From: an uncultured Gammaproteobacteria bacterium
GTDB taxonomy: Bacteria > Patescibacteriota > Microgenomatia > Levybacterales > UBA12049
Assembly (NCBI GenBank): GCA_964474445.1
Contig: CAYYSJ010000001.1
Coordinates: 270,530-334,529 of the forward strand
DNA: 64,000 nt
Direction: 5' to 3'
Positions within the stretch are counted from its first letter, which is position 1. Each line of letters begins with the position of its first letter. Positions 1 to 64,000 of this stretch are shown here, piece after piece. The notes under the pieces were generated by a model. That model did no database searches, was not told where the DNA came from, and saw nothing but the letters and a program-made list of their open reading frames with translations. A program made the position numbers and the translations under genes.

Positions 1-508
1 TCCCATCATGTCGCAATTGCCATCCGGAATTTAGTAATTGTTGTATCTCTGCATCACTCATATTTCCTGCAGATAACCAATCCGTTTGTATACCCTCTGT
101 CCGCCTTTCATCATTACGAGGAAGTGGACAAAAACACTGGACAAAATTATTATTTCCCATATCAAATACACTATCTTTCCCCCACATATTTTGAGCAGAC
201 CCTACGATTGCATGCCATCCATCCTGGAAACTTATTATCTCCTGTCCTCCAGGATTAAAGCATTCTGCTCGATGAAGAGTGTTCATAGCAAAAGAAGGAG
301 TAATCGTAAAAAGAAACGTCGCCACTGATGTTAATGAAATGATTGTTGTTTGTAACAAAGGGTTTCTCATAGCTAGTAATACTAGTAATGTGAGACAAGT
401 ATGGATTACTAAACTAATAAATGTATAAGAATGCAAAAAGGAAAAATGAAGAAATTACTATTGCATCTGTGACAATCATTACATCTTTCATGCAATACGT
501 TTAATATC

Positions 509-1360
509 ATGCAATATATTCTTATTACATTTGTCCTTATGTCTGTATCAACACTCAAAGATGCCCTTAACAGACTTAAAAAGTACAATAACTCTCCAGC
601 ACCTATTCTTTCAGTCTATTTTCAACTTCCTGATTCTCATCGAGGAGATAGTGTATTGTTCCAATTATGTTCTAAACTGATGGCACATGATTTATCGAAG
701 GAACAAATAAAAATTGCAGGGAAAAATTTAGAGTATATCTTAGGGTTTATCAAAAACTACCAAAAAAAAGGCAATGAACAATCTCTTGCATTATTTTCAG
801 GAGGAGATTCCTTGTTTGAAATAATATATCTCCCTTATAAGATAAAAAACGCAGCATTTTTCTCACACTCTCCTGTTTTAGAACCTATTTTAGAAGAAGA
901 AAGTGTCTATAGACGATATCTCGTTATTCTTATGGACCGAGAGAAGGCTCGATTTTTTACTATTACGCAGAGACTTGTTGAAAGATCTGGAGAGCTATTT
1001 GATCCAAGTGTTCCACAAAATGTTCATGCAGATACAGATGAATCTGAAAATAACGCACGTGAAGACAAAATTAATAGGCATATCCAGGACCATATTCATA
1101 GGCACTTCAAGAAAATTGTACAGACTATTACACAGTTTATCGGCAACGACATAATTACAGGTGTTATTATTGGAGGACATAAAAATCTTTTTCAGAAATT
1201 TGAACACCATTTACCAAAAAATCTCCAAGATAAAATAATGGGTGAATTTGTAACTGAACTCAATAATAATACAAATAAAGTAATTTTACGAAGTCTTCAA
1301 CTTATTGAAGAAATTGATAAAAAAATTAATGAGCAGCATTCTCCCTTTATACATCATTAA
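509..1360 (+). CDS. bacterial eRF1-like (Host_attach/baeRF family) protein, tentative
   Basis: 283-aa ORF. The segment YLVILMDREKARFF resembles the hydrophobic-D-x-ARxF signature of Host_attach/baeRF proteins. No other domain recognised. Confidence 0.35.
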   Translation: MQYILITFVLMSVSTLKDALNRLKKYNNSPAPILSVYFQLPDSHRGDSVLFQLCSKLMAHDLSKEQIKIAGKNLEYILGFIKNYQKKGNEQSLALFSGGDSLFEIIYLPYKIKNAAFFSHSPVLEPILEEESVYRRYLVILMDREKARFFTITQRLVERSGELFDPSVPQNVHADTDESENNAREDKINRHIQDHIHRHFKKIVQTITQFIGNDIITGVIIGGHKNLFQKFEHHLPKNLQDKIMGEFVTELNNNTNKVILRSLQLIEEIDKKINEQHSPFIHH

Positions 1361-1425
1361 TTATTCTTCAATATGCTTATGTTGCTCAGGTATCGAGAGA
1401 GGGCTACTAGTATTTCATAAGCTAT

Positions 1426-2274
1426 TTAATTGTCACCTCCTTGAGGTGAGTTTCCATGGTCACGTTTAAAAGGAAAAAGAGTGGGTGTTGGAGCCAGTGT
1501 GGGCGTTGGAGTTAGCGTGAGTGTTGGAGACAAAACATTTGTTGGTAACGAAGTAGGTGTAGCAGTTGGAGGGACTGTGTTAGGAGGTGTATTTATCTGA
1601 CTCTGGATCTGCTGTAAATCATTTTGTGTTTGTTGAATTTGTTGGGTAAGAGTATTTTGAGAAGTAGCTACATCGTTAGTGACCGTTGGTGTCGGAGTGG
1701 GTTGAGAGGTATCTCCTGCTGTTGGAGAAGAGGTTGGTGTTAGTGTTGGGGTTGAAGTTAAATTACTTTTTAACATAACTGAAGTTGTTGTAGGCGTACG
1801 AATGACGACAATAATTCTTTGCAAATTACTTTGATATTTTTGTACCGCATTTGCTAAATTTTGTTGTGCTTCTTGCTTTTTCACTGGGTCAGAAATTTTT
1901 TGTATAGAAACTTGTGCCTCTTTCACAGAACTTACGATATCTGTTAAAGCACTATCACTATAGTTCAGAGTTGAACCAAAATCACCACTGACTTTTGCAT
2001 TTTCAATAAGCGTTGAAGTTTCGGCTACTCTGGTATCTGCTAACGATAGCAAATAATTACTCTTTCCATACGGAGTCACTGATTCAAGAGCTAAAATTCC
2101 TGCCTCTATTCCCCGCTTCATCGGATAAAGAGGTTGGCCAGGGATACTTTTTTCGGCAAAATAGCCAAGTGCAGTTGTTGGAATAAGAAGAAGGAGTAAA
2201 ATAACACTACCAATGAAAAAGATCTTTTGCCACGCAGGCTCCGTCTCTTCCATGTAGTATTCAATATCTACCAT
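1426..2274 (-). CDS. membrane-anchored hypothetical protein with Thr/Pro-rich low-complexity tail
   Basis: N-terminal TM helix (FFIGSVILLLLLIPTTALGYF), helical middle, C-terminal PTxTPT repeats. Could be an O-glycosylation substrate. Confidence 0.5.
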   Translation of the reverse strand: MVDIEYYMEETEPAWQKIFFIGSVILLLLLIPTTALGYFAEKSIPGQPLYPMKRGIEAGILALESVTPYGKSNYLLSLADTRVAETSTLIENAKVSGDFGSTLNYSDSALTDIVSSVKEAQVSIQKISDPVKKQEAQQNLANAVQKYQSNLQRIIVVIRTPTTTSVMLKSNLTSTPTLTPTSSPTAGDTSQPTPTPTVTNDVATSQNTLTQQIQQTQNDLQQIQSQINTPPNTVPPTATPTSLPTNVLSPTLTLTPTPTLAPTPTLFPFKRDHGNSPQGGDN

Positions 2275-2320
2275 TACTTTAAGAGTAAAATGAAAAAATA
2301 AATTTGTCCAGTGGTCTTAT

Positions 2321-3514
2321 TTACTCAACAAACGTAATAGCTTTCCCTTTTTTATCTGCTCTGCCAGTTCGGCCAATTCTGTGAATATAATCTTCCATGG
2401 ATGCTGGCATATCATAGTTAATGACATGGGTAACATTATTGATATCAAGACCTCGAGATGCAACATCCGTTGCAAGCAAAATGGATATTTCTCCATTCTT
2501 AAATTGCTGTAGTATTCTCTGTCTTTGATTCTGATTCTTATTTCCATGAATTGCTCCTGCCCGAAAACCTCTTTTTATTAACTCATCAGCCAGCCTTTGA
2601 ACTCCCCATTTCGTTCTTCCAAAAATCATCACTTTCTGAAAACCTTCTTGAGCTAAAAGATCATGTAACACATCAATTTTACTCTGTCCCTGTGGCACTT
2701 TCACAACGTCTTGTTCAATATTTTCTGCAGTGTCTTGTTGTTTTACACTGATTGTTATTGGATTTTTGACAAATTCTCTAATAATTTCTTTTACTTTTCC
2801 ATCAATTGTTGCTGAAAAGAAAAGAGATTGTCTTTGTTGTGGGAAAAGGGAAATAAAATATTTGATATCGTTAATAAAACCAATATCAACCATTCTATCT
2901 GCTTCATCCAATACAACAGTCCTGAAGACGGATAAAAAGAGTGCTTTTTCTTCAATAAGTTCTTTTACTCTCCCTGGAGTTCCAATAACAAATTGTGGCA
3001 AAAGCTTCAATTCGGCTTTCTGACGGTTAAGACTCATCCCACCAATGCAAAGCGCAGAAGTCAGTCCAAGACCTTTTGAGAGAGATTTTAATTCATCTTG
3101 AATTTGTAATGCTAATTCTCGTGTTGGAGCAAGAATAAGAATTCTCTCTGTTTTTTGCTGATATGCTTTTTGTAACAAGGGAATAAGGAATGCAGCAGTT
3201 TTCCCTGTTCCAGTATTGGCAATACCAATAACATCATGACCATCCAAAATTGCAGGAATCGTTTTTTGCTGAATTGGGGTTGTCGTTATATATCCCTTAT
3301 GAGCAATATTTTCTGCAAGCTCTGAAATAAGAGAAAATTCATCAAAACTGTTCTTGGCTGTTATTTCTTCAATTTGTTCTTCATCCTGCATTGCAGAACG
3401 TTTTTTTATCACCTCAACAGATGCAATTGCATCCATAAGTTCACGACTTTCTAAAGACACAACTTTTCTCTTGTGTTGAAATTTTTTGTGTGGATTAAAC
3501 CTTTGTTTATGCAT
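2321..3514 (-). CDS. DEAD-box ATP-dependent RNA helicase
   Basis: Q-motif region, motif I GTGKTAAF, Ia PTRELA, II VLDEADRM, III SAT, VI HRIGRTGRA. Start codon uncertain because the N-terminus is long and basic. Confidence 0.9.
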   Translation of the reverse strand: MHKQRFNPHKKFQHKRKVVSLESRELMDAIASVEVIKKRSAMQDEEQIEEITAKNSFDEFSLISELAENIAHKGYITTTPIQQKTIPAILDGHDVIGIANTGTGKTAAFLIPLLQKAYQQKTERILILAPTRELALQIQDELKSLSKGLGLTSALCIGGMSLNRQKAELKLLPQFVIGTPGRVKELIEEKALFLSVFRTVVLDEADRMVDIGFINDIKYFISLFPQQRQSLFFSATIDGKVKEIIREFVKNPITISVKQQDTAENIEQDVVKVPQGQSKIDVLHDLLAQEGFQKVMIFGRTKWGVQRLADELIKRGFRAGAIHGNKNQNQRQRILQQFKNGEISILLATDVASRGLDINNVTHVINYDMPASMEDYIHRIGRTGRADKKGKAITFVE

Positions 3515-3565
3515 AACTTATTTATTATACCATGTTTGAGGCAAAATAACAACTATAGGTTAATT

Positions 3566-4270
3566 TTAATTTGCTACGGAGGTGATACGCATCTCTTCTA
3601 CTTTTCCAAACCCACAATTACCGGGATCATACAATACTGTCCCATCAAGTGCTGTTACTGTTTCATCAGGATTAAGCGCATGATAATGTTGGCTTGTACA
3701 ATTCGGGTAATGCGGATTTCCAATCCGCAATTGACTCAGTGGAATTTGTTTCCCATTATACTCAATGACTTGGATTGTTGATTGAGAATTTGCGTGAGGC
3801 GTTTGGGGCACATGCGGCTTTTGTTTGTGCAAAGAAGAAACTATAACAATAATGACTGCTATGAGTGTAATGATTCCAAATGGTCCTTTTGCATATTTTA
3901 TAATCCTTCCCATACGCCAAAGATTCTCAGAAGAACCATTTCCCTGAGAAAATTCTGTGTCTACTCTTTTTATTTCACTTTGTAAATTTTTTAAGGAGGT
4001 AATAAAGAATATCAGCAATCTTTTCCTTTTTCTTTGCTTTTCGTCTTTTTCCGGCAGTCCCTCTGCTGAAAGAGAGATGACATCTCCATCAACTATTTTC
4101 TGCAACTTATCGAGTGCCTTCTCACATCTATCTAATTTTTCATCCAAATCTGGGTGAATGCCTTTAAGAAGAATACTTGCATGTGAAAAACTTGAGAGAC
4201 TTATGCTATCTTGCGAAAGGAGCTGGTAGACAGACATCATTTTTTGATGTGCATTGTTTGAAGGTTTCAT
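3566..4270 (-). CDS. single-pass membrane protein, hypothetical
   Basis: Cytoplasmic coiled N-terminal domain, one TM helix (GIITLIAVIIVIVSS), extracytoplasmic C-terminal domain with Cys/His-rich stretch. Confidence 0.45.
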   Translation of the reverse strand: MKPSNNAHQKMMSVYQLLSQDSISLSSFSHASILLKGIHPDLDEKLDRCEKALDKLQKIVDGDVISLSAEGLPEKDEKQRKRKRLLIFFITSLKNLQSEIKRVDTEFSQGNGSSENLWRMGRIIKYAKGPFGIITLIAVIIVIVSSLHKQKPHVPQTPHANSQSTIQVIEYNGKQIPLSQLRIGNPHYPNCTSQHYHALNPDETVTALDGTVLYDPGNCGFGKVEEMRITSVAN

Positions 4271-4579
4271 AAATCGTTAAATTATCAAAAAGGTTTTCTT
4301 CCAGTCTTTAGTGATTGCTCTAAAAAATTCCTGATAGGACAAATAAAATCCCAAAAAGAGCAATGTCTATAAATAGTTGTTGAAATGCCTAATACTTTTG
4401 GTGCGGTTACGTGCTGGTAAACTAAATTACCAAGGGCAAGTATTGTCAAAAAACTAAGGATAGCTATCCACCGCAAAGATAGATTACAGAAATAGTCCCC
4501 ATGTTTTTTAGAATTTTTTTTGTGTGTTCGTTTCACCTTATCTTTACTATGACGAAAAAAATGCACATCTGTCAAGAAA

Positions 4580-5146
4580 TTATTTTTTGACTTGTTCTTT
4601 TATAAATCTGAGATACCCTACCCATAACACAACACCTAGTGACAAACATACAAGGACAAATTTAAATTGTGCATGGCTGCTTCCCAATCCTCTCATAACA
4701 CTATATAAGAGTGTGAAGATGCTTCCAAATAAAAATCCATAAGAAAATACCTCCATATGTGATACTACTGTTATTGAGAGAACAAGATACACTACTGCAG
4801 CAATCAATGCTACTGAAGAAATAAATTGAACATATCCATCTCTTTCATCACTGATCTTTTTTTGTGCTCGTTCACAATTTTTATTCATTTCCTGAGTACC
4901 AATACCTGATGACGTCGTTTTTGCCGGAAGAGGTACCATACACGGTGCTGGGGGTTGATAGATTGGCTCAGGGTAAAATGTTGCAATGCCTATACTAACA
5001 AAAAGCGTGAGGAAAATACCAAGGAGTATTGTATAGAGTCCTTTCACTATCATATTTGTAGTATACCAGATAATGACAATCCATGGAGACAACCGACAGT
5101 ACATGAAAACTACGGGAAATGTATATAGTATATTCTCAATCTTCAT
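4580..5146 (-). CDS. polytopic membrane protein, hypothetical
   Basis: 188 aa with 4-5 predicted TM helices. No recognisable motif. Confidence 0.45.
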   Translation of the reverse strand: MKIENILYTFPVVFMYCRLSPWIVIIWYTTNMIVKGLYTILLGIFLTLFVSIGIATFYPEPIYQPPAPCMVPLPAKTTSSGIGTQEMNKNCERAQKKISDERDGYVQFISSVALIAAVVYLVLSITVVSHMEVFSYGFLFGSIFTLLYSVMRGLGSSHAQFKFVLVCLSLGVVLWVGYLRFIKEQVKK

Positions 5147-5312
5147 AGTCGTATTTTTTTAATATTTTTTTCTTTTTCCCTCACAATTATCAATTGTTTT
5201 CTTCCTCTGCCAAAATTACAGCAAATACCTTCACTTTTTACATGAGATTTTTCTTATATGCCTCTCCTGAAAAATTTGAATTAGAAGAGACAGGATTGGT
5301 ATAATACATCCT

Positions 5313-6050
5313 ATGAATCAAACAACACGTCTTGATAAATTACTTTCAAACAACGGTCTTGCTTCACGAAGGGCTATCAAGCAATTCCTAAAAGCAAATG
5401 ATGTAACTATCAATGATAAACGAGTTACTGAATCAGGAATACGAGTTAGTCCAACAGATATTGTTAAAATAAATGGAACACCTTTGAAAAAACAGGAATT
5501 TGTGTATTTTTTGCTCAACAAACCGATTGGGATTATTTCAACAACCTCAGATGAATTTTTTCGAGATACGGTCACTTCACTAATCGATACTCCTTACAGA
5601 ATTTATCCTGTTGGACGGCTTGATAAAGATACCCATGGACTCCTTCTTCTTACAAATGATGGAGAACTGACACATAAGCTTATTCATCCTCGCTATCATG
5701 TTCCAAAAGTGTATCGACTTGTTGTTGAGGGCAAACCGACAACAAATCAATTAGAAAGATTTCGAAACGGTGTCCTTTTGGATGATGGACCAACACTTCC
5801 TGCAGAGGTGCAAATCATAAAAGAAGATAATGTACAAACAATCCTTGAAGTAACGTTGCATGAAGGCCGCAACAGACAGATTCGTAGGATGTGTGAGACG
5901 TTAGGTCTTGAGCTTTTGGATTTGCAGCGTGTTGCATTTGGACCATTAACCCTGGGAAAAGTAAAGCTTGGAGACTATAGACCGTTAACGTCACAAGAGG
6001 TGAAAAGTTTACAATATGTTGTCAACCAGAATATAAAATCTAAGAACTAA
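5313..6050 (+). CDS. pseudouridine synthase, RsuA/RluB family (S4 domain + catalytic domain)
   Basis: N-terminal S4 RNA-binding region (RLDKLLSNNGLASRR), catalytic VGRLDKDTHGLLLLTNDG with Asp, C-terminal GRNRQIRRM motif. Confidence 0.85.
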   Translation: MNQTTRLDKLLSNNGLASRRAIKQFLKANDVTINDKRVTESGIRVSPTDIVKINGTPLKKQEFVYFLLNKPIGIISTTSDEFFRDTVTSLIDTPYRIYPVGRLDKDTHGLLLLTNDGELTHKLIHPRYHVPKVYRLVVEGKPTTNQLERFRNGVLLDDGPTLPAEVQIIKEDNVQTILEVTLHEGRNRQIRRMCETLGLELLDLQRVAFGPLTLGKVKLGDYRPLTSQEVKSLQYVVNQNIKSKN

Positions 6051-6067
6051 CGAGATATTCAAAACGT

Positions 6068-6781
6068 TTATACTGTCAGTAGGTGTGCATTATCATTCAA
6101 CCATTTTCTGTGTTGTCTATATGCGGGAGTAAATTGCCTCACTTTTCTCCAAAAACTATCACTGTGATTTTTTTCAGTTGTGTGTGCCAGTTCATGAATC
6201 ACAACGTAGTCAAGTACCATGAGCGGCGCCATAATAAGACGCCAATTAAATTGCAACGAATTATCAGGGAAACATGTCCCCCATTTAGACGACGTATCAG
6301 AAAATCGTACATCACCAAATGAAGCATGCATTTCTATAGCTTTTACCTGAAGACGTTTCTGAATAACTTCTTTTGCGTGTTTGAGAAACCAATCTGGTAA
6401 TTCTTTTTGTATCCGAAACTGCAATGCTTTTGGGAAAAGCAATTGACCATCTTTCAAATGAATTTCTATTCCATCATAAAAGGACAGTTTGTGTGATTCT
6501 CCAAGAAAATAAAAAATTTCTCCTTCTGTATATGTTCTTGTTGGTATAACTCGAGAAGTTACTTTCTGCAGAGTTTTCTCTATCCAACTTTCCTTCTCTT
6601 TAAGAAAATTGTTAATAACAAACTGGGGAACAAGATGAGGAGCCTTAACCACTACTTTCCCTTCTGGAGTAATATGAATGGATATTGATGCTCTGTGTGA
6701 ACGGATAACCTGTAGAGTAGGAATAGCCATAAAAGTCATTCTGTTATAGCACACTTTCCACTCTATGGCAAAAGAGGTCAC
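6068..6781 (-). CDS. YgjP-like metal-dependent hydrolase (DUF45/M48-like, HExxH)
   Basis: C-terminal WGTC...HELAHTxExNHS zinc-binding motif typical of the YgjP/DUF45 family. Confidence 0.75.
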   Translation of the reverse strand: MTSFAIEWKVCYNRMTFMAIPTLQVIRSHRASISIHITPEGKVVVKAPHLVPQFVINNFLKEKESWIEKTLQKVTSRVIPTRTYTEGEIFYFLGESHKLSFYDGIEIHLKDGQLLFPKALQFRIQKELPDWFLKHAKEVIQKRLQVKAIEMHASFGDVRFSDTSSKWGTCFPDNSLQFNWRLIMAPLMVLDYVVIHELAHTTEKNHSDSFWRKVRQFTPAYRQHRKWLNDNAHLLTV

Positions 6782-7176
6782 TTCAGGTGAGGTTGTATAA
6801 CACTGTACAAATTCCCAACTTTTTCGCTGTGATGAACTACATCCTCTTTGTCTTTAGAAAGCCTCCTTTTGACATCACCTAACAGTGTTTCCCATTTATC
6901 TGTTGTTGTGAATCTCTTTTTGGTTATAAAGACAAATGGAGGCTTATTAGCAAGAAAAAAATCTATCGAGCTTTCATTTCTTGAAATAATAAATTTTAAA
7001 AGTACATTATTATCATCTGAAAAGATATCTAACCAGTCGTGAAATGGACGTATGCCAACATATCTGACATTCATTTCTTTTTCCCCCATTCCCTCAACCA
7101 TCCAAGAAGCTGCTTTTGTGACAATGCCTGCTTTTTTCATATTAGCTATCATGTCATCAACAAACAGTTTATTCAT
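6778..7176 (-). CDS. hypothetical protein
   Basis: 132-aa ORF overlapping the YgjP-like gene by 4 nt (coupled). No recognisable motif. Confidence 0.4.
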   Translation of the reverse strand: MNKLFVDDMIANMKKAGIVTKAASWMVEGMGEKEMNVRYVGIRPFHDWLDIFSDDNNVLLKFIISRNESSIDFFLANKPPFVFITKKRFTTTDKWETLLGDVKRRLSKDKEDVVHHSEKVGNLYSVIQPHLK

Positions 7177-7225
7177 AGAAAAATTATAAAGAATTTAAAA
7201 AAAATAACAACAATGAAAGACCTCT

Positions 7226-7615
7226 TTAAACTAGCTTGTTTCTTCCATGTATAATACCAACTATATGAGATGGAGGGACAACACCCGGAGAGAGTCTTAC
7301 ATTCTCATGCAATCGATGCTCTTCTATAGGTATATCCATAACAACTGCTTCTATTCCTTCATAGGAAAATCGTGGGTCTGTTGAGGAATAGACAGCTTCT
7401 TCTGAACGACTAAATGACACCGCAGTTGAACTGAGTACACCATACTTTTCATAATGTAAACCCCTCCGTAGTATTCCTTCCACATGAGATCGATGAGTAA
7501 GGTGTACAGCTCTCACATGCCCTTTTCTCAATTCCGATAACTCCTCAAGAGTTGTAACAATTTGTTGTTCTGGATTAAGTCCGAGAGCTTCAAGGAAATC
7601 GTGACTATATCTCAT
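7226..7615 (-). CDS. hypothetical protein
   Basis: 129-aa ORF, His/Arg-rich N-terminal half. No recognisable domain. Confidence 0.4.
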   Translation of the reverse strand: MRYSHDFLEALGLNPEQQIVTTLEELSELRKGHVRAVHLTHRSHVEGILRRGLHYEKYGVLSSTAVSFSRSEEAVYSSTDPRFSYEGIEAVVMDIPIEEHRLHENVRLSPGVVPPSHIVGIIHGRNKLV

Positions 7616-7696
7616 GGGAAAAATACTACTGTGCTTTGACTATTTATAATTAAGAAAACTGTTAAAAGAAAGTAAGAAGAAAGGTTATTATTTTTC

Positions 7697-8485
7697 ATGA
7701 TGCATATCTGGTATACATTGGCAGCCTCATCTTTTATTGATAAACTGCTCACTATGAAAAATTCGGAGGTCTTTAATCAAAAAACAGAAGAGACCAGTGA
7801 ACCTATTTCCGGAGACGCTGAAATTCCTGAACATCCCACCGAACAAAAGAGACAATATACGATCGAACAGTTTAATCCTTACGCTCTTCATGCTAAGAAG
7901 GAGTGGAACGAAACGATTCTTCCACGATTACAAGAAATACAAGCATCAGCAGAATTTCCAGAAGAAGGAAAACATAATCCAGAATGGATGACTGCTATGT
8001 TTTTGGGTATAGAAGATGAAAACAAAAGAGGTATGGGAAGTGTCGCATTACTCCTTCGAGATGCAAAGACTAATCAAATTATCGGTTATTCATATGCAGT
8101 CTCAGAAGCCGCGTTGAGAGAAACCAATGATTTTTATGACGAGCGATTACAAGGAATAGCCCATCATACCGCAATTGTTATTGATAAACCTTTTCGAAAC
8201 CAGCAACTTGTTTGGCAACTTATTGATTACCAGCAGGAAGCATTAGCAGACAGAGGATATAAGTTTATGGTTGGGGAGTACATGGCAAATGTCAAAGTTG
8301 TTGATGGAAGCCACCCCGTACGACGAGGTTTTGGTATTCATGTTGCAGAAAACTATGACAACGTTATCTATTACCGCCCTCTTGATACACTGTATGGCAA
8401 CCAAGAACAGGTTCTATTTGACTTACGAAGACCTCCACATATCCTTCTTGTAAGAACGCCACCAAAACCTCAAATATCCGCATAG
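7697..8485 (+). CDS. hypothetical protein, possibly GNAT-like fold
   Basis: 262 aa. Central region (IIGYSYAV...HHTAIVIDKPFRNQQLVWQLIDYQQEALADRGYKFMVGEY) resembles acetyltransferase motif A/B layout. Weak. Confidence 0.35.
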   Translation: MMHIWYTLAASSFIDKLLTMKNSEVFNQKTEETSEPISGDAEIPEHPTEQKRQYTIEQFNPYALHAKKEWNETILPRLQEIQASAEFPEEGKHNPEWMTAMFLGIEDENKRGMGSVALLLRDAKTNQIIGYSYAVSEAALRETNDFYDERLQGIAHHTAIVIDKPFRNQQLVWQLIDYQQEALADRGYKFMVGEYMANVKVVDGSHPVRRGFGIHVAENYDNVIYYRPLDTLYGNQEQVLFDLRRPPHILLVRTPPKPQISA

Positions 8486-8541
8486 TATTGCTCTTGCAGT
8501 TTTCTTAAAAGATACTTGCATATTACCCAACCCTACAGACT

Positions 8542-8811
8542 ATGCTCAATACTATGAATAGCGCTGATTGGAAATGTCCTGTGTGTGGATTTTATGCGGA
8601 AAATGGGGATATACAGGATGAGCATATCCAAAAAACAGGTCATTTAACGCAAGAAACAACAGAAGATGCGGGAGTATCCCATCCTCACGCAGATACTTCA
8701 GATATGTCATATTCAGAACAAGTGGGATATGCTCCAGGGGCATCCAACCAAGTTGATTCTTCTCCACAAAAAGAGAGGCAAGGGAGCCAATATAAAGACA
8801 CGCAGAAATAA
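8542..8811 (+). CDS. small C2H2-like zinc-finger/zinc-ribbon protein
   Basis: CPVC-x12-H-x5-H matches the C-x2-C-x12-H-x5-H spacing of C2H2 fingers. Acidic C-terminal tail. Confidence 0.35.
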   Translation: MLNTMNSADWKCPVCGFYAENGDIQDEHIQKTGHLTQETTEDAGVSHPHADTSDMSYSEQVGYAPGASNQVDSSPQKERQGSQYKDTQK

Positions 8812-8812
8812 C

Positions 8813-9037
8813 TTACCCTTTCACATCATCTAAATTTCCTTTTGGCTTGTCCGGTAAATCTTCTTCTGTACCAAGTCCAACATCTACACCGCCTATTTCT
8901 CCATGAGAAGACTTCTCTCGGTTAATATCATCCGTATCCTGTCGCGCTACTTTTTCCCAAATATCATCATGGGTATTTTCGGGGTTTCCAATATCCTCAG
9001 AAACTGGCGCATCTTGAACTGGGTCTGTTTTTGTCAT
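8813..9037 (-). CDS. small acidic hypothetical protein
   Basis: 74-aa ORF, highly acidic. No motif. Confidence 0.3.
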   Translation of the reverse strand: MTKTDPVQDAPVSEDIGNPENTHDDIWEKVARQDTDDINREKSSHGEIGGVDVGLGTEEDLPDKPKGNLDDVKG

Positions 9038-9138
9038 ACATCACAAGATAAAAAGGAAAGACAAAAGTTACGTGAATACTATGTAATAAACGCTTGAGAA
9101 TATATTATCGGAGAGATATCTAGTGTACATGAGTATTT

Positions 9139-9393
9139 TTAATAACCTCTTGTTGTTGGCGATACAGTTACTTTTTGTGTTGGCATTGCTGTAGGAGACG
9201 CACCTGTTGGTGTTATCGTTGCTGTTGGCGACATTACCCCAGTCGGAGATGGAGAAATAGATACGCCAGTTACTGTTGGTGTCACTTGTGTTGTCCCCTG
9301 CTGTCTTAGTCCACCTCGCACTGTGAGCCATGTAAGCCAGACAAAGATAATGATAATAAGAACAAAAATAAGAGTTTGTAAACCACGTGTCAT
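9139..9393 (-). CDS. small membrane-anchored Thr/Pro-rich protein
   Basis: N-terminal TM helix then TPTVTGVSISPSPTGV... low complexity. AGGAGG SD (revcomp of cctacctcct at 9400-9409) precedes start. Confidence 0.5.
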   Translation of the reverse strand: MTRGLQTLIFVLIIIIFVWLTWLTVRGGLRQQGTTQVTPTVTGVSISPSPTGVMSPTATITPTGASPTAMPTQKVTVSPTTRGY

Positions 9394-9553
9394 CGTCCTA
9401 CCTCCTTTTTTGTATGTTTTTAGCGCTAGATAGTAACGTTCTCATTCAGATTATCTGTACTCCTTTTCATTCACTCTTTCTATCTATAAGTCACATGTTA
9501 TAAAAACAAATAAGAAGAAGAAAAGAAAAAAGTAGTAGCTTGCCAAGAAGCAT

Positions 9554-9978
9554 TTACATAAGTGAAGCGATATCTTTGGGCAAAATTCCTTTTACATCCT
9601 CTATTTCTCCCTCACTGACATATGATTTGATAGCTTGAAAAATGACATGGACAATATGTTCGAGATCGTTGATATCTTCAATACTTCCTCTTGCCGCAAT
9701 TTTTACCAAGAACTGCTCTTTATCTAATTTTTGTGGAGTGTGAGAAGGGTTCCATCCTTCAAAAAAGATTCCTTTTACTAATAGTGGCAATTGTGCAGCG
9801 ACGTGAGCTGCCTCATCAATGGTTAATCTATCACGAAGGGTTTGCAAAACTGCTCGTAGAGCATGATACGATTCATGTCTTTTCCCTTCCCATCCTAACG
9901 CAACTTCAATTTCTTTTAATAACTCATTTGTCTCTTGAATCGTTGTATCAAATACATCTAAACCCGTTGTACTCATAT
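9554..9978 (-). CDS. DUF2267-like protein
   Basis: C-terminal 141 aa from internal Met (MSTTGLDV...) match the DUF2267 two-repeat helical architecture. The longer ORF (to 10219) overlaps the ThpR gene by 149 nt, so it is trimmed. Confidence 0.5.
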
Positions 9979-10070
9979 TCTGTATGTTGCTCCAAGAATA
10001 AAAAGACCCAACAAAAAATGTGATAGAGCTTAGTAAGTAAACAATACTCCTGAGAAAAGTCATGTATTCT

Positions 10071-10592
10071 CTACAAAAGAGGAAATGTTGCAAGCACTTT
10101 ATATTCTGCTCCTGTTGATAAAAGCTGTGACTGCAGCAATGCAAAAGAATGTACAGAAAATTGCCAATCAACGTTTTCTTCAATGTCAGTGACTGTTGCA
10201 GTCTTGTTAAGACGCGCAATTGTGGTGTGCAGTCTAAAGGGTCTTTGCTCTACTGTTTTTTGCATATGTGTTGCAATTGCCTCTCGAAGTTGCAGTAGTT
10301 CTTTTGGTGCCTCTCCAGTTACCCAAAGATATTTTGCTTTCCCTTTTGGTATAAAGAGAATATTCTGAAAGTTAACGAAAAAGGATTCCCTTGCATCTAT
10401 ATTGTGCTGTAATTTGTTAATAATCTTTGAAATATCCGTTTCTTCCCAAGGAGGAAGCAATGTAATATGAAGGTTCCCCTTTTTCATCCAACGAATACCT
10501 TCAGGAGAAAAACGATTTTGATAGTTTTTTTGCCATTTCTCAATTTTGTCTTGGAGTTCAGAAGGAAGCGGAATGCCAACAAACACTCTCAC
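10071..10592 (-). CDS. thpR: RNA 2',3'-cyclic phosphodiesterase / 2'-5' RNA ligase (2H phosphoesterase, ThpR/LigT)
   Basis: Two H-x-T/S-x motifs: GNLHITLLPP and FRLHTTIARL. Confidence 0.8.
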   Translation of the reverse strand: MRVFVGIPLPSELQDKIEKWQKNYQNRFSPEGIRWMKKGNLHITLLPPWEETDISKIINKLQHNIDARESFFVNFQNILFIPKGKAKYLWVTGEAPKELLQLREAIATHMQKTVEQRPFRLHTTIARLNKTATVTDIEENVDWQFSVHSFALLQSQLLSTGAEYKVLATFPLL

Positions 10593-10760
10593 CTTCTGAG
10601 TGTAGCGAAAAAGTACTCATACTGCAAAGTGTAGGAAAAGGGGTTGCGGAGAGATAATGGTAATTGTTATAATAACATTGCATCATTTTCCGTCCGGTCA
10701 CATCTCCTTGTTTCTCAACTGGACACTCAAAAAAAGTTTGAAAGGTATATTGTGGTTATT

Positions 10761-11069
10761 ATGGTAAGAAGACTTGTTAAAAAAATACAAAATCAAAAAC
10801 TAGTAAAAAAAGAGACGGTAAAAGGATCAGGTATGGTTGTTATGGCAAGTATTGGTCCTATTATGACCGTCCCTCAAGCATTAGAAATTTGGGTATTTAA
10901 AAGAAGTGCAGGTATTTTTATTCCAACGTGGATAACGTATTTTTTAGTCTCAATTGGTTGGCTAGTGTACGCATTCAGACGAAAAGATAAGCCACTTTTT
11001 TTTAATGCACTCGCCAATACTATTCTTAATTTACTGATCGTTACTGGAGCTACTGTTTTTCATTCCTAA
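10761..11069 (+). CDS. SemiSWEET-like PQ-loop small membrane protein, tentative
   Basis: About 100 aa, three TM helices, PQ motif in first helix (TVPQALEIW). Start could be ATG 10761 or 10833. Confidence 0.35.
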   Translation: MVRRLVKKIQNQKLVKKETVKGSGMVVMASIGPIMTVPQALEIWVFKRSAGIFIPTWITYFLVSIGWLVYAFRRKDKPLFFNALANTILNLLIVTGATVFHS

Positions 11070-11145
11070 CGGCTTTCCTTCTCCCAAGAACAACCTGATA
11101 ATTCCCTCTTGCAAAGAAAGAAAATCTTCCGTACTGTGATAGTAT

Positions 11146-11874
11146 ATGCTGAAAAAACAAAAGAAGAAGCATGTTTCTCACACAAAGAGAAAATCAGGGT
11201 ATATATACTTCAAAAAAATTTCTATCACGTTTTTTGTCGCAGTAGCATTTTATGCAACAACAACGCTTCTGTTTACCCATTCAGCCTCAAAGCCAACGTG
11301 TGCAAATTCGAAGAGCTGTGCCTCTGATTTGTCCTTAAAAATTGAGAATAATGTCCCAGGCTATTTCCAAGGAAAGAAATTGCTGCCACCGTCTATCAAC
11401 GGGACAGAGTCCTCTATACATCCCGTTCTTGGAGCACAAACATCTTCCGGTGAAAAACACATCTATGTAGATTTGGGAACTCAAACACTGTATGCCTATC
11501 AAGGCCAGACACTTATTCTCAAAACCCTCGTTGCCTCCGGTAAATGGGGAAGAACTCCTGTCGGGAACTTCCATGTTTGGGAGAAATTACGCGCTACCCG
11601 TATGAGCGGTGGAGAAGGAAGCGATGCATACGACTTACCAAATGTCCCATATGTCATGTATTTTTATCACGATTTTGGACTCCATGGCGCTTATTGGCAT
11701 GATAACTTTGGTCATCCAATGAGTCACGGGTGTGTTAATTTACGTGCTGTGGATGCAAAGATTCTTTTTGAATGGGCTGATGGACCACAGGGCAACACTC
11801 CAGGAACAGCAGTTTCTATATGTGACCAAATTACACCGACTCATCAGTGTATACAAAATAATCCAATACAATAA
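11146..11874 (+). CDS. L,D-transpeptidase (YkuD domain), membrane-anchored
   Basis: N-terminal TM. Catalytic signature HGAYWHDNFGHPMSHGCVNL (His...Ser-His-Gly-Cys). Confidence 0.85.
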   Translation: MLKKQKKKHVSHTKRKSGYIYFKKISITFFVAVAFYATTTLLFTHSASKPTCANSKSCASDLSLKIENNVPGYFQGKKLLPPSINGTESSIHPVLGAQTSSGEKHIYVDLGTQTLYAYQGQTLILKTLVASGKWGRTPVGNFHVWEKLRATRMSGGEGSDAYDLPNVPYVMYFYHDFGLHGAYWHDNFGHPMSHGCVNLRAVDAKILFEWADGPQGNTPGTAVSICDQITPTHQCIQNNPIQ

Positions 11875-11876
11875 TT

Positions 11877-12518
11877 ATGGTAAAATTACAAACTATCGAA
11901 CTTGAAACACTGTACTTCTTTATCATTGCTGCGTTTCTTGGCATGACACTTGCACTCTCATTTCATAAAAACCCCCAACACCAAACAACACCACTGCCTG
12001 TTATGCAGAATTTGCAAAGCCAGATATTGTCACCAGTGCCAACACCTCAGGAAGTTGTTTCACAGGTGACTCCTGATGGAACCAAGAAAATTACGATGAC
12101 TACCATAACAAACAAAGATCTGTCTCATGTCTATACTTTTGCTATCAGTAATGATACAGATACTGACAAGCGAACATTGTATACAATAAAGCTTCCTGCA
12201 ACAGAAAGCATGACCGTTCCTTTTAATACATGGTCTCCTGATAATATATATGTCTTTTTAGAACATCACTTTTCAGATCACACAGAAGCTCTTCTCTTTC
12301 GAGCAGATGGACAACAAATAAGAGACAGTGAAAGCTCTCTCAACGTCACAGATATTTATAACGCTCGTCAAACAGGCAATCCCTATCAGGAAACAACAGG
12401 GTGGGCATCACAAACACTCCTGATCGTTAATACGAAACTAGCCGATGGGAGTAAAGGTCCATCATATTGGGTTGAAGTTCCAAGTAAGGCAGTTATTCCT
12501 CTTTCAACAGTATTCTAG
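11877..12518 (+). CDS. membrane-anchored hypothetical protein (coupled to L,D-transpeptidase)
   Basis: Starts 3 nt after ldt stop. N-terminal TM. No recognisable domain. Confidence 0.45.
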   Translation: MVKLQTIELETLYFFIIAAFLGMTLALSFHKNPQHQTTPLPVMQNLQSQILSPVPTPQEVVSQVTPDGTKKITMTTITNKDLSHVYTFAISNDTDTDKRTLYTIKLPATESMTVPFNTWSPDNIYVFLEHHFSDHTEALLFRADGQQIRDSESSLNVTDIYNARQTGNPYQETTGWASQTLLIVNTKLADGSKGPSYWVEVPSKAVIPLSTVF

Positions 12519-12590
12519 TGTTTTTTTGAATATCCTCAATGAGATAACAGAGACTATTGAGTCACTTTTTACGAAATACAGAAAAGATTA

Positions 12591-12941
12591 TTATCTTTTG
12601 ATTGGAGCAACGGTGACATACGGTGTAATTGTCGAATTACCTGTTTGTGACGGAGTAAGTGTCACAATTGCGGTGTCATTAATCCCCTTATTACTATCTA
12701 GATGCAAAACACTCCTTACATTTTCTCTTAGGGAACTTTCTTTTGTAGAACCAAATGGCTCGTCAATGAAATGATGAACAACAAGAGAAGCAATACCGAG
12801 AAGAAAGAGTACAGCTACTATCCATTTAAGACTTTTATATGTCTCAAATAACCCTTTTGAAGATTTTGCAAAAGGTGATCGAGTTACTCTTTTTGATGCT
12901 GCCTTTTTTATCGTCTTTTTCACTACTTTTCTGCTTGCCAT
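12591..12941 (-). CDS. small membrane-anchored hypothetical protein
   Basis: Basic N-terminus, one TM helix, extracytoplasmic tail. Confidence 0.4.
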   Translation of the reverse strand: MASRKVVKKTIKKAASKRVTRSPFAKSSKGLFETYKSLKWIVAVLFLLGIASLVVHHFIDEPFGSTKESSLRENVRSVLHLDSNKGINDTAIVTLTPSQTGNSTITPYVTVAPIKR

Positions 12942-13081
12942 AATAAAATCATGACAAAAGAGAAATATCTTGTCAATATCTTTTTAGAAACATCTTATAG
13001 AGAGGCAATGCTGTATGTGGAAGATTGTAGACGTGCAATTTTTCTTACGTATACACAACGTTTTACAGTATTTTTTCAATA

Positions 13082-13474
13082 CTACCCCTTAATATCTTGA
13101 AGAACAGAGAGAATATTCCCGGCAGGATCTTTGAACCATGCTATATCAGGCCCCTGGTTAGCAGAAAGACCTCGAGCGATACCTTTCTCATCTTGCTTAA
13201 ATGGAAAACCCTCATAACGCTCAAATGTAACACCTTTTTTTGTTAACTCATCTACCGCTTCGTCAATATTCGTAACAACAAAATTCAAAATAGTAAAAGT
13301 TGCTGGTTCATGGTTTTCTTTTGGGTAAGCAAATACCTGAGCACCACCAGGTAAATGGATTTGTAGTCCCATCCCATTGTCCTCTACTTCAAGCCCAAGA
13401 ACAGTTGTGTAAAATTCTTTTGCTTTCTCTAGACTATCTACTGAAAAGCCACTGAATGCTCCTACTACTTTCAT
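13082..13474 (-). CDS. VOC family protein (glyoxalase/bleomycin-resistance fold)
   Basis: 130 aa, paired beta-alpha-beta-beta-beta modules, typical [12 protein letters not shown] and WFKDPAGN segments. Confidence 0.7.
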
Positions 13475-13607
13475 TGTATTCTCAGTATATCATACTGAGA
13501 CGAGTGGTGCCATATCATGAAGATAGGTAAACACTACACATTATTCCTGCAAAGCAAGGAAGCATATAATACGTAGATTTCTTACTAACTTTTGCTAGAC
13601 TAGAGAG

Positions 13608-14183
13608 ATGACGGGACGAACACATGACTTAGCAGCATTTACTGCCATTAACTATATTGTTGCAACATTTCCTCTCATACATATGAGTCTTGGAACAGCT
13701 TTTGTTGCCTTCTCTGCAAATTTGATAGGAGGACTAACCCCAGACATTGATCAACCCACAGCAGATTTATGGCATAAACTTCCTGGCGGAACCCTTTATA
13801 GTAGATTAATCACTCCTTTTCTTGGAGGACATCGATACATTTCCCACTCCCTTTTAGGAATTTTCCTTTTTGGATGGATAGTACAATGGCTTCTCAATCT
13901 AGCAAGCAACACACTCCTTGTTGATACTCATATTGTCTGGTGGTCTTTTATGATTGCGTATATCTCCCACGTCGTTATGGATACATTCACTAAAGAAGGG
14001 GTACCTTGGCTTTTCCCAATTCCAATAAAATTTGGTATTCCCCCACTTTCATTTTTGCGTATCAAAACAGGAGGGTTTATAGAAAAATATATTGTCTTCC
14101 CATCGCTTATTCTTCTTAATGGTATGATTATTTACACGCATTACTCCAAATATATCTCCTTTTTCCACCTATATATTCGCTAA
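13608..14183 (+). CDS. membrane-bound metal-dependent hydrolase, YdjM/DUF457 family
   Basis: N-terminal M-x-x-RTHD motif, conserved His/Asp in TM helices. Family is LexA-regulated in Bacillus. Confidence 0.65.
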   Translation: MTGRTHDLAAFTAINYIVATFPLIHMSLGTAFVAFSANLIGGLTPDIDQPTADLWHKLPGGTLYSRLITPFLGGHRYISHSLLGIFLFGWIVQWLLNLASNTLLVDTHIVWWSFMIAYISHVVMDTFTKEGVPWLFPIPIKFGIPPLSFLRIKTGGFIEKYIVFPSLILLNGMIIYTHYSKYISFFHLYIR

Positions 14184-14340
14184 CAACGTTGAAGAGTTTT
14201 CAAGACAGGATCCTTAAAGGAGCAGAAAACATTTATGCAGCATTTTCAGGGTTAACTTTTCATTTCTCCTTAGAAAAAGTCAAATAAGAATCTTCCACAC
14301 ATGCTACACACTTCTTAAACTTTACTTTTATACTGTTTTT

Positions 14341-14961
14341 ATGAAAAAGTCAGGTGTTATATTTATTGCTACCAAGCTAAAATCACCTGGTTGGAAAACA
14401 CTCTTATCTTTGGTGGTTTTCTCTTGTCTCGTATTTTTCACCTTCCAAAAATTTGTTATCAAAGACTCACATAAAGCGATGGCCCAATACTCACAAAATG
14501 TTGTGACTATGCAAAATTTGCAATTTATTCCTTCCCAAATTACTATTCCTGCTGGAGAAACAATTACATGGAACAATCAAGATAGTGTTCCTCATACAGT
14601 AACCTTAGATAATGGTTCTTGGGATTCAGGTGTAGTACAACCTGGGCACTCTGTCTCTACGATGTTTCCTACCCAAGGGACATACACCTATCACTGTCGA
14701 ATTCACCCATTTATGCATGGGAATATCGTTGTAACAAATGCACTTTCACCAACAACTCCTTCAAATCCATACCTTCCACAAGGGCAAATTCCTCAACCAT
14801 ATAACTACTCGAGCGGTCCTGTTTCGATTCCAGCAAGAACTGCAGCAAGAACTGTTAGACAGTCCCAACACCAATCACAATCTGTAACTGTTAACTCATC
14901 AACAGCATCCATGAGCATTGAGCAAAGCCAATCACAGTCACAATCAATAGGTGACCCATAA
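14341..14961 (+). CDS. cupredoxin (type-1 blue copper protein), membrane-anchored, SQ-rich C-terminal tail
   Basis: PHTV...YHCRIHPFMHGNIV gives the His...Cys-x2-His-x2-Met type-1 copper ligand set. N-terminal TM helix. C-terminal QSQSQS low complexity. Confidence 0.75.
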   Translation: MKKSGVIFIATKLKSPGWKTLLSLVVFSCLVFFTFQKFVIKDSHKAMAQYSQNVVTMQNLQFIPSQITIPAGETITWNNQDSVPHTVTLDNGSWDSGVVQPGHSVSTMFPTQGTYTYHCRIHPFMHGNIVVTNALSPTTPSNPYLPQGQIPQPYNYSSGPVSIPARTAARTVRQSQHQSQSVTVNSSTASMSIEQSQSQSQSIGDP

Positions 14962-15004
14962 AGGTTTTTTACTCATCCCTTAATACATTTCCTCCACAAC
15001 AACA

Positions 15005-16126
15005 TCACTCTACCAAAAGCTTTCTTTTGAAGAGGTATAATACAAGAAGCAAAACCGCTATGATAAGTGGCAAAATAAAGAAATACTGCAAGTGAGAGAG
15101 CGTCAGGTAAACTGTTGTAAAAACAACCATCCTCCCTAAAACCGTTGGTATTTCCCGTAGAATAAGAAATTCTTCCTCACTATCATTTTTAATTGTTTTA
15201 TAAATTGTACTAAAATAGGTAACAAGGAAAAAGTTGAGAACAAATGAACCAGCAAGACTAAGTGCATATGCCCCAAATGGATTTGTGGTAAAAATTTTAA
15301 AGAGTGTTACAACAAGCAGAAAAAATGCTGCGACAGGAATAAGTTTTCGGCTATGCTGATTCGCATACTTACCAACCAGTAACGTAAAGACAGATCCTCC
15401 AATTGCTTCAAGACTACCAACGATACCTGGTGTAGACAAAGACCCTATGATAACAAACACATACACACCCCAAAACCAGTCTGATTCTTCAATCATGTTA
15501 TCCAAGAATTCAAAGAGAAAAAGTGTTTTATTTCGAACAAATCTGCTCCATGCTTTTTTAAAGTTCAATGATACAGTTACTTCTGAACCCTGCAGTGATA
15601 GAAGCGGTACAAAAGAAACAAGAAGTCCAACTACAGTCAACACAAACACAGGCCAAAAACCAAAGATGGGAATAAGAAGAGCCCCAAGGAGAGGACCAAT
15701 AATGCCAAAGAGATTTGGCAAGGCAAAAAATTTTGAGACAGCACTACCCATTTGTTTATGGTCTGCATATTTCACGAGGAAAATATTCATTGGTATCCAA
15801 TATGCAAAAAGTGCAAGACCATTTACGAGTGCAATAAGCTCTGGAGGAAAATGGTATGTCTTTACAAGCGCAAGCAATATAAAAGAAAGTATTTGCAGTG
15901 GATAATACAGCTTAAAGGTATTTAACAGTCCCCAACGCTGAACAAGCGGGACAAAAAGGAAAAGGCCAAAGAGAAGTCCGATTGCATGATTAATAATGAA
16001 AAATAATATGACGCGAGAAAGAGGAAATCCAAGACTCAGTAAATAGGCCGGAATATAAACACTTATGATTGATGAAGCAATCTTATTTATTGTATGTGCC
16101 GCATAGACTTTTTTTACATTGACCAT
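15005..16126 (-). CDS. MFS-type transporter, tentative
   Basis: 373 aa, about 12 TM helices in 6+6 arrangement. No diagnostic motif confirmed. Confidence 0.5.
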   Translation of the reverse strand: MVNVKKVYAAHTINKIASSIISVYIPAYLLSLGFPLSRVILFFIINHAIGLLFGLFLFVPLVQRWGLLNTFKLYYPLQILSFILLALVKTYHFPPELIALVNGLALFAYWIPMNIFLVKYADHKQMGSAVSKFFALPNLFGIIGPLLGALLIPIFGFWPVFVLTVVGLLVSFVPLLSLQGSEVTVSLNFKKAWSRFVRNKTLFLFEFLDNMIEESDWFWGVYVFVIIGSLSTPGIVGSLEAIGGSVFTLLVGKYANQHSRKLIPVAAFFLLVVTLFKIFTTNPFGAYALSLAGSFVLNFFLVTYFSTIYKTIKNDSEEEFLILREIPTVLGRMVVFTTVYLTLSHLQYFFILPLIIAVLLLVLYLFKRKLLVE

Positions 16127-16235
16127 ACTGTCATTATATCTAAACTATTTTCACTTTTCTTTTTCTTTTAGAACTCATACCAGAAATTCATTGTTTTATC
16201 AGGTAACCTTCAGAATCGAGCAGTATAACACAGGC

Positions 16236-17087
16236 ATGAATTTTCTGAATGCTTTGACAGCCGCTCTTCTTTCGCTCTTTCTTCTTCTTTCAAATACCCC
16301 TCAAGCACAACCTATACAACAAACAACAAGCCAGACAACTGCACCAACTCTTGCAAAAGCACAAAATAGTGATACATCACGTAATTGGGCAGGCTACACA
16401 GCAGACAGTGGTACTTATACAGGGGTTAGTGGGACATGGACAGTTCCTTTAATAAAGGATACCAGCCAAGTAGGTGCTGATGCAACATGGGTTGGTATCG
16501 GTGGGGTAACAACAAACGATCTTATCCAGGCCGGAACACAAGCGACAGTGGATGAGCAGGGAAACGTCAGTTATGGCGCATTTTATGAAGACTTACCGCA
16601 CCCCTCACGACCTCTTCTTAACCTTACTGTCCACGCTGGAGACACTATGTCTGTTTCAGTACAAAAAACAAAAGATACTTCTTGGAATATTCAGGTAAAA
16701 AATACTACGACCGGGAAAAGTGCATCAGTGAGTCTTCCTTATAGTTCTTCATTTTCTTCCGCTGAATGGATCGAAGAAGCCCCAACAGGTATTCATCATG
16801 TTATCCCCTTGGACAATTTTGGTAAAGTTTACATTACCAACGCAAATGCAATACACAATGGTCGAAATGTTACTTTACAAGAAGCACATGCAAGACCTAT
16901 TGCAATGAATGGACCCTCAGGAACAATACTTGCTGAAGCATCTGTTATCAATACTGACGGTGCAGGATTTACTGTCTCAAGAACTGATGGGGCAGTCTCA
17001 GAAGAGCCAAAGATAGAAACTGTCTACCCGATACCTCACGGAATACCTCTTTTTGTAAAAAAACACATTTTCCGATTTGGATATTAA
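16236..17087 (+). CDS. secreted peptidase G1 (eqolisin / glutamic peptidase, Peptidase_A4)-like protein
   Basis: Signal peptide from internal Met (MNFLNALTAALLSLFLLL). SRNWAGY...GTWTVP N-terminal motif, WVGIGG, and SAEWIEE matching the catalytic-Glu AEWIVE region of eqolisins. Confidence 0.55.
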   Translation: MNFLNALTAALLSLFLLLSNTPQAQPIQQTTSQTTAPTLAKAQNSDTSRNWAGYTADSGTYTGVSGTWTVPLIKDTSQVGADATWVGIGGVTTNDLIQAGTQATVDEQGNVSYGAFYEDLPHPSRPLLNLTVHAGDTMSVSVQKTKDTSWNIQVKNTTTGKSASVSLPYSSSFSSAEWIEEAPTGIHHVIPLDNFGKVYITNANAIHNGRNVTLQEAHARPIAMNGPSGTILAEASVINTDGAGFTVSRTDGAVSEEPKIETVYPIPHGIPLFVKKHIFRFGY

Positions 17088-17328
17088 AACACAATAGCTC
17101 TTTTCCTTGGCATGTCTCTAAAAAGGCCCCTCGGACTCCAAACTATCATTACCATTCTCCCACCCGTTCGACGTGTCTAACTCTAATTTTTGTTTAATAT
17201 TTAACATATTTTTATTTTTTTGTCATATTTATCAAAATTTTTGACAATGGTTATAGTGAGCGTGTATAAATGCCTCATTATGGAAAGTAAAAAGATTACC
17301 TGGTCCTGAACATTTATCTCGCAAACTC

Positions 17329-17622
17329 TTGAAATTATTATCTTCAGAACAATATGAGATAGTAAAACGATCACGTATTAAAGGGACAAGAAAAGTGTGG
17401 GGACTTCACGACGATATTAATGGTCGTCTCATTGTCAGAAGAGGACTACTCCCTAGTGAGGAACGCCGGACACTTATTCATGAAGGAATTCATGCATTAT
17501 ATCCTCCTGAAGAGTATCCTCATGCAACTGAAGAAGCAGTTGAAGAAAGAACCCTACAGGTTGATCGGCATATTGGGCATAGAAGGAAAAGAAGATTTGA
17601 ATATTTTTTACCACCTGATTAA
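17329..17622 (+). CDS. small HExxH-motif protein (putative mini zincin), TTG start
   Basis: HEGIH motif. No in-frame ATG upstream. Promoter-like TTGACA-N18-TATAAAT at 17246-17270. Confidence 0.3.
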   Translation: MKLLSSEQYEIVKRSRIKGTRKVWGLHDDINGRLIVRRGLLPSEERRTLIHEGIHALYPPEEYPHATEEAVEERTLQVDRHIGHRRKRRFEYFLPPD

Positions 17623-17624
17623 AT

Positions 17625-18137
17625 CTAGAGGACTGCTTTTACTTTTTCTACAAACTCACCGACTCCACCCTCTGCCATTCCCTTCAGAAGGTCTGCAGTT
17701 TTTCTTTCCTCATTGTAATTTTCCTCCAGCATGTCGGCAACTTCATCCATACCCATTTTTTTTGCCAACGTCATTGCAGACTCATATGCAGCTATTTCGT
17801 AATGTTCAACTTTTTCACTACCACCAATAATAACGCTATCTTTTAGTTGCGGATTGCTTATTTCCTTTAGTTCCATCTTTTCTTCTTCTAAAATTCCTTT
17901 CATCCCCATATCTTGCTTTCCATCAAATGTAATGTCAATTTCTGCGCCCACATCCTCAAGTCTTTTCGCATGATTTTTTGTTTCTTCAAGATGATCGCTC
18001 AGGGTTCGTTTTAAATTATCTGACTGTGCATTGTTAACAAATTCTGGAAGCACCGTGATAAGTTGATTTTCAATGCTATAGAGTTTTTGAAGTTCACTTT
18101 GAAATAAATCATCTGCTGATGAGATTTGCATATTCAC
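17625..18137 (-). CDS. ferritin-like DUF892 (YciF-like) protein
   Basis: ELQKLYSIENQL... four-helix ferritin-like pattern typical of the DUF892/YciF family. Confidence 0.7.
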   Translation of the reverse strand: MNMQISSADDLFQSELQKLYSIENQLITVLPEFVNNAQSDNLKRTLSDHLEETKNHAKRLEDVGAEIDITFDGKQDMGMKGILEEEKMELKEISNPQLKDSVIIGGSEKVEHYEIAAYESAMTLAKKMGMDEVADMLEENYNEERKTADLLKGMAEGGVGEFVEKVKAVL

Positions 18138-18280
18138 AGATTAGCTTCCAAAAACAACATTTAGGACATGAATATGTGGGAGTAAGGAAAGAAATACAGT
18201 ATGAACATTGCATATTACTTTTATATTCTTTGAAGATAAATTCTCAGTTCTTGGTGCACCCAAGAACTGTTTCACATTGT

Positions 18281-18589
18281 TTATTGGGATCCGTTAACAG
18301 AGTGATGCTGCCACGGTGCTTGCCCCGCATTCTCTTGTGCCTCCCATTGAGCACTCTCTCTTGCTTCATGCGCAGGGTTTTCATTAGACTTAAATGTCCC
18401 TTGCGCTGCATTGCTGCCTGAGCTACTCTGAGCAGGAGTAGAAGGACTTGACGGTGCTGGAGTTGTAGAGACTGATTGCGCATTCGCAGAGTTTGCCCTC
18501 AACGCACTTCCCCCAGCTGCTCCCACAAGTAGTGCAATTGCAACCATTGCAGTTACTGCACCTTTCTTGCTTATATCTTGTACATTCAT
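18281..18589 (-). CDS. small secreted Ser/Pro/Thr-rich protein
   Basis: Start taken at internal ATG with strong SD GAAAGGAGGTG. Signal peptide followed by STTPAPSSPSTPAQSSSGS. Confidence 0.45.
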   Translation of the reverse strand: MNVQDISKKGAVTAMVAIALLVGAAGGSALRANSANAQSVSTTPAPSSPSTPAQSSSGSNAAQGTFKSNENPAHEARESAQWEAQENAGQAPWQHHSVNGSQ

Positions 18590-18682
18590 TGAATCACCTC
18601 CTTTCTTTTTACACTCTATCACCCTATTCTGAAATATTGCTTAAAGTCATTTATCAACAAAGAAAGAAAATTATATAATGAT

Positions 18683-18937
18683 TTATAACTTGTGAGGGTC
18701 TAAAACTCTATGACGTCTTTTCAATTCCTCAACCACAGTTGGACCCAGGACCTTTGATGCCATTTGTTCTAATCCAGGATCTCCCTTCTCTGTACTCTTT
18801 CCATCGTCAGGGCGATGTAATACTTGCTCATGAAACATTATCGCCATTGTTCTTTTACGATGATTTCCTGGATCCCTTAGCCCTAAAGCAAGAAATGCAT
18901 CACTAATAAAATCTCCTTCTCCTTGTTTATCTGACAT
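18683..18937 (-). CDS. hypothetical protein
   Basis: 84-aa ORF with no recognisable motif. Confidence 0.35.
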   Translation of the reverse strand: MSDKQGEGDFISDAFLALGLRDPGNHRKRTMAIMFHEQVLHRPDDGKSTEKGDPGLEQMASKVLGPTVVEELKRRHRVLDPHKL

Positions 18938-19014
18938 AATTTAGAGATTTTAACGTATCAAGATAGAAAAGTCAAAAATGCTCCTCATTGCAACTTTATA
19001 TCCTTGGAAATATT

Positions 19015-19041
19015 AAAAAAGCACCTTTCTCTTAGGTGCTT
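19015..19041 (-). terminator. Rho-independent terminator (minus strand)
   Basis: aagcacct-ttctctt-aggtgctt hairpin followed by a T6 run on the minus strand, about 460 nt downstream of the ftsZ stop. Confidence 0.45.
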
Positions 19042-19504
19042 AATAAAGATTAGCTTGTAGCAGTAATTAGTTTTTATATTTTAAGCAGGGTTTCTGGAGA
19101 CAAGGATTACTTTTAAATCTAATGTGACTTAAACACCAACAACCAATTTAACACCTTCTTAAGTCTTTAAAAGATTGGAGACATCTAAATTTTGTTATGA
19201 TCTTCCTTGTAACGTAATGTTTGAAGAATGCTCTTTACTGAAAATATTCTTCCAGAAGTTATATTATGCGATTTCGTCCTTGACCAGTATCTTATTCGAA
19301 AGGAGAAATGACACCTGGATTTTCTTTAGTCCCTCTTCTTCGGACATCTTTTGCAAGACGTCTATTCCGATTACCTTCCTTCTTGTATATTCTCTGGATA
19401 TATTCCTTAACTCTCTCTAAGATTATCATAGTTTATAGATTTTACTATATTATAAGTCTATTTGCAAGGGATATCATAAAAAGTTATCTGAAGAAACGAG
19501 AGGT

Positions 19505-20656
19505 TTAGTTTCGATGCCTCAAAAAGGCGGGAATATCCCAGAGGTCTTCGTTGTTTTCTTCATCTTGCGCCATAGCATTCCCATTTTGTGGAGGTTGTTG
19601 AGTAGGGGTATGTTGAACAGTCTGTACTGGTTGTTGTGGTTCTTCTTTTTTCTGTCCATATCCTCCAAGCGGCTCTGGGACAAATTGAGATAATTTTTGT
19701 TTTGTTTGATCAAATCCAGTTGCAATGAGAGTAATCTTGATAGCATCTTTCATACTTTCATCTATTGTTGTCCCAAAAATAATGTTTGCATCCGGATCTG
19801 CTGCTTCTGAAATAATCTTTGCTGCTTCATCAACTTCTGACATAGACATATCCTCTCCGCCGGTGATATTAAAGAGAACTCCCCTTGCTCCTTCCATAGA
19901 AATTTCAAGAAGCGGACTTGATACAGCTGCTCGTGCTGCTGTTTGTGCTCTGTTTTCTCCTGTCCCACTACCAATACCCATCAATGCACTTCCCGCATTC
20001 ATCATAATGGATCTTACATCTGCAAAGTCAACGTTAATAAGACCAGGGAGAGTAATAAGATCTGAAATGCCTTGGACACCCTGAGACAAGACAGAGTCAG
20101 CAACTCGGAATGCCTCAAGAAGACTTACTTTTCTGTCTACGACATCCAAAATTCGTTGATTTGGAATAACAATAAGCGTATCTACTTTATCTCTCAATTG
20201 ATCAATACCATCTTCCGCATTAACCATACGGCGTGTTCCTTCAAAAGCAAATGGCTTGGTAACAACAGCAATGGTAAGTGCTCCTAATTCTTTAGCAACT
20301 CTTGCGATAACTGGTGCTGCACCAGTACCAGTACCTCCTCCCATTCCCGCTGCCACAAAAACCATGTCTGACCCATGAAGCATATCTTTGATCTTTTCAA
20401 TAGATTCTTCTGCAGCTTGATGGCCAATTTCTGGATCTCCACCACTACCCAACCCTTTGGTAAGTTTTTCTCCGATTTGGATTTTAACAGGAGATGGATT
20501 CAGAAGAAGTGCTTGGGCATCAGTATTAACAGCAATAAAGTCAACTCCTTGAATTTGATTACTGGATATCATGGAAGCAAGAGCGTTTGTTCCACCGCCG
20601 CCGACGCCAACAACACGAATCTTTGCAAAATTAGAGGTTTGTGGCTTGATCAGCAT
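19505..20656 (-). CDS. ftsZ: cell division GTPase FtsZ
   Basis: Tubulin signature [10 protein letters not shown], conserved T7 loop, Gln/Pro-rich C-terminal linker. Confidence 0.97.
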
Positions 20657-20805
20657 GGTACTCCGATGCTAGCAGATACCTATAACAATTGCAATACCTA
20701 CATAGGTAGTGTTATCAGATAAGTCCAAACACTAATTAATCTGGGGATTTTAAAGGATTAGAAAACTCAAAAAATCAAAGAGTCTGAGGGGTTACTATTC
20801 TGATT

Positions 20806-22080
20806 TTAGGGGATAAATGATTTGAAGAATTCTAGGATTTTCTTTCCCAATTTTCCCGAGGGAAGACCAGGAAGTTTTGGCAATCCAATACTAAAGGATG
20901 TCGATGCAGGAGTCTCTTTTACCCCATACATCAAAAGTCCCACTGCTGTTGAGAATGCAGGATCCTGAACTTCATCAATAATTCCTTTGAGTCCAGAAGG
21001 CACACCAACTCTTACAGGCATAGCAAGAGTTCGTTTTGCTGATTCAACAATACCAACAGTGCGTGCTCCTCCACCGGTTACAACAACACCAGCTGGCGTC
21101 TGACCACCCCAACTCGATTTTTTTAGCTCAAGTCCAACCATGGTAAATATTTCATTGAGTCTCGGACGAATAATTCCCTCAACAAGTGTTTTCTGAGAAA
21201 CTTTCTTTAAATCTTCAGGTAAATTAAGTTGTGTCAGGTCTAACTCATCACTGGGTCGTCTTTCCTCATCTGAAACTGGTTTTCTTTTATGAGGGTCTGA
21301 TAAAAAGAGTTTGATTTTTTCTGCAGACTCTAAAGAAATGCGAAGGCCAATTGCCAAATCATTGGTGATATGTCGTGCACCAATCGGCAAAACACTGGAA
21401 TGAGCAACAGCTCCATCAACCCAGATGGAAATATCTGTTGTCCCAGCACCTATATCAACTAACACAACACCTAATTCTTTTTCTGTTTCGGATAGAACAG
21501 CCATTGAAGATGCATATCCAGAAAACACCACAGCTGAAGCATCAACGCCTACCTCCGTGAGCGCTTTTTCAAGATTGCGTAAAGAGGTCGTACCTGCTGA
21601 GATAAGATGTGTTTCAACTTCAAGCCTCACTCCTGTCATCCCCACAGGAGCTTTAATACCCTCCTGTCCATCCACAGTATAGCTTCGTGGGAGTATATGG
21701 ATAATTTCTCGAGAAGATGGGAAAGAAACAGCCTTTGCAGCATCAATAACACGCACTAAATCGTTTTCACTAATTTCTCCTTCTGGTTGAGAAACAGCAA
21801 CAACACCTCGTGAATTTTGAGACTCAATATGTGACCCACTAATTGATGCAACAACTTTACTTGCCGAATACCCGGCCATTCTTTCTGATGCTTCTAACGA
21901 TGCGTTAATTGCCCTTACTGCATCTTCAATGGCAACAATTTGTCCTTTTTTAATCCCTGAAGAGGCAGTTTCTGATACACCAAGAATATTTAATACATTC
22001 TCTTCGCTTACTTTTGCTATTAGGGTAACAATTTTTGCGGTACCAATATCAATTCCAACTAGTATTTTATTATCAGCCAT
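20806..22080 (-). CDS. ftsA: cell division protein FtsA (actin-like ATPase)
   Basis: VGIDIGTAKIV phosphate-1 motif, actin fold motifs, position directly upstream of ftsZ. Confidence 0.95.
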   Translation of the reverse strand: MADNKILVGIDIGTAKIVTLIAKVSEENVLNILGVSETASSGIKKGQIVAIEDAVRAINASLEASERMAGYSASKVVASISGSHIESQNSRGVVAVSQPEGEISENDLVRVIDAAKAVSFPSSREIIHILPRSYTVDGQEGIKAPVGMTGVRLEVETHLISAGTTSLRNLEKALTEVGVDASAVVFSGYASSMAVLSETEKELGVVLVDIGAGTTDISIWVDGAVAHSSVLPIGARHITNDLAIGLRISLESAEKIKLFLSDPHKRKPVSDEERRPSDELDLTQLNLPEDLKKVSQKTLVEGIIRPRLNEIFTMVGLELKKSSWGGQTPAGVVVTGGGARTVGIVESAKRTLAMPVRVGVPSGLKGIIDEVQDPAFSTAVGLLMYGVKETPASTSFSIGLPKLPGLPSGKLGKKILEFFKSFIP

Positions 22081-22083
22081 ATC

Positions 22084-22512
22084 TTAGAATGTTGCGAACG
22101 GTTTTTCAAAACGAAAATCCAGTTTTTTAAACTGCTTTCCTTCTATTGTAAGTTGAGACAAAGTTAGTTGTAAAGAGGTTAATTGTTTTTGTAAGTCTTT
22201 CTGGGACGAGAGGAGAATACTACTACCATTATCAAGCGTTATGGTAACACCGCCCTGGCTTTCTGAAATATTGCTACAGGGAATTTTATTTTCCTCGCAA
22301 AACGACTTTATAGTATATACGATACTATCCGTTGCCTTGTCGCCACTACTTCCGTAGCTTGCCAATGGACTGGTTACTCTCTCTCCTACAAGATATTTCC
22401 ATCCAAAAAGAAGCACACATAATAAAAGGGTACAGAGAAAAACACCGAATGAGATAAAGAGCCTTTGGAAGATTATACGATTTTTTCTTTTTTGGATACT
22501 GTCTTGGCGCAT
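22084..22512 (-). CDS. FtsQ/DivIB-like short membrane protein
   Basis: Single N-terminal TM, short periplasmic domain, sits between murG and ftsA as in dcw clusters. Confidence 0.45.
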   Translation of the reverse strand: MRQDSIQKRKNRIIFQRLFISFGVFLCTLLLCVLLFGWKYLVGERVTSPLASYGSSGDKATDSIVYTIKSFCEENKIPCSNISESQGGVTITLDNGSSILLSSQKDLQKQLTSLQLTLSQLTIEGKQFKKLDFRFEKPFATF

Positions 22513-23594
22513 AATTGTATTACTGCAGCTATTTTCTCTGCTGCCTTGAGGTGAAGCTGTGCTTTGTCCGAAAGTCGAGCAGGATCTGTTGCCTTCATCC
22601 CCATCATAGCAGTAATTGCCTTTACAAAGCTACTTGGTGTCGCTGTTGATTGGTGCAAAATCATGCCAAGTCCTTCTTTTTCCAAAAGAAGCGCATTCTC
22701 AAGTTGTTCATTTTTTTGTCCAAATGTAAGGGGTATTAAGAGGCTTTTTTTCCCAAGTACTAAAAGCATGGTAATAGTATTAATACCTGACCGGGTCACG
22801 ACTCCATCTGCTTTGTCAAATATTCCCCATACTTCATCTGGAGGAATAAATTTGGCAACTTCGTAACGCTCCTGTAAATCTTTGGGCAATTGTTCTCTTG
22901 CATTTTGTAATGTAGCAAAGTCGCCAAAAAATGATGCATTTCCTGTTTGATGGAAAACTCGAAAATGAGCCAACAATTCTGGAAGGGATTGTCTTACTAA
23001 TTCATTGATAGCGTGAGAACCTGCACTACCACCAACAATTGCAAGAAGTGGTAATCTTCCAGTAGGCAATTTTACTGTTACTTTTTTGCTAAGTGGTAGG
23101 AGAGGATTGCCTGTCAAAAGAGATTTTTCTTTTGGAAAAAAGGCGAGAGACTGTTCCCAACTGACACAAATTTTTGTTGCAAAATGGGAGAGTATTTTGT
23201 TCGCCATTCCAGTTTTTAATATTTGCTCATGAATGACTAATGGTATCCCTACCAGTTTTGCTGCAAGGCCAACAGGAAATGAAATATACCCACCAAACCC
23301 TACAACAACGTCTGGTTTTTCTTTTTGTAAAATTCCCACTGCTTCCCATAGCCCTCGTGGTATTTTGAAAAGAGATTGCAGGGTATGGGGTGTGATAACA
23401 CGCTGAAGCCTTCCAGTAGTAAGAGAAATAAATGGTATTCCCATTTGACGTATTGTTTGATACTCAAGAGAATCACCTTTATCACCTTCAAAAGAATGTC
23501 TCCTTCCAACATAGACAACCTGGACATCTTTTGGCAATGCAGCAATAACTGCAAGTGCCGGTCCCATATGTCCTCCAGTAATAAGTACTTTCAT
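22473..23594 (-). CDS. murG: UDP-GlcNAc:lipid I GlcNAc transferase MurG
   Basis: MKVLITGGHMGPALAV N-terminal motif, GT28 fold. Start moved to internal ATG (23594) to remove overlap with ftsW. Confidence 0.9.
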   Translation of the reverse strand: MKVLITGGHMGPALAVIAALPKDVQVVYVGRRHSFEGDKGDSLEYQTIRQMGIPFISLTTGRLQRVITPHTLQSLFKIPRGLWEAVGILQKEKPDVVVGFGGYISFPVGLAAKLVGIPLVIHEQILKTGMANKILSHFATKICVSWEQSLAFFPKEKSLLTGNPLLPLSKKVTVKLPTGRLPLLAIVGGSAGSHAINELVRQSLPELLAHFRVFHQTGNASFFGDFATLQNAREQLPKDLQERYEVAKFIPPDEVWGIFDKADGVVTRSGINTITMLLVLGKKSLLIPLTFGQKNEQLENALLLEKEGLGMILHQSTATPSSFVKAITAMMGMKATDPARLSDKAQLHLKAAEKIAAVIQLCAKTVSKKEKIV

Positions 23595-23653
23595 AAAAAA
23601 AGTATAAAGGTTTTCGTGTGAAGTATAAAGGAGATAACATCTCCCGATATCAC

Positions 23654-24727
23654 CTATGTATGGCTTTGTCTTGCGATATTTAACAGTATCCCAACAGAGC
23701 ACAAATCAATAACGAGTGACGATCCTCCGTATGAAATAAACGGCAAAGGAACACCAGTTAAAGGAAGAACAGCCGTCTGTGCACCTAAATTAATAAGCAT
23801 CTGACTTCCTAAAAAAGCGGTTAATCCACCAGCAAGGAGTTTTCCAAAGGTGTCGTGAGACCTGATAGCAATATACATACCTCGCCAGATAACGGCAATA
23901 AGAAGCAGAATAAGAATAATACTACCAAAAAATCCTAACTCTTCGGCAATAATGGCAAAGATAGAATCAGTAGTATTCTCGGGTAAATATGCATATTTCT
24001 GTAAAGAATTCCCAATTCCTACCCCAAACATGCCTCCTGAGCCAAGCGCAATAAGAATCTGACGGACATGGTAGGATGTATTATTCACATCCTGAGATGC
24101 ATTAAAAAATGTTGTTAGGCGCTGTGCCCGATACGGCGCGAGCTTAATCAGGATAACTGCCAACACACCAACAACTGGAATACTCAGGATAAAATGCATA
24201 AGATTTCCTCCCGAAAGAAAATACAGAATCAATGCTTCACACATGATAATAATTGTTGTTCCCATATCTGGTTCAAGCATCACAAGACCTAAAACAAGGC
24301 CAATTAATAGTGCGAATGCCAGAAACCTTCCTTTTTCCTTTCTGCTAAACCACGCTGCAAGATAGATAGCTAGAGACAACTTTACAAATTCTGCAGGCTG
24401 TAAAACAAAAAGCCGCAAATTTATCCACCGATGCGCACCGAGTACTTTTACGCCAATTCCTGGAATAAAGACAGCAAGTAGAAGTCCAATCGCAGCAATA
24501 AGAAGTGGCATTGCCAAGTTATAAAATTTTTTATAATCAAACCAGGCAAAAAATCCCATTCCGATAAACCCAATAACCATCCAAATTGCCTGATCCTTAA
24601 TATAGTGGTACTTATTGCCAAAATCCCTGAATGAGATATAACTTGATGCGTCAAAAATAACAAACAGACCAAAAAGGGAAAGTAAAACAACCAGCCCGAG
24701 AAGGACAATATCAAGCCGTTTCATCAC
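23654..24727 (-). CDS. ftsW: SEDS-family peptidoglycan glycosyltransferase FtsW
   Basis: 10-TM SEDS architecture with conserved large extracytoplasmic loop. dcw position. Confidence 0.9.
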   Translation of the reverse strand: MMKRLDIVLLGLVVLLSLFGLFVIFDASSYISFRDFGNKYHYIKDQAIWMVIGFIGMGFFAWFDYKKFYNLAMPLLIAAIGLLLAVFIPGIGVKVLGAHRWINLRLFVLQPAEFVKLSLAIYLAAWFSRKEKGRFLAFALLIGLVLGLVMLEPDMGTTIIIMCEALILYFLSGGNLMHFILSIPVVGVLAVILIKLAPYRAQRLTTFFNASQDVNNTSYHVRQILIALGSGGMFGVGIGNSLQKYAYLPENTTDSIFAIIAEELGFFGSIILILLLIAVIWRGMYIAIRSHDTFGKLLAGGLTAFLGSQMLINLGAQTAVLPLTGVPLPFISYGGSSLVIDLCSVGILLNIARQSHT

Positions 24728-24802
24728 TTTAATAATAGTCTATTTTCAAGCTGAAAGGAATACAACAGAGAGAGAAGCTTGACTGAAGAAGTGCCCAATA
24801 TC

Positions 24803-25819
24803 CTAGTGAACAAATGCCATGTAAAGACCAATGACAGCAAAAATAAATCCTAAAAGCCATGCCCGCATAACAATTTTTGGTTCTTCCCATCCTCTTTTCA
24901 AAAAATACAAATGAAGTGGCGCAACAGGGAAAATTTTTCTTCCTAAAAATCTTTTTGCCAAAATCTGCAAAAGTGATGACCCAATCTCGAGAACAAATAC
25001 TCCTCCAATAATTGCAAGCGCAATAATTTTTCCTGTTAATAGACCAATAATTGCTAAGGTTGCACCAAGGGCAAGTGATCCAACGTCACCCAGCCAAAGA
25101 CGCGCTTTATAGATATTAAAGTACAAGAATGCGCCGACTGTTCCCATCAGAATAGCAATAAAAATACCAAGAGAAATATCAAGTTGAGCAGCAGAGATAG
25201 ACAAGAAAGCAAGAAGTGCTATCAGGAAAAGACCCGAGGCTAGTCCATCAAGTCCGTCTGTGATATTAAACGCATTGGTAAAAGAAACAATCACAAAAGC
25301 TGCAAATGGAATAAACAAGAATCCAAGACTTGCCAGTCCAATCCCTCGAATAAAAATAAAGTTATACCCAAGCTTATTATAGAGAAGTATTGCCAAAATA
25401 AAAGCCAACGCCCATTGAATTAAAAATTTATGTCTGAATCTGAGTCCAAAAAATGTTGCTTTGCCACTTTCCTTATGAACCAGTTTTTTAAAGTCATCAT
25501 ACAGTCCTAATAATCCAAATCCAACAAATCCACCAAGAAGAATTGTTAATTCCCAAGGGTTAATATTGACATTTAAAATGCCATATGCCCAAAGAGTAAG
25601 GATAGAAACAACCGTAATGATTAATGCTCCTCCACCAAAGGGAGTACCGACTTTCCATTCGTTAAGCTTATCAAATACTACCGTTCGTTTATTAAATAAA
25701 TCCTTTGTTATCTGTTTTTGTCTTTGCAGTTTTATCTTATATAAGAAGTCAATAAATGGCACCAGGAGTATTGCAGTAATAAAAAAAGACAGAATAGTAA
25801 GCCCCAAAAGCTGTGACAT
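24803..25819 (-). CDS. mraY: phospho-N-acetylmuramoyl-pentapeptide transferase MraY
   Basis: NAFNITDGLDGLASG and other MraY signature loops. Confidence 0.95.
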   Translation of the reverse strand: MSQLLGLTILSFFITAILLVPFIDFLYKIKLQRQKQITKDLFNKRTVVFDKLNEWKVGTPFGGGALIITVVSILTLWAYGILNVNINPWELTILLGGFVGFGLLGLYDDFKKLVHKESGKATFFGLRFRHKFLIQWALAFILAILLYNKLGYNFIFIRGIGLASLGFLFIPFAAFVIVSFTNAFNITDGLDGLASGLFLIALLAFLSISAAQLDISLGIFIAILMGTVGAFLYFNIYKARLWLGDVGSLALGATLAIIGLLTGKIIALAIIGGVFVLEIGSSLLQILAKRFLGRKIFPVAPLHLYFLKRGWEEPKIVMRAWLLGFIFAVIGLYMAFVH

Positions 25820-25858
25820 ATTGGTTATTATACTCCAAGTTACGAAGCAAGTGCAAAC

Positions 25859-26875
25859 TCAGTACCCTTTTCTCAAGCGACTCAGAGTCTCAACAAGATA
25901 TGTTTTTAGATACCAAGGAGAGAGCGGCAAGTCTTGTGCGTGTAAAAATTCCCGCTTTTCTCCTCCAAATCCTGTTTTAAAAAGCGTTAATCCTGCCCAT
26001 GGGTGTTTTTTTGACTCATTTGATGCAATCCCCCAAAAATTGTACAGTTTTTTTCCTCTTTTTTTTGTTTCTTTGATCGCTTCCCATTGCAACAGATATG
26101 AGACAGACAAATGCCTGTAGGCATCATCACTAGCTCCATGGTGGTAAATTGCCATATTGCCGGCAAATGTAATAAGTGCGCCTCCAATGATTTTGCCTTC
26201 ATATTCAGCTAAGAAAAGCACTGCTTCTTTATCTCCCCCCAACCGTTCTAGCTCCTCCACCAGTCCCTTATGGGCAATAAATCCTCGTTGATGTGCAAGA
26301 CTATTATAGATTTCCAAAAAAGCAACAACATCCTTGTTTACTCGTTCTGTAGTAAAAATACGAATATGTTCCTTCTGAGATTTTTTGATAAGGTATCGAT
26401 GCGACTTTCTCATACCAGAAAGAATATCTTCTTCACGTTGTGTAATATCTAATACCCAACACACTTCCGCATCCATATTATGGATTGGCGAATTACGAAA
26501 TCCAAAGCTTTGCAACAATTTTTCTTCTTGCCCGTGTTTCTCAACAAGTGGACTCATTCGAATGAAATCATATCTTCCATCAGCAAGATCTTTTAGATAT
26601 GCAAGCAGCTTTTCTACATATGCTTTTTTATATTCAGCAAAAATTGGTCCATGTCTCAGATGTAAATAGTTACCTCGCTTTGCTTTTACAGAGACAACTT
26701 GCGCAATACCCACTAATGTTTCATTGTCATAGATACCTAAGCGATGTATACGAAACCCTAATGTTTGCTGCACTTCTCCCCAATTCCACGTTTGGAAAAA
26801 GGGGAAAAAGCCTTTGTAATGCTGAAGAAATGTATTCCAAATCGTTTTGCTCGTAACTTCTTTAATTTTTACCAT
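25859..26875 (-). CDS. FemAB-family aminoacyltransferase (lipid II peptide branch addition)
   Basis: YHHGASDDAYRHLSVSYLLQWEAIKETKKRG and FKTGFGGE match conserved FemABX blocks. Confidence 0.8.
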   Translation of the reverse strand: MVKIKEVTSKTIWNTFLQHYKGFFPFFQTWNWGEVQQTLGFRIHRLGIYDNETLVGIAQVVSVKAKRGNYLHLRHGPIFAEYKKAYVEKLLAYLKDLADGRYDFIRMSPLVEKHGQEEKLLQSFGFRNSPIHNMDAEVCWVLDITQREEDILSGMRKSHRYLIKKSQKEHIRIFTTERVNKDVVAFLEIYNSLAHQRGFIAHKGLVEELERLGGDKEAVLFLAEYEGKIIGGALITFAGNMAIYHHGASDDAYRHLSVSYLLQWEAIKETKKRGKKLYNFWGIASNESKKHPWAGLTLFKTGFGGEKREFLHAQDLPLSPWYLKTYLVETLSRLRKGY

Positions 26876-28082
26876 ATGCTTTTACTATCTTAACAACTTT
26901 TTCTCTCTCTTTTCTAGAGAGCGTTGGATATGTCGGAAGATTGATAATATGTGCTGCGAGATACTCTGCCTTTGGACAATCCTTTTTGTAACCCACTTTT
27001 GATAGATTTGTTTCATGAGGATCGATAACATGAGCATACCAATCTCCTAAAAGGATTCCTGCATGTTTTGCAAGTTTTTTCAGGTGGGTAGGATGTCTTA
27101 CTAAGAGTGGGTAACGAAGCAACGGAATGCCTGGAAAATGCTTTCCTCCCACTTCGGATAGTTCTTGTGCATAAAATCCTGCTGTTTCTTCCCGATATGT
27201 ATTAAATCTATCCAGCCTTTTCAATTGAAGAAGCGCTAAATAAGCAAGTTGGGGAGGCAATTTTTTTGTAAAATTTGAAAAATGTCGTAGCTCGTTTTTT
27301 GTAACCGGTTTAGCAAGAAGATGAAGTTTTTGACATAACAGAAGAACTATTTTTCCAAGAAGTATGTTGTATAAAGGTAAAATGAGAAAGAAGAAGACTA
27401 CACTATGGAATAACTGCTGAAATATCCAGAAAGAGGATGGGTATTGTTGTTGGATATAGTATGCAGAAAGACGCTGTCCAATTTCCTTACTACTCGTTAT
27501 CACGACACCACCAGATACAGAGGAAAATGCCTTATCCCGTCCAAAACTAAAAACTGCTGCATCACCTATTGTTCCAAGCTTTCTTCCTTTGTACGTACTG
27601 CCAATCGCATGCGCAACATCTTCAATGACAAATAATTGCTTTTCCTTAAGAAATTTTTCTAACTCTGGTGTATAGGCAGGAATACCAAACGTATGTTGCA
27701 GAAGAATGGCTTTTGTTTTCTTTGTTACCTTTTTTTTCAAGTCGTCAACGTCAAGAGCAAAAGCATGGGTGATATCAACATAAACAGGTGTTGCACCAGT
27801 TGCTATGATGGCATGAGAAACAGCAACACAGGTAAATGCTTGCAGTATAACTTCATCTCCTTTTCCAATTCCCTGAATTTGTAAAAGTGTGGTTATTCCT
27901 CCTCGAGCAGAAACAAATGGGAACGCATACGGCACAGAGAAAAAATTGCAAAACCACTCAGTAAGTTTTTCATCTTCTTTTTCCTGAGAAACTTTTTTTG
28001 AAGAGAGGAGAAGCTGTAATGCAGCAATAGCATCTATTTTCTCCAAATTGGGCGCAAGCCCGAGTGCAATTGGTCTATTCAT
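26862..28082 (-). CDS. DegT/DnrJ/EryC1/StrS-family PLP-dependent sugar aminotransferase
   Basis: GDEVILQAFTCVAVSHAI, and SFGRDK containing the PLP-binding Lys. Confidence 0.85.
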   Translation of the reverse strand: MNRPIALGLAPNLEKIDAIAALQLLLSSKKVSQEKEDEKLTEWFCNFFSVPYAFPFVSARGGITTLLQIQGIGKGDEVILQAFTCVAVSHAIIATGATPVYVDITHAFALDVDDLKKKVTKKTKAILLQHTFGIPAYTPELEKFLKEKQLFVIEDVAHAIGSTYKGRKLGTIGDAAVFSFGRDKAFSSVSGGVVITSSKEIGQRLSAYYIQQQYPSSFWIFQQLFHSVVFFFLILPLYNILLGKIVLLLCQKLHLLAKPVTKNELRHFSNFTKKLPPQLAYLALLQLKRLDRFNTYREETAGFYAQELSEVGGKHFPGIPLLRYPLLVRHPTHLKKLAKHAGILLGDWYAHVIDPHETNLSKVGYKKDCPKAEYLAAHIINLPTYPTLSRKEREKVVKIVKAYGKN

Positions 28083-29670
28083 ATACTTTTTTTAAAACAA
28101 CACCTGCTTCCTTTCCTTCAAAAACAATACAATCTCCTTTTTGGGGGAATCTCTTCAGTATATCTGTCAATTCTTCATATGTACCATAAATCAGTACCGC
28201 TTTTCCGTCTTTTGAACGAATACCTGTTTCAATATCTTTATAATAATTTTTATTTGTGACTAACAAATAATCAACATCTGCTAATACTTGTCCAATTTCT
28301 CTATGTCGCTTCGCTGCATGTTTTCCTAATTCAATGAGTGGAGTTAATATGAAAAATTTCTTAGTGGAAAAAAGATTCAGATAATTTGCTGCTGATATGA
28401 CAGATTCCGGGCTTGCATTAAATGTGTCATCCACTCCAATAACTCCACGAGGAAGATCAACTTTTTGTAATGTATGCGGGAGAGGATGAATGATGTTTAC
28501 CCCTTTTTGAATTTCCTTATCATTAAGACCAAAGTGTATCCCTAGATAAATTGCTGGAAGAATATTTTCTAAAACATGTTGGCCAATAAGATTTGTTTTC
28601 AAATGCATTGTTTGTTGTGCAAATGAGACACTGAAGAGAATACTGTCTGTTTTTAATGTAACATCATATGCAACTATGAAATTTTTTCTTGATAGCATGG
28701 GAGCATCTGCTACTTTAGTAAAGATCTTTTTTTGTTTTGTTTTTGTAGAAAGAAACGTAGTATTTTTATTGTTTGCATTAAAAATAGCAATACCATTTTT
28801 CGCCAATGCGTGAATCAACTCACTTTCTGAGGCAATGACATTTTCAAAATTTCCGTATAACGATAAATGTTGATCACTTACAGATGTTGTTACACTAATG
28901 TGAGGTTTTACCATTGTACATAATTGCGCGATCTCTCCTATTTTATATGCACCCATTTCTACAACAAAAAATTGCGTTGTTTCATCTATCTGTTTTAAGA
29001 TTGTTTTCGCAATACCAATAGGAGTGTTATTGGAAAGTGGCGTTTTTACGACTGAAAACTTCTGAGACAGTATTGTTGCAATTGCCTCTTTTGTAGAGCT
29101 TTTGCCATAACTGCCACTTACAGCAATGACTGTTAATTGTTTGCACTGTTTTATTTTTTTCTGGGCTTTTTGCATAAGATAATCCGTATAAATCTCCGAA
29201 GGGAATGACAACAAAAATACCCAAACGCTAACGACAAATGGAGTAATTCCTAACAAAATAAGTGTCCATAAGTACTTGTCTGTAAGCGGAAAGAAAAAAA
29301 GCACAGAAGTACTAACAAGACTTAATAAAATAATAAGGGCTGTCTTATAGGTAAAAATAGGACGTTTCAGTTTCCTATCAAGAATCTGTTTTCCAAAATC
29401 AAAAACAGAGAAAAGAAAAAATCCCAACACAAATACCTGAAAAAATGGAGCGAACCAATCAAAAAGGATAACGAATATATAAGATAGTATGATAAGGGTT
29501 CCACCAATTGTTGAAGAGGATGCAAAAAGTTTTTTCCCTTGATTTGTTTCACGTAAATGAACAAGTAACCTGTCCAATCGATATTCTTTATTTTGCCAAA
29601 GACCTGTCCAAAACAATATTTTTCTTAACGAAGCAAAGAGTAATACAACAAAAAGAAAAAGTAATAACAT
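28075..29670 (-). CDS. Mur ligase family protein, MurF-like, with N-terminal about 150-aa 4-TM anchor
   Basis: P-loop VIAVSGSYGKSSTKEAIATIL and MurF-like LSNNTPIGIAKTIL motif, preceded by four hydrophobic helices. Confidence 0.7.
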   Translation of the reverse strand: MLLLFLFVVLLFASLRKILFWTGLWQNKEYRLDRLLVHLRETNQGKKLFASSSTIGGTLIILSYIFVILFDWFAPFFQVFVLGFFLFSVFDFGKQILDRKLKRPIFTYKTALIILLSLVSTSVLFFFPLTDKYLWTLILLGITPFVVSVWVFLLSFPSEIYTDYLMQKAQKKIKQCKQLTVIAVSGSYGKSSTKEAIATILSQKFSVVKTPLSNNTPIGIAKTILKQIDETTQFFVVEMGAYKIGEIAQLCTMVKPHISVTTSVSDQHLSLYGNFENVIASESELIHALAKNGIAIFNANNKNTTFLSTKTKQKKIFTKVADAPMLSRKNFIVAYDVTLKTDSILFSVSFAQQTMHLKTNLIGQHVLENILPAIYLGIHFGLNDKEIQKGVNIIHPLPHTLQKVDLPRGVIGVDDTFNASPESVISAANYLNLFSTKKFFILTPLIELGKHAAKRHREIGQVLADVDYLLVTNKNYYKDIETGIRSKDGKAVLIYGTYEELTDILKRFPQKGDCIVFEGKEAGVVLKKVYE

Positions 29671-29673
29671 AAT

Positions 29674-30381
29674 TTACTGTAAAAAATCCAATACATACTT
29701 TGCAAATACCGTTGGATTCTCATACGGCAATTTGTGTGAAGATGCAGGGATAGATGCAACAAGTGCATGCGGTATAAGCGTTGCAATACGTTGACCAACG
29801 GAAAACGGAACAAATGTATCTTTTTCACCCCAGATAATATAGGTTGGGACTGGTATATGAGGTAGTATATCTTTTAAATCTTCATGAATAATATGTTTAA
29901 ATGTTGCTTTTAGTTTTCCTGCTTTATAATAGTCCCACTCTCCCAAAACCTTATAAACTGATTTTGTCATGAATTGCTGAAAAGGAGCAGGCATACCTTC
30001 TATCACCTTTTTAACAGGTTTTACAAATACAGTAACAAGGCGTTTTTTCAAAGAAAGAGATTGCTTAATAAGAGGGGCACCGGTAAGAACAAGTTTCTCA
30101 ACAGAAGTTGGGTATTGGGCTGTAAATTTTGCAGCAACCCTTCCCCCAAAAGAATGCCCAATAAGAATTGCCTTTTGTATGTTCTTCTCTTTAAGATAAT
30201 TCTTTATAAAGAGCACATAATCATTAAGCACCATGGTTTTTTGTAATGGTTCACTGCCAAATCCCGGCATGTCTGGAGCAAAGACCGTATACCCTTGCTT
30301 TTCAAAGAGTGACTGGATTACTTGATAATCTTTGCCTGACTTTCCCCATCCATGTAAAATAACAATCACTTTTTTCATCAC
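29674..30381 (-). CDS. alpha/beta-fold hydrolase (esterase/lipase-like)
   Basis: GHSFGG nucleophile elbow. Asp/His later in sequence. Confidence 0.75.
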   Translation of the reverse strand: MMKKVIVILHGWGKSGKDYQVIQSLFEKQGYTVFAPDMPGFGSEPLQKTMVLNDYVLFIKNYLKEKNIQKAILIGHSFGGRVAAKFTAQYPTSVEKLVLTGAPLIKQSLSLKKRLVTVFVKPVKKVIEGMPAPFQQFMTKSVYKVLGEWDYYKAGKLKATFKHIIHEDLKDILPHIPVPTYIIWGEKDTFVPFSVGQRIATLIPHALVASIPASSHKLPYENPTVFAKYVLDFLQ

Positions 30382-30416
30382 TATGAAAGATCCTCAAATA
30401 ATTAATAAAACACGTA

Positions 30417-32180
30417 TTACTTCACAACAACACTTTTCGCCAAATTGCGGGGCTTATCTGGGTCCGCAAACCCTTTTTGAAGTGCTAATTCATACGCAAG
30501 CAATTGAGACACCACAACTTGTGGAATAATGGTGGCTATACCAATATCAGCAGTATGAATGAAAACATCAAACACAGCATTTGCTTTTGGTCCTATGCCG
30601 ATAATATATCCACCTCGTGCTTTTATTTCTTGTGCATTAGAAATTATTTCTTCATAGGTTTCGTCATATGGTGCCATAACAATACAAGGAGTTCCTTTTT
30701 CAATCAGTGCAATCACACCATGTTTTAATTCTCCACCAGCAAATCCTTCCGCATGAATATATGTTGTTTCTTTTAATTTGAGTGCTGCTTCAAGAGCTGC
30801 TGCATACGATACTCCTCTCCCGATAATATATATATGCTCTTTATTTTTTAGATAGGATGCAAGTTCTTTAATCTTTTTTTGTGTTGGTGTTTTAAATAGT
30901 TCAGTAATATTTTTTGCAGCCGCATGTAACAGCTGTTGTCCATCTGCAAATTTCTTTCCTAAATAGTATGCAGTTGAGATCAATATAGAGAGCATTGCAA
31001 TAAAGCTTTTTGTTGCAATTACTGCCTTTTCTGGTCCTGCTTGTAAAAGAACATGCATATCAGACTGCCGATATAGCGTTGAACCAAGGACATTGACGAT
31101 AGATGCAATTTTTGCACCTCTTTTCTTTGCATTTGCAACTGGATCTACAACATCAATTGTTTCTCCACTTTGAGAAATAGGAATAACAAGACTTTCAGGG
31201 GTAAGGTAATCCTCCAAATATTTAAATTCTGATCCAACAGAAAAATTAACATGTTTTTTTGCAATTTTTGAGAAGAAATATACTCCAGCAAGTGCAGCAT
31301 AGGAAGCAGTGCCACACCCGAGGAAAAATGTTCCGTAGGCTTTTTCAATAAGTGACGCAAATTGTTTTATTTGACTTTCGCCATTGAGTGCAATATTTTC
31401 AATAATTTTTGGCTGTTCATGAATTTCTTTTTCTAAGAAGTGTTTATATTCCCCTTTTTCTGCAGATTCAAATTCCCAATCAATTTTTGTTATGATCGGT
31501 TTTATTTCTTTTCCACTTGGAAGCTGGATCAGTTTCAGCGACTCACCCAGTATCACCATTTGATTATCCTCAAGAAAGATAACATCTCTGGTATGTTTGA
31601 TAATTCCTGAAACATCTGATGCAACATAGAGTCCATCATTACCAATGCCTGCAACAATTGGAGAACCATTTTTGACTGCAATAATTTCTTTTGATAAGGC
31701 ATTTGCTACGACAAACGCGTTAAATCCTCTCACGGCAAGAAATGCATTTTTCACTGCTGTTGCAAAACCTGATGATTTGAGATTTTCTTCTATAAGATGC
31801 ACTGCTACTTCCGTATCTGTTTCAGAGACAAAGGTGTGTCCTCTTTTAAGAAGTCCATCTTTTATTTCTTGAAAATTTTCAATAATACCGTTATGAACCA
31901 GTGCAATTTGTTTGTGACAGTCGAGGTGAGGATGGGCATTTGCTACTGTTACCCCTCCATGGGTTGCCCAACGTGTGTGTCCGATACCAAGGATACTTTC
32001 TGGAAGTACTGTCTTTGCATCACCAATTTTCCCAATGTGCTTTTCAACAACAAGTTTTTTCCCTTCTTTTACTGCTATTCCCCAAGAGTCATACCCTCTA
32101 TATTCCAGCAATTTGAGTCCATAGAGCACGTCTTCTGCAGCCGAATCTTTTATCCCTACATACGCAAATATTCCACACAT
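30417..32180 (-). CDS. glmS: glutamine--fructose-6-phosphate aminotransferase GlmS
   Basis: MCGIFAY N-terminal nucleophile Cys, two SIS domains. Confidence 0.95.
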   Translation of the reverse strand: MCGIFAYVGIKDSAAEDVLYGLKLLEYRGYDSWGIAVKEGKKLVVEKHIGKIGDAKTVLPESILGIGHTRWATHGGVTVANAHPHLDCHKQIALVHNGIIENFQEIKDGLLKRGHTFVSETDTEVAVHLIEENLKSSGFATAVKNAFLAVRGFNAFVVANALSKEIIAVKNGSPIVAGIGNDGLYVASDVSGIIKHTRDVIFLEDNQMVILGESLKLIQLPSGKEIKPIITKIDWEFESAEKGEYKHFLEKEIHEQPKIIENIALNGESQIKQFASLIEKAYGTFFLGCGTASYAALAGVYFFSKIAKKHVNFSVGSEFKYLEDYLTPESLVIPISQSGETIDVVDPVANAKKRGAKIASIVNVLGSTLYRQSDMHVLLQAGPEKAVIATKSFIAMLSILISTAYYLGKKFADGQQLLHAAAKNITELFKTPTQKKIKELASYLKNKEHIYIIGRGVSYAAALEAALKLKETTYIHAEGFAGGELKHGVIALIEKGTPCIVMAPYDETYEEIISNAQEIKARGGYIIGIGPKANAVFDVFIHTADIGIATIIPQVVVSQLLAYELALQKGFADPDKPRNLAKSVVVK

Positions 32181-32183
32181 AGC

Positions 32184-32831
32184 TTAATCTTTCAGTAATG
32201 ATACCACGTCTGCTAGGTTTGTCACTATGGCATCTGGTTCAAAGCCTGAAGGCAACTCGGCTTGGAGAGCAAATTTCCCTCTCTTTATCCATATAGTAAA
32301 AAGGTCATTTTTGAGTAATTTTGCTTTATGAAGTATGGTCACTAGGTCATCAATCAAGACGACTTTCTCTCTTTGATATGTACGCATTAACTCGGGCAAC
32401 GTCTCTTCCTTAAATTCTGCAACATGAACATGTTTTGTTTCAAAAAAATCTGATAAAGAAGAAATTTTCTGGAGTTGAAATGCTGTTTTTCCTGCTGAGA
32501 AAATTCCCAAGGCAATATTGTTTCTTTCCTGAAGTTTTTGCAGCGTCAGTAATACCTCAGGATACAATGCCTTCTTGATAGTATCTGTATCAAACCAAAG
32601 AGACTCAATTTCCTCTTCTGCTACTGTTAAGGCATGTTTCTTAGTGAAAAGCTGAGCAAATAGTTTTGGATCAAAACTTCCTTTCTGTCTAACTTCATAA
32701 TATACTTCATCTATGAGTTTTACATCTGCATGAGGAACATACGACACTAACATGTCTGCAACAAGTTGTTTAAATCGTGTTGTATCAAAAAGTGTATAGT
32801 CAATATCAAAAAGAACTATTTTCTTATTCAT
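32184..32831 (-). CDS. HAD-superfamily hydrolase
   Basis: Motif I LFDIDYTLFDT (DxDxT), motif III/IV Asp near C-terminus. Confidence 0.65.
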   Translation of the reverse strand: MNKKIVLFDIDYTLFDTTRFKQLVADMLVSYVPHADVKLIDEVYYEVRQKGSFDPKLFAQLFTKKHALTVAEEEIESLWFDTDTIKKALYPEVLLTLQKLQERNNIALGIFSAGKTAFQLQKISSLSDFFETKHVHVAEFKEETLPELMRTYQREKVVLIDDLVTILHKAKLLKNDLFTIWIKRGKFALQAELPSGFEPDAIVTNLADVVSLLKD

Positions 32832-34077
32832 GTTTTCTTTTTCTTACAATAGTTTTAAATTTTGTGTAATAGATACTGTCATCTTCGACATTCTCCATGA
32901 CAACAGTTGATGGTCCCACAGTCACATTGTTACCAATAATAATCCCTGGCATAATGGTCACATTGACTCCAAAATTCGTATTCTCCCCTGCAATAGCGCC
33001 AACATGAGTCCTATGTGTGTTTACAGTTTCATTTCTCACTTTTGAATGAATATATCCTCTATCTAGTCTGACGTTTGCAGTAAGAAATCCTGCAGCAAGT
33101 CTTGTGTTTGCTCCGATAATGCTATCACCAATAAAACCTGTATGAGTTGTAGTGCTTTGGAAAATAATGGAATTTTTTACTTCCATCGTTGCTCCTATGA
33201 CAACATTTTTTTCAACGATAACCCCATTACGAAGAATTGCGTTATTTCCAACAATGACATTCTCACCCAAAAAACATGGACCCTTAATACATGCTCCTTC
33301 AAGTATCTGCACCCCGTCTGAGACATACACAGGACCGACAAGGACGGCATTCGGAGCAATTCTTGCTTTTTTACTGATATGAGAACGAACATCTTTAAGC
33401 AACAGATCTTTTACAGACAACAAATCCCAGGCATATTTCAATGTTATTGTTTCCATGTGAGCAAGTGTATAACCAACTCGGCCTTCTTTCGCGTAAGCAT
33501 CAAGTGCTTTTTCAAAATGATAGTGCTCAATAGGCGTTTCTTCTAATACCGCGAGGAACTGTTTCGAGAGTAGGTACATGCCAATAACGCGCAGGCCTTT
33601 CCCCATCTTTTGTGAGGGTTTTTCGACAACATGCTTTACTTCCTTTCCGGCAACATCCAACACACCGTATTCTGCAAGAGTAACATCTTCCTTGGCAAGT
33701 AGTACAACATCATGCCGTCTATCTTTTGCTTGCAACAATTGGGGAATAGCATCTGCACATTCAAAATGATATGCACTTAAAAGAAAAAATGAATCTTCTA
33801 CGTATTCTTTTGCTGATAATAATGCATGACCCATACCAAGTGTTTCCTTTTGCACAACGTATCGAATCGACATACCAGGAATATCAGGAATCATTGAAGC
33901 AATAGAACTTTCCTCTGCTATAACAATAATGACATTTGTTACATGAGCTTTTTTTAGCGATAACAGGGTATGATGGAGAAGGGATATATCCATAAGAGGA
34001 GTAATAGATTTATGAGGAAACGATACAAATGGATAAAATCGCTTTGATTTACCTGCTGCTAAAATAACTGCCTGCAT
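32824..34077 (-). CDS. sugar-1-phosphate nucleotidyltransferase fused to left-handed beta-helix acyltransferase (GlmU-like, archaeal-type)
   Basis: N-terminal ILAAGKSKRF NTP-transferase loop. C-terminal hexapeptide repeats (IGNNVTVG etc). Confidence 0.7.
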   Translation of the reverse strand: MQAVILAAGKSKRFYPFVSFPHKSITPLMDISLLHHTLLSLKKAHVTNVIIVIAEESSIASMIPDIPGMSIRYVVQKETLGMGHALLSAKEYVEDSFFLLSAYHFECADAIPQLLQAKDRRHDVVLLAKEDVTLAEYGVLDVAGKEVKHVVEKPSQKMGKGLRVIGMYLLSKQFLAVLEETPIEHYHFEKALDAYAKEGRVGYTLAHMETITLKYAWDLLSVKDLLLKDVRSHISKKARIAPNAVLVGPVYVSDGVQILEGACIKGPCFLGENVIVGNNAILRNGVIVEKNVVIGATMEVKNSIIFQSTTTHTGFIGDSIIGANTRLAAGFLTANVRLDRGYIHSKVRNETVNTHRTHVGAIAGENTNFGVNVTIMPGIIIGNNVTVGPSTVVMENVEDDSIYYTKFKTIVRKRKHE

Positions 34078-34080
34078 AGA

Positions 34081-34824
34081 TTATGCTTGCACGTTGGCAT
34101 ATAATGTTTGTGCCTCTGCAAGTTCTTCCTTCGTATTGACGCCTCGCCAAGGAATATTTCCTACATTCATTGTTTCTACTTTTTCATGATGTTTCACTGC
34201 TAATTCCACTAAACTTACTAAATAATATTCACTAGTGATGTTACTTTTTTTCACTTTTGGGAGGTATTTTTTTAAGAAGTCATAGGTAAAAAGATAACAG
34301 GCGGGGTTAATTTCCTTTATGTTTCTTTCCTCATCAGTTGCATCTTTTTCCTCAACGATTTTTACGAGATTTCCCTCTCGATCTCTGACAATTCTTCCTA
34401 AACCAAATGGATTATCCTGTTCGAGGGTAAGAAAAGTAAATGCAGCTTGAGAACTCAGATGTTTTTCAATGAGTTTTGCAATGGTATCCTGTTTATAGAA
34501 TGCTGAGTCATCACCATTAAGGATTAATACATGGTTAATGGTGGCAGGAAGTTTCTCAAATCCTTTTCGAGCAGCATGCGCAGTTCCAAGTCTTTTTTTC
34601 TGTTCAGCAAAAAAAACTTTTTCACCCAGAATATTCATGACTGATTCTTTTGCAAAACCTACAACAATAACTAATGGGTGGATATTGAGACTCTCTAAAA
34701 GTTCTACAGAATGAACAATCATCGGTTTATCCGCCAACATAAGGGTTACTTTATTTGCCGTCTTTGATTTCATCCGAGAACCTTTTCCTGCTGCTAAAAC
34801 AATTGCTCCAATTTTCGGTATCAT
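34081..34824 (-). CDS. GlmU N-terminal-type UDP-GlcNAc pyrophosphorylase domain protein (split GlmU)
   Basis: VLAAGKGSRMKS and AEQKKRLGTAHA match the E. coli GlmU uridyltransferase blocks LAAGKGTRMYS and AEQLGTGHA. No LbH domain. Confidence 0.7.
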   Translation of the reverse strand: MIPKIGAIVLAAGKGSRMKSKTANKVTLMLADKPMIVHSVELLESLNIHPLVIVVGFAKESVMNILGEKVFFAEQKKRLGTAHAARKGFEKLPATINHVLILNGDDSAFYKQDTIAKLIEKHLSSQAAFTFLTLEQDNPFGLGRIVRDREGNLVKIVEEKDATDEERNIKEINPACYLFTYDFLKKYLPKVKKSNITSEYYLVSLVELAVKHHEKVETMNVGNIPWRGVNTKEELAEAQTLYANVQA

Positions 34825-36155
34825 ACTTCTGCCTCCTTTACTCGTTTAATGTTCGCCCCAAGAACAGATAATCTCTTTTCAAATGCTTCGTATCCTCTCT
34901 CCAGTTTTTCAATACCAAAAATAGTACTTTCTCCTTTTGCAGCGAGTGCTGCCAAAACAACAGCTGCACCTGCACGAATATCAATCGTTGTTAGTACTGC
35001 ATTATGGAGAGGCGTTGGCCCTGCTACCTCAATTGCATGGATATATTCATCATTATCATCCTCTAAGTTAAAGTTATACAATGTTTCTGGATTTTCAACA
35101 TGCGGGTATGCAGGTTCGATACGCGCTCCCATTTTTTTAAGATCAGTTATATACCCAAATTTATTCTCAAAAACAGTTTCATGAATAAAGGAAGTTCCAT
35201 GTGCTTGTGTCATAAGGACTGCCCAAGGAGCTTGCCAATCTGTCATAAACCCTGGATAAATTTGTGTGACAACTTTTGTCGACTGTAGTTCGCCTTTGTA
35301 GAAAAATCGCACACCTTTGGTTGTTTCCTCATAACCACCACCAGCTATTTCTATTTCGTGCAAAAATTCTTTAATATCATGACTTCTTGCTCCTTCAATA
35401 AATATGTCCCCTTTTGTCAAAAGAGCAGCAATCGCAAAGGTTACGACTTCATTTCTATCAGGACTAATGGTAAATTCTGTTCCATGGAGTTTTTCAACAC
35501 CAACAATAGTTATTTCCCGGTGATTTGTTCTTTTTACATTCCCTCCCATTGCATTGAGGAGTTCTATCAAATCATCTATTTCCGGCTCTTCTGCAGCATT
35601 TCGCAAAATAGTTGTACCCTTCGCAAGAACCGCTGCTAAGATAAACGATTCTGTTCCTGTATGTGTGCTTTTGGTGAATGTATATTCTGTAGCATGTAAC
35701 TGCTGAGCCTTTGCGTGAAAGTACCCATCTTCACTATGGTAGGTAATTTCAGCACCTAAGTGAGCAATACCATCGACAAGTCTATCAACTGGTCGTGCAC
35801 CAAGACGGCATCCGCCGGGATTTGGAATAATTGCTTCTCCCGTTCGAACTAACAATGGTGCAATAAACATCACTGAGGTTCGGGCTAATGAGGCTTTTTC
35901 AAGGGGAATTGCAGAATTAAGAATTTTTGGTATATGAACATGTGCTTCATGGTCATGTATTGTTACCTCTCCCCCCAATTCTTTGACAATTTCAGCCATG
36001 ACTGAAAAATCTGAAATAAGTGGCACGTTTTTAATCACTACTTTTTCGTCAGTCAGACATGCAGCAACAAGTGCTTTTAATGCCACGTTTTTAGAGCCAG
36101 ATACTCGAACGTTTCCAACTAATCTATTTCCACCTTTTACAACAAACTTCTCCAT
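34821..36155 (-). CDS. murA: UDP-N-acetylglucosamine 1-carboxyvinyltransferase MurA
   Basis: EPSP-synthase fold, GSKNVALKAL motif, active-site Cys in NPGGCRLGARPVD. Confidence 0.93.
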   Translation of the reverse strand: MEKFVVKGGNRLVGNVRVSGSKNVALKALVAACLTDEKVVIKNVPLISDFSVMAEIVKELGGEVTIHDHEAHVHIPKILNSAIPLEKASLARTSVMFIAPLLVRTGEAIIPNPGGCRLGARPVDRLVDGIAHLGAEITYHSEDGYFHAKAQQLHATEYTFTKSTHTGTESFILAAVLAKGTTILRNAAEEPEIDDLIELLNAMGGNVKRTNHREITIVGVEKLHGTEFTISPDRNEVVTFAIAALLTKGDIFIEGARSHDIKEFLHEIEIAGGGYEETTKGVRFFYKGELQSTKVVTQIYPGFMTDWQAPWAVLMTQAHGTSFIHETVFENKFGYITDLKKMGARIEPAYPHVENPETLYNFNLEDDNDEYIHAIEVAGPTPLHNAVLTTIDIRAGAAVVLAALAAKGESTIFGIEKLERGYEAFEKRLSVLGANIKRVKEAEV

Positions 36156-36161
36156 AGGTCT

Positions 36162-37598
36162 TTAAGACAGTGAAGGAGCACCTTCGTGCTCCAAAATTTC
36201 ATTTGCTATTGTATAGATGTCCCCAGCTCCCATGGTAATGATAACAGTATCTTTCCCATAACGCTTTTGACGTATGTATTGTACCACATTTTCAAGCGTT
36301 TGAGCGAAGGCTGCCTCTTTCCCTTGCTTTTTAAGACCCTCAGCAATTTGAGAGGAGGAAACAGATAAGTCTCTTTCCTCTCTTGCAGATGGGTATATTT
36401 CTGCAAGAACTACCGTATCCGCCAGATTTAATGAGTCTATAAACTGTTCGAGCAATAATTTTGTTCGAGAGTAGGTATGAGGCTGGAATAAACAGACGAT
36501 TTTTTTGTTAGGAAATTTTTCTCGAAAAGACTGCAGTGTTTTTTCGATTTCCGTTGGATGATGGGCATAGTCATCATACAAAAGTGCTCCCGTTGGTAGC
36601 TCTCCAATATATTCAAGACGCCTTTTTGTCCCGGCAAATTGTTGGAGTCCAGTCTTAATAGTATCAGGAGACAACCCAACCATTTCGCCGACAATATATG
36701 CTGCCAAAGCATTCAGGGCATTATGCTTTCCTGTTAGCTGTAACGTGAATGCATGTTTTTCTGTTTTTGAAACAAAGACGACCTTTTGTTGCCCATCAAC
36801 CCTTTCCGTATGGGAAATCGCATAATCATTATGGGAAGAAAATCCATAAGTAATAACTTTTGCTTTTGCATGCTCGATTATTTTTCGTATGATAGGGTCA
36901 TCTCCACAAACAATGGCAAGACCATCCTCAGGAAGAAATGAAACAAATTTTTCAAACGCTTTTTCCACATCTAAAAGAGTTGGATACATATCAGGATGAT
37001 CATGCTCCACATTTGTTACAACAGCAATTGATGGATTCTGCAAAAGCATTTTTGGAGTCTTATCATAATGTGGCTCGTTAGCATATTCATCTGCCTCTGC
37101 AACAAAATATTCTCCTTTTCCAAAATGTCCTGAGACACCAAGTGATGGAATATCCGAAGTACCAATCACCCAGGAAGGCTGAAGTCCTGAGAACTCCAAA
37201 ACAGTTGCAACCATTGCCGTTGTTGTTGTCTTACCATGTGTTCCTGCAATTGAAATACCTTTTTGTGTCCTTCCAAATAATTCACCCTTCATAAATTCTC
37301 CCACAGCCTGTCCTTGCGTGAGAACTGGAGTATGTTGTTCTTTTGCTGCAACAACTTCTGGATTATCAAATCCTCCATGAGCACCTGTTGTGATGACAAG
37401 ATCAGTCTCCTTCACATGTGCTTGATCAAAACCAACTACTGGAGTAATCCCAACACGATGTAACATGCTATCTGTAATAAATCCTGCTGCAATATCACTT
37501 CCTGTCACCACAAACCCTGCCTCTTTCGCAATAACTGCAAGAGGAGCCATTCCCACTCCCTTTATTCCAACAAAATGAATAGAATGAACATTTCTCAT
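36162..37598 (-). CDS. murC: UDP-N-acetylmuramate--L-alanine ligase MurC
   Basis: IHFVGIKGVGMAPLA N-terminal motif, GTHGKTTTT P-loop, DDYAHHPTEI C-terminal motif. Confidence 0.93.
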   Translation of the reverse strand: MRNVHSIHFVGIKGVGMAPLAVIAKEAGFVVTGSDIAAGFITDSMLHRVGITPVVGFDQAHVKETDLVITTGAHGGFDNPEVVAAKEQHTPVLTQGQAVGEFMKGELFGRTQKGISIAGTHGKTTTTAMVATVLEFSGLQPSWVIGTSDIPSLGVSGHFGKGEYFVAEADEYANEPHYDKTPKMLLQNPSIAVVTNVEHDHPDMYPTLLDVEKAFEKFVSFLPEDGLAIVCGDDPIIRKIIEHAKAKVITYGFSSHNDYAISHTERVDGQQKVVFVSKTEKHAFTLQLTGKHNALNALAAYIVGEMVGLSPDTIKTGLQQFAGTKRRLEYIGELPTGALLYDDYAHHPTEIEKTLQSFREKFPNKKIVCLFQPHTYSRTKLLLEQFIDSLNLADTVVLAEIYPSAREERDLSVSSSQIAEGLKKQGKEAAFAQTLENVVQYIRQKRYGKDTVIITMGAGDIYTIANEILEHEGAPSLS

Positions 37599-38818
37599 AG
37601 ATGCTTACTTTCTAACACTGTTGCAACAACTCTAAATTCATCCCATGGTTCTTCTCCCTTTCCATAATTCATTGATTTTTCATGCGCTTTTCCTGTGCAA
37701 ACAACAAAATCTCCTTTTTTGGCCATAGAAATTGCTTTTTTTATAGCCATTTTTCTATCTGCAATTGTATAGACTTCTACCTTTCTTTTGCTATCTATAC
37801 CATTTTGGATTTCTTGCATAATTTTTTCCGAATCTTCTTTTCGTGGATCTTCGGATGTTAGAATAATAACATCATCATAGAAAGAGGCAACCTTTCCCAT
37901 TTCCGGTCTTTTTGAGATATCTCTGTCTCCTGCACTACCAAAAACATGAATCAGTTTTCCTTCAGTACGTTCCCTCAGTGAGGATAATAATTGTTCGAAT
38001 GCATTTGGCGTATGAGCAAAATCTATCATAACGGTAAAACCCTTCTCATAAACTATCTCACTTCTTCCTCGTGGAAGAATAAATGTCTTTAATGCTTTTT
38101 CAACTATCTCATGGGAGACACCAAGCTGCATAACGGCAATTGCTGCAGCAAGAGCATTATATTTGTTATAGAGTTCCTCAATACTATGAGGAATTTTTAT
38201 ATCTGAGAAGGACATATCAACTCCATCCTTTGCGCCGTAAGTAATAACTCGGAGACTTTTTCGAAGGAAGTATTTGACTTTATGATACGAACGATCATCT
38301 TTATTCACCATTGCAATCCTAGCACGGTTTAACAGTTGTAGCTTTGCCTGCACATACTCTGCATAGGTTTTGTGGTAATCTAAATGCTCATGAGTAATAT
38401 TGGTTAAAACTCCTATCTCAAAAGGAATTCCCCACACTCTATTCTGATCGAGTGCATGGGAAGTCACTTCAAGGACAAGATACTGTCTTCCTTTTCCTTT
38501 TGCAGCTTCTGCTAAAAACTGTTGCAACTTTATCGATGAAGGGGTTGTCACATGAAACCCTATATCTGACTCTTTTCCATGGATGATCGCACCCACAGTT
38601 GAAATCATTGAGACAGGATATCCTGCTTCTTTTAAGAGGTGGTAAATAAGATTTACTGTTGTTGTCTTTCCATCAGTGCCAGTAACACCAATAACAGTTA
38701 ATTTTTTCGCGGGAAAACCATAAACGAGGTTAGCAAAGATGGCAACAAGAAGATGGTAGATATTTTTTACTTTCTGCCACATAATACTATTATACTCTTT
38801 CTCTCTTACCAAAACCAA
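37595..38818 (-). CDS. murE: UDP-MurNAc-tripeptide synthetase MurE (short N-terminal domain)
   Basis: VIGVTGTDGKTTT P-loop, DFAHTPNAFEQLL, C-terminal GSAGDRD...TSEDPRKED resembling the DNPR motif of meso-DAP-adding MurE. Confidence 0.8.
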   Translation of the reverse strand: MVLVREKEYNSIMWQKVKNIYHLLVAIFANLVYGFPAKKLTVIGVTGTDGKTTTVNLIYHLLKEAGYPVSMISTVGAIIHGKESDIGFHVTTPSSIKLQQFLAEAAKGKGRQYLVLEVTSHALDQNRVWGIPFEIGVLTNITHEHLDYHKTYAEYVQAKLQLLNRARIAMVNKDDRSYHKVKYFLRKSLRVITYGAKDGVDMSFSDIKIPHSIEELYNKYNALAAAIAVMQLGVSHEIVEKALKTFILPRGRSEIVYEKGFTVMIDFAHTPNAFEQLLSSLRERTEGKLIHVFGSAGDRDISKRPEMGKVASFYDDVIILTSEDPRKEDSEKIMQEIQNGIDSKRKVEVYTIADRKMAIKKAISMAKKGDFVVCTGKAHEKSMNYGKGEEPWDEFRVVATVLESKHL

Positions 38819-38839
38819 TAAAAGATCTATAATATTTGT

Positions 38840-39148
38840 ATGGTTACAATTTCAGTTCATCAGTTAACATCCTTAAAAGAAAAAACACTTGGACTTCTTA
38901 AGAGCAAAAAAGCTTATCCAATCCTCTTTCATACTCGATTTGGTATTCATACCTTTGGCATGAGATATCCCATTGCGGTTGCAATCTTGGATAACACAAA
39001 TACCATTAAGAAATTAGAGGCAGATCTAAAACCTAATAGGCTTTTTTTCTGGAATCCTCTCTTTGATACTGTCGTTGAGCTTCCACGAGGTATGATTCAT
39101 GAATTAAGGCTGCATGTAGGAATGCAAATCGCGTTACAACGTTTCTGA
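38840..39148 (+). CDS. DUF192 (COG1430) family protein
   Basis: ILFHTRFGIHTFGMRYPIAVAILD pattern typical of DUF192. Only plus-strand gene inside the dcw cluster. Confidence 0.6.
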   Translation: MVTISVHQLTSLKEKTLGLLKSKKAYPILFHTRFGIHTFGMRYPIAVAILDNTNTIKKLEADLKPNRLFFWNPLFDTVVELPRGMIHELRLHVGMQIALQRF

Positions 39149-40519
39149 TCTTTTTTTATCCCAAAATTCCCCACGCCGGGTTAACTTGGCAACATCTTTT
39201 TTATCTGCAAGAACCAATTCGACTACTCGCTCTAAAAAGAGCGTATTCTGGGATCCTTTTACAAGGACAACATCTCCATGTTGCACTGTCCGAAGAATTG
39301 CTACCTTAGCAGAAGTAACATCAGGAAAATTTTCAAAAGGAAAATCTACTTTCTTCAAAATAGGGATAGCATACTTATCCAGTTGGGGACCAATAAGAAT
39401 TGCAAAATCAACGGTTTTGATAAGCCTTTTTGCTACTTCTTCATGATGAAATTGACTTTCCTCCCCTAACTCACGCATATCACCGATAATGGCCACTTTC
39501 CTTTTTTTGCCTGCAATTTCTTTCGTAAAATCTAAAATATCCAATATTGGAGGAAGGGTTGCATTATTGTAGGTTGAGTCAATAATTGTTGTATTTTTGA
39601 TTCCCTTGAAAAAACTCAATCTTCCTGCTGGTAGAGAAAAATTCTTTTCAAGTGACGCGATACAGTCATCAACTGATAAGTCCAAAGCTCCCCCGATAGC
39701 AATCGCAAGTAAAAATTCATATGCATAATGCAGAGGTAATGGTTGGGAAATAGTAAGAGGATATGATGCACCTTCAAATTCTACCTTCATAGAAAATTCG
39801 CTTAACGTATTTTTCATGTCTTTCCCTATCAAGTCAGCATCTTTCTCTAAAGAAACAGTTACTTGGTCTGCTGCAATTGATTTTTGCGATTTTCGTATCT
39901 CTTCGTCGTCAACATTCACAATGGCAACTCCATCTGTTGAAAGTGAACGAAGCAACAATGTCTCTTGCTCAGCAGTCATTGAAAGGACTTCCTGCTGTTT
40001 TTTCTCAGGATCTATTTCCGTGGCATATGGTTCAAAATACATGCTATGTTCAAGAGACACATTTGTCACCACTCCAATCGTTGGTTGAATAATTCGGAGA
40101 AGATAGGACATATTTTTAGGCTCAACAGGACTATCAATACCCATTTCGGCAATATAATATTGGTACTTTTTCCAATTAGTCAGAAGCTGCCATGGAACAA
40201 GCAGAAAAGTAAGAAGCCATGTGAGCAGTGAAGTATCAGACATATGGATGTCTAAAATATCAAGAGGAATTCCCGTCTCACTATTTTTGCCTTCACTCCC
40301 TTTAACTGTAAATCGATCACACAACATTTCATACACAAGACGAGTTAATGAGGTTTTTCCACTGCTTCCAGCAACACCAATAATTATTGGTTGCATTTTC
40401 AGAAGTTGGAGTTTGGCGGCAAGGCGCAGGTATTCTAAGGCAACCATATAGAGAAGTTTCTTCATACTAAACGTATTATATCGCAGAAAGCTTGACTGTG
40501 AGCTATGGTATTTATTCAT
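39134..40519 (-). CDS. murF: UDP-MurNAc-tripeptide--D-Ala-D-Ala ligase MurF
   Basis: IIGVAGSSGKTS P-loop, GKNSETGIPLDIL (MurF NNeiGvPLtlL block), C-terminal IGDMRELGEESQFHH. Start uncertain: the longer ORF to 40633 overlaps ftsI. Confidence 0.75.
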   Translation of the reverse strand: MNKYHSSQSSFLRYNTFSMKKLLYMVALEYLRLAAKLQLLKMQPIIIGVAGSSGKTSLTRLVYEMLCDRFTVKGSEGKNSETGIPLDILDIHMSDTSLLTWLLTFLLVPWQLLTNWKKYQYYIAEMGIDSPVEPKNMSYLLRIIQPTIGVVTNVSLEHSMYFEPYATEIDPEKKQQEVLSMTAEQETLLLRSLSTDGVAIVNVDDEEIRKSQKSIAADQVTVSLEKDADLIGKDMKNTLSEFSMKVEFEGASYPLTISQPLPLHYAYEFLLAIAIGGALDLSVDDCIASLEKNFSLPAGRLSFFKGIKNTTIIDSTYNNATLPPILDILDFTKEIAGKKRKVAIIGDMRELGEESQFHHEEVAKRLIKTVDFAILIGPQLDKYAIPILKKVDFPFENFPDVTSAKVAILRTVQHGDVVLVKGSQNTLFLERVVELVLADKKDVAKLTRRGEFWDKKRSETL

Positions 40520-42197
40520 GCTCAGTTGGAGCAATACCGTAGTAGGACAATAAGTGTTTAGATATATCGAAAAAGAGTGGAGCTGCAGTTTCTGCACCAA
40601 ATTCAGAGGTTTTTGGTTTATTAATAATAACAAGCATCACGTATTTTGGATCATCTGCAGGTGCAAAACCAATAAAGGAAGCAATTGTTTGGTGGGGATC
40701 ATAATGACCAGCAACGGCGATTGATGCAGTTCCTGTTTTTCCTGCAATTCTATAGCCTTTGAGTCTTGCGAAGTTTGCTTCTCCCTTATTAACAGTATAG
40801 ACAAGCATTTCAGTCATGACCTTTGCAGTTTGAGAGGAAATAGGTTGGGATAGCTGTTTTGGAGGAATAGGAATCGTTTGTCCGTCATTTGTGATAATTT
40901 TATCAACAATATGAGGCTCCATTCGTACTCCTTCATTTGCAATTGTTGCAAAACCATCCAGGAGTTGCATCGGCGTTATAGAAATGCCTTGACCAAACGC
41001 ACTGGTTGCCACATCAATAGGATACCAGGTCTGTCTATCTCGAATTGAAGAACTTACCTCTCCTTGGAGATCAACACCTGTAGGGTCAGAAAGGCCAAAT
41101 TTTTCAAAATTAGTAAGCATCCGTTGCAATCCCATAAGTTGGGCTACATAGACCATTCCAGTGTTGTCAGAATGTCTCAAAATATCTGCCATGGTTGTAT
41201 TGGGAAAGTACTTATCATCCCAGGTATGGATCGTATAATCACCGACTGTCACTGGACCACTACACTGTGGGCAGGTAGATTCAGATGTTGTTAATCTGGC
41301 ATCAATAGCACCTGCCATGACCAGAGGTTTCACAGTTGATCCTGGTTCATACAAATCAGTAATAAAGGGATTTTTGTACAGTGATTGATCATAGTCCCAA
41401 AAAGATCGTTGATCAAAGGAAGGGTAACTTGCCATTGCCAACACGCCTCCTGTTTTCGGATCCATAATACCAACCATACCACTCTCAGCCCCATATTTTT
41501 CTACACCTTCTTTTAATTTATTGTCAACCAAAAACTGTATTGCCCTATCTATATGCAATATAAGACTTCTTCCATCCTGACTTTGTGCAGTTCCGGTAAG
41601 TTTTGAAAGAATTGGTCTTCCCAACGCGTCATGAATTTCTATTGCTTTGCCATCTCTTCCCCGCAACTGTCTATCATAATATCCTTCAAGCCCAAAATAA
41701 CCTTTATCATTTCCCTGCTCGTCTTTCCCAACAAATCCAAGCAAACGTGCAGCCATAGATGCTTCAGGATAGAGTCTTGTATAATCCTCCTGAAATCCAA
41801 TTCCTGGAATCTTAAAACTATCAATCGTATCTTTTTTCTCTGTATCTACTCCTGATTTTAATGATACCCAGTATCCTTGAAGGGAAAGTCTTGCGCTTAT
41901 CGATGCTTCTGGGAGATCAAGAAGTGTTGAAAGTTGAGAAAACGTGGTGTTGATATGGGTTACTTCCTTAGGATTTGCAAAAACAATATACGAAAGTTTG
42001 TTAGTTGCAAGAGGAAACCCATCAGAAGTTTGGATATCTCCCCTTTTTGGTTTGAGATCGACGACACTACCATATTGCGATTCGCCAAGCTGGGATAACT
42101 CTTGGGCCTTTACCACTTGCCAGTAGAATAACTTGCTAACAATAACAAGAAACGCAAAAATGAAGAGAGAAAGAACGCTTAAATAGCGCCATCTCAT
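40512..42197 (-). CDS. ftsI: class B penicillin-binding protein FtsI (transpeptidase)
   Basis: N-terminal TM, SxxK (GSTVKP), SxN (HSDNTG), KTG (AGKTGTA) motifs. Confidence 0.9.
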   Translation of the reverse strand: MRWRYLSVLSLFIFAFLVIVSKLFYWQVVKAQELSQLGESQYGSVVDLKPKRGDIQTSDGFPLATNKLSYIVFANPKEVTHINTTFSQLSTLLDLPEASISARLSLQGYWVSLKSGVDTEKKDTIDSFKIPGIGFQEDYTRLYPEASMAARLLGFVGKDEQGNDKGYFGLEGYYDRQLRGRDGKAIEIHDALGRPILSKLTGTAQSQDGRSLILHIDRAIQFLVDNKLKEGVEKYGAESGMVGIMDPKTGGVLAMASYPSFDQRSFWDYDQSLYKNPFITDLYEPGSTVKPLVMAGAIDARLTTSESTCPQCSGPVTVGDYTIHTWDDKYFPNTTMADILRHSDNTGMVYVAQLMGLQRMLTNFEKFGLSDPTGVDLQGEVSSSIRDRQTWYPIDVATSAFGQGISITPMQLLDGFATIANEGVRMEPHIVDKIITNDGQTIPIPPKQLSQPISSQTAKVMTEMLVYTVNKGEANFARLKGYRIAGKTGTASIAVAGHYDPHQTIASFIGFAPADDPKYVMLVIINKPKTSEFGAETAAPLFFDISKHLLSYYGIAPTEHE

Positions 42198-42478
42198 TGC
42201 CTGATTGCCAATGGTTGTACTCCTCCCAATACGATGGTAGATTTATTTTCAACAAAACCCAGTGTTGATGCTTCAGAGGAAATATTCGTGTAGGAAGAAA
42301 GGGTATAGATTTTTTCCTTAAGAAGCATATTCTCTTTTTCCAAACCAGCAATTTTTTCTTGCATAGCGCCAAGGGTAATCCCATCCGTTGAAAATGCATT
42401 AGAGATACTAATCTGCACAATAGACAAAATAATGATAACGCCAAAAAGGCTACTTATAATACCCACTGCTTGTTTCAT
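42194..42478 (-). CDS. ftsL: FtsL-like division protein
   Basis: 94 aa, N-terminal TM, coiled-coil (EKIAGLEKENMLLKEKIYTL). Between rsmH and ftsI. 4-nt overlap with ftsI. Confidence 0.55.
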   Translation of the reverse strand: MKQAVGIISSLFGVIIILSIVQISISNAFSTDGITLGAMQEKIAGLEKENMLLKEKIYTLSSYTNISSEASTLGFVENKSTIVLGGVQPLAIRQ

Positions 42479-42523
42479 ACACTTTTAAAAAAAATACACT
42501 GTGAACGCTTCGTCAAGAACAAT

Positions 42524-43396
42524 TTAGTTTTTTTCAAATATCCTCAATTTTGCACTTCGACTTCTTCTGTTTTCTTCTTGCTCTGCAATACCTGGTTCAA
42601 TTGGTTTATCTGTGATAATTGTTCCAAAACCTTTGTCTGCAAAATCTTTAAATACATTTTTTACTATCCTGTCCTCAAGTGAATGAAATGCAATGACAGC
42701 AATTCTTCCTTTGCTCTCCAAAAGCTCTAACGCTTGAGGAAGTGCATCAGAAAGACTATGCAATTCATCGTTTACTGCAATTCGTAGTGCTTGAAAAACC
42801 CGTGTTGCCGGGTGAATTTTCCCCTTGACTGGATATGAACGGTAAATAATGTCCGCAAGCTCTTTTGTTGTTACAATAGGTGCTTTCTCCCGTTGCTTTA
42901 CAATATTTTGTGCAATTCTATTGGCAAACTTTTCTTCTCCGTATTTTATAAAAAGCTCAACCAACTCTCCTTTTGTTAACCCATTTATTAAATCTGCTGC
43001 ACTCACCTGTAAAGACTTATCCATTCTCATATCCAAAGGACTATCTTGCATAAAAGAAAATCCTCTTTCTGCACTATCTAACTGATGGCTTGATACCCCC
43101 ACATCAAACAACACACCACTCACTTTTTCAAACCCATTCTCTCTCGCAAGTATGAAAAGATGAGCAAAATTTCCATATACTACTGTTACAGGCAGGCCAC
43201 TGAGATTTCTCTTCGCTTCTTCCAACGCATCCGTATCTTGATCAATACCCAAAACAATTCCCCCTCTCGTGACAATCTCTCTTGTGTGTCCACCTGCGCC
43301 AAGCGTACAGTCTATGTACTTTTTGCCCTTTTGAATTTCTAGACCATCAATTGTTTCTTGTAAAAGAACGCTTTTATGATACAAGTTCTCCCCCAT
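42524..43396 (-). CDS. rsmH: 16S rRNA m4C1402 methyltransferase RsmH (MraW)
   Basis: HKSVLLQETIDGL, DCTLGAGGHT SAM-binding motif. Confidence 0.95.
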   Translation of the reverse strand: MGENLYHKSVLLQETIDGLEIQKGKKYIDCTLGAGGHTREIVTRGGIVLGIDQDTDALEEAKRNLSGLPVTVVYGNFAHLFILARENGFEKVSGVLFDVGVSSHQLDSAERGFSFMQDSPLDMRMDKSLQVSAADLINGLTKGELVELFIKYGEEKFANRIAQNIVKQREKAPIVTTKELADIIYRSYPVKGKIHPATRVFQALRIAVNDELHSLSDALPQALELLESKGRIAVIAFHSLEDRIVKNVFKDFADKGFGTIITDKPIEPGIAEQEENRRSRSAKLRIFEKN

Positions 43397-43845
43397 TATG
43401 ACTTCCTTTCCTGGGCAGGAACTCTTTCATTCAATCTCTTTGTTATCGTGTTGATATTCTCACCCAAATGCTTGTTATACTCTTCCCAACGCTTTTTATC
43501 CCAAATTTCAACATATCGATGCATGCCAATAAACACTATTTCTTCCTGAATATCTGCATACTTTCGCAAATAATCAGGCATAACAAATCTTCCTTTTTCA
43601 TCTAACTCAACAAATGCTGCTCCTCCAAGCAAAAACCGCTGCGTTTCTCGTGCTGCCTCATCGGTAAATGGTAATCCTTCTGTTCCTTCCAGAAGTGCCT
43701 TCCATCCTTCTTCTGATACAGCAATCAGGGACTTCTCAAATCCTTGTGTTAGAATGACATTCTGTCCCAAAACATCCCTGAATTTCTTAGGGAAAGCGGT
43801 ACGAGCTTTGTCTCCGATTGTTGATACAAACTGCCCAAGCAACAT
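43396..43845 (-). CDS. mraZ: transcriptional regulator MraZ
   Basis: Duplicated SpoVT/AbrB-like halves (FVSTIGDKARTAFPKKFR...). Start taken at internal ATG (MLLGQF...). The longer ORF to 43905 is possible. Confidence 0.85.
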   Translation of the reverse strand: MLLGQFVSTIGDKARTAFPKKFRDVLGQNVILTQGFEKSLIAVSEEGWKALLEGTEGLPFTDEAARETQRFLLGGAAFVELDEKGRFVMPDYLRKYADIQEEIVFIGMHRYVEIWDKKRWEEYNKHLGENINTITKRLNERVPAQERKS

Positions 43846-44034
43846 AGCGATCGATTTTGTCCCACTTGGTACCACTTTTTCCCATTTTGGACCAATTACT
43901 ACCATTGTGCGTCAAAAATTGCCCTCTTGTCAAGAAGTGTTTTCACAAGATAAACGACGAAGCGACCAAAATACACTGAGTGTGGATAGTTACAGATGCC
44001 TAAAACTAAGATTTTTTAGCATATATAGGACCTA

Positions 44035-44066
44035 AAAATAGTAGACGCCGACGTCTACCAAATACC
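44035..44066 (-). terminator. hairpin terminator-like element (minus strand) upstream of mraZ
   Basis: gtagacg-ccga-cgtctac perfect 7-bp stem, followed on the minus strand by TATTTTTAGG. Confidence 0.4.
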
Positions 44067-44229
44067 AGCAAAATTGAGGCTAAATTGATAAAAATTTTCT
44101 CTCCTATTATATAGGATATATAAAGAACAGAAAAATAAGACTAATATGGGTTATTTAAAAAACCGGATTATAAGAATCTTTAGAATTTCCAAAACAAAAC
44201 TCCAGATTTTATCCTAAAAACCTCTTTGC

Positions 44230-44257
44230 TTGACTTTGTAACGCATTGTGTTACACT
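44230..44257 (+). promoter_or_regulatory. sigma70-like promoter TTGACT-N16-TACACT
   Basis: Hexamers read directly. Positioned to drive the brnT/brnA pair, with GTG at 44264 close to the predicted TSS. Confidence 0.35.
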
Positions 44258-44263
44258 AATATT

Positions 44264-44571
44264 GTGATATTTGTTAGAAAGCTTATCTGGGATCCATGGA
44301 ATATACAGCATGTAGCACATCACCATGTAACCCCAGATGAAATTGAAGCAGTATGTCACAATGATCCATTAGTCCTAAGAGGTCAACAAAAAAATAGATT
44401 GGTACTAATTTTGGTTTAACTGAAGAAGAAAGAATACTTGCTGTAATTTTAGAATCTCAAGGACATGGAATGTATTATCCAATTACATCTTATCCAGCAG
44501 ATTCAAAAGACATAGCTTTATATAAACGCTTAAAACATAAAGGGGGTGAAAAGAACAATGACAAAAAGTAA
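44264..44571 (+). pseudogene. brnT-like (DUF497) ribonuclease toxin gene disrupted by frameshift
   Basis: Frame 1 (44264-44419): ...LIWDPWNIQHVAHHHVTPDEIEAV... matches the BrnT FxWDxxKxxxNxxKHGV block, then stop. Frame -1 (44398-44571): GLTEEERILAVILESQGHGMYYPITSYPADSKDIALY matches the BrnT C-terminal half. Frames overlap at 44398-44419, so a single indel explains it. Confidence 0.45.
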
Positions 44572-44827
44572 AAAAACAGGTAAAATTCCAACATTTGCTA
44601 ACCGTGAGGAAGAAGCAAAATTTTGGGAGACACACAGTATTGCAGATTTTACGAATGAATTAACACTTGTAAATGCACGTTTTACAAAAAACTTATCTGA
44701 AGGAATTACAATTCGCTTTGATAAGTCCACACTCAATGAACTGAGAGAGATTGCTCATAAAAAAGGACTTGGACCAACCACGCTAGCAAGGATGTGGATA
44801 TTGGAACATATTAGACAGCAAGCATAA
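44558..44827 (+). CDS. BrnA-like antitoxin (CopG/RHH-type, COG3514)
   Basis: EEEAKFWETHSIADF N-terminal motif typical of BrnA. C-terminal RHH-like region. Strong SD AAAGGGGGTGA 8 nt upstream of ATG. Overlaps toxin 3' end by 14 nt. Confidence 0.6.
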   Translation: MTKSKKTGKIPTFANREEEAKFWETHSIADFTNELTLVNARFTKNLSEGITIRFDKSTLNELREIAHKKGLGPTTLARMWILEHIRQQA

Positions 44828-45085
44828 GTATAATTTTTTAATTCTTTTTTTGGGGACATTTCGAATGTCTTCAAGCAAAAGGTGTTTTAGAGTTTATTCA
44901 TGAATTCACTATGTAACTACTCCACCACCAATGATTGCAACTACTGAATCTTTATAACTCCTGCTGAATAAGTTATATGCCTCTTATTTTCCTTGTTGTT
45001 AAGTAAGCCAGTGATTGTACCACTGTCACCGTAACTTTTCTTGTAGAACATATTCAGGATTATAGGAAGAGAAAGTTATAACATG

Positions 45086-46378
45086 CTATAACATAAAGTA
45101 TTTTCTCAGGAATACTCTTACACGATACAATAAACTTGGATGGAGTGGTTCAAGAACGATTTCCTCACTATTGTCTTTGTTTGGAGAGAGAGCAATGGTT
45201 ACTGTCTGATACCCGAGATGTTGTATGGTAAGAGAAGAGGATGAATTGCTAACCAATGGTATTTGATATGTTCCACTGAAATCTGTTGTACTGGTAAAAC
45301 CATCATTAGTCATTACACTTGTATTTGTAAGCAGATCTCCGAGAGTATCTTTTATCACCCCACGGACAAATGTAGGTTGATAGTATCCATGTAAAACCTG
45401 TGCAACAAGTCGTGGTGAATCATCATCATTGAATAACGCTGTAGATCCATCCAGAATAGTCCAATAGTTTATACCAGTAATATTTTCGCTGTGCGTATAG
45501 AACACGTGGAGAAGTTTTTCTACAAAATCTGCTTGTTCTTTTTCTGTCATAGCTCCATTGAGATCAGGAATGGGTGCACCAAATTCTCCCACTACAATCT
45601 GTGCATGAAAATGTTGTATAAGATAATCAATAGTATTTTCCATATCTCTTGGATTTGCCACGTAGTGATCTACAACAACAATATGTCCGACTTTATCAAC
45701 TGTTTCTGATGTCAATACCTGTTTGGCTACATCGGCATTCATTGAAAAATAACCACACTGAACATGCTTATGTATTTGCTGCATGCTATTTATACAGTTG
45801 TTGTATGAGTTAACTAAAAAACGATTGAACCTTACAGACTTTTCATTTGATCCTCTTGGATCCCCTTCTCCACCGTTTTCTGGCTGTGGAGTTGGAGTAA
45901 AAATATCCCCATCTTCAAATAGATCCGGATGTCTTAAAATGAATGCTTTTGTCAGTTTGTGATGTTGAGATATATCAGTAAACTTTGGGTAATCAAACCA
46001 TCCTTCCCATCCTGAAAAATTGCCTCGAAACCAAACTTTGAGATGATATCTCCTTGATTCATCCACCCATTCTTTTATCGTTGGGTAAAACTCTTCATCG
46101 TAAGGAGTTGCTATGGCAATATGAGTTGGATGGAGACTTGCGACATGCTGAACAACCAGGGAGATTTCACTTCGTGTAATACTCTTTGCTTTATCGCGAG
46201 AATATTTCATAGTGTCAATAGATGTTACTTCCCAAACAGTAGACTGCTGTTGGGACTGAGTTTTTTGAGGAATTGAAAGCATTTGCTGAGTGAAGGTAAA
46301 AATGAATAGTCCTAACCCAATAAAGACACCTCCAGCAAGAGAAATAAATTCTTTTTTGCTGTCATTTCTTTTTGCCAT
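45086..46378 (-). CDS. membrane-anchored putative glycoside hydrolase (TIM-barrel-like) with C-terminal beta-sandwich
   Basis: N-terminal TM. Central region with GH-like acid/aromatic blocks (WFRGNFSGWEGWFDYP, HIVVVDHYVAN, VVGEFGAP). C-terminal carboxypeptidase-regulatory-like domain. Family not resolved. Confidence 0.4.
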   Translation of the reverse strand: MAKRNDSKKEFISLAGGVFIGLGLFIFTFTQQMLSIPQKTQSQQQSTVWEVTSIDTMKYSRDKAKSITRSEISLVVQHVASLHPTHIAIATPYDEEFYPTIKEWVDESRRYHLKVWFRGNFSGWEGWFDYPKFTDISQHHKLTKAFILRHPDLFEDGDIFTPTPQPENGGEGDPRGSNEKSVRFNRFLVNSYNNCINSMQQIHKHVQCGYFSMNADVAKQVLTSETVDKVGHIVVVDHYVANPRDMENTIDYLIQHFHAQIVVGEFGAPIPDLNGAMTEKEQADFVEKLLHVFYTHSENITGINYWTILDGSTALFNDDDSPRLVAQVLHGYYQPTFVRGVIKDTLGDLLTNTSVMTNDGFTSTTDFSGTYQIPLVSNSSSSLTIQHLGYQTVTIALSPNKDNSEEIVLEPLHPSLLYRVRVFLRKYFML

Positions 46379-47996
46379 AATAAGATATTACATGTAATTG
46401 ATCTAGATATCGTGGATTTAGTTCGTAGATATCTGCAAACGGAAAATGTTCTATTAACGTATACTTCTTAAAGCCCGGTGATGTACGAACTACTTTAAAT
46501 GTTTGATCATTTATATCATTTGTTCGCATAACAATCCACTGTGCCCATCTATCTGGATTTTTTGTGGCACTATCCCAATACGTTCCCGTCCCCTCATGAA
46601 TGAATTTACTCATGGGAAGACCTGAAGAGAAGATAATTGCATCATGAGAAGCTGCTGAAATCAAGATGAGTCCTGGCTCATCTTTAGCGTGCTTTGCCAA
46701 CCAGGTACTTACCTCTGTAACATTTTTCTGACTTGCTCCTACTCTTGCATCATCGATAGTAACGGCATCTTTACTGGCAAAAGAAAAGAACGTGACAAAC
46801 AGCAGTAGTCCAATTAGTACGGTACGTAAAGTTTTTACTTTACCGACTAAGTATCCGACAAAAATAGCAATTGAAGGAGACATCATGATCCCATACCGAA
46901 CGTTAAACAAAGTATTTCCGGAAATACCTTGTACAAAGAGTACTGAAAAACCCAAGTAAAGAGAGAGTATATTAAAAACAAGTGGTGTCAATAATGCGAG
47001 ACTGATAATTTTGGTATTACTGCAAATCTTCTTATTCAAATAAAATATCACTGCTCCAACAGCGCCGAGAAACAAGATAAATAATCCAACATTGTAAGCT
47101 AAGGCATAGTAATATACTTTAAAGGACAACGCGAGGTTACTTTTTGTTATCAGATCTCCTGCCTGGGAAAGTTGTTCTTGCTGTGCATGTGCAGAATATG
47201 GTCCGAGAGCAAAATATAACGCATCATGAAAAATAAATTGATTCCACAAGAACCATAGTGCAATGCCAAAGCCAGCAAGAGTGATAAATAAAAGAACAAG
47301 TCCTTCTGTGGCCTTGTATCCTTTTTGTTTAAAGAACACAATCGCTATCAGTATTGTAGTAACAAAAAATAAAAACCATCCATCATATCGAATGAGTGTT
47401 GTAAGCATTATCCAAAAGCTTGCTTTTACAAAATCGATTATTTTTTGTTCCTGCTGCCAAACTAAGAGATAGTATATCCCAGCAATCATTGCTGCAAGCA
47501 ATGGAAGTTCTGTCATTGCGGTGGATTGTAAATAAAGAACATTAATATTTGCGACAAAAATGAATACGCCTACAATTCTTCCTACTATTCCCGTTTCTAT
47601 TCTCTTTAAAAAGAGAAAAATAAGAAAGCCAATTGCAACAAATGAAATCATAGACTCTAGCGCTCCTGATAAACCTGAATGCCACATACCATTGTTCCAA
47701 ATAGTTGGTATCATGAGTAAATGAGGCAATGGAAGCCAGACACTTCCTATTTGTCCAAGGCCTGGTTTGAGGCCTTCAACAACACGTCTCCCAATATCTA
47801 AATGTGACCGCGCATCATTATATGCAACTCCTAAGCCATTCGTATAATAGAAAATAAAACTGACAATTGAAATGATAATTAAAATAAAAAGTACTATTTT
47901 GGGTAGTATTTTTTCAAGATCCTGTCCCTTTATTGTGAGGATGCCCTTTGCTATCTGAATATGATATTCCAATTCAAATTGTGTTAATTTTTTCAT
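46362..47996 (-). CDS. GT-C fold membrane glycosyltransferase (ArnT/PMT-like, GT39/GT83-type)
   Basis: About 12 TM helices. First extracytoplasmic loop with Asp-containing motif (YNDARSHLDIGRR), large C-terminal soluble domain. Start set at ATG 47996, which forms an ATGA overlap with the stop of the upstream gene. Confidence 0.6.
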   Translation of the reverse strand: MKKLTQFELEYHIQIAKGILTIKGQDLEKILPKIVLFILIIISIVSFIFYYTNGLGVAYNDARSHLDIGRRVVEGLKPGLGQIGSVWLPLPHLLMIPTIWNNGMWHSGLSGALESMISFVAIGFLIFLFLKRIETGIVGRIVGVFIFVANINVLYLQSTAMTELPLLAAMIAGIYYLLVWQQEQKIIDFVKASFWIMLTTLIRYDGWFLFFVTTILIAIVFFKQKGYKATEGLVLLFITLAGFGIALWFLWNQFIFHDALYFALGPYSAHAQQEQLSQAGDLITKSNLALSFKVYYYALAYNVGLFILFLGAVGAVIFYLNKKICSNTKIISLALLTPLVFNILSLYLGFSVLFVQGISGNTLFNVRYGIMMSPSIAIFVGYLVGKVKTLRTVLIGLLLFVTFFSFASKDAVTIDDARVGASQKNVTEVSTWLAKHAKDEPGLILISAASHDAIIFSSGLPMSKFIHEGTGTYWDSATKNPDRWAQWIVMRTNDINDQTFKVVRTSPGFKKYTLIEHFPFADIYELNPRYLDQLHVISYYGKKK

Positions 47997-50212
47997 GTAT
48001 GCTCCTTTCTGATATACACTCCTGCCATAAGAATAAGGCAAGACAGAAGAAGAATTGTGTAAATAGCTACGTAGTAATTCATTGCAGAAATTTTATCCTT
48101 TAGATAAAATTGCCAAACAAAAGATTTTGAATGATCTTCCTTTAACAAATCAAGATCCCGTTCGTAGGTATATTTCTCTACTTTTCCACTTATCTTTTCG
48201 AATACAGGGACTTGGATTTGTGGTGGATTGCTATTTGAGGTTAATGCTCCTATGGTATTTACAGATAAAGACCATGCGAACGGAAGGAAAAACACCAAAA
48301 GAAAGATGAGATGTTTTTTCCATGTTTCTACTGTGAAAGCGAGAAATAAGGCACAAAGTGCGTAGGAAGGGATAAGGTATCTAGCACCAAAAGCCCATCC
48401 TCCCCATGGATCTCCCCACATCATATAGAGAAGTATGTTTATGCCAATAATGGCGATCAGTAAAGAAGCAATGGAGCTATTCTTCTTATATAAATAAATA
48501 GCCCCCCAAATACTTAAAAACATTATTGGGGTAAACCATAGTACCCCTCTATCAGGTGATAACAAAAGAATATATGCGCCATTTATCATATTTCTTGTTA
48601 AGAAAAATCCCACAGCAGATTTTTTCTTCTCAAAGGCAAGACCTTTATCGACATTACTCAGTTGAAGAAGGGTTGGTTTGCCTTTTGCGTTAATGGCAGA
48701 AACGTCCAGAACCGTTCCTGCTAATTGAAACGGACTACCATAGGAATGTGTGTTAAACCAAAAGAAAAAAACAAAAGGAATAATCATTACGGCAAAAGAT
48801 AGTATTCTCACTATTTTTATCTTTATTGTCATACTGTTTTCCATAACTCTCACATATATAATTTTTCCTAATGCAAAAATTCCTATGGGAAGCATAAAGA
48901 AAACATTCGGATTATCAACAACGGGAGAAAGTGCACATAAAAACCAGATCAACGCAAGAGACCAGATTGAATCCCATGCAATTACAGCATAAAGACTCAT
49001 GAGAATAAGAAACGTAGAGATGTGATGTTGATAGAGGGAAACAGCATAGGAAAAAGCGGGTGATCCAAACAAAAAGGCAAATGCAGCAATTGTCGCGGCT
49101 CCTCGACCTGCTCCAAGTTTTATAGCGATTTTTCTGATAAGTATGGCATTTAAAAGACCAAAAAATGCAATCACGGCAAATGACCCTACTTGTGACATGC
49201 CCAATAACTTTCCGACGGAATACCCTGGAAGGATCATAAATGATATAGCGGGAGCAAAAAGAGATACATAGTGACCATTTTTAAAACCCACGTCCGGTGT
49301 AGAAAATCGTGCAAGGGGCAGGCTTAAATATAATGAGTGATTTTCTATAAATGAGTATGTTAATGCAAATCTCCCTCTTTCTGGAGACAATTCAAATGGT
49401 CCTGAATCTCTCCAGAAAGTAGAATTAAGTGTTATTTCTGTGGGATTTCCTAAAATCCCACGTAATGACAGTGCGAGTATAATACTGCAAAAAACAATAA
49501 AGAAAAATAGGGAAGCTACTTTGTTAAACTTTGTAAATCTATGAAGAAAACGTAGAAGTATATTTCTTAGGAGGATGCTTCTCTTGTTGTTAACAAGAGT
49601 TGTCTGTATATGAGACGTGTCAGTTGCTTTTATTGTATTATTTTTTAAAACCCTGTTAAAAAATTCGAGTCGTCCCCTTACATATTCTCTTAGTGAGGAA
49701 CCATTTAAGTCTTTCTTTAATTTTTCGTATTCATATAAAATTCTTTTATCATGTTTAAATATCTGAAAAATTCTTAGTCTTTCTTTACACATACTTGTAT
49801 CTGGATCCATCAAGGAAAGTTCAACAGGGAATCCTTTCCAAGAAAAATGCCATTCTATAAAATTCTTTCTGATTTTATATGGCTTTCCAAATAGACGAGT
49901 GAATGTTAGTATGTATTTATGAAAACTTTCTTTAGGGCTTACTGTATATAAATCTATATCATTCAATCCTGCAATCTTCAGACTACTAGACCCTGCGGCA
50001 ATTATTTTCAATGTGGGAAATTGTGATTTTATTATAATAATAATGTTTTGTATTGCTTTTTGGACCAGAGGATTATATGGCCCAATTCTTACTTTTTGTT
50101 TTGAAGATAGTACAAAAGAAAATAGATACTCTCTTGGACTTTGTACAAGGAGTAGAATATCTCGTCTCATTCGTTTCATCCGTTTTTTTATTTCTGACAT
50201 GTATTTTTCCAT
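47993..50212 (-). CDS. fusion protein: GrpB-like nucleotidyltransferase domain + GT-C fold membrane glycosyltransferase
   Basis: N-terminal about 230 aa with AAGSSSLKIAGLNDIDLY (GrpB/pol-beta NTase GS...DIDL motif). C-terminal about 500 aa polytopic, ER-motif loop (LSPERGRFALTYSF) like ArnT/PMT. Start uncertain (ORF extends to 50278). Confidence 0.55.
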   Translation of the reverse strand: MEKYMSEIKKRMKRMRRDILLLVQSPREYLFSFVLSSKQKVRIGPYNPLVQKAIQNIIIIIKSQFPTLKIIAAGSSSLKIAGLNDIDLYTVSPKESFHKYILTFTRLFGKPYKIRKNFIEWHFSWKGFPVELSLMDPDTSMCKERLRIFQIFKHDKRILYEYEKLKKDLNGSSLREYVRGRLEFFNRVLKNNTIKATDTSHIQTTLVNNKRSILLRNILLRFLHRFTKFNKVASLFFFIVFCSIILALSLRGILGNPTEITLNSTFWRDSGPFELSPERGRFALTYSFIENHSLYLSLPLARFSTPDVGFKNGHYVSLFAPAISFMILPGYSVGKLLGMSQVGSFAVIAFFGLLNAILIRKIAIKLGAGRGAATIAAFAFLFGSPAFSYAVSLYQHHISTFLILMSLYAVIAWDSIWSLALIWFLCALSPVVDNPNVFFMLPIGIFALGKIIYVRVMENSMTIKIKIVRILSFAVMIIPFVFFFWFNTHSYGSPFQLAGTVLDVSAINAKGKPTLLQLSNVDKGLAFEKKKSAVGFFLTRNMINGAYILLLSPDRGVLWFTPIMFLSIWGAIYLYKKNSSIASLLIAIIGINILLYMMWGDPWGGWAFGARYLIPSYALCALFLAFTVETWKKHLIFLLVFFLPFAWSLSVNTIGALTSNSNPPQIQVPVFEKISGKVEKYTYERDLDLLKEDHSKSFVWQFYLKDKISAMNYYVAIYTILLLSCLILMAGVYIRKEHT

Positions 50213-50219
50213 ATAATTT

Positions 50220-51002
50220 TTATATTGGTAAATCTTTTGGGATAAAATAGACTTCTTCGTGATAAGGAATACGTCCATCAGGAAATAAATGCAAGAATTG
50301 TGATTGATAAGACGCGATCTGTTCTCTTTTTTTTATCAGATCTACTGTTACTACAATTTTTTGATATCCTTTTGGAGGCTTACCATAATTATTTAGCCAA
50401 ATATTATAGGGGAAATCACTATAATAGATTATGTTCTTTGATAGCGCTTTGCACACATTATGGACCAATATATGATCAACATGATTACCAATTCCCAAAG
50501 GAGCAAAAATATAATCATTTTTCACATTAGTAATTTGTTTTATTTGCTGAGTAATATTTTTCATAGTTGACCAGTCGAGGGGAGATAATCTTCCTGTGGT
50601 AATATGATATTTGTATGTAGGGTATATAACTGATAATTCAGGAATTACTGTCTCGAGCATTTGTAATAATCCGTGCTTTTCTTTCTTTCTCCATAAAGCA
50701 TCAACAAACCCCAAATTAATTGGTGAAATGTGCAGTTTTTTATATGCAGACCTATCCTCTTCACGTCTTCTTTTATATAATATACTTGCATTTTTGTATC
50801 CTAATTTTTTTAGATACCACCAAGCAGATATTGTTGATTTAACATTAGGTGCATCTGTGAAGACATTTATGACAATCAATTCTCTTTTTTTTGAAAGAGA
50901 GCTTATTAGCTGACTACATGACAATAATGCATCGTCAAGATGAGGTGACACAAAACAATAATTTGTTTTCATTCTTAAAAAAGTTCTAAGAAAGTTATCC
51001 AT
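50220..51002 (-). CDS. PIG-L/LmbE-family N-acetylglucosaminyl deacetylase
   Basis: VSPHLDDALLSC (HPDDE-type) and GNHVDHILVH (HxDH) zinc-binding motifs. Confidence 0.75.
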   Translation of the reverse strand: MDNFLRTFLRMKTNYCFVSPHLDDALLSCSQLISSLSKKRELIVINVFTDAPNVKSTISAWWYLKKLGYKNASILYKRRREEDRSAYKKLHISPINLGFVDALWRKKEKHGLLQMLETVIPELSVIYPTYKYHITTGRLSPLDWSTMKNITQQIKQITNVKNDYIFAPLGIGNHVDHILVHNVCKALSKNIIYYSDFPYNIWLNNYGKPPKGYQKIVVTVDLIKKREQIASYQSQFLHLFPDGRIPYHEEVYFIPKDLPI

Positions 51003-52101
51003 GGTGTTTAAGTATAGTATTCACAAATGTTTTGTATTTTTTTGCTATGTTATCCCATGTTTGCAATGTAACTAATTTCCTTCCCCTTTCGGACAACAAT
51101 TTCCTTAGTTTTATGTCTTTTGATAGTTTTACCATTGCTTTTCCAAACATATGTGAATTAAAAATAGGAATCTTTATAGAAACAGATTTTGGAATCCAAC
51201 GTAAACCAGGAATGTCAAAACATACTATTGGTATTCCATAGTTAAGAGATTCGAGTGCTATTAATGAGTACGTTTCATATCGTGATGGAATAACGACAAA
51301 AATTGCATTTCTCAGAAGCCTTTTTTTCTTTTCTCCTTCTATTCTTCCAACAAAAATAATATTCTTACCTAAATGAAGTTTCCTAACAAGAGATTTTAAT
51401 ATTTCCTGATCTGCTGGCATCCCTGATCCAGCTATCACAAGAGAAAAATCCAATTCATCTTGTACTGTTTTGTAACTTTCCAATAATAAATCTAGTCCTT
51501 TTTGATTTACTTCTAACCTGCCCATAAAAAGTATGTATTTTTTGTTGTTTGTACTCATTGGCTTTTCATGATGAATCCCATTAGGAATAATAGTAACGAA
51601 AGATTCAGCATTCTTTTTTTGTATGAGTGCCTTTGAATACTTACTAAGAACAATAAAGTATCTATATGTGCGTAGACCAAAATCTTCAATAACATGAAAA
51701 GGTAACTTATATTTTCTTTCCATATCTGCAGCACAAAGCATATGGACCAAGCCAATAACTGGTTTTTTTGTGACTAACTGCAAAAATCCCGTAGAAAATG
51801 GTGGAGTAAAATTCTCAATCCATACATCGAATTTCTGTGACATAGCATAGAATGGAAGAAGTAGTTGATATACAAATTGTTCAAATTGTGGATTACCAAA
51901 GGGATAACCAATCCTTTTGTAGGTAATGTTATCTATCTTCTCATCTGAACTATTTTTAAACTTTGCTGTTATAATGGACACGTCATAGCTTGAGGAAATT
52001 TTTTTTGCAATTTCGTGTATCGCAATTGCACCTCCTCCTGAATAATAAGGATTTCCAATTGAGTCGTAATTAGAGAAAATGATTGTCTTTTTTTTATTCA
52101 T
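50995..52101 (-). CDS. GT4-family glycosyltransferase (GT-B)
   Basis: C-terminal FMGRLEVNQKGLD...SRYETYSLIALESLNYGIPIV with EX7E motif. Confidence 0.8.
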   Translation of the reverse strand: MNKKKTIIFSNYDSIGNPYYSGGGAIAIHEIAKKISSSYDVSIITAKFKNSSDEKIDNITYKRIGYPFGNPQFEQFVYQLLLPFYAMSQKFDVWIENFTPPFSTGFLQLVTKKPVIGLVHMLCAADMERKYKLPFHVIEDFGLRTYRYFIVLSKYSKALIQKKNAESFVTIIPNGIHHEKPMSTNNKKYILFMGRLEVNQKGLDLLLESYKTVQDELDFSLVIAGSGMPADQEILKSLVRKLHLGKNIIFVGRIEGEKKKRLLRNAIFVVIPSRYETYSLIALESLNYGIPIVCFDIPGLRWIPKSVSIKIPIFNSHMFGKAMVKLSKDIKLRKLLSERGRKLVTLQTWDNIAKKYKTFVNTILKHHG

Positions 52102-55100
52102 GTATTTGCTACGGTACTTATTTCAGGTTCTGGAACCATTTGTACTGTCTCGCTCATAAATAGTTGTAAACTTTCTTTAGCACTCGTATCCCAGTCATAA
52201 ATTTTTGCCCATTCTATAGCGTTTCTTGATAATTGTTCTCTCAGGTTGTTATTGGTAATAATTTCAATAATCTTTTGTGCAAATGCATCAGCATTACCAT
52301 ACTCAACAAGAAAACCCGTATTGGGATTGTTAATTGAGTCACATAAACCAGGAACATCTGAAGCAATAGCAGGTGTTCCACACGCATTTGCCTCAATCGT
52401 TGTAATTCCCCATCCTTCTATCATTGATGGGTTAACTAGTACCCATGATTTTTGGAATAATTCAATTTTTTCTTTTTCAGTAATTTGTCCTAAGAAGAAA
52501 ACATTGTTTTCAATTTGTAATTTTCCTACAAGCTTTTGCATTCTCTTTTTATCTTCACCATCACCCGCAATAATAAATTGTATATCTGACATCTTTTGGA
52601 GAATTTTATCAGCCGCATGAATAAGTACCTGAAGACTTTTATAGAATTGAATTCTTCCTACGTACAAAATAATTGGTTTTTCATTCTTCTTACCAGGTTT
52701 GAATTTAGTCAAATCTACCCCATTGTAAATAATAGTTGGTTCAATAGTTGTAAGTTTATGAGATAGTATGGCTTGCTTGGTTGACGGAGAAACCGTAAAA
52801 ATTTGTGTATTTTTATACACAAGCGGCATAAGTTTTAATTCTAAAAAGGAGGCCAGCCAAGAGAAAGGAGGTATAAGGGATTTTCTAAATACTTCTTGAT
52901 GCACATGGTGAATAAGAAGAAATATTTTTTGCCTAGCGTAGAGCGGTGTAAAGAATGGTATACCATTCTCACAATCGAGAATAATATTGTAGCTATTTCT
53001 ATATTTGAATATGTAATACAAAAATGCCCAAACATACACAAAATAAAAACCTCCTCTTCTTTGTACTTCTACCCCATCAATAATTTCATGTTTTAAAGAT
53101 TTTCCATCATTGCTGCAAAATAATGTTACCAGATAACCATCTTTGATCCATCGTTTTGAAAGTTCATGAATGTATATCTCTGCTCCTCCAGCAAACTTAT
53201 GTCTTGTATCTCTCCAATTAAATATTAAAATGGCTTTCCTATCCCTGTTTACATTAGGTGATTCCTGCGAGAAGAATAATTCAAAAACATCCTTCAGATT
53301 ATTTTCAAATACTATAACGTGTTTTCGCATGAGGTGAAGTAGAACCATTCCTATGATATGTAATGCAGCAGTAGTAACCATTACTTCTACAAAATCAGCA
53401 ATACTTTGATGAATGAGTTGTAAGAGTATTATTTGTATTATTCCTAACACAAAAGCGAGTAAAGAAAATGTGTATATTTTCTTTGCTAGATAAAACGAAA
53501 CAATAATTTGTGATAGAGAAAAACAAACCAACCCTAAACAAAATACTGGTAGATAATCTGTTATCGATATTGCTTTTGGTCCAAAAAAAAGAGGGACCGT
53601 TAGATAACCAAATAAGCCGAGTACTATATAGCCAAAAGATGTTAGTAAACCAGCCGAAAGCAATGTGTACGTTAGCACGTGGTCTGAATTTTTATTAGCT
53701 CCTTCGCTTCGACTAACAAGAGGCATAATAAAGGGAAATACTAAAGAAGCTAGAAAATAAATTATTTTCCCTGTCAATGAAAGTAACGAATATTTTCCAG
53801 CATCCAAAGGTGGTAAAAAGTGTTTTGCTAAGATAACATCCAAACTCAAAAAACTTATTGCTGATAATCCTCCAAGAACAGATACTAAAAAGAATTTAAT
53901 TGGGAAACTCATTTGGTAAATAGTTTCTTTCAGGGATATATGTTTTGTCGTTAGTACTAATACAACTAATCCAAAAACAAAAGATGAAATAACAGACAAT
54001 GGAATGGAAACATACGTAAGTGAGCCACCGTAAAGAGGTGCTAGGATAAGTGCAAAAGATAATTTTATAATAGGTTCAATGACATATACGACTCCTACAA
54101 TAGCAAAAAGAAATTCCCCATACAAAAATCCCTTATTTACCGCTGTAGGAATAATGATGATAAGTAAAGGAATAAAAGAAAGGAAAACATATGGGTCGTT
54201 AATATTAAAAAAGTGCATGAATAGAGGGGAAAAGGCTATCCAAAGACAAGCAAAAAACACGGAAATGAAAAGTGATTTTTTGAATACATCTTTCCAGATA
54301 CTAAGACTTGCTCCTTTTCCATATTTCCCTACCATGTAGCTACTTTGGTGGTTAACAGTTGCACTTATAGCAGTTATCGGTATAGATAAAAAAGACAAAA
54401 AACTTCCAAGAGTGGTAATAAGTGAAAAATTTTCTAAATCTAAAACTCTCCCAAGATAGGCATTAAAAATAAAATTGAGTACATTTGCGATATTTATAGC
54501 AAGGATAAGTAAAGCCCCTTCCCAAAAAGGTTGTTTGTTTTGTAAACTGCCTATGATTTTTTCCCTCAGCGTTTCTACCGGTAAAAAAATGCTTCTTATA
54601 CCAAGAATAAGTTTTGGTATTTCCTTGTTTTTGCTTGGTTGCAAATGTAACCCATGAAGGGTTTTTTCCCAATAGTAAGGTCTGAAAAGTAATTGATACA
54701 ATGCAATAACTCCAGACCAACTAATAAGGAACCAATAGATGGGAATACAATAGACATATTTAACAAGCTCCCATTGCTCCTTTTTTGTGCATCCAAGCAT
54801 ATAGAGATATGCGAACATAAAATTCCCGAAAACTAATGAACTAAATGCAATATAGAAAACATAAGAAGGATATAATGCTTGAATAGATGGGCCAACAAGG
54901 GAAAAAAGAATAAAATAGGCAATGGTTGCAGTCCAAAGGAGTGGATTAATAAGAATAAATGCAACTTTTCCACCAATGGTAAGGTGAAAAAATAACGCAT
55001 GAATGATATTATTTTTGATAAATAAAAAATCCTCTCGTGTATGAACTAAGTATGTTTGCATATATCCTTTGATCCATCGCGATCGCTGTCGTATCCAATT

Positions 55101-56783
55101 AGCAACACTACTATTTGCTTCTTCCAAAGTAATTGATTCAATGATTGCTGTTTTGTAACCTTTCTTAAAAAGCCGTATACCCAAATCTGCATCTTCGGCT
55201 ACATTAAATGGATCCCATCCTTGAAGGTGTTTCATGTCTTCTGTTCGGAAATGGTTGCTTGTTCCACCAAGTGGAATACTAGTATGTGTCGCTTGAAGAC
55301 CAGTAAGTGTTATGTCAAACCACAAGGAATACTCAGCGGTAAAAAAACGAGTTAATAAGTTCTGGTGAGGATTGTAGTAGTTAAGCTTTGCCTGTAAACA
55401 TACAACATCTCCTGCAACTTTTTGGAATCCAAGATAAGCTTTTTTTAATTGGAATGGATCAGGGATGTCTTCTGCATCATAAATAACTACGTATTCCCCT
55501 TTTGTTTGAGAGAGTCCATAATTGCACGCTTTTGGTTTCGTTTTAGGAATTGAGTGAGGAACAATAACTGGACGAATATAGGAAGGGAGGTTTCTGTTTG
55601 TAACTGCTTCAATAAACTTTTTATCATCTTCTTCAAGGAGAAGCATGACATCAAGTTTTTCTTTCGGCCAATTAAGTTTTGCAATTGCCTCTATAAATTG
55701 TGGAATAACATCTGTTTCTTTATACAATGGACAGAGAATGGAATAGATGGGGAGATTCTCATCTTTAAGTGCGTGTAACTCATCAGGTGTTGAGAAAATT
55801 TCTTGAGGAGAATGAAGACTTCTCATAACAAGGAAAAAATTAAACAAGACATCAACAAAGTAAATAAAGCTTAAAGCGCCAATAATGCATTGTGCGGTGA
55901 AGAGTGGCTTTAGGAAAAGTCCTAGGAGTATCAATACAACGAGTAATCCAATCATTATTTTTTGTTTGCCAATAAGGGTTTGAATAGCAGATTGAGAATG
56001 ATGAAGAGTGGTATGCGTAATATATTTTCTTCTCTTATACCCCACTCCTGCTCCTTTCATCGACCCTTTATCAGTTGGAGGAAAATGAATTGGGTTAATT
56101 TTCTTTCCTTTAACTAACAATGCATTTAGTCCTATCTCAACGCTTGTCTTAAGGAGAGATACTTTTGACTTACCATTTATTCGCTGGGCGAAGATAATGT
56201 CAAAGCTTTCAACAACAAATCCTGCTTCCGTTGCACGCTGGAGGAATTCAAGATCAAATGTCCAGCCAGAGGAAGGAGCATAGGAGAGAGTCTGAAAGAC
56301 CTCCCTTTTAAAAACTTTCAACCCTGCTTGAATATCATGATTAAGGCCAAATAGAAGCTCACCAAATACATATCTAAATGAATTACTAATAAGGCTACGT
56401 ACTTTTGAGACATGTTTTTCTATCCGATTCGCAACAACAACATCTGCTCCATTCTCAAGTTTTTTGATCATTTTCGGAATTACCTCTGGAGGATATTGGA
56501 GATCTGCATCAATACATACAATATAGTCGCTCGAAGATTTTTGAATACCTTGATAAAGAGAAAAAGCTTTCCCTCTCTTTCCTTTTTTTATTTCAAATCT
56601 AATAGGATACTTTGTTTGTAGAGACTTGATAACCTGTAGGGTATTATCTGTAGAGAAATCGTCAACAAAAATAATTTCATATGACTTATTTTCTTTTACA
56701 AACGCTGTATGTATTCTGTTAACCAGCGGTGTAATATTATTTTCTTCATTCCAGACAGGAATAATAATAGTAATGTGTTTCAT
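52098..56783 (-). CDS. giant four-module glycosyltransferase: GT2 (Dpm1/ArnC-like) + processive GT2 synthase (QxxRW/TED) + polytopic flippase-like membrane domain + GT4
   Basis: Residues 5-230: IIIPVWNEE...DADLQ (GT2-A). Residues 345-590: DAED, TED, QRSRW (processive GT2 as in BcsA/PgaC/NodC), plus 4-5 TM helices. Residues 760-1160: about 12 TM helices resembling a Wzx/MOP-type polysaccharide exporter. Residues 1185-1540: GT4 with EGWGITTIE (EX7E). First ATG is at 56783; the ORF track starts at TTG 56795. Confidence 0.8.
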   Translation of the reverse strand: MKHITIIIPVWNEENNITPLVNRIHTAFVKENKSYEIIFVDDFSTDNTLQVIKSLQTKYPIRFEIKKGKRGKAFSLYQGIQKSSSDYIVCIDADLQYPPEVIPKMIKKLENGADVVVANRIEKHVSKVRSLISNSFRYVFGELLFGLNHDIQAGLKVFKREVFQTLSYAPSSGWTFDLEFLQRATEAGFVVESFDIIFAQRINGKSKVSLLKTSVEIGLNALLVKGKKINPIHFPPTDKGSMKGAGVGYKRRKYITHTTLHHSQSAIQTLIGKQKIMIGLLVVLILLGLFLKPLFTAQCIIGALSFIYFVDVLFNFFLVMRSLHSPQEIFSTPDELHALKDENLPIYSILCPLYKETDVIPQFIEAIAKLNWPKEKLDVMLLLEEDDKKFIEAVTNRNLPSYIRPVIVPHSIPKTKPKACNYGLSQTKGEYVVIYDAEDIPDPFQLKKAYLGFQKVAGDVVCLQAKLNYYNPHQNLLTRFFTAEYSLWFDITLTGLQATHTSIPLGGTSNHFRTEDMKHLQGWDPFNVAEDADLGIRLFKKGYKTAIIESITLEEANSSVANWIRQRSRWIKGYMQTYLVHTREDFLFIKNNIIHALFFHLTIGGKVAFILINPLLWTATIAYFILFSLVGPSIQALYPSYVFYIAFSSLVFGNFMFAYLYMLGCTKKEQWELVKYVYCIPIYWFLISWSGVIALYQLLFRPYYWEKTLHGLHLQPSKNKEIPKLILGIRSIFLPVETLREKIIGSLQNKQPFWEGALLILAINIANVLNFIFNAYLGRVLDLENFSLITTLGSFLSFLSIPITAISATVNHQSSYMVGKYGKGASLSIWKDVFKKSLFISVFFACLWIAFSPLFMHFFNINDPYVFLSFIPLLIIIIPTAVNKGFLYGEFLFAIVGVVYVIEPIIKLSFALILAPLYGGSLTYVSIPLSVISSFVFGLVVLVLTTKHISLKETIYQMSFPIKFFLVSVLGGLSAISFLSLDVILAKHFLPPLDAGKYSLLSLTGKIIYFLASLVFPFIMPLVSRSEGANKNSDHVLTYTLLSAGLLTSFGYIVLGLFGYLTVPLFFGPKAISITDYLPVFCLGLVCFSLSQIIVSFYLAKKIYTFSLLAFVLGIIQIILLQLIHQSIADFVEVMVTTAALHIIGMVLLHLMRKHVIVFENNLKDVFELFFSQESPNVNRDRKAILIFNWRDTRHKFAGGAEIYIHELSKRWIKDGYLVTLFCSNDGKSLKHEIIDGVEVQRRGGFYFVYVWAFLYYIFKYRNSYNIILDCENGIPFFTPLYARQKIFLLIHHVHQEVFRKSLIPPFSWLASFLELKLMPLVYKNTQIFTVSPSTKQAILSHKLTTIEPTIIYNGVDLTKFKPGKKNEKPIILYVGRIQFYKSLQVLIHAADKILQKMSDIQFIIAGDGEDKKRMQKLVGKLQIENNVFFLGQITEKEKIELFQKSWVLVNPSMIEGWGITTIEANACGTPAIASDVPGLCDSINNPNTGFLVEYGNADAFAQKIIEIITNNNLREQLSRNAIEWAKIYDWDTSAKESLQLFMSETVQMVPEPEISTVANT

Positions 56784-57142
56784 TTCTACAGACAATGCTA
56801 ATAACGATATATAGGCATTGTGTTGAACCTATGTAGGACTCTTTTGTAAGAATGGTTTTTCATACTGGCGGTTTTTATTGACTATAGGCAGACCAGTATG
56901 TAGTCCTCCTACTAAAGTAATGAGAAGTTGTTTGTCCAAATACTTTTTTCCATGTGATGGTAATGTGCTCATTTCTTTTTATGGAATTAGTATTTTCTCT
57001 ATTCTCCTTCTCGTACTATAAGTGGGACTATTAACGTTAAAATATACAGGAAGCAAGTAAAAAGAAATGATAAATATGCAACAAGTTAGTAAGAACGTTT
57101 TATAACTAAGACCATGAGAGGTTCTTTCTTCATGTGATTTTA

Positions 57143-57290
57143 CCCCAAAGCTATTTCGTACCTATTCTCTAGTACCTCACACCGCTTCCCAATATGCCTT
57201 CAATCTGGTTCCAATTTTTTTCTAAAATGTCCACACGAGGATAAAATTCTCTTATAACTTTATTCTAAGATAAATTTTGAGGCTAATTTG
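57143..57290. repeat. diverged direct repeat copy A (about 150 nt)
   Basis: About 75-80% identical to 58298-58430. Shared blocks include agtacctc(a/c)cacc, ttcccaa(t/a)ata, ttcaa(t/c)ctg(g/a)ttccaa, atgtccac(a/t)cgagg, aattttgagg. Confidence 0.55.
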
Positions 57291-57307
57291 GTTCCAATAC
57301 CTGATGT

Positions 57308-57868
57308 CTATAAACCTTGAGTTACTCTAAATGCAATTGTTCCAATATGTAGTGATTTAAAGGTATGACCAGGCTTTACTGCTGTCCCATATATCCAAGA
57401 ACGTCTTCTTTGATACATACCTTCATTTTTGGAAACAATAAGAAAACCTGTATGCTCTGAGTCTCTGGGCATTGCTAAATCCATTGCATATGAGATATCT
57501 CCAGATGTCTCAAACCACGTCTTATTTCCATGTGGACCCTCTCTATCTATCCCAAATTCTTCAATCGTATCAATAACTTGTTTCAATAATTGTGGATCAT
57601 TACTTCTCTGTAATCCTCTGAAGGCGTATCCTTTCCTCGGGTGTTCTAGCGCTTCTCGTAAAGCACTCTCTCTAGGTAATTGAGCTGCAAGGAACTTTGC
57701 CAAAGGTTTATAATCTGGCGTTATGATTTCATTATCTCTTAGATCTGAAGGAATTCTGTCTTCCTCTATAAAAAACAGATAGAATTCTCTATCCGAGGGA
57801 TTTCTTGTTTCTCCTTCGGGTGGTATTGTCATGGCTGGGATTATATCTTGATAGTAACTAAAAAGCAA
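57308..57868 (-). CDS. hypothetical protein (repeat-flanked cassette)
   Basis: 186-aa ORF, no recognised domain. Possible R / STS-like / E pattern (YAFRG, ETSGD, SKNEG) weakly reminiscent of ADP-ribosyltransferase-type toxins. Not established. Confidence 0.45.
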   Translation of the reverse strand: MLFSYYQDIIPAMTIPPEGETRNPSDREFYLFFIEEDRIPSDLRDNEIITPDYKPLAKFLAAQLPRESALREALEHPRKGYAFRGLQRSNDPQLLKQVIDTIEEFGIDREGPHGNKTWFETSGDISYAMDLAMPRDSEHTGFLIVSKNEGMYQRRRSWIYGTAVKPGHTFKSLHIGTIAFRVTQGL

Positions 57869-58024
57869 GATATTCAGTATTGTTGTTTAGTTTTAATACC
57901 TACTTGTGGTATCAGCTCAAACAAACCCGTACCTACTATGCAATACTTCCCACCCCTTCCAAATGTAGTTGTGATTATATTAACACTTATCTTTCTTTAC
58001 ATATTCATCTTTGAGGTAGTTTAT

Positions 58025-58219
58025 TTAAGAGTAAGAAGGTAAATTAAGATGTTCTTCTATACGTTTTATTTGCTTTTTCTGTCTCATTTGTTCTAAATCA
58101 AGAAGTTTTGCTGTAGTATCTACTATTTTCTTTATATGACGAATATCAATTTTAATGGATTTTAATTTTTGATCGACAACTGAACCCATCGCTTGTAAAT
58201 CATCATTAGTAAGTGTCAT
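58025..58219 (-). CDS. small coiled-coil hypothetical protein
   Basis: 64-aa ORF upstream of the 186-aa gene on the same strand. Lys/Glu-rich heptad pattern. Confidence 0.3.
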   Translation of the reverse strand: MTLTNDDLQAMGSVVDQKLKSIKIDIRHIKKIVDTTAKLLDLEQMRQKKQIKRIEEHLNLPSYS

Positions 58220-58297
58220 ATTAGATTAGTTATAACATATTCTTTGTTTTTTGTAATATTTGTTCCAATACTTCCATGTATATTATCAAAAACTAAT

Positions 58298-58430
58298 CCA
58301 CAGCTATTTTCCAGTACCTCCCACCATTCCCAAATATACCCTTCAACCTGATTCCAACTTTTATCTTGCATGTCCACTCGAGGCTAGAATTGCAAGAATC
58401 TCTTTTTGTATGGAAATTTTGAGGTTAATA
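58298..58430. repeat. diverged direct repeat copy B (about 150 nt)
   Basis: Homologous to copy A; see 57143-57290. Confidence 0.55.
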
Positions 58431-58459
58431 GGAATGGAGTAACAAAGGAGAGATGAAGT

Positions 58460-58939
58460 TTATTTTGCAGGTAAATCTACTGTTTTTTCTACTTGGTAAA
58501 TTTTCCCATCTGTCTTACTTACCTTCAGTGTCAATTTAATTGAAGAAACCACATTATCGTATCGACAGATACCAGAGGAGCATGTCCCAAACTCTCTATA
58601 CCCTATCCCTGCTGTCTTATTTCCTGGGGTCACATCAACTGTTCCAATAAGTCCCTCGGGGACTTGGGATCCTTTTACATCCTTTGTATAGGAAATTTGA
58701 TATTCAGCTGCAGTGATATCAGATGCATTATTTAGGGTAAATTTCATTGCTTTATTATCAGAACGGAAAGCAATATCAAGACCAACTGCTTCTGGAGAAA
58801 GCGCAAGAACTTGCTGAGCTTGGCTAGCCGCCTGAGTTGGAGCTGCAGTTCTTTTCTGAGATAACATAGATACTGAAACGACTGCAATAAGCACAACAAC
58901 AACCGCTGCAACAACAAGTGTAAGTTTGTTTTTTAACAT
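58460..58939 (-). CDS. membrane-anchored hypothetical protein
   Basis: N-terminal TM (LTLVVAAVVVVLIAVVSV), extracytoplasmic beta-rich domain with a Cys pair (CSSGIC). Confidence 0.45.
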   Translation of the reverse strand: MLKNKLTLVVAAVVVVLIAVVSVSMLSQKRTAAPTQAASQAQQVLALSPEAVGLDIAFRSDNKAMKFTLNNASDITAAEYQISYTKDVKGSQVPEGLIGTVDVTPGNKTAGIGYREFGTCSSGICRYDNVVSSIKLTLKVSKTDGKIYQVEKTVDLPAK

Positions 58940-59003
58940 AAGACTATTGTGCCCAATGCAGAATTAGTTGTCAAGACAGCTTTTTGAAGTTTCTCGTAAA
59001 CTC

Positions 59004-60464
59004 TTACCGGAGTTTTTGCTGAAGATATGCTATAACATCTTCGATTTTTACTCGTTCTTGCTTGGCAGTGTCACGATCTCTAATAGTCACAGCGTTATCA
59101 TTGAGCGTTTCAAAATCAATCGTCACACAAAATGGTGTGCCAATTTCATCTTGTGCTAAGTATCTCTTCCCAATATTGCCCCTGTCATCCCATTGCACTT
59201 TGCCATCAATATTGTCTTGTACTAGCTCTAACACTTCACGAGCCTTTGCAACAAGCTCAGGCTTATTCGACAGGAGTGGGAAAACTGCAGCCTTTATCGG
59301 TGCCAAATGAGCAGGAAGTTTGAGCACTATCCTGTTCTCCTCCTCAGTGTATGCATCAGCAAGCACTGCAAGCATAAGCCTATTGATACCAACTGCGGGT
59401 TCAATAACATGAGGCAATATTTTTTCACCAGTTTGCGGATCGGTTACTTGCAAATCTTTTCTTGAATACTCCTGATGTTGCATCAGGTCATAATTTGTCC
59501 GGTAGGCAAGCCCCCACAATTCTTTGGTACCAAATGGAAATGCATACTCCAAATCCTCAGTTCGTTTACTGTAGAATGACCTTTCTTCATCAGTATGTGG
59601 TCTCCAGCGAAGTTTTTCTTCACGTATTCCTAATTTCTTTGTTGCAAAATCCCACATGTCTTTTTTCCACTCCTCAAAAAGACTCTCCCAATTCGTCTTT
59701 TCCGGATCAAAGAAATACTCTATCTCACCTTGCTCAAATTCAATTGTCCGAAAAATGGAATTTCCTGGAGTAATCTCATTTCTGAATGACTTACCAATTT
59801 GTGCAATACCAAATGGAAGTTTTACTCGTGTTGAGTTCATCACATTCTGAAAATTAATAAACATCCCTTGTGCTGTCTCACCTCGAAGATATCCTGATCC
59901 GCCTTCACCTTCGACAAGGCCTAACTGGACCGGAAAAAGCTGATTAAATTTTCTCACAGAAGTCCATTCATGCTTTTTACAATTTGGACATTCCACTCCA
60001 AAAAGCTTAATGAATTCATCGTATTGTTCAACAGTCCATCCTTCAACCTTTCCTGTTCCAAATGCTTTATCTAAATCTTCACGTGTTATTGTTTTCCCAT
60101 GATCAACAGTATTTCTTGCATCTTTATGCTGTTCAATCCAATCTTCTATCAAGTGATCGGCCCTGATACGAAGTTTGCAGTTTTTACAGTCAACCATTGC
60201 ATCAGCAAATGATGCGACATGACCTGAAGCTTCCCAAATTCTGTGATGAGAAATAATACTGGCATCAAGGCCAACCATGTCTGCTCGTTTAGTAACAAAT
60301 GTTTGCCACCACAAATTTTTTATGTTACGAAGTAAATCTGCACCCATTGGCCCATAATCATAGGTATTTGCTAACCCACCGTACAGATCTGAACCAGGAT
60401 AGAAAAACCCTCGCCGTTTTGCTAGCGCTACTAACTTATCCATTAAATTCTCTGTTTGTTGCAT
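59004..60464 (-). CDS. glyS: glycine--tRNA ligase (homodimeric alpha2 / eukaryote-archaeal type)
   Basis: FYPGSDLYGGLANTYDYGPMG N-terminal block, class II motifs 2 and 3, C-terminal anticodon-binding domain. Confidence 0.95.
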   Translation of the reverse strand: MQQTENLMDKLVALAKRRGFFYPGSDLYGGLANTYDYGPMGADLLRNIKNLWWQTFVTKRADMVGLDASIISHHRIWEASGHVASFADAMVDCKNCKLRIRADHLIEDWIEQHKDARNTVDHGKTITREDLDKAFGTGKVEGWTVEQYDEFIKLFGVECPNCKKHEWTSVRKFNQLFPVQLGLVEGEGGSGYLRGETAQGMFINFQNVMNSTRVKLPFGIAQIGKSFRNEITPGNSIFRTIEFEQGEIEYFFDPEKTNWESLFEEWKKDMWDFATKKLGIREEKLRWRPHTDEERSFYSKRTEDLEYAFPFGTKELWGLAYRTNYDLMQHQEYSRKDLQVTDPQTGEKILPHVIEPAVGINRLMLAVLADAYTEEENRIVLKLPAHLAPIKAAVFPLLSNKPELVAKAREVLELVQDNIDGKVQWDDRGNIGKRYLAQDEIGTPFCVTIDFETLNDNAVTIRDRDTAKQERVKIEDVIAYLQQKLR

Positions 60465-60612
60465 ATTATTATCCTATCAGAACTCAAACAGGTTTTCCAC
60501 AAAAAAACCCGTCCTTTTCAAGGGACGAGCTGCGTCGTGGTTCCACCCTTTTTACTTCTCTTTGCTGTAGCTCTAGGTTGCCAAGCCTTTCATCGCTACA
60601 AAATAACTATAT
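60465..60612 (-). promoter_or_regulatory. glycine T-box riboswitch leader (GGC specifier) with promoter
   Basis: Minus-strand RNA reads: stem I tgtagc...cttGGCaac...gctaca (GGC in the loop), the T-box sequence AGGGTGGAACCACG (consensus AGGGUGGNACCGCG), then terminator cgtccc-ttgaaaa-gggacg plus U7, then 45 nt to the glyS ATG. Promoter-like TTGACA-N18-TATAGT at about 60606-60635. Confidence 0.55.
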
Positions 60613-60675
60613 CATACCGAATAAACCTGTGTCAATTTTCTTGACAATCACCATGATTTTGTATATTAACAAGAT

Positions 60676-61401
60676 ATGTCCTCCTACGGTAAGGTATTAC
60701 CAACTTTTTACGATGCATTCATGGGGGATGAGAGTCGGATCATTCTCCCTTTAAAACAACTTCTTAAAAAGCACAATGTTAAACCAAAAAAAGTACTGGA
60801 AATAGGCTGCGGAACAGGCACTATTCTCGCATCTTTCCCTAAAACCACACGACTTTTCGGGCTGGACCTTTCCCAAGAAATGCTGAAAAGGGCAAAGAAA
60901 AAGCTTCCTCAGGCAACATTTTATCATGCAAACATGGCTGATTTTCACCTCTCGGTATCATGTGATCTGATTCTTTGCATGTTTGATGCAATCAATCACC
61001 TTAATTCCTGGAAAGAGTGGAAAAAAACATTTCAACATGTATCAGAGCATCTGACTCCAAAGGGGTACTTCATATTTGATATCAATTCTTTAGAAAGAAT
61101 GAAATATTTAACAAAATTAGGAGTGTATTTTGGTTACCCTATGGGAAACAATATTATGCTTACCCATAATACCTATACAAAGAAAAAAAATACTTTTGCT
61201 ATTTCTTTCAAAATGTTTCTCAAAGGAAAGGGAAATACTTACAACATAATTGATGAAGATGTTCTGGAAACAGGATTCCCCGTGGAAAAAATTAAAAAAG
61301 GGCTTCAAAAATATTTTGCCATTGAAGAACAATTTGATGTCGTTATGGAAAAATCTAATCTTAACTCAAAAAGAATCTTCTTTGTCTGTCGTAAGAAATA
61401 A
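60676..61401 (+). CDS. class I SAM-dependent methyltransferase
   Basis: Motif I VLEIGCGTGT, motif II/post-I LILCMFDAINHL. Confidence 0.75.
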   Translation: MSSYGKVLPTFYDAFMGDESRIILPLKQLLKKHNVKPKKVLEIGCGTGTILASFPKTTRLFGLDLSQEMLKRAKKKLPQATFYHANMADFHLSVSCDLILCMFDAINHLNSWKEWKKTFQHVSEHLTPKGYFIFDINSLERMKYLTKLGVYFGYPMGNNIMLTHNTYTKKKNTFAISFKMFLKGKGNTYNIIDEDVLETGFPVEKIKKGLQKYFAIEEQFDVVMEKSNLNSKRIFFVCRKK

Positions 61402-61415
61402 GCCAATCTCCTGAA

Positions 61416-61455
61416 AAAAAAGATACCGTAAAAACGGTATCTTTTCGTTTTCTTT
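61416..61455. terminator. bidirectional Rho-independent terminator
   Basis: agataccgt-aaaaa-cggtatct hairpin flanked by an A8 run upstream and a T-rich run downstream. Sits between the convergent methyltransferase and recO genes. Confidence 0.5.
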
Positions 61456-61661
61456 ATTAAGAAAACTTATGGTAATACAGATTGACTCATACCATTATGC
61501 TCTGATAAGTCAAGTAATTTGTCAATAAACCGAAAAAATAAACTTATAGACAAAATCACACCAGATATGACTAAATTTAATATATAACCTATAAATATTT
61601 AACAGGAGGACACATTCTTCCCCACGATAAGAACATTCTTTTCAGATAGAGTTGCCGTAGA

Positions 61662-62204
61662 TTACAGTAGTCTTGGAATAAGAGTACGAGTCTTGAGCTT
61701 TCGCTCTAAGATACCTTCTATAAGATAGGAGAGATTGGCATTCTGTAATTGTTGTCCTGGCGACCAATATCCAAGTGTTGTCAAAAGAGCCACTTCGAAC
61801 TCATGGATAAGAGGAGCTAGCTCTTCCTCATACTCCATTTTCTTCAACACATCATACAAAAGAGAAAATACGCGCGCATTTTCCTCATGAGGAGGACATA
61901 ATCCATCAACGAGCTCACATAAATGATATGCAAACCCTATTTTCCCCAAGTCCTCTTTCAGCAAGGAAAAACTTTCAAGAGCAACAACCTCAGTGAGTAC
62001 GGGCAATGCATGTCCTTTATACAGCGATAATGTGCACACATTTAAGGGTTCTATGTGCGAAGCGCGCTTACTCACAATTTTTCTCACACCTTTTGCTTTT
62101 ACTTGGATTTTCCCTAAGTCTTTTGTCAGGACGGTAATAATTCGATCTGCTTCACCAATATTCTGGCGCTTGAGGATAATACCATCAACACGAAAAGTTC
62201 TCAT
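61662..62204 (-). CDS. recO: DNA repair protein RecO (short form)
   Basis: N-terminal OB-fold pattern VDGIILKRQNIGEADRIITVLTKDLGKIQVKAKGVRK typical of RecO. Only 180 aa. Confidence 0.6.
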   Translation of the reverse strand: MRTFRVDGIILKRQNIGEADRIITVLTKDLGKIQVKAKGVRKIVSKRASHIEPLNVCTLSLYKGHALPVLTEVVALESFSLLKEDLGKIGFAYHLCELVDGLCPPHEENARVFSLLYDVLKKMEYEEELAPLIHEFEVALLTTLGYWSPGQQLQNANLSYLIEGILERKLKTRTLIPRLL

Positions 62205-62216
62205 AGCGGGTCTATT

Positions 62217-64000
62217 TTAGCGCAATTTCAAATTGAGTGTTTTATCAGTTTGCAGGATAAATTCGTTCATCTGATGACCTCCAACTTGCACAACATAATC
62301 CTGGCTATCTGTACCACCCTGCTTTTGAACCATCAGAGGAAGCACGGAGTTATTCGCAAGCTTAAATGGTAATTCGTAGGTAAGTGTATATGTTGCTGCT
62401 CCAAGAGGTCGTACAGTAAGGAACCCTTCAAAGACTGTCTTCCCCAAATCATCAGATGTCTTTACGCTTACTTCAGATCCTTGGGAACTCAAGAGTCTAC
62501 TTCCTTTTGGAACATATACTCGAAGCCAATCTCGCTGGATTGCATTCAAGCACAACCCACCACGCTCTAAGTTACAATCTGATGGAGGGAACGGATTCTT
62601 GTATGAAATCGTTACTGTCTTTGTGAGTGTTCCATCAGACTTGATGTCATAATTTTGTGTTACTGATTCTTTCAGGAAAAGATTCGATTTTGCACCACCA
62701 AAGTTTGTATCATTCACATGTAGATAATCACCATCAAAGGCCATAATTCTGCCGCTTGCATTCAGAGATTCAAGCCCACTTTGTGCGTCTGCATTATTCA
62801 TATCAAACAACACATGCTTTTGAGATACTTCTGTTATCATTGTCTGGAAAAGTGGACCCCAGTATTTCTTTGGAGAAGATTGGAATGCTTTTTGCATAAT
62901 TGCATACAAAAGGTCTCCCACAATACCTTTTCTATTTTGTTTAATGTAATTAACAGGAGTATCTGAATATTCCTCAAGAGCATAGATAACTTGTGCACAT
63001 TTACATCGTGGATCCGTCTGGGTAGTAAAGGTTGATCCATCAACTTCTACATCTCCCAACACACTCATTGCACTCACCAAGGCATGGGTATCAACAGCGA
63101 TAATTCCTTCAACTGGCACATATCCACCTGCTTGTTTATACATCGTATTGAAATTATTCATTGATTGAACGAAGTCAGGTGACAGATTGGTGTCTCGCAA
63201 GTTCCATTGTGGCACTTTTGGCAAATAAGTCAGAATGGGAGCTGGAGCAACCGGCTTATTTGCAATGGTTGCATCTAAGTTATAGATATCGTTTGAACTA
63301 TCAACATGAATAACACCATGCTCAAGTCTAAAAACTGCATAGGCAGTAATAAAGCCACCTGTTGGACGAAGTTCTTTATCATTTTGGAAGATCACTAAAT
63401 ACTTTTTTTCAGTTGGTTCTCCAAGCATTGAAGGCAGGACTTTAATAAGAGGCTTTGCTTGAGTAACAAATGTGGATGCTTCATCAACCCCAAGCTTAAG
63501 AGCTTTGAGATTATCTTGAATTTTCTGTCCACCAAACAGTGCAGGATAATGGTTTGGATCTACCGCATCAACTTCTTTTTGTACTAATACCAATTGGCTT
63601 CCTATTTCATCAATTTTGGGAGTCACCTTACTCATGGTCGTGACTGCTTTTTGAATTCTATCTTGGGCAGATCCACCGACAAAACTTCCCTGACCTTTTA
63701 GCCCCAAGACATCAGCATATGGTTTAATCGCATCAACTAAGATTTGTCCAGCATTTCGTCCATACACAGCAGCATTGACTAAATGTACTGCATCACTGTA
63801 ATAAAAGTTTGCAACAGGAACAAATGCTAGATACCCCATCCCTGCGAGTGCTTTTTGTGTTTTTTCAATTTCTGGCTTTGTCGCAGCAAGTTGTACAGAA
63901 GCATCTTCAACATTTTGTGTTTTTAATGCATTCAGAGCAAGCTTTGCCTGTACATATGTTTTTCTTGCCTGTGCAAATACTTGTATCCCCGGCAGCAGGA
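62217..64000 (-). CDS. large hypothetical protein, 5' end beyond window (partial)
   Basis: The 540-aa ORF from Met 63839 continues in frame without stop to the window edge (manual translation of 63840-64000 gives ...KALAGMGYLAF). Possibly DUF4012-like extracytoplasmic protein; not verifiable here. Confidence 0.5.
   Translation of the reverse strand, partial: LLPGIQVFAQARKTYVQAKLALNALKTQNVEDASVQLAATKPEIEKTQKALAGMGYLAFVPVANFYYSDAVHLVNAAVYGRNAGQILVDAIKPYADVLGLKGQGSFVGGSAQDRIQKAVTTMSKVTPKIDEIGSQLVLVQKEVDAVDPNHYPALFGGQKIQDNLKALKLGVDEASTFVTQAKPLIKVLPSMLGEPTEKKYLVIFQNDKELRPTGGFITAYAVFRLEHGVIHVDSSNDIYNLDATIANKPVAPAPILTYLPKVPQWNLRDTNLSPDFVQSMNNFNTMYKQAGGYVPVEGIIAVDTHALVSAMSVLGDVEVDGSTFTTQTDPRCKCAQVIYALEEYSDTPVNYIKQNRKGIVGDLLYAIMQKAFQSSPKKYWGPLFQTMITEVSQKHVLFDMNNADAQSGLESLNASGRIMAFDGDYLHVNDTNFGGAKSNLFLKESVTQNYDIKSDGTLTKTVTISYKNPFPPSDCNLERGGLCLNAIQRDWLRVYVPKGSRLLSSQGSEVSVKTSDDLGKTVFEGFLTVRPLGAATYTLTYELPFKLANNSVLPLMVQKQGGTDSQDYVVQVGGHQMNEFILQTDKTLNLKLR

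Follow-up and report, generated by a model that had tools for sequence, protein, structure and literature searches.

The 64,000-nucleotide stretch of DNA that was analyzed (the window) carries, on its minus strand, a gene in which four modules, here called M1 to M4, are joined in a single chain, followed by a set of neighboring genes (Table 1). The longest reading frame spans 52098..56795 (1565 codons from a TTG at 56795) and contained no internal stop when translated. An identical protein of 1,561 aa is on record (P0001, 420,821-bp NCBI contig) and begins MKHITIII... at an ATG at 56783, such that the ATG is the likelier start and the gene likely spans 52098-56783. Thus, the single reading frame of the first-pass annotation is intact, but its length is likely 1,561 rather than 1565 aa. 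The fusion stop codon overlaps the start of the next gene as ATGA, and stop/start overlaps are found between locus genes within the window. The order of the locus is conserved: the fusion, variable glycosyltransferases (GTs) and sugar-modifying genes, membrane proteins A and B, and a secreted protein for which a relationship to clan GH-A glycoside hydrolases is weakly indicated. One related locus, L004, has a Polysacc_deac_1 gene in place of PIG-L. The locus adjoins the division and cell wall (dcw) gene cluster, and the fusion lies directly upstream of it. The most conserved partners of the system lie downstream of the one reading frame that the first-pass annotation described.

Table 1. Features of the fusion gene and of the genes that follow it
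Feature	Coordinates	Strand	Remarks
Whole fusion gene	52098..56783	-	1,561 aa from ATG 56783; P0001 identical
M1, residues 1-235	56079..56783	-	GT2, DPMS/GtrB/ArnC-like (Pfam, PDB sequence matches, motifs)
Conserved linker, residues 236-275	55959..56078	-	SM.GAG.GYK...YITHTTL; predicted beta-hairpin; 56% mean identity
M2, residues ~255/276-715	54639..55958 (276-715)	-	Membrane GT2 synthase: 2 TM, GT-A, 4 TM
Variable linker, residues 716-750	54534..54638	-	13% mean identity; predicted cytoplasmic
M3, residues 751-1160	53304..54533	-	12-TM MOP-superfamily, Wzx/PST-like flippase domain
M4, residues 1185-1545	52149..53231	-	Cytoplasmic GT4, GT-B fold (Pfam, motifs)
Separate GT4 glycosyltransferase, 368 aa	50995..52101	-	ATGA overlap, translationally coupled; variable part of locus
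PIG-L family de-N-acetylase, 260 aa	50220..51002	-	Variable part of locus
Membrane protein A, 761 aa	47993..50278	-	Distant paralogue of B; GT-C-like candidate
Membrane protein B, 559 aa from TTG (NCBI, 544 aa)	46362..48041	-	Polytopic; no Pfam family
Secreted protein, signal-anchored, 430 aa	45086..46378	-	Conserved; C-terminal CarboxypepD_reg domain

So long a chain could arise if a frameshift, a misassembly, or a chimeric contig had merged separate genes, and some genomes do carry split forms in which M1 is apart from M2-M3-M4 (L011 and L015) or M1-M2 is apart from M3-M4 (L036, L037, and L040). However, full-length orthologues of 1,513-1,922 aa with 47-57% identity were found in more than 120 clusters from independent NCBI, ENA, JGI, and Logan assemblies of Microgenomates-type CPR genomes, some of them on contigs of up to 1 Mb, and about two dozen GTDB genomes have all four modules in one uninterrupted reading frame. 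The uninterrupted reading frame of the window and the identical protein on record likewise argue against an artifact, which we consider extremely improbable, and the recurrence of the same fusion in more than 120 independent assemblies indicates that the genes were not misjoined. Public databases name the family just "glycosyltransferase," and full-text literature searches found no description of the four-module fusion. The earlier suggestion that it belongs to no described class thus holds for the literature searched, but the family is already in public databases and is not rare, its layout being found in hundreds of related genomes. We conclude that the fusion is real and that Microgenomates-type CPR bacteria have conserved it as an inner-membrane enzyme of several domains.

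The four modules first proposed, their order, and their family affinities were supported by Pfam, PDB sequence matches, motifs, and a structural model of M2. M1 matches Glycos_transf_2 (PF00535; residues 5-164, 4e-40), and its best PDB sequence matches are P. furiosus DPMS (7e-25), ArnC (3e-18), and GtrB (4e-16). Its motifs are DD41-42, D92-A-D94 continuing into LQYPPE, and R201..G204.S206K; across 38 orthologues, D92, D94, L95, and Y97 never vary, and 90% or more of the proteins retain Q96, P98, P99, and E100. M1 therefore combines a GT-A domain with a DxD in the DADLQxPPE context of polyprenyl-phosphate GT2s. Scores fell below the curated equivalog cut-offs for ArnC (77.9 bits versus 529), PgfS (78.6 versus 500), and AglJ (69.6 versus 325), and by sequence M1 is a relative of these three proteins and the orthologue of no named enzyme. 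M1 is a putative transferase of sugar from an NDP-sugar to polyprenyl phosphate. GT2 enzymes of the DPMS/GtrB/ArnC/CsbB type present the lipid phosphate by means of their own C-terminal anchor of two to four TM helices (GtrA_DPMS_TM or an equivalent). No Pfam match to GtrA_DPMS_TM was found in the fusion protein; M1 contains R201..G.SK and is amphipathic over a stretch at 208-230. Residues 276-318 form the first TM pair, which may be common to M1 and M2 or may be M2's own, as stand-alone M2 homologues match from residue ~250-265.

M2 matches Glyco_tranf_2_3 and Glyco_trans_2_3 (residues 347-646, 2e-28 and 6e-21) and contains EDD384-387, YDAED435-439, PLGGTSNHF504-512, AED529-531, and QRSRW566-570, which together provide the D, DxD, (T/A)ED, and Q(R/Q)xRW motifs of synthases, with catalytic residues that are invariant in the 38 orthologues. 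Of the motifs read at first pass, DAD, DAED, QRSRW, and the EX7E of M4 were likewise invariant, but this copy has AED where at least 90% of orthologues have TED. With a mean identity of 65%, M2 is better conserved than any other module, and it matches BcsA by sequence at 1e-7. The top Foldseek matches of an AF2 model (pLDDT 83, pTM 0.84) were BcsA (TMq 0.57), Xenopus HAS1 (0.54), PcManGT, and Chs1, and the alignments with BcsA and HAS1 covered 442-458 columns, including membrane helices. In the model, the GT domain is packed on a TM bundle that would form the path for the glycan; M2 is a putative processive enzyme that would couple polymerization to translocation. M2 is not a cellulose synthase proper, as it scored 66 bits against a cut-off of 699 for TIGR03030 (CelA) and had no PilZ match in Pfam, and there was no BcsB gene among the scanned open reading frames of the locus. 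Outside CPR, M2 homologues stand alone and often carry an MshEN domain, which binds c-di-GMP.

The membrane region that follows is a separate MOP-fold domain and not the tail of the synthase. M3 has the 12 TM helices and two six-helix lobes of the MOP fold, and YLGR776-779, D982, AG.Y995-998, and K1006 are invariant. The window copy had no Pfam match at E<=1, but among 20 orthologous M3 domains PF01943 (Polysacc_synt) was matched by 5 (best, 2e-8), PF13440 (Polysacc_synt_3) by 4 (best, 4e-15), and MatE by 1. Fusions of the MOP-GT4, MOP-GT2, and MOP-GT4-GT2 types are common within the M3 clade. M3 had first been assigned to export, and it is indeed a membrane domain; because M2 has a BcsA/HAS-like membrane part of its own, M3 more likely flips a sugar or oligosaccharide carried on a lipid than exports the polymer. 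The fold alone cannot tell Wzx from MATE, and we infer from context that the cargo is a polyprenyl-phosphate-linked glycan. Hydropathy indicated 2+4+12 = 18 TM helices for the whole fusion, in agreement with the K+R bias, and both predict that all three GT domains (M1, M2, and M4) are cytoplasmic. As the catalytic motifs of all modules are invariant in the 38 orthologues at an overall identity of 47-57%, we conclude that every module is under selection.

M4 matches Glyco_transf_4 (PF13439, 1e-13) and Glycos_transf_1 (PF00534, 2e-48) over residues 1199-1525 and contains NWRD..H...GGAE1189-1202 and an invariant E1456-x7-E1464 (EX7E), the two-Rossmann GT-B architecture and motif of a GT4. Its best NCBIfam matches were MshA (113 bits) and BshA (91 bits), both far below the curated cut-offs, and it also matched the Agl16 model below cut-off. 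A GT4 is paired with a PIG-L protein in MshA/MshB, BshA/BshB, and PIG-A/PIG-L. By the same logic, M4, the downstream GT4, and PIG-L might make a GlcN glycolipid, which M3 would flip as an LTA-anchor flippase would and which M2 and the GT-C-like proteins would elongate to a lipoglycan. The weak matches of the downstream GT4 to GlcNAc-phosphatidylglycerol synthase and LTA-anchor GTs are consistent with such a product, as is the frequency of MOP-GT4 as a fused unit. All of these NCBIfam scores, however, are far below the curated cut-offs, and conservation in related loci does not extend to PIG-L and the second GT4, which rules out a glycolipid anchor as the fusion's general role; we consider it improbable as an explanation.

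Membrane proteins A and B are paralogues whose first outside loops each carry an acidic residue. B is 59-66% identical among CPR, with an invariant D76 in that loop; the C-terminal ~510 aa of A are polytopic and conserved in CPR loci (28-55% identity), and an additional domain, weakly matching GrpB, makes up its N-terminal ~250 aa. Matches to PMT/PMT_2 were weak (E values of 0.001-0.0075 in two to three of seven members), matches to NF047440 (6e-9 for A, and 2e-5) were far below cut-off, and no PDB sequence match was found for either protein; by sequence, A and B are weak GT-C-like candidates. Of 84 loci with M2 homologues, drawn from different phyla, 71 also encode B, and in four Chloroflexota loci B and M2 form a single fused protein. 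Moreover, M2 and B still occur together in loci that have no M1-like gene within 10 kb, and thus, B need not depend on the M1 product. We conclude that M2 is the conserved core of the system.

The gene content could also reflect a Wzx/Wzy-like pathway in which M1, M2, M4, and the neighboring GTs are non-processive and build one lipid-carried repeat, M3 flips it, and A and B are the polymerase and ligase. A MOP flippase indeed occurs with several cytoplasmic GTs, the GT content varies between strains, and A and B are polytopic like Wzy and WaaL. Moreover, QxxRW does not by itself mark an enzyme as processive: lipid glycosyltransferases of GT21, which are non-processive, share the D,D,D,QxxRW signature, and a weak match to PF13506 (GT21-type) was found in the fusion protein. 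Alignment of the M2 model with BcsA and HAS over ~450 columns, membrane helices included, argues against a non-processive M2, as do the stand-alone homologues that carry MshEN and lie beside a BcsB-domain protein, as in synthase-dependent systems. Neither a Wzy polymerase, a Wzy_C domain, nor a chain-length regulator was found among the open reading frames scanned (19.5-64 kb of the window), and the only phosphoglycosyl transferase among them was the MraY of the dcw cluster; loci of relatives likewise yielded no initiating phosphoglycosyl transferase, Wzy polymerase, or chain-length regulator. We give the Wzx/Wzy-like pathway little credence, and as MraY was the only phosphoglycosyl transferase in the scanned parts, M1 is the only candidate to initiate a lipid-linked track.

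The modules occur in several permutations. CPR genomes encode M1-M2-M3-M4, M2-M3-M4, and M1-M2-M4 with M3 as the next open reading frame, as well as the split arrangements M1-M2|M3-M4, M2|M3-M4, and M1-M2|M4, and MOP-GT4 also occurs alone. Fusion in such varied combinations is Rosetta-stone evidence that the modules work together. M3 is linked most tightly to M4 and not to M1, and some CPR fusions are without M3 or M1. At the N-terminal end, the closest pairing is that of M1 with M2: the two are fused in many CPR loci and lie next to each other in Desulforamulus, a Chloroflexi locus (L070), and a Dormibacterota locus (L072). In Desulforamulus, the M2 homologue adjoins two B-family genes, a BcsB-domain protein, ManC, and ManB, and the locus includes a DPMS-like GT2 that carries a GtrA_DPMS_TM domain. 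The grouping in Desulforamulus indicates that the triad of synthase, polyprenyl-phosphate-sugar synthase, and B predates the fusion.

The pairing of M1 with M2 could mean that the polyprenyl-phosphate-sugar made by M1 primes M2, which elongates and extrudes the chain, and that a GT-C-type B moves it en bloc to peptidoglycan, protein, or a lipid anchor, while M3-M4 handle a different lipid-linked unit, for example a cap or linkage unit. Such priming would be consistent with the obligate pairing of M2 and B, with the occurrence of M3-M4 as an independent unit in many genomes, and with the use of polyprenyl-phosphate-linked donors by GT-C enzymes (PMC8035078). Characterized products of DPMS/GtrB/ArnC-type enzymes, however, donate single sugars and are not synthase primers (PMC8035078; AepG, PMC9943897), most non-CPR loci with M2 and B have no M1-like gene nearby, and B is a weakly supported candidate for a GT-C enzyme. 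We consider priming by M1 unlikely.

Synthase-dependent and flippase-dependent routes are, in textbooks, alternatives. The reading that we favor, with a probability of roughly 0.45, is a machine of two tracks, one for a backbone made by M2 and one for sugars that are attached to polyprenyl phosphate, flipped, and then transferred outside to be combined with the backbone, the cytoplasm-facing steps being merged in one chain. In the first track, M2 would polymerize a beta-linked backbone from a nucleotide sugar and pass it through its own six-helix membrane part with its obligate partner B. In the second track, M1, acting at the inner leaflet, would load a sugar onto polyprenyl phosphate, the lipid-linked unit may be extended by M4 and by products of the variable GT2/GT4 genes after the fusion, M3 would flip the unit as a Wzx-type MOP domain, and A and/or B, presumably as GT-C-like enzymes, would transfer it outside, with either the backbone or a different component of the envelope as acceptor. 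Such a machine would yield a surface polysaccharide that carries decorations and differs between strains, with its genes beside the division and cell wall gene cluster. The coupling of donor synthesis, polymerization, export, and decoration proposed at first pass is plausible given the fusion permutations and the neighborhood; M4 is a putative decorating enzyme, and which module feeds which we infer.

A further reading, tentative and on balance doubtful, is that the fusion, A, and B form the central apparatus that makes the principal envelope glycopolymer in Microgenomates-type CPR bacteria, by a hybrid route undescribed in bacteria. A synthase-made backbone would be joined outside to oligosaccharides built on polyprenyl monophosphate, with a DPMS-like start as in haloarchaeal Agl/Aep in place of a phosphoglycosyl transferase, a Wzx-type flip in the same chain, and transfer by a new GT-C-like family, A/B; B would also be a partner, obligate but so far unrecognized, of an exopolysaccharide synthase that is widespread in Terrabacteria. 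CPR/Patescibacteria, which account for much of bacterial diversity, have minimal genomes and a life spent attached to other cells, and to our knowledge, almost nothing of their envelope chemistry has been described. Highly conserved and upstream of the division and cell wall cluster, the fusion is a strong candidate for the maker of their main surface glycan. The permutations are a natural experiment suggesting that a BcsA-type synthase, a polyprenyl-phosphate-sugar synthase, a Wzx-type flippase, and a GT4 cooperate. B represents a large unannotated membrane-protein family and a constant partner of the synthase family in Chloroflexota, Actinomycetota, and Bacillota; some hosts of B and M2 are cultivable, such that the proposal is testable in Desulforamulus aeronauticus DSM 10349 and Paraconexibacter.

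Each part of the system resembles, and departs from, a known one. Like BcsA, HAS, chitin synthase, and NfrB-type synthases, M2 is a GT-A domain flanked by TM helices with D, DxD, (T/A)ED, and QRSRW, and its non-CPR orthologues share with NfrB-type synthases and BcsA the MshEN domain and, in one case, an adjoining BcsB-domain gene. In contrast to BcsA and NfrB-type synthases, M2 is without PilZ or MshEN and is fused to three further modules, and its partner is the unannotated B family, whereas that of BcsA is BcsB. M3 differs from Wzx (PST) and MurJ in that it sits in a multi-enzyme chain, habitually with a C-terminal glycosyltransferase, and in that no Pfam model recognizes the divergent window copy.

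Transmembrane glycosylation systems provide precedent for a GT-A C55-P-sugar synthase working with a Wzx-type flippase, GacK, and a GT-C enzyme, and CsbB/GtcA/YfhO, GtrB/GtrA/GtrC, and GacI-J/GacK/GacL decorate a separately made polymer (PMC8035078). M1, M3, and A/B would fit the synthase, flippase, and GT-C roles, respectively, but here the first two components are fused together and to the backbone synthase, M1 gave no Pfam match to a GtrA/DPMS TM domain of its own, and the GT-C identity of A/B is weakly supported. In haloarchaea, AglJ starts a DolP-linked oligosaccharide and AglR/Agl15 are flippases (PMC3871713), and DPMS-like AepG supplies DolP-GlcA to an exopolysaccharide (PMC9943897). 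The proposed logic is the same as in Agl/Aep: a DPMS-like GT2 starts, soluble GTs extend, a Wzx-like protein flips, and a GT-C enzyme transfers, and as in the Agl system (AglJ/AglG/AglI/AglE, AglR/Agl15, and AglB/AglS), no phosphoglycosyl transferase would be needed. The present system differs from Agl/Aep in that it is bacterial, has its steps fused, and includes an additional BcsA-like synthase.

Translation of the reading frame encoding the four-module fusion (M1, GT2; M2, synthase GT2; M3, MOP; M4, GT4) gave 1,565 codons counted from TTG and zero internal stops. An identical 1,561-amino-acid protein, P0001, is recorded on a 420,821-bp NCBI contig and begins at an internal ATG (MKHITIII), which we take as the start of the gene. 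G+C content in the window ranges from 31 to 41%, and the fusion ORF region is unremarkable in composition. The fusion ends in an ATGA that holds both its stop codon and the start codon of the following gene, and the ORF coordinates indicate that the genes that follow also abut or overlap, forming a dense same-strand run. Full-length searching yielded over 120 protein clusters, 1,513 to 1,922 amino acids in length (47 to 57% identity, 98 to 100% coverage) from NCBI, ENA, JGI, and Logan assemblies, which were named, if at all, just "glycosyltransferase" (Levybacteria, Woesebacteria, Patescibacteria). The first-pass annotation had allowed for misjoined genes. An assembly artifact was rejected as having a negligible chance, given the full-length clusters from independent assemblies, the unbroken frame, and the recurrence of the same fusion order as a single ORF in about two dozen CPR genomes.

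Positions of features in the window, the fusion protein, and homologous loci (L numbers, loci in GTDB genomes)
Feature	Position	Strand	Remark
Fusion ORF, from TTG	52098-56795	-	
Fusion gene, from ATG 56783	52098-56783	-	1,561 aa
M1	res 1-235		Glycos_transf_2, res 5-164 (Pfam)
M2	res 276-715		Glyco_tranf_2_3 / Glyco_trans_2_3, res 347-646 (Pfam)
M3	res 751-1160		MOP
M4	res 1185-1545		Glyco_transf_4 + Glycos_transf_1, res 1199-1525 (Pfam)
A, polytopic membrane protein	47993-50278	-	761 aa
B, polytopic membrane protein	46362-48041	-	559 aa
Secreted protein, signal anchored	45086-46378	-	430 aa
dcw cluster	19505-43905	-	
DegT/DnrJ-type aminotransferase	26862-28082		within dcw
FemAB-family gene	25859-26875		within dcw
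DUF4012 protein	62217-63839	-	540 aa
Class II aminoacyl-tRNA synthetase	59004-60464	-	
HTH_17 gene	L001:9784-10011; L002:9763-10008		Levybacteria type
Paraconexibacter sp. locus with MshEN-M2 homologue	L069:9098-13211		
Desulforamulus aeronauticus DSM 10349 locus	L078:5462-17740		
B family, other loci	L058:9800-12808; L060; L062; L063; L069:11367-13211; L078:5462-9162		

A Pfam domain search placed all three glycosyltransferase modules proposed earlier. By sequence, the solved structures nearest to M1 were P. furiosus dolichol-phosphate mannose synthase (7e-25), ArnC (3e-18), and GtrB (4e-16), and M1 carries a DxDLQYPPE signature and an R..G.SK stretch. M2 matched BcsA weakly by sequence (1e-7), and an AlphaFold2 model of residues 240 to 745 (pLDDT 83, pTM 0.84) had as its top structural matches BcsA, the Chlorella-virus and Xenopus hyaluronan synthases, PcManGT, and yeast Chs1, over alignments of about 450 columns that covered the membrane helices. 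Across 38 orthologues, the M2 motifs EDD, YDAED, PLGGTSNHF, (T/A)ED, and QRSRW were invariant, as was EX7E of the GT4 module M4; DAED and QRSRW of the signature first read in M2 were borne out, but its "TED" is AED in the window copy. The window copy of M3 gave no match in Pfam or NCBIfam, nor in PDB when searched as a single sequence and as a profile, and thus its fold was established by modeling. A transmembrane segment count of 2+4+12 places all three glycosyltransferase domains in the cytoplasm, and the K+R bias is concordant. Mean identity to orthologues was 48% for M1, 65% for M2, 37% for M3, and 57% for M4 but 13% for the M2-M3 linker, and therefore each of the four modules is a folded unit maintained by selection, with a free linker between M2 and M3.

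At least 599 related loci were found among GTDB species representatives, and tblastn with the four modules as queries against 84 loci indicated that the modules are joined in many permutations.

Module layouts by tblastn (hyphen, same ORF; slash, separate ORFs)
Layout	Loci or genomes
M1-M2-M3-M4, uninterrupted	about two dozen genomes (Woese-, Dojka-, Roizman- and other CPR)
M2-M3-M4	L012, L013, L021, L024, L029
M1-M2-M4 without M3	L025, L027, L034, L046
M1-M2-M4, M3 as next ORF	L026, L033
M1-M2 / M3-M4	L036, L037, L040, L043
M2 / M3-M4	L038, L039
M2 / M3	L050, L051
M1-M2 / M4	L019
M1-M2 alone	L022, L030, L032, L035, L054

When an M3 profile was searched against 1.84 billion representative proteins, 938 clusters were found at an E value of 1e-30 or lower. 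M3 occurred as a stand-alone protein (410 to 470 aa), very frequently as MOP-GT4 (720 to 860 aa; P0244, P0248, P0262), and also as MOP-GT2 (P0243), MOP-GT4-GT2 (P0280), MOP-GT4-GNAT (P0304), M2-MOP-GT4, and the four-module form. Fusion of a cytoplasmic glycosyltransferase to the C terminus is habitual for Wzx-like MOP domains of the M3 clade. By classical Rosetta-stone reasoning, the layout permutations are evidence that all four activities serve a single process, within which M1-M2 and M3-M4 are the tighter subunits. We conclude that the modules are genetically linked and that the catalytic or transport signature of each is intact, with the glycosyltransferase domains facing the cytoplasm. 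We note that many metagenome-assembled genomes with the full CPR-type fusion plus A and B bear the title "uncultured Gammaproteobacteria," "Bdellovibrionales," "Verrucomicrobiia," or "Sulfotelmatobacter" (e.g., L005, L007, L008, L010, L019, L020, and L024); such titles are probably taxonomic mislabels or reflect bin contamination.

Downstream of the fusion, the window holds a GT4 gene (368 aa), a PIG-L deacetylase gene, the genes for A, B, and the signal-anchored protein, and then a complete dcw cluster of the same orientation (mraZ, mraW, ftsI, several mur ligases, murA, glmU-like/nucleotidyltransferase [two genes], glmS, mraY, ftsW, murG, ftsA, and ftsZ). In four CPR relatives, the fusion precedes a variable set of GT2, GT4, methyltransferase, aminotransferase, and deacetylase genes, then two Pfam-less proteins of about 500 to 545 aa, a protein of about 330 to 420 aa, and a sortase; blastp identified the three proteins as orthologues of A (28 to 55% identity), B (59 to 66%), and the secreted protein (38 to 44%). 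The GT4 and PIG-L genes could be read as a pathway to a GlcN-glycolipid anchor, a highly improbable reading, as these genes vary between loci and are not conserved. Separately, the dcw cluster is broken by a DegT/DnrJ-type aminotransferase gene and a FemAB-family gene, which together hint that the peptidoglycan precursor or cross-bridge is unusual. In two Levybacteria-type loci, the fusion start is overlapped by a small HTH_17 (excisionase-like) gene, which was absent upstream of the window fusion. Genes for a DUF4012 protein and a class II aminoacyl-tRNA synthetase lie upstream of the window locus. No tRNA genes were found across the 64-kb window.

B belongs to a very large family without a Pfam domain, every named member of which is a "hypothetical protein." Of the 84 loci, which span CPR, Chloroflexota, Actinomycetota, Bacillota, and Dormibacterota, 71 have a B-family protein adjoining the M2 homologue, and in four Chloroflexota loci B is fused to the M2 C terminus in a single ORF of about 970 to 1,003 aa. 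B looks like an unrecognized obligate partner of the M2-type synthase. Alignment of A with B by hhalign (probability 95.7%, E value 1e-8, 379 columns) paired an acidic residue in the first outside loop, and the two are distant paralogues. Weak matches to PMT/PMT_2 and to the NCBIfam "LA_3751/LA_3752 putative glycosyltransferase" hint that A and B are possibly GT-C-type enzymes. Window A has an extra N-terminal cytoplasmic domain of about 250 aa (residues 1 to 250) that is missing from orthologues of about 503 to 530 aa and whose sole match was weak, to GrpB (nucleotidyltransferase-like; E value 0.03). The signal-anchored protein, conserved at about 330 to 430 aa after B in most CPR loci, has a conserved GEFG stretch and weak Glyco_hydro_cc and GH10 matches (E values 0.003 to 0.07) and may be a glycoside hydrolase typical of synthase-dependent operons; its CarboxypepD_reg domain is an addition in the window copy. 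PDB profile searches with A, B, and the secreted protein gave nothing useful.

Outside CPR, M2 (residues ~250 to 715) has homologues at 44 to 57% identity in Chloroflexota, Ktedonobacteria, Actinomycetota (Paraconexibacter, Nocardioides, and Solirubrobacterales), Bacillota, and Dormibacterota. The Paraconexibacter and Desulforamulus homologues carry an N-terminal MshEN (c-di-GMP-binding) domain, indicating a second-messenger-controlled exopolysaccharide synthase of the NfrB kind. The D. aeronauticus locus runs from two B-family genes through the MshEN-synthase, a BcsB-domain protein, and a DPMS-like GT2-GtrA_DPMS_TM fusion to ManC and then ManB, and these loci represent an uncharacterized, probably c-di-GMP-controlled exopolysaccharide system in cultivable bacteria. 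The adjacency of B and M2 and the Chloroflexota fusions indicate that synthase plus B was the ancestral unit, and a polyprenyl-P-sugar synthase was already its neighbor. In CPR lineages, M1 was then welded to the M2 N terminus in place of MshEN, and M3-M4 to the C terminus. A pure Wzx/Wzy-like pathway with a nonprocessive M2 would make use of the Wzx-like module but is very unlikely: M2 has a BcsA/hyaluronan synthase-like membrane architecture, its homologues have MshEN and BcsB context, and no Wzy, PCP, or phosphoglycosyl transferase other than MraY was found among the window ORFs scanned.

We tentatively favor, at a probability of roughly 45%, a two-track model in which a synthase-made backbone meets a lipid-linked unit that is made, flipped, and transferred outside. 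M2, partnered by B, would polymerize and extrude a beta-linked backbone while M1 would load sugar onto polyprenyl phosphate. Cytoplasmic glycosyltransferases require a lipid-linked acceptor, and since MraY is the only phosphoglycosyl transferase in the scanned ORFs, M4 and the strain-variable glycosyltransferases probably extend the M1-initiated unit. M3 would flip that unit, and A and/or B would transfer it outside. The M1-M2 and M2-B pairings would also fit M1 priming M2, with the chain transferred en bloc by B, but DPMS-type products have a known donor role and we consider priming unlikely. For the two-track model there is precedent in Gram-positive multicomponent transmembrane glycosylation systems, including the Wzx-type GacK (PMC8035078), in AepG, which supplies DolP-GlcA for archaeal exopolysaccharide (PMC9943897), and in the Agl pathway of Haloferax, where an oligosaccharide initiated on DolP by the DPMS-like AglJ is flipped and then transferred by GT-C enzymes (PMC3871713).

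The initial impression that the fusion is not a described enzyme class agrees with full-text literature searches, in which no description was found of a synthase-type GT2 and a Wzx-type flippase in one chain or of a constant B partner of the synthase, but the sequences are plentiful in public databases. The fusion offers a concrete, testable handle on the CPR envelope, and on the unannotated partner family B in cultivable bacteria. Identity with cellulose synthase, PNAG synthase, MshA/BshA, or ArnC was rejected, as scores against curated equivalogs fell far under every cutoff (bits/cutoff: CelA, 66/699; PgaC, 98/422; ArnC, 78/529; MshA, 113/462). The modules share superfamilies with these enzymes, and the sub-cutoff scores indicate that the fusion works like them but lies outside any characterized orthologous group. 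We conclude that all the module superfamilies are known and that, judged by sequence, what appears new is their combination in one chain.

Follow-up and report, generated by a model that had tools for sequence, protein, structure and literature searches.

Why successive short orphan genes should carry related sequence in their 5' spacers is the question raised by one end of a variable island in the window, the 64,000-nt stretch of DNA analysed here (Table 1). The sequence-only reading had described two diverged direct repeats, copies A and B, bracketing a two-gene cassette. The pair is real and co-oriented: blastn of A against the window aligned 128 nt at 75% identity (57162-57287 vs 58304-58429, E=9e-16), and a repeat search of the window recovered the same blocks. 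The motif aaattttgagg is present in both copies, and the described mixture of conserved blocks and variable spacers was also confirmed, a 27-column spacer being near-random (12/27 matches) against 79% elsewhere (P~0.002). The homology is longer than first noted, by ~35-45 nt on the gene-proximal side. In B, a 5' extension (ATTAACCTCAAAATTT and CCTCGAGTGGACAT, then TTGGAATCAGGTTGAAGG) precedes a core of ~90 nt; the ~85 nt of this extension that A and B have in common comprise two CCTC blocks and a small hairpin.

A third, partial copy, C, was detected with an nhmmer model built from A and B, C itself being left out. It has a possible remnant of the first block (CCTCAAAG) at 58009-58016. A and B do flank the two genes, but because C lies between them the repeats do not simply bracket a cassette; one copy stands in the 5' spacer of every gene in a run of three on the minus strand. 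The element measures ~90-180 nt across these diverged copies, and the three are only 65-75% alike. The repeated spacer sequence is genuine, though diverged.

Table 1. Features of the repeat locus and its surroundings, in window coordinates
Feature	Position	Strand	Description	Basis
Copy A	57109..57287	-	block order as in B	blastn + core HMM
Copy B	58253..58429	-	core HMM match at 58253-58342	blastn to A, E=9e-16; core HMM
Copy C	57888..57971	-	core only, partial; spacer between 64-aa and 174-aa genes	nhmmer, E=4e-4
Candidate hairpin, B	58365..58396	-	CUUGCA-AU-UCUA-[GCCUCGAG]-UGGA-CA-UGCAAG	RNAalifold on A+B
Mini-ORF in B	58370..58387	+	ATG TCC ACT CGA GGC TAG; placed as in the sequence-only reading	
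Mini-ORF in A	57227..57244	+	ATG TCC ACA CGA GGA TAA; first placed at 57225-57242, 2 nt off	
51-codon Trp-rich ORF in B	58216..58371	-	starts MQDKSWNQVEGYIWEWWEVLENSCGL	called as gene on Logan contigs
64-aa orphan gene, downstream of B	58025..58219	-	predicted single long helix	AF2, pLDDT 92.6
174-aa orphan gene, downstream of C	57308..57832	-	model unusable	AF2, pLDDT 33
Promoter-like site of 174-aa gene	57840..57868	-	TTGCTT-17-TATAAT, between core C and gene	
47-codon ORF	56829..56972	-	between A and the glycosyltransferase gene	called on Logan contigs
Giant glycosyltransferase gene	52098..56783	-	GT2+GT2+GT4; first large island gene downstream of A; ATG ends at 56783	Pfam; start codon read
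Variable island	43963..58454	.	~14.5 kb; all three window copies at left end	

The ~90-nt core recurs once more outside the window, at an unrelated locus of a close relative that belongs to a different species (L004, from the same assembly as L021; GlyRS 85% at the amino-acid level). This fourth copy is 78% identical to A over 64 nt, whereas B reaches only 65% to A over the same 63 nt. A is nearer to a copy in another species than to its neighbour B, which places the duplication of the paralogues before the species split. Orthologous spacer DNA of the two genomes is barely alignable, so the 78% identity points to constraint or to recent transfer. The L004 element stands alone between two opposite-strand genes, with no gene following it; it is inverted relative to both neighbours and lies upstream of a divergent promoter. 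Inversion and divergent promoter suit a site that acts in either orientation better than a leader. Scans with degenerate core patterns returned four matches in genome contigs, of which L004 alone is genuine, and seven in viral sequences, all due to chance; two metagenome scans and the PLSDB plasmids gave none. The count of copies covers the window and the scanned collections, the source genome itself standing outside the GTDB representative set. Four copies are known (three in the window plus L004), too few for statistics of site conservation.

Divergence among the copies is blocky. Perfect blocks of 11-15 nt stand on either side of a spacer whose length (25-26 nt) is conserved, and the core resolves into short boxes: paired TGGRA 9-10 nt apart, GGTG-GA-GTA-T, A-TAG and GGAAGTAWTGGRAAC. 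This conservation disregards reading-frame boundaries, since TAAAATCACA, which lies 3' of a shared stop codon, is identical in A and L004, and GGAAGTAWTGGRAAC is common to B, where it falls within an ORF, and L004, where it follows the stop. On the minus strand of 57100-58460, TGGRA occurs 15 times against 5.5 expected. Paired boxes number 9 against 0.9 in shuffles (4/9 within copies). The enrichment is in part non-independent, the copies being homologous and TGG doubling as a Trp codon of a candidate ORF. Five of the eight window matches to ATTGGAAC fall within 1.5 kb, all on the minus strand. A sigma-54-like reading of TGGAAC-N5-TTAC/TAGC, made by eye, was inconsistent among the copies and was rejected.

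The repeat is tentatively interpreted, at a probability of about 0.35, as a lineage-specific, essentially non-coding spacer module carried with accessory genes in this Patescibacteria lineage. The module would be read in the minus orientation, as are all neighbouring genes, and its three occurrences at the left edge of the island would each stand 5' of one orphan unit: the 64-aa gene, the 174-aa gene, and the 47-aa ORF with the glycosyltransferase operon. The core boxes would form the constrained part, a putative platform bound by a sequence-specific protein that recognises DNA or possibly RNA. Such a protein would act a short way ahead of the promoter belonging to the next gene, a promoter that in this genome stands directly before the ATG. 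The sequence documents the copies, where they lie, their blocky pattern, their persistence in another species and the island setting; we infer that a protein binds the boxes and that binding regulates the adjacent genes.

The genes downstream of the copies are mutually unrelated orphans. Searches with Pfam, NCBIfam, PHROGs and PADLOC returned nothing informative for the 51-, 64-, 174-, 47- and 159-aa products or for the L004 neighbours, and no viral relatives of the 64-aa and 174-aa genes were found. The 174-aa product has one homologue (176 aa, 61% identity), encoded on a JGI contig among other neighbouring genes. These genes carry their own promoter-like sites between core and ATG. That of the 174-aa gene has a PWM score of 9.7 (~95th percentile of random windows), and its TATAAT stands 7 nt before the ATG; this leaderless-type layout of TATAAT followed by ATG recurs at many window genes, and genes of this genome appear to use promoters of that type. 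The distance from the core to the next -35 is unequal between copies (4 vs 21 nt). The sequence-only reading had placed both A and B 5' of minus-strand genes and suggested a duplicated cis-regulatory leader. The placement holds for both, although ~330 nt and a 47-codon ORF separate A from the start of the glycosyltransferase gene. Because the repeats are real, co-oriented and 5' of minus-strand genes, they may share a cis-acting or leader role; the attenuator-peptide form of it is not supported.

The main rival to the spacer module, possible though doubtful in our view, is that the copies represent small Trp-rich protein genes of one family (~33-51 aa, motif IW-x-WWEVL), whose upstream region is conserved as well. 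B and L004 would then be intact members, while A (frameshifted, Trp codons lost) and C (truncated) would be decaying pseudogenes of local duplication. The 51-codon ORF of B is indeed called by gene finders, its TGA stop shares the letters ATGA with the start codon of the 64-aa gene, and the exact 51-aa sequence occurs in a protein collection with NCBI among its listed sources. The frame remains open in L004 over at least 33 codons (33-49) despite ~35% nucleotide divergence, and the B and L004 peptides are similar (E=9e-7 in a small local search). Replacements are conservative (I/M, E/D, N/S, I/V, Y/H), and 4 of the 11 codons changed between A and L004 are synonymous. All three Trp codons persist in B and L004, two do so in C, and the frameshifted A has none. 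Variable columns across A, B and L004 favour codon position 3 (7/6/15), a weak bias; by pair, B vs L004 gives 4/5/13 (P=0.036) and A vs L004 4/2/8 (P=0.14), most pairs being non-significant.

Several observations weigh against such a family. Two of the three window copies are broken, yet both retain the blocks: the frame is closed or truncated in C, and in A it is disrupted at GAA-GGC (~57199), where one nucleotide present in B and L004 is missing, a deletion confirmed in two independent assemblies (L018 and L019, both 100% identical), making three assemblies in all. The best-conserved blocks lie upstream of the start codon and others after the stop in L004. Neither a Shine-Dalgarno sequence nor a TATAAT 6-10 nt ahead is found before the start, unlike real genes of this genome. 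A word-index search of 5.8e9 clusters returned the 51-aa sequence itself only, and an exhaustive phmmer search of 1.84e9 representatives gave no credible homologue, both searches having little power for 20-aa matches; two repeat-protein matches were rejected as spurious, their scores summing 5-8 weak matches. Leader-peptide attenuators such as trpL and tnaC contain tandem Trp codons, and the ORF resembles them in being short, with clustered Trp (W-x-W-W), and 5' of same-strand genes. It differs from them in lacking a terminator/antiterminator pair and in preceding genes that are not Trp-related; it is also broken in two copies, and in L004 no gene follows.

On the opposite strand, the sequence-only reading had singled out a hexacodon, ATG TCC ACN CGA GGN TAR, encoding M-S-T-R-G, and had offered an attenuator peptide in a leader as one explanation and att-like sites of a small integrated cassette (1.1 kb) as another. 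Both forms can be set aside almost entirely. The hexacodon does occur in A and B and its three differences do fall at third or stop positions, but with two copies only this carries little weight, and the varying positions are third positions of the minus-strand frame as well. In B the mini-ORF coincides, on the complementary strand, with the loop and 3' arm of the candidate minus-strand hairpin. It lies antisense to every flanking gene, no promoter or ribosome-binding signal was found for it, and no terminator-like hairpin was found after it or in the spacers. Loss of the mini-ORF from additional copies, named beforehand in that reading as the observation to refute it, is what was found: the block is absent from L004 and at best unrecognisable in C, where the equivalent of the ATG is ATA.

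The att-site form fares no better. The copies number three rather than two and have diverged as far as described above. The cassette is contiguous in every strain-level contig covering the region (L001, L002, L019), no cassette-free variant being found, and what relatives lack is the 14.5-kb island, not the 1.1-kb segment. No integrase or recombinase was found in the island (Pfam, all ORFs of at least 120 aa plus small ORFs), no significant direct repeat at its ends, and no tRNA or tmRNA in the window as an att-type target. Integron attC sites, such as VCRs, are imperfect palindromes with RYYYAAC/GTTRRRY cores and an adjacent integron integrase. The locus is like an integron array in that orphan genes, short and co-oriented, alternate with similar repeats of ~60-140 nt in a variable region. 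Unlike attC sites, the copies contain no inverted repeat, no stable hairpin and, by inspection, no core motifs, and no integrase accompanies them.

It is quite improbable that each copy is a small regulatory RNA or an intercistronic RNA element of the minus-strand transcript, a relative of the paralogous small-RNA gene pair suggested earlier. A candidate hairpin is shared by A and B with three pairs changed on both sides (weak evidence from two sequences); its equivalent in A (57224-57251) is closed by G.U pairs and is therefore possible on minus-strand RNA only. CCUC and GAGG blocks could also pair, and the L004 element stands by itself between opposite-strand genes. Set against this, Rfam gave no match in the 64-kb window at the gathering threshold and, at E<=10 over 56700-58700, only chance miRNA/snoRNA-type matches outside the repeat blocks. 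Folding z-scores (MFE vs shuffles) are near 0 on the minus (+0.27, +0.21) and plus (-0.29, +0.58) strands, and the covariation check found no covarying structure across all four copies, the RNAalifold consensus amounting to -2.6 kcal/mol on the minus strand and 0 pairs on the plus strand. A PWM scan found no sigma-70 promoter above background inside the core: the candidate TTGGGA-16/17-GAnAAT scores 5.5-6.1 against a median of 5.7 for the best site in random 260-nt windows. The PeSL elements of T4-type phages, reportedly 'mobile regulatory cassettes' in hyperplastic regions, carry a recognisable early promoter and a stem-loop, and have been proposed both to control genes and to supply the homology by which these are shuffled. 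As with PeSLs, diverged, co-oriented repeated spacers here flank small orphan genes in a variable region. Unlike PeSLs, the element has no consensus promoter or stable hairpin, the host is a CPR bacterium rather than a phage, and the cassette genes are without viral relatives.

The left junction of the island lies at ~58454, with B starting ~24 nt inside it; the right junction is bracketed only, between ~43963 and ~44130. The island is absent between a gene of 146-165 aa (159 aa in the window) and mraZ in four relatives (L016, L017, L021, L022). An origin of block I from the 3' end of the ancestral 146-aa gene was considered and rejected (nominal match in L016, p~0.013 before correction for 10 tests), as was its repetition at the mraZ-side junction (a 2-mismatch motif at 44069-44084, not above chance).

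On one reading the copies have no function and are scars of duplication, or portable homology: a spacer recopied as recombination stacked orphan genes at the island edge and now slowly decaying. The copies do coincide exactly with the limits of gene cassettes, and the island at whose edge they lie is exchanged between lineages (see L002 below), and the downstream genes are unrelated orphans, one of which, the 174-aa gene, has its relative in another context. Nevertheless, we consider this unlikely: divergence is blocky rather than uniform, and paralogues that predate the species split can still be recognised, whereas neutral spacer DNA cannot. The element resembles REP/BIME sequences in being short, confined to spacers and beginning soon after stop codons. 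It differs from REPs, which are strongly palindromic and number hundreds of copies, in being non-palindromic and having four known copies only.

A bolder version, highly speculative, would make the copies the portable junction and regulatory module of a CPR cassette-stacking system, in which orphan genes would be added serially at the island edge, each bringing or copying a boxed spacer. A box-binding protein, possibly MraZ, would control the cassettes and mark the recombination site; this candidate is encoded at the island's other border. The outcome would be like that of integrons, without attC hairpins or an integron integrase. The MraZ operator reportedly consists of three direct TGGGN repeats with a 10-bp period upstream of mraZ, and the region upstream of mraZ in this genome reads TGGGA-N5-TGGTA-N5-TGGGA (43860-43884). 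Similarly, the core has TGGRA-N4-TG(G/T)GA, with a third box, TGGAA, in B, and mraZ borders the same island. The spacing differs from that of the operator, being 9 nt in 3/4 copies: the boxes of B follow TGGGA-9-TGGGA-10-TGGAA, and each other copy has two, at a distance of 9 nt in C and L004 and of 10 nt in A. The third box occurs in B only, the core has no overall homology to the mraZ upstream region, and its TGG boxes could equally be Trp codons.

As it stands, the element is a rare, lineage-restricted spacer repeat with a putative function. Regulation in Patescibacteria is, to our knowledge, almost unknown, and if the boxes are a real binding platform, or the ORF a small-protein gene, they would be among the very few cis-elements or micro-proteins described from this group. 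A more solid by-product than the repeat itself is its context. By Pfam, the island encodes glycosyltransferases, PIG-L, a CopG antitoxin and unknowns, a glycosylation island adjoining the dcw/mraZ cluster. In L002, an L021-like 158-aa gene (97.7%) is joined to island DNA 100% identical to that of the window; the same island on two diverged backbones shows recent island exchange in an uncultured CPR lineage.

A blastn search of the whole window with copy A as query recovered copy B as a co-oriented direct repeat (57162-57287 and 58304-58429; 128 nt, 75% identity, E=9e-16), as the sequence-only reading had proposed, and a repeat search of the window returned the same blocks. The homology reaches ∼35-45 nt beyond the limits first drawn, on the gene-proximal side (outer limits in the table). 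Between the 64-aa gene and the 174-aa gene, nhmmer with a model built from A and B and not including C detected an additional, incomplete copy (C; E=4e-4) in the intergenic spacer. Because each of three consecutive minus-strand units thus has one copy, the proposed bracketing of a two-gene cassette was dropped; all strain-level contigs keep B-64aa-C-174aa-A contiguous, and no variant without the 1.1-kb segment was seen among them. Copy A does lie on the 5' side of the giant glycosyltransferase gene, as claimed, but a 47-codon ORF and ∼330 nt intervene before its start. The divergence between A and B is blocky: perfect 11-15-nt runs are set apart by a spacer whose length is kept while its sequence is close to random (12 of 27 matches, versus 79% elsewhere in the alignment). 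The repeat is real, and is under some constraint or recently transferred; that its copies are neutral duplication scars or portable homology is unlikely.

The element is rare and lineage-restricted. A scan of species-representative genomes (596 Gb, a set outside which the source genome falls) with a degenerate pattern of its ∼90-nt core produced four matches, only one of them real: L004 (contig CAZRBN010000058.1, from the same assembly as the relative contig L021). No real match to the element came from IMG/VR, PLSDB or either of two JGI metagenome scans. L004 shares 78% identity with A over 64 nt, versus 65% between A and B over the same 63 nt. Its element occupies a non-orthologous locus between two opposite-strand genes. 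It converges with a 228-aa gene adjoining a Fic gene, is upstream of the divergent promoter that serves an EamA-like gene, and holds the core alone, without the 5' extension and mini-ORF block. The MAG that contains L004 and L021 (GCA_964598355.1) is titled 'uncultured Gammaproteobacteria bacterium', a label that looks wrong; its glycyl-tRNA synthetase (GlyRS) is of Patescibacteria type and 85% identical to the window's, and its contigs encode DUF4012 and share the window's synteny.

The plus-strand ATG TCC ACN CGA GGN TAR, previously interpreted as a conserved MSTRG mini-ORF, is present in both A and B, at 58370-58387 in B as reported and at 57227-57244 in A, 2 nt from the position first assigned. 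Against a leader peptide or attenuator, it is antisense to all the genes in the region, neither a promoter nor a ribosome-binding signal accompanies it, and nothing terminator-like lies after it; L004 lacks the block, and in C the block cannot be recognised. A putative minus-strand hairpin accounts for the conservation of the 14-mer CCTCGNGTGGACAT at least as well as the five-codon ORF does: on that strand the 14-mer forms the loop and 3' arm, closed by CUUGCA/UGCAAG in B and by G.U-containing, minus-strand-only pairs in A, with three both-side changes (weak evidence, from two sequences only). The mini-ORF and att readings retain almost no credibility.

A small or intercistronic RNA is distinctly improbable: the element has no Rfam match, fold z-scores on both strands stay between -0.3 and +0.6, and RNAalifold on four cores yields essentially no consensus structure. 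A sigma-70 scan found one strong site, TTGCTT-17-TATAAT, between core C and the 174-aa gene and 7 nt before the ATG of the latter; the best candidate promoter within the core equals the median score of random windows. TATAAT-like hexamers lie 6-11 nt before the ATG at many genes (for example, ORFs starting at 3514, 5313, 16126, 25819 and 57832), a layout suggesting that leaderless mRNAs are widespread in this CPR genome, and a Shine-Dalgarno-like sequence occurs at only 7 of the 39 long ORFs in the whole window.

Read on the minus strand, the copies could instead be remnants of a decaying family of small Trp-rich protein genes, a possibility only slightly less likely than the reading preferred below. 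Copy B holds a 51-codon ORF (58216-58371) with the motif IWEWWEVL, whose stop and the start codon of the 64-aa gene overlap (ATGA); the ORF is called on Logan contigs, and NCBI is among the listed sources of the exact sequence. The same frame is open in L004, ending in HIWKWWEVLDSRRELALG and a stop, and variable columns fall 7/6/15 by codon position, favouring position 3 (B vs L004, P=0.036). However, the frame is broken in A by a 1-nt deletion, identical in three independent assemblies, all three Trp codons are gone from A, and stops close the frame in C. The blocks of strongest conservation are located 5' of the ORF start, A equals L004 over 10 nt past the common stop, and block GGAAGTAWTGGRAAC is within the ORF in B but after the stop in L004. 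The ORF also lacks the expression signals found at real genes here. A word-index search of 5.8e9 clusters returned the query itself only, and an exhaustive one over 1.84e9 representatives recovered, besides the query, two repeat proteins; both searches have low power for a 20-residue motif, and the two repeat-protein matches were judged spurious. Short-read Logan contigs from independent assemblies end at 58475, 58483 and 58504, just before B, and at 57214 and 57237, inside A near the deletion site, which hints at co-existing sequence variants at those points.

We tentatively prefer, at a probability of roughly 0.35, to regard the element as a boxed, non-coding spacer module that travels with accessory genes, predicted to act as a protein-binding platform sited upstream of the next gene's promoter. 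Of the eight window matches to the 8-mer ATTGGAAC, five fall within 57208-58648, all on the minus strand. TGGRA is enriched on this strand (15 versus 5.5 expected), and pairs 4-5 nt apart number nine, versus 0.9 in shuffles, with four of the nine in copies B and C. Three direct boxes precede the likely mraZ start; they are kept in L021, with an equivalent AGTAGGA-AAA-AGTAGGA in the relatives L016 and L017. They resemble the E. coli MraZ operator in architecture and are probably the MraZ operator. Boxes of this kind also occur in the core, though mostly with a 9-nt spacing, and the core's likeness to MraZ sites may serve as a lead only.

All three copies belong to a variable island. The 486-aa neighbour gene encodes GlyRS, with closest relatives named Patescibacteria or Saccharimonadales, and DUF4012 is also encoded in the window. 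Four relatives (L016, L017, L021 and L022; GlyRS 83-85% identical to the window's at the amino acid level) share the order DUF4012-RecO-GlyRS-(146-165-aa gene)-mraZ-rsmH-ftsL-ftsI and have an empty site, lacking all that separates the 159-aa gene from mraZ in the window; the element has no copy in that interval. Besides the copies, the island encodes 64-, 174- and 47-aa orphans, a 1561-aa triple glycosyltransferase (GT2/GT2/GT4), a GT4, a PIG-L deacetylase, three large unknown proteins and a CopG-type antitoxin.

Features of the island and its borders
Feature	Position	Strand	Detail
Copy A	57109-57287	-	
Copy B	58253-58429	-	
Copy C	57888-57971	-	partial
Variable glycosylation island	∼43963-58454		∼14.5 kb, between 159-aa gene and mraZ; missing from four relatives
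CopG/BrnA-type antitoxin ORF	within 44246-44827	+	93 aa; Pfam PF12441, E=5e-10
Strong intrinsic-terminator-like hairpin	44034-44058	-	GTAGACG-TCGG-CGTCTAC then TATTTTT
Perfect 13-nt inverted repeat	56969-56981 / 57058-57070		TCATTTCTTTTTA / TAAAAAGAAATGA; 76 nt between arms
Three direct boxes	43860-43884	-	TGGGA-AAAAG-TGGTA-CCAAG-TGGGA; 10-nt period, just upstream of likely mraZ start

The left junction (∼58454) lies ∼6 nt past the stop codon, and the first feature inside is copy B. No recombinase is present in the island. Its ends have no significant direct repeat in common, and therefore homologous recombination in the flanks is the simplest reading of its exchange. Window 58454-58627 was compared with L002 (a Logan contig from another sample) 1-174 and L021 4923-5096. 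The L002 158-aa gene is 97.7% identical to that of L021 and differs from the window at 23 mostly synonymous positions in 58520-58625, whereas L002 and the window are identical (100%) from 58519 and into the island. Because an L021-like allele is thus joined to a window-identical island, the island, judged by this mosaic, is on two diverged backbones; the pattern indicates a recent exchange of the island between them, the crossover falling within the final ∼60 nt of the 158-aa gene.

The neighbourhood of this gene seems to be an insertion hotspot, since L020, the closest relative found (GlyRS 87%), carries a 580-aa TPR protein between GlyRS and the 158-aa gene, and there an opposite-strand gene, not mraZ, follows the 158-aa gene (L020 3750-5492, 6045-6251). 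Near the mraZ-side island end, the antitoxin ORF is preceded by a 57-codon ORF resembling a truncated BrnT-type toxin, both on the strand opposite the island genes. The terminator-like hairpin is just inside the same end and follows directly on a weak block-I motif copy (TTTAGCCTCAATTTTG, 44069-44084). Read on the minus strand, the 47-codon ORF has its ATG within the 3' arm of the inverted repeat, and the repeat could form a long-range hairpin in the glycosyltransferase operon leader.

Follow-up and report, generated by a model that had tools for sequence, protein, structure and literature searches.

Upstream of glyS, the gene for glycyl-tRNA synthetase (GlyRS), the 64-kb stretch of DNA analyzed here (the window) contains a leader that combines the sequence elements of a T-box, two mutually exclusive folds, conservation and covariation, a link to GlyRS genes, and a loop triplet restricted to glycine codons. 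We consider it likely that this leader is a tRNA-Gly-responsive, T-box-type transcription attenuator of glyS; tRNA binding, sensing of tRNA charge, and regulated readthrough are inferred. More than 60 distinct sequences, from Patescibacteria (CPR) MAGs, Acidaminococcus, and many metagenomes, show this architecture ahead of GlyRS or glyQ. It probably constitutes a new architectural variant of a known riboswitch, present in Patescibacteria-labelled MAGs, Acidaminococcus, and metagenome contigs of unknown origin, with its function again inferred. An initial annotation, made from the DNA letters, had proposed a minimal glycine T-box before glyS and had remarked on the interest of T-box control in a CPR-like genome. 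The first interpretation is supported, its functional part by inference only; the second held, in that the GlyRS relatives carry Patescibacteria labels and several have the element, with the qualification that the architecture is not confined to CPR.

Layout of the glyS leader

The 211-bp leader region is read on the minus strand between two divergent ORFs, a methyltransferase gene (plus strand, 60676–61401) and glyS (minus strand, 59004–60464). Pfam tRNA-synt_2b, HGTP_anticodon, and GlyRS_ins_1 were matched on the GlyRS protein cluster, and the closest homologues of the window GlyRS come from MAGs labelled Patescibacteria, Levybacteria, or Saccharimonadales, which have the gene order DUF4012-RecO-GlyRS in common. 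The gene at 60676–61401 (plus strand) encodes a SAM-methyltransferase and sits between recO and glyS, divergent from glyS, as does its counterpart in one relative (L203, 431–1150); in most relatives recO is followed directly by glyS, and the leader occurs with and without this insertion. The parts of the locus, in the order of transcription and with the basis of each assignment in brackets, are as follows.

60606–60635, minus strand: sigma-70-type promoter, TTGACA, 18-nt spacer, TG-extended TATAGT (sequence)
60567–60599, minus strand: ultrashort stem I, 33 nt (sequence, covariation, register-independent pair counts)
60578–60585, minus strand: apical Specifier loop CUUGGCAA, 8 nt (GGC at 60582–60580, preceded by UU, then conserved A60579)
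60550–60566, minus strand: single-stranded, purine-rich linker AGCAAAGAGAAGUAAAA, 17 nt (alignments)
60521–60549, minus strand: T-box sequence AGGGUGGAACCACG (60549–60536) and antiterminator (Rfam alignment, folding energy)
60501–60531, minus strand: intrinsic terminator, 9-bp G+C-rich stem AGCUCGUCC/GGACGGGUU, 8-nt loop, U7 tract (sequence, folding)
60465–60500, minus strand: rest of the 5′ UTR, with Shine-Dalgarno (SD) AGGA at 60475–60472 and ATG at 60464 (sequence)
59004–60464, minus strand: putatively regulated gene, alpha2-type GlyRS, 486 aa (Pfam domains and homologues)

The promoter (−35 TTGACA at 60635–60630, −10 TATAGT at 60611–60606) matches 11 of 12 consensus positions. Shuffled sequences yield one comparable site per 500 nt, and the promoter is thus not significant by itself; equivalent promoters adjoin stem I in five relatives (L001, L002, L038, L020, and L114). 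Because promoter and stem I adjoin in the window and in these relatives, there is no space for a long stem I. In the absence of 5′-end data, we infer a transcription start at about G60599, the first base of stem I, which gives an attenuator of 99 nt up to the end of the U tract at 60501.

Stem I parses as GUAGC-GAU-GA-AAGG-CUUGGCAA-CCUA-GA-GCUAC, that is, a C-stem (GUAGC/GCUAC), a K-turn, one non-Watson-Crick A·A, three Watson-Crick pairs, and the apical loop. With the bulge GAU (60594–60592) and tandem G·A/A·G pairs (G60591·A60572 and A60590·G60573), the GA motif at the base of stem I takes the standard T-box form, GC-GAU-GA...GA-GC; the three-dimensional kink is inferred. Across the family, the bulge has 3 nt and ends in U in 54 of 57 sequences, GA is present in 55 of 57, position 3b·3n is non-Watson-Crick, and the flanking helices covary. 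By register-independent pair counts, the K-turn is the best-kept feature of stem I besides the loop.

The apical loop presents the glycine codon GGC followed by a purine, A (60582–60579), upstream of a GlyRS gene, as required of a Specifier. Of 13 sequences anchored on GlyRS, eight have the loop triplet GGC and five have GGA, with no other triplet, and the loop reads N-U/C-U-GG(C/A)-A-N with U(−1) and A(+1) invariant. Variation only between glycine codons, within fixed U and A flanks, is the behavior expected of a Specifier. UUGGCAA is the exact reverse complement of the anticodon loop UUGCCAA of Escherichia coli tRNA-Gly(GCC). No tRNA gene, cognate tRNA-Gly included, was found by ARAGORN in the 64-kb window, and no cognate tRNA-Gly was present in the fetched loci; the complementarity to tRNA thus rests on E. 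coli tRNA-Gly.

The linker runs in the order AGAAG (60559–60555, an RRRxG motif), U60554 at the place of the stem III hairpin, and AA (60553–60552), following the purine-string motif RRRxG...AA defined in PMC7583486. Only a single base, U60554, stands in for the hairpin, and the AGAAG and AA flanks keep their normal spacing to AGGG. Neither sequence nor alignments revealed a stem II, IIA/B, or stem III in the window linker, and a hidden helix sought in the A-rich linker of the subgroup of relatives without stem III was not found.

The antiterminator consists of helix A1 (AGGG/CCCU), the bulge UGGAACC (60545–60539), and helix A2 (ACGA/UCGU) closed by the loop CGCAGC. The bulge conforms to the 7-nt UGGNACC rule for the segment between A1 and A2 and is invariant in 13/13 relatives that were not chosen by DNA pattern. 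Its UGGA (60545–60542) matches U73: E. coli tRNA-Gly(GCC) ends in UCCA, and U73 in the organism's own tRNA is assumed from other bacteria. The terminal pair of A2 is A60538-U60525 in place of the G·U expected of T-boxes, with the U kept. This pair is G·U in 41 and A-U in 10 of 51 family sequences, and A-U in 10 and G·U in three of the 13 GlyRS-anchored sequences.

The terminator hairpin, AGCUCGUCC-CUUGAAAA-GGACGGGUU, occupies 60531–60506 and runs into the U7 tract at 60507–60501. The 3′ strands of A2 and A1 double as its 5′ arm, UCGUCCC being common to both folds, and the requirement of mutual exclusion is met, with computed energies of −5.6 kcal/mol for the antiterminator versus −12.6 kcal/mol for the terminator. 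This gap is the usual T-box asymmetry, and the computed energies imply that readthrough would need a stabilizing ligand. Since this hairpin sits within the 5′ UTR and is not preceded by the end of any gene, we interpret it as an attenuator. An equivalent terminator is present in most of 57 folded family sequences; it is weak in L104, L125, and L188, and in L080 and L112 it is cut by the contig end. A terminator-like site on the plus strand (60527–60543) was rejected, since it is nothing but helix A2 and the T-box read in reverse complement.

Downstream of the terminator, the window and four relatives (L001, L038, L053, and L098) carry UUGUGGAAA, whose GUGG in the window (60497–60500) comes right after U7. 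In the minimum-free-energy (MFE) fold of readthrough transcripts, UUGUGGAAA is able to pair with the CCACGA segment in the 5′ strand of the T-box/A2 (CCAC at 60537–60540). It also resembles degenerate GGUGGAACC; a remnant of a tandem copy and a lock formed after readthrough are both possible, and we cannot decide between them.

Most of what the initial annotation had claimed about this region held: the sigma70-like promoter on the minus strand, the short stem I with GGC in its loop (estimated at about 35 nt, measured here at 33 nt), the near-consensus T-box sequence followed by the glyS ATG, the U7 tract, and the lack of stem II, although it had not noticed that stem III is absent too. It had placed the overlap with the terminator in the T-box sequence, but the shared segment is the antiterminator 3′ strand (UCGUCCCU), and the terminator arms, given as cgtccc/gggacg, are corrected to CUCGUCC/GGACGGG. 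It was to be considered refuted if no significant Rfam T-box hit were obtained and no antiterminator could form. The antiterminator can form, so the latter condition failed; the former was met only formally, at the gathering threshold, and the family model R1 described below was decisive. The pairing that it suggested checking, between the tRNA NCCA end and UGGA, fits the UCCA end of E. coli tRNA-Gly(GCC) and is assumed for the organism's own tRNA.

Conservation and distribution of the element

No Rfam family reached its gathering threshold anywhere in the 64-kb window. In a permissive local scan of 351 nt, RF00230 matched the window element with 26.7 bits (E = 3e-4), leaving the gathering score of 93 unmet; the T-box and antiterminator part aligned near-perfectly, and 65 stem I model positions were deleted. 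Relatives score 29–49 bits on RF00230, and every tested member, Acidaminococcus included, falls below the gathering score. Other weak local Rfam matches (ToxI, E = 1.3; snoRNAs; U6atac; BsrG) were discarded as chance. We built a covariance model, R1, from 46 non-redundant relatives with the window excluded. R1 scored the window element at 68.8 bits (E = 1.4e-18), the only strong match in the 64 kb.

Relatives were collected along several routes. A GlyRS protein scan with one genome per species gave 77 loci, five of which have the same leader directly upstream of GlyRS (L001, L002, L020, L038, and L053); most other CPR GlyRS genes follow recO with a spacer too small for a leader. A metagenome scan with a degenerate pattern derived from six sequences (the window and these five loci) returned at least 120 loci. 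By a coarse filter, 80 of 120 loci were assigned to the architecture, and nearly all of them precede alpha2 GlyRS or glyQ; a few of the 80 are nevertheless accidental or questionable, namely pheS leaders, L175, and Latilactobacillus sakei. The pattern fixed UUGGCA, GAG, GGGUGG.ACC.CG, and GUCCC, which makes invariance at these positions uninformative in the pattern-collected subset. Ten close GlyRS homologues were sampled by protein identity alone, independently of the DNA pattern. Nine of these loci, all close CPR homologues, were informative, and five of the nine have the leader (L198, L202, L203, L204, and L207). Many close CPR relatives lack it entirely, as do L199, L201, L205, L206, and L003. 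Exact protein look-ups identified two hosts of the element, which there lies upstream of glyQ, as the cultured Acidaminococcus intestini and A. fermentans, and the architecture is therefore not CPR-specific.

Several candidates were set aside: L092, L107, and L109 (pheS), together with L175, are chance pattern matches; extra R1 matches in L150 and L176 represent ordinary T-boxes that belong to other genes; and L145, L167, and L184 (Latilactobacillus sakei glyQ) were not counted because their K-turn does not parse. Two of the counted loci have unexpected titles. L001 (CAZRBN010000066.1) is titled "uncultured Gammaproteobacteria," and its GlyRS is 85% identical to the CPR-type enzyme of the window; L020 (CAZNOF010000008.1) is titled "uncultured Pseudomonadales," with a GlyRS 56% identical to the window's. 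Both carry the same leader, and their bin labels appear unreliable.

The window belongs to a subgroup without stem III, together with its nearest relatives, L002, L038, L053, L098, L122, L139, L156, L198, and L202. Its members share the motif AGAAG-(U/C)-AA-NN-AGGGUGG, in which the hairpin has been reduced to one nucleotide and the flanks and spacing are kept. The A-U terminal pair of A2 is found in this same subgroup. Most non-CPR members keep a stem III hairpin between the RRRxG...AA flanks, as in L090 (GAGAG-hairpin-AA).

Covariation was measured in two alignments. Across 51 sequences, 92.8% of the cells in the proposed pairs are paired, versus 80.2% in shuffles (0/500 reach the observed value); sliding the 3′ partner by 1–3 columns lowers the figure to 43–51%, and the seven pairs that changed on both sides all lie within the two stem I helices. 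The 13-sequence set, which resulted from the sampling by protein identity and is free of any influence of the search pattern, gave 98.1% paired, again seven pairs changed on both sides, 0/500 shuffles, and 39–48% in the slid controls.

Relation to known T-box classes, proposed mechanism, and alternatives

A 2023 study from the Zhang laboratory (PMC10482949) recognizes four T-box classes: class I combines stem II with a long, platform-bearing stem I; class II (glyQS) has the same kind of stem I, platform included, but lacks stem II; class III has a short stem I with an apical Specifier and requires stem II; and class IV has an intermediate stem I plus stem II. In that account, tRNA binding is strengthened by the platform, by the S-turn of stem II, or by the two together. 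According to PMC7583486, transcriptional T-boxes generally need the platform, disruption of which abolishes readthrough in vivo, a truncated stem I requires stem II, and stem III is indispensable. The same review describes a discriminator architecture that is essentially identical across known T-boxes, with the A2 G·U pair as the primary steric sensor, and attributes the absence of stem II from glycine T-boxes to how strong the GGC/GCC duplex is.

The family described here lacks the distal platform, the S-turn Specifier loop, stem II, and the IIA/B pseudoknot in every member. In the window, where a platform would require an AG bulge and a distal loop with interdigitated T-loops, stem I is closed by a loop of 8 nt only three pairs beyond the K-turn. 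The family thus joins a class III-like stem I to a class II-like absence of stem II and a terminator output, and so has neither augmenting element; the window subgroup departs, in addition, from the "invariant" discriminator.

Class II glyQS leaders (Bacillus subtilis and Geobacillus kaustophilus; RF00230) are alike in many respects. They are specific for glycine, their GGC Specifier being followed by a purine; they have no stem II or IIA/B, a single-stranded linker, and a K-turn at the base of stem I; and their UGGA bulge matches U73, and they control a glycyl-tRNA synthetase gene through competing antiterminator and terminator folds. Unlike them, the window element has its Specifier in an apical loop rather than in an internal loop with an S-turn, has no distal stem I and hence no interdigitated T-loop platform stacking on the tRNA elbow, has no stem III hairpin, and ends A2 in A-U. 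A glyQS attenuator is roughly 180–200 nt long, compared with about 99 nt in the window. Class III ileS leaders (Nocardia farcinica and Mycobacterium tuberculosis) also have a short, platform-less stem I with an apical Specifier above a K-turn (PMC10482949), but they require a stem II S-turn and IIA/B pseudoknot that clamp the anticodon stem-loop, are isoleucine-specific, and act on translation through an SD sequestrator. The window element, by contrast, is without stem II, is glycine-specific, and has an intrinsic terminator with U7 and no SD sequestrator; with no helix in its 17-nt linker and a terminator as output, it does not qualify for class III. For the recognition step only, anticodon loop-loop complexes of two tRNAs whose anticodons are complementary, and kissing hairpins, offer an analogy, in which a U-turn and pairing beyond the triplet remain conjectural.

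We propose the following mechanism, in which tRNA binding and discrimination by charge are inferred. Transcription would start at about G60599, and the nascent 33-nt stem I would fold as a K-turn plus short helix whose apical loop offers GGC, with U on its 5′ and A on its 3′ side, to tRNA-Gly with its GCC anticodon. The discriminator would be brought toward the tRNA acceptor end by the K-turn together with the 17-nt purine-rich linker. With uncharged tRNA, UCCA-3′ would pair with UGGA, stabilizing the weak antiterminator and permitting readthrough and more GlyRS; with tRNA charged or absent, the stronger terminator would form and transcription would stop at the U7 tract. Affinity might come from an apical loop that resembles an anticodon loop, such that two pre-stacked loops kiss via three G-C pairs, from U(−1)·A37 and A(+1)·U33, which may lengthen the loop pairing, and from the retained purine string, which may still dock on the NCCA/bulge helix. 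We favor the idea of the anticodon-like loop, which draws on the recurrence of the loop core UUGGCA in the anticodon-loop region of tRNA-Ala(GGC) genes and on the complementarity of UUGGCAA to the tRNA-Gly(GCC) loop.

A bolder reading, for which we see as much reason to hesitate as to accept, takes this locus and its more than 60 relatives as a fifth T-box class, transcriptional and glycine-specific. On that reading, recognition would use only an anticodon-loop-like kissing hairpin above a K-turn and the NCCA/bulge helix, with no platform or stem II, and the CPR subgroup would also make do with a one-nucleotide stem III and an A-U sensor pair. Such an element would be a natural tRNA-charge sensor of ~99 nt, and no smaller one is known to us. 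Its existence would mean that nature can do without each of three parts, the platform, stem II, and the stem III helix, and the element might approximate an ancestral T-box or be an end point of genome-reduction streamlining.

One objection to the T-box interpretation is that, against the rules in PMC7583486, the platform, stem II, stem III, and the A2 G·U pair are all lacking or altered. The leader might be a decayed T-box relic that senses no tRNA, its hairpin and U tract acting as a constitutive, leaky attenuator or being merely tolerated. In favor of this are the missing platform, the missing stem II and stem III hairpin, and the change of A2 G·U to A-U, features that reviews call essential, the low Rfam score, and the many close CPR relatives without a leader (L199, L201, L205, L206, and L003). 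Against it, UGGAACC, the purine string, the K-turn, and the codon loop are kept across lineages whose GlyRS proteins are only about 55–85% identical, both stem I helices show compensatory changes, and the triplet swaps only between glycine codons. We regard the relic reading as very unlikely because a relic would not keep covariation and codon-restricted variation. The likeness to a T-box could also be accidental, the hairpin being an ordinary one, or an ordinary terminator, between divergent genes; this view could appeal to the Rfam score below gathering and to promoter-like sites being as common in shuffles. It is all but excluded by the R1 E-value of 1.4e-18, by position and orientation before GlyRS conserved in dozens of contigs, and by a terminator that lies within the 5′ UTR between promoter and ATG with no upstream gene ending there.

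Less remote, though still unlikely, is a functional T-box that depends on an accessory factor, whether a K-turn-binding protein of the L7Ae family, GlyRS itself, or a slow or paused polymerase. The K-turn is the best conserved part of stem I apart from the loop, bacterial L7Ae homologues bind T-box K-turns, and in vitro a protein fraction was required for the thrS T-box (PMC7583486). However, no candidate factor was identified in the window, and canonical glyQS works with RNA alone (PMC7583486). Autoregulation by GlyRS is further disfavored in that the same leader precedes two unrelated GlyRS types, alpha2 and the glyQ of alpha2beta2.

If the leader is the glycine T-box that we favor, it bears on the current view that tRNA capture needs, besides the Specifier, at least one of two supports, a platform stacking on the elbow and a stem II clamp (PMC7583486, PMC10482949): a family without platform and stem II, and in CPR also without stem III, would challenge those rules. 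It would offer structural biology a far smaller tRNA-riboswitch complex and synthetic biology a tRNA-charge sensor of roughly 100 nt, would mean that annotation at Rfam thresholds overlooks such leaders even in the cultured gut bacterium Acidaminococcus, and would be, within the literature searched, the first evidence that Patescibacteria (CPR) use T-box control. That search, which was incomplete and did not extend to older comparative-genomics papers, found no description of such leaders or of any T-box in CPR; an earlier description of these leaders may nevertheless exist.

Other T-box arrangements in the collected loci

Tandem short-stem-I glycine T-boxes precede a single GlyRS gene in L122 (896–980 and 1044–1153), L139 (774–857 and 912–1025), L203 (1228–1357 and 1398–1522), and L207 (1559–1674 and 1713–1837). 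One copy has GGC and the other GGA in the tandems of L122 and L203, and these pairs might jointly sense the tRNA-Gly(GCC) and tRNA-Gly(UCC) isoacceptors. The CPR short-stem-I glycine T-box of L204 (1807–1929) has a 44-nt insertion in the A2 loop, reminiscent of the lineage-specific "stem Sa" insertion in the glyS T-boxes of staphylococci. The glyQ leaders of Latilactobacillus sakei have UUGGCA and then UUUCGGAG, with UAA for UGA and no parsable short K-turn. RF00230 aligns 166 nt of them with 48.7 bits, below gathering, and their stem I is perhaps of intermediate length.

The metagenome scan also returned complete, canonical leucine T-box leaders, in L083 (7279–7570, minus strand), L088 (6833–7130, minus strand), and about 38 more loci (e.g., L089, L093, L099, L106, L116, L119, and L121). 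They have the Specifier CUC and a UGGU bulge, score 110–113 bits on RF00230, above the gathering score, and lie mostly upstream of leuS, with a few (e.g., L088, L130, and L151) before an AMP-binding ligase-like ORF. Genuine tRNA-Ala(GGC) genes contain the core of the window's Specifier loop, UUGGCA, within their anticodon-loop region (CUUGGCAUG), and were caught by the pattern scan for that reason; the leucine T-box loci entered it only because the anticodon loop CUUGGCAUGGAAGAG fits the pattern. To our knowledge, a tRNA nested within a T-box leader has not been described. In each of these leucine leaders, the stem III loop holds an 82-nt insertion that is an intact tRNA-Ala(GGC) gene, and the nested tRNA scores 67.7 bits on RF00005 and has G3·U70 and a CCA end.
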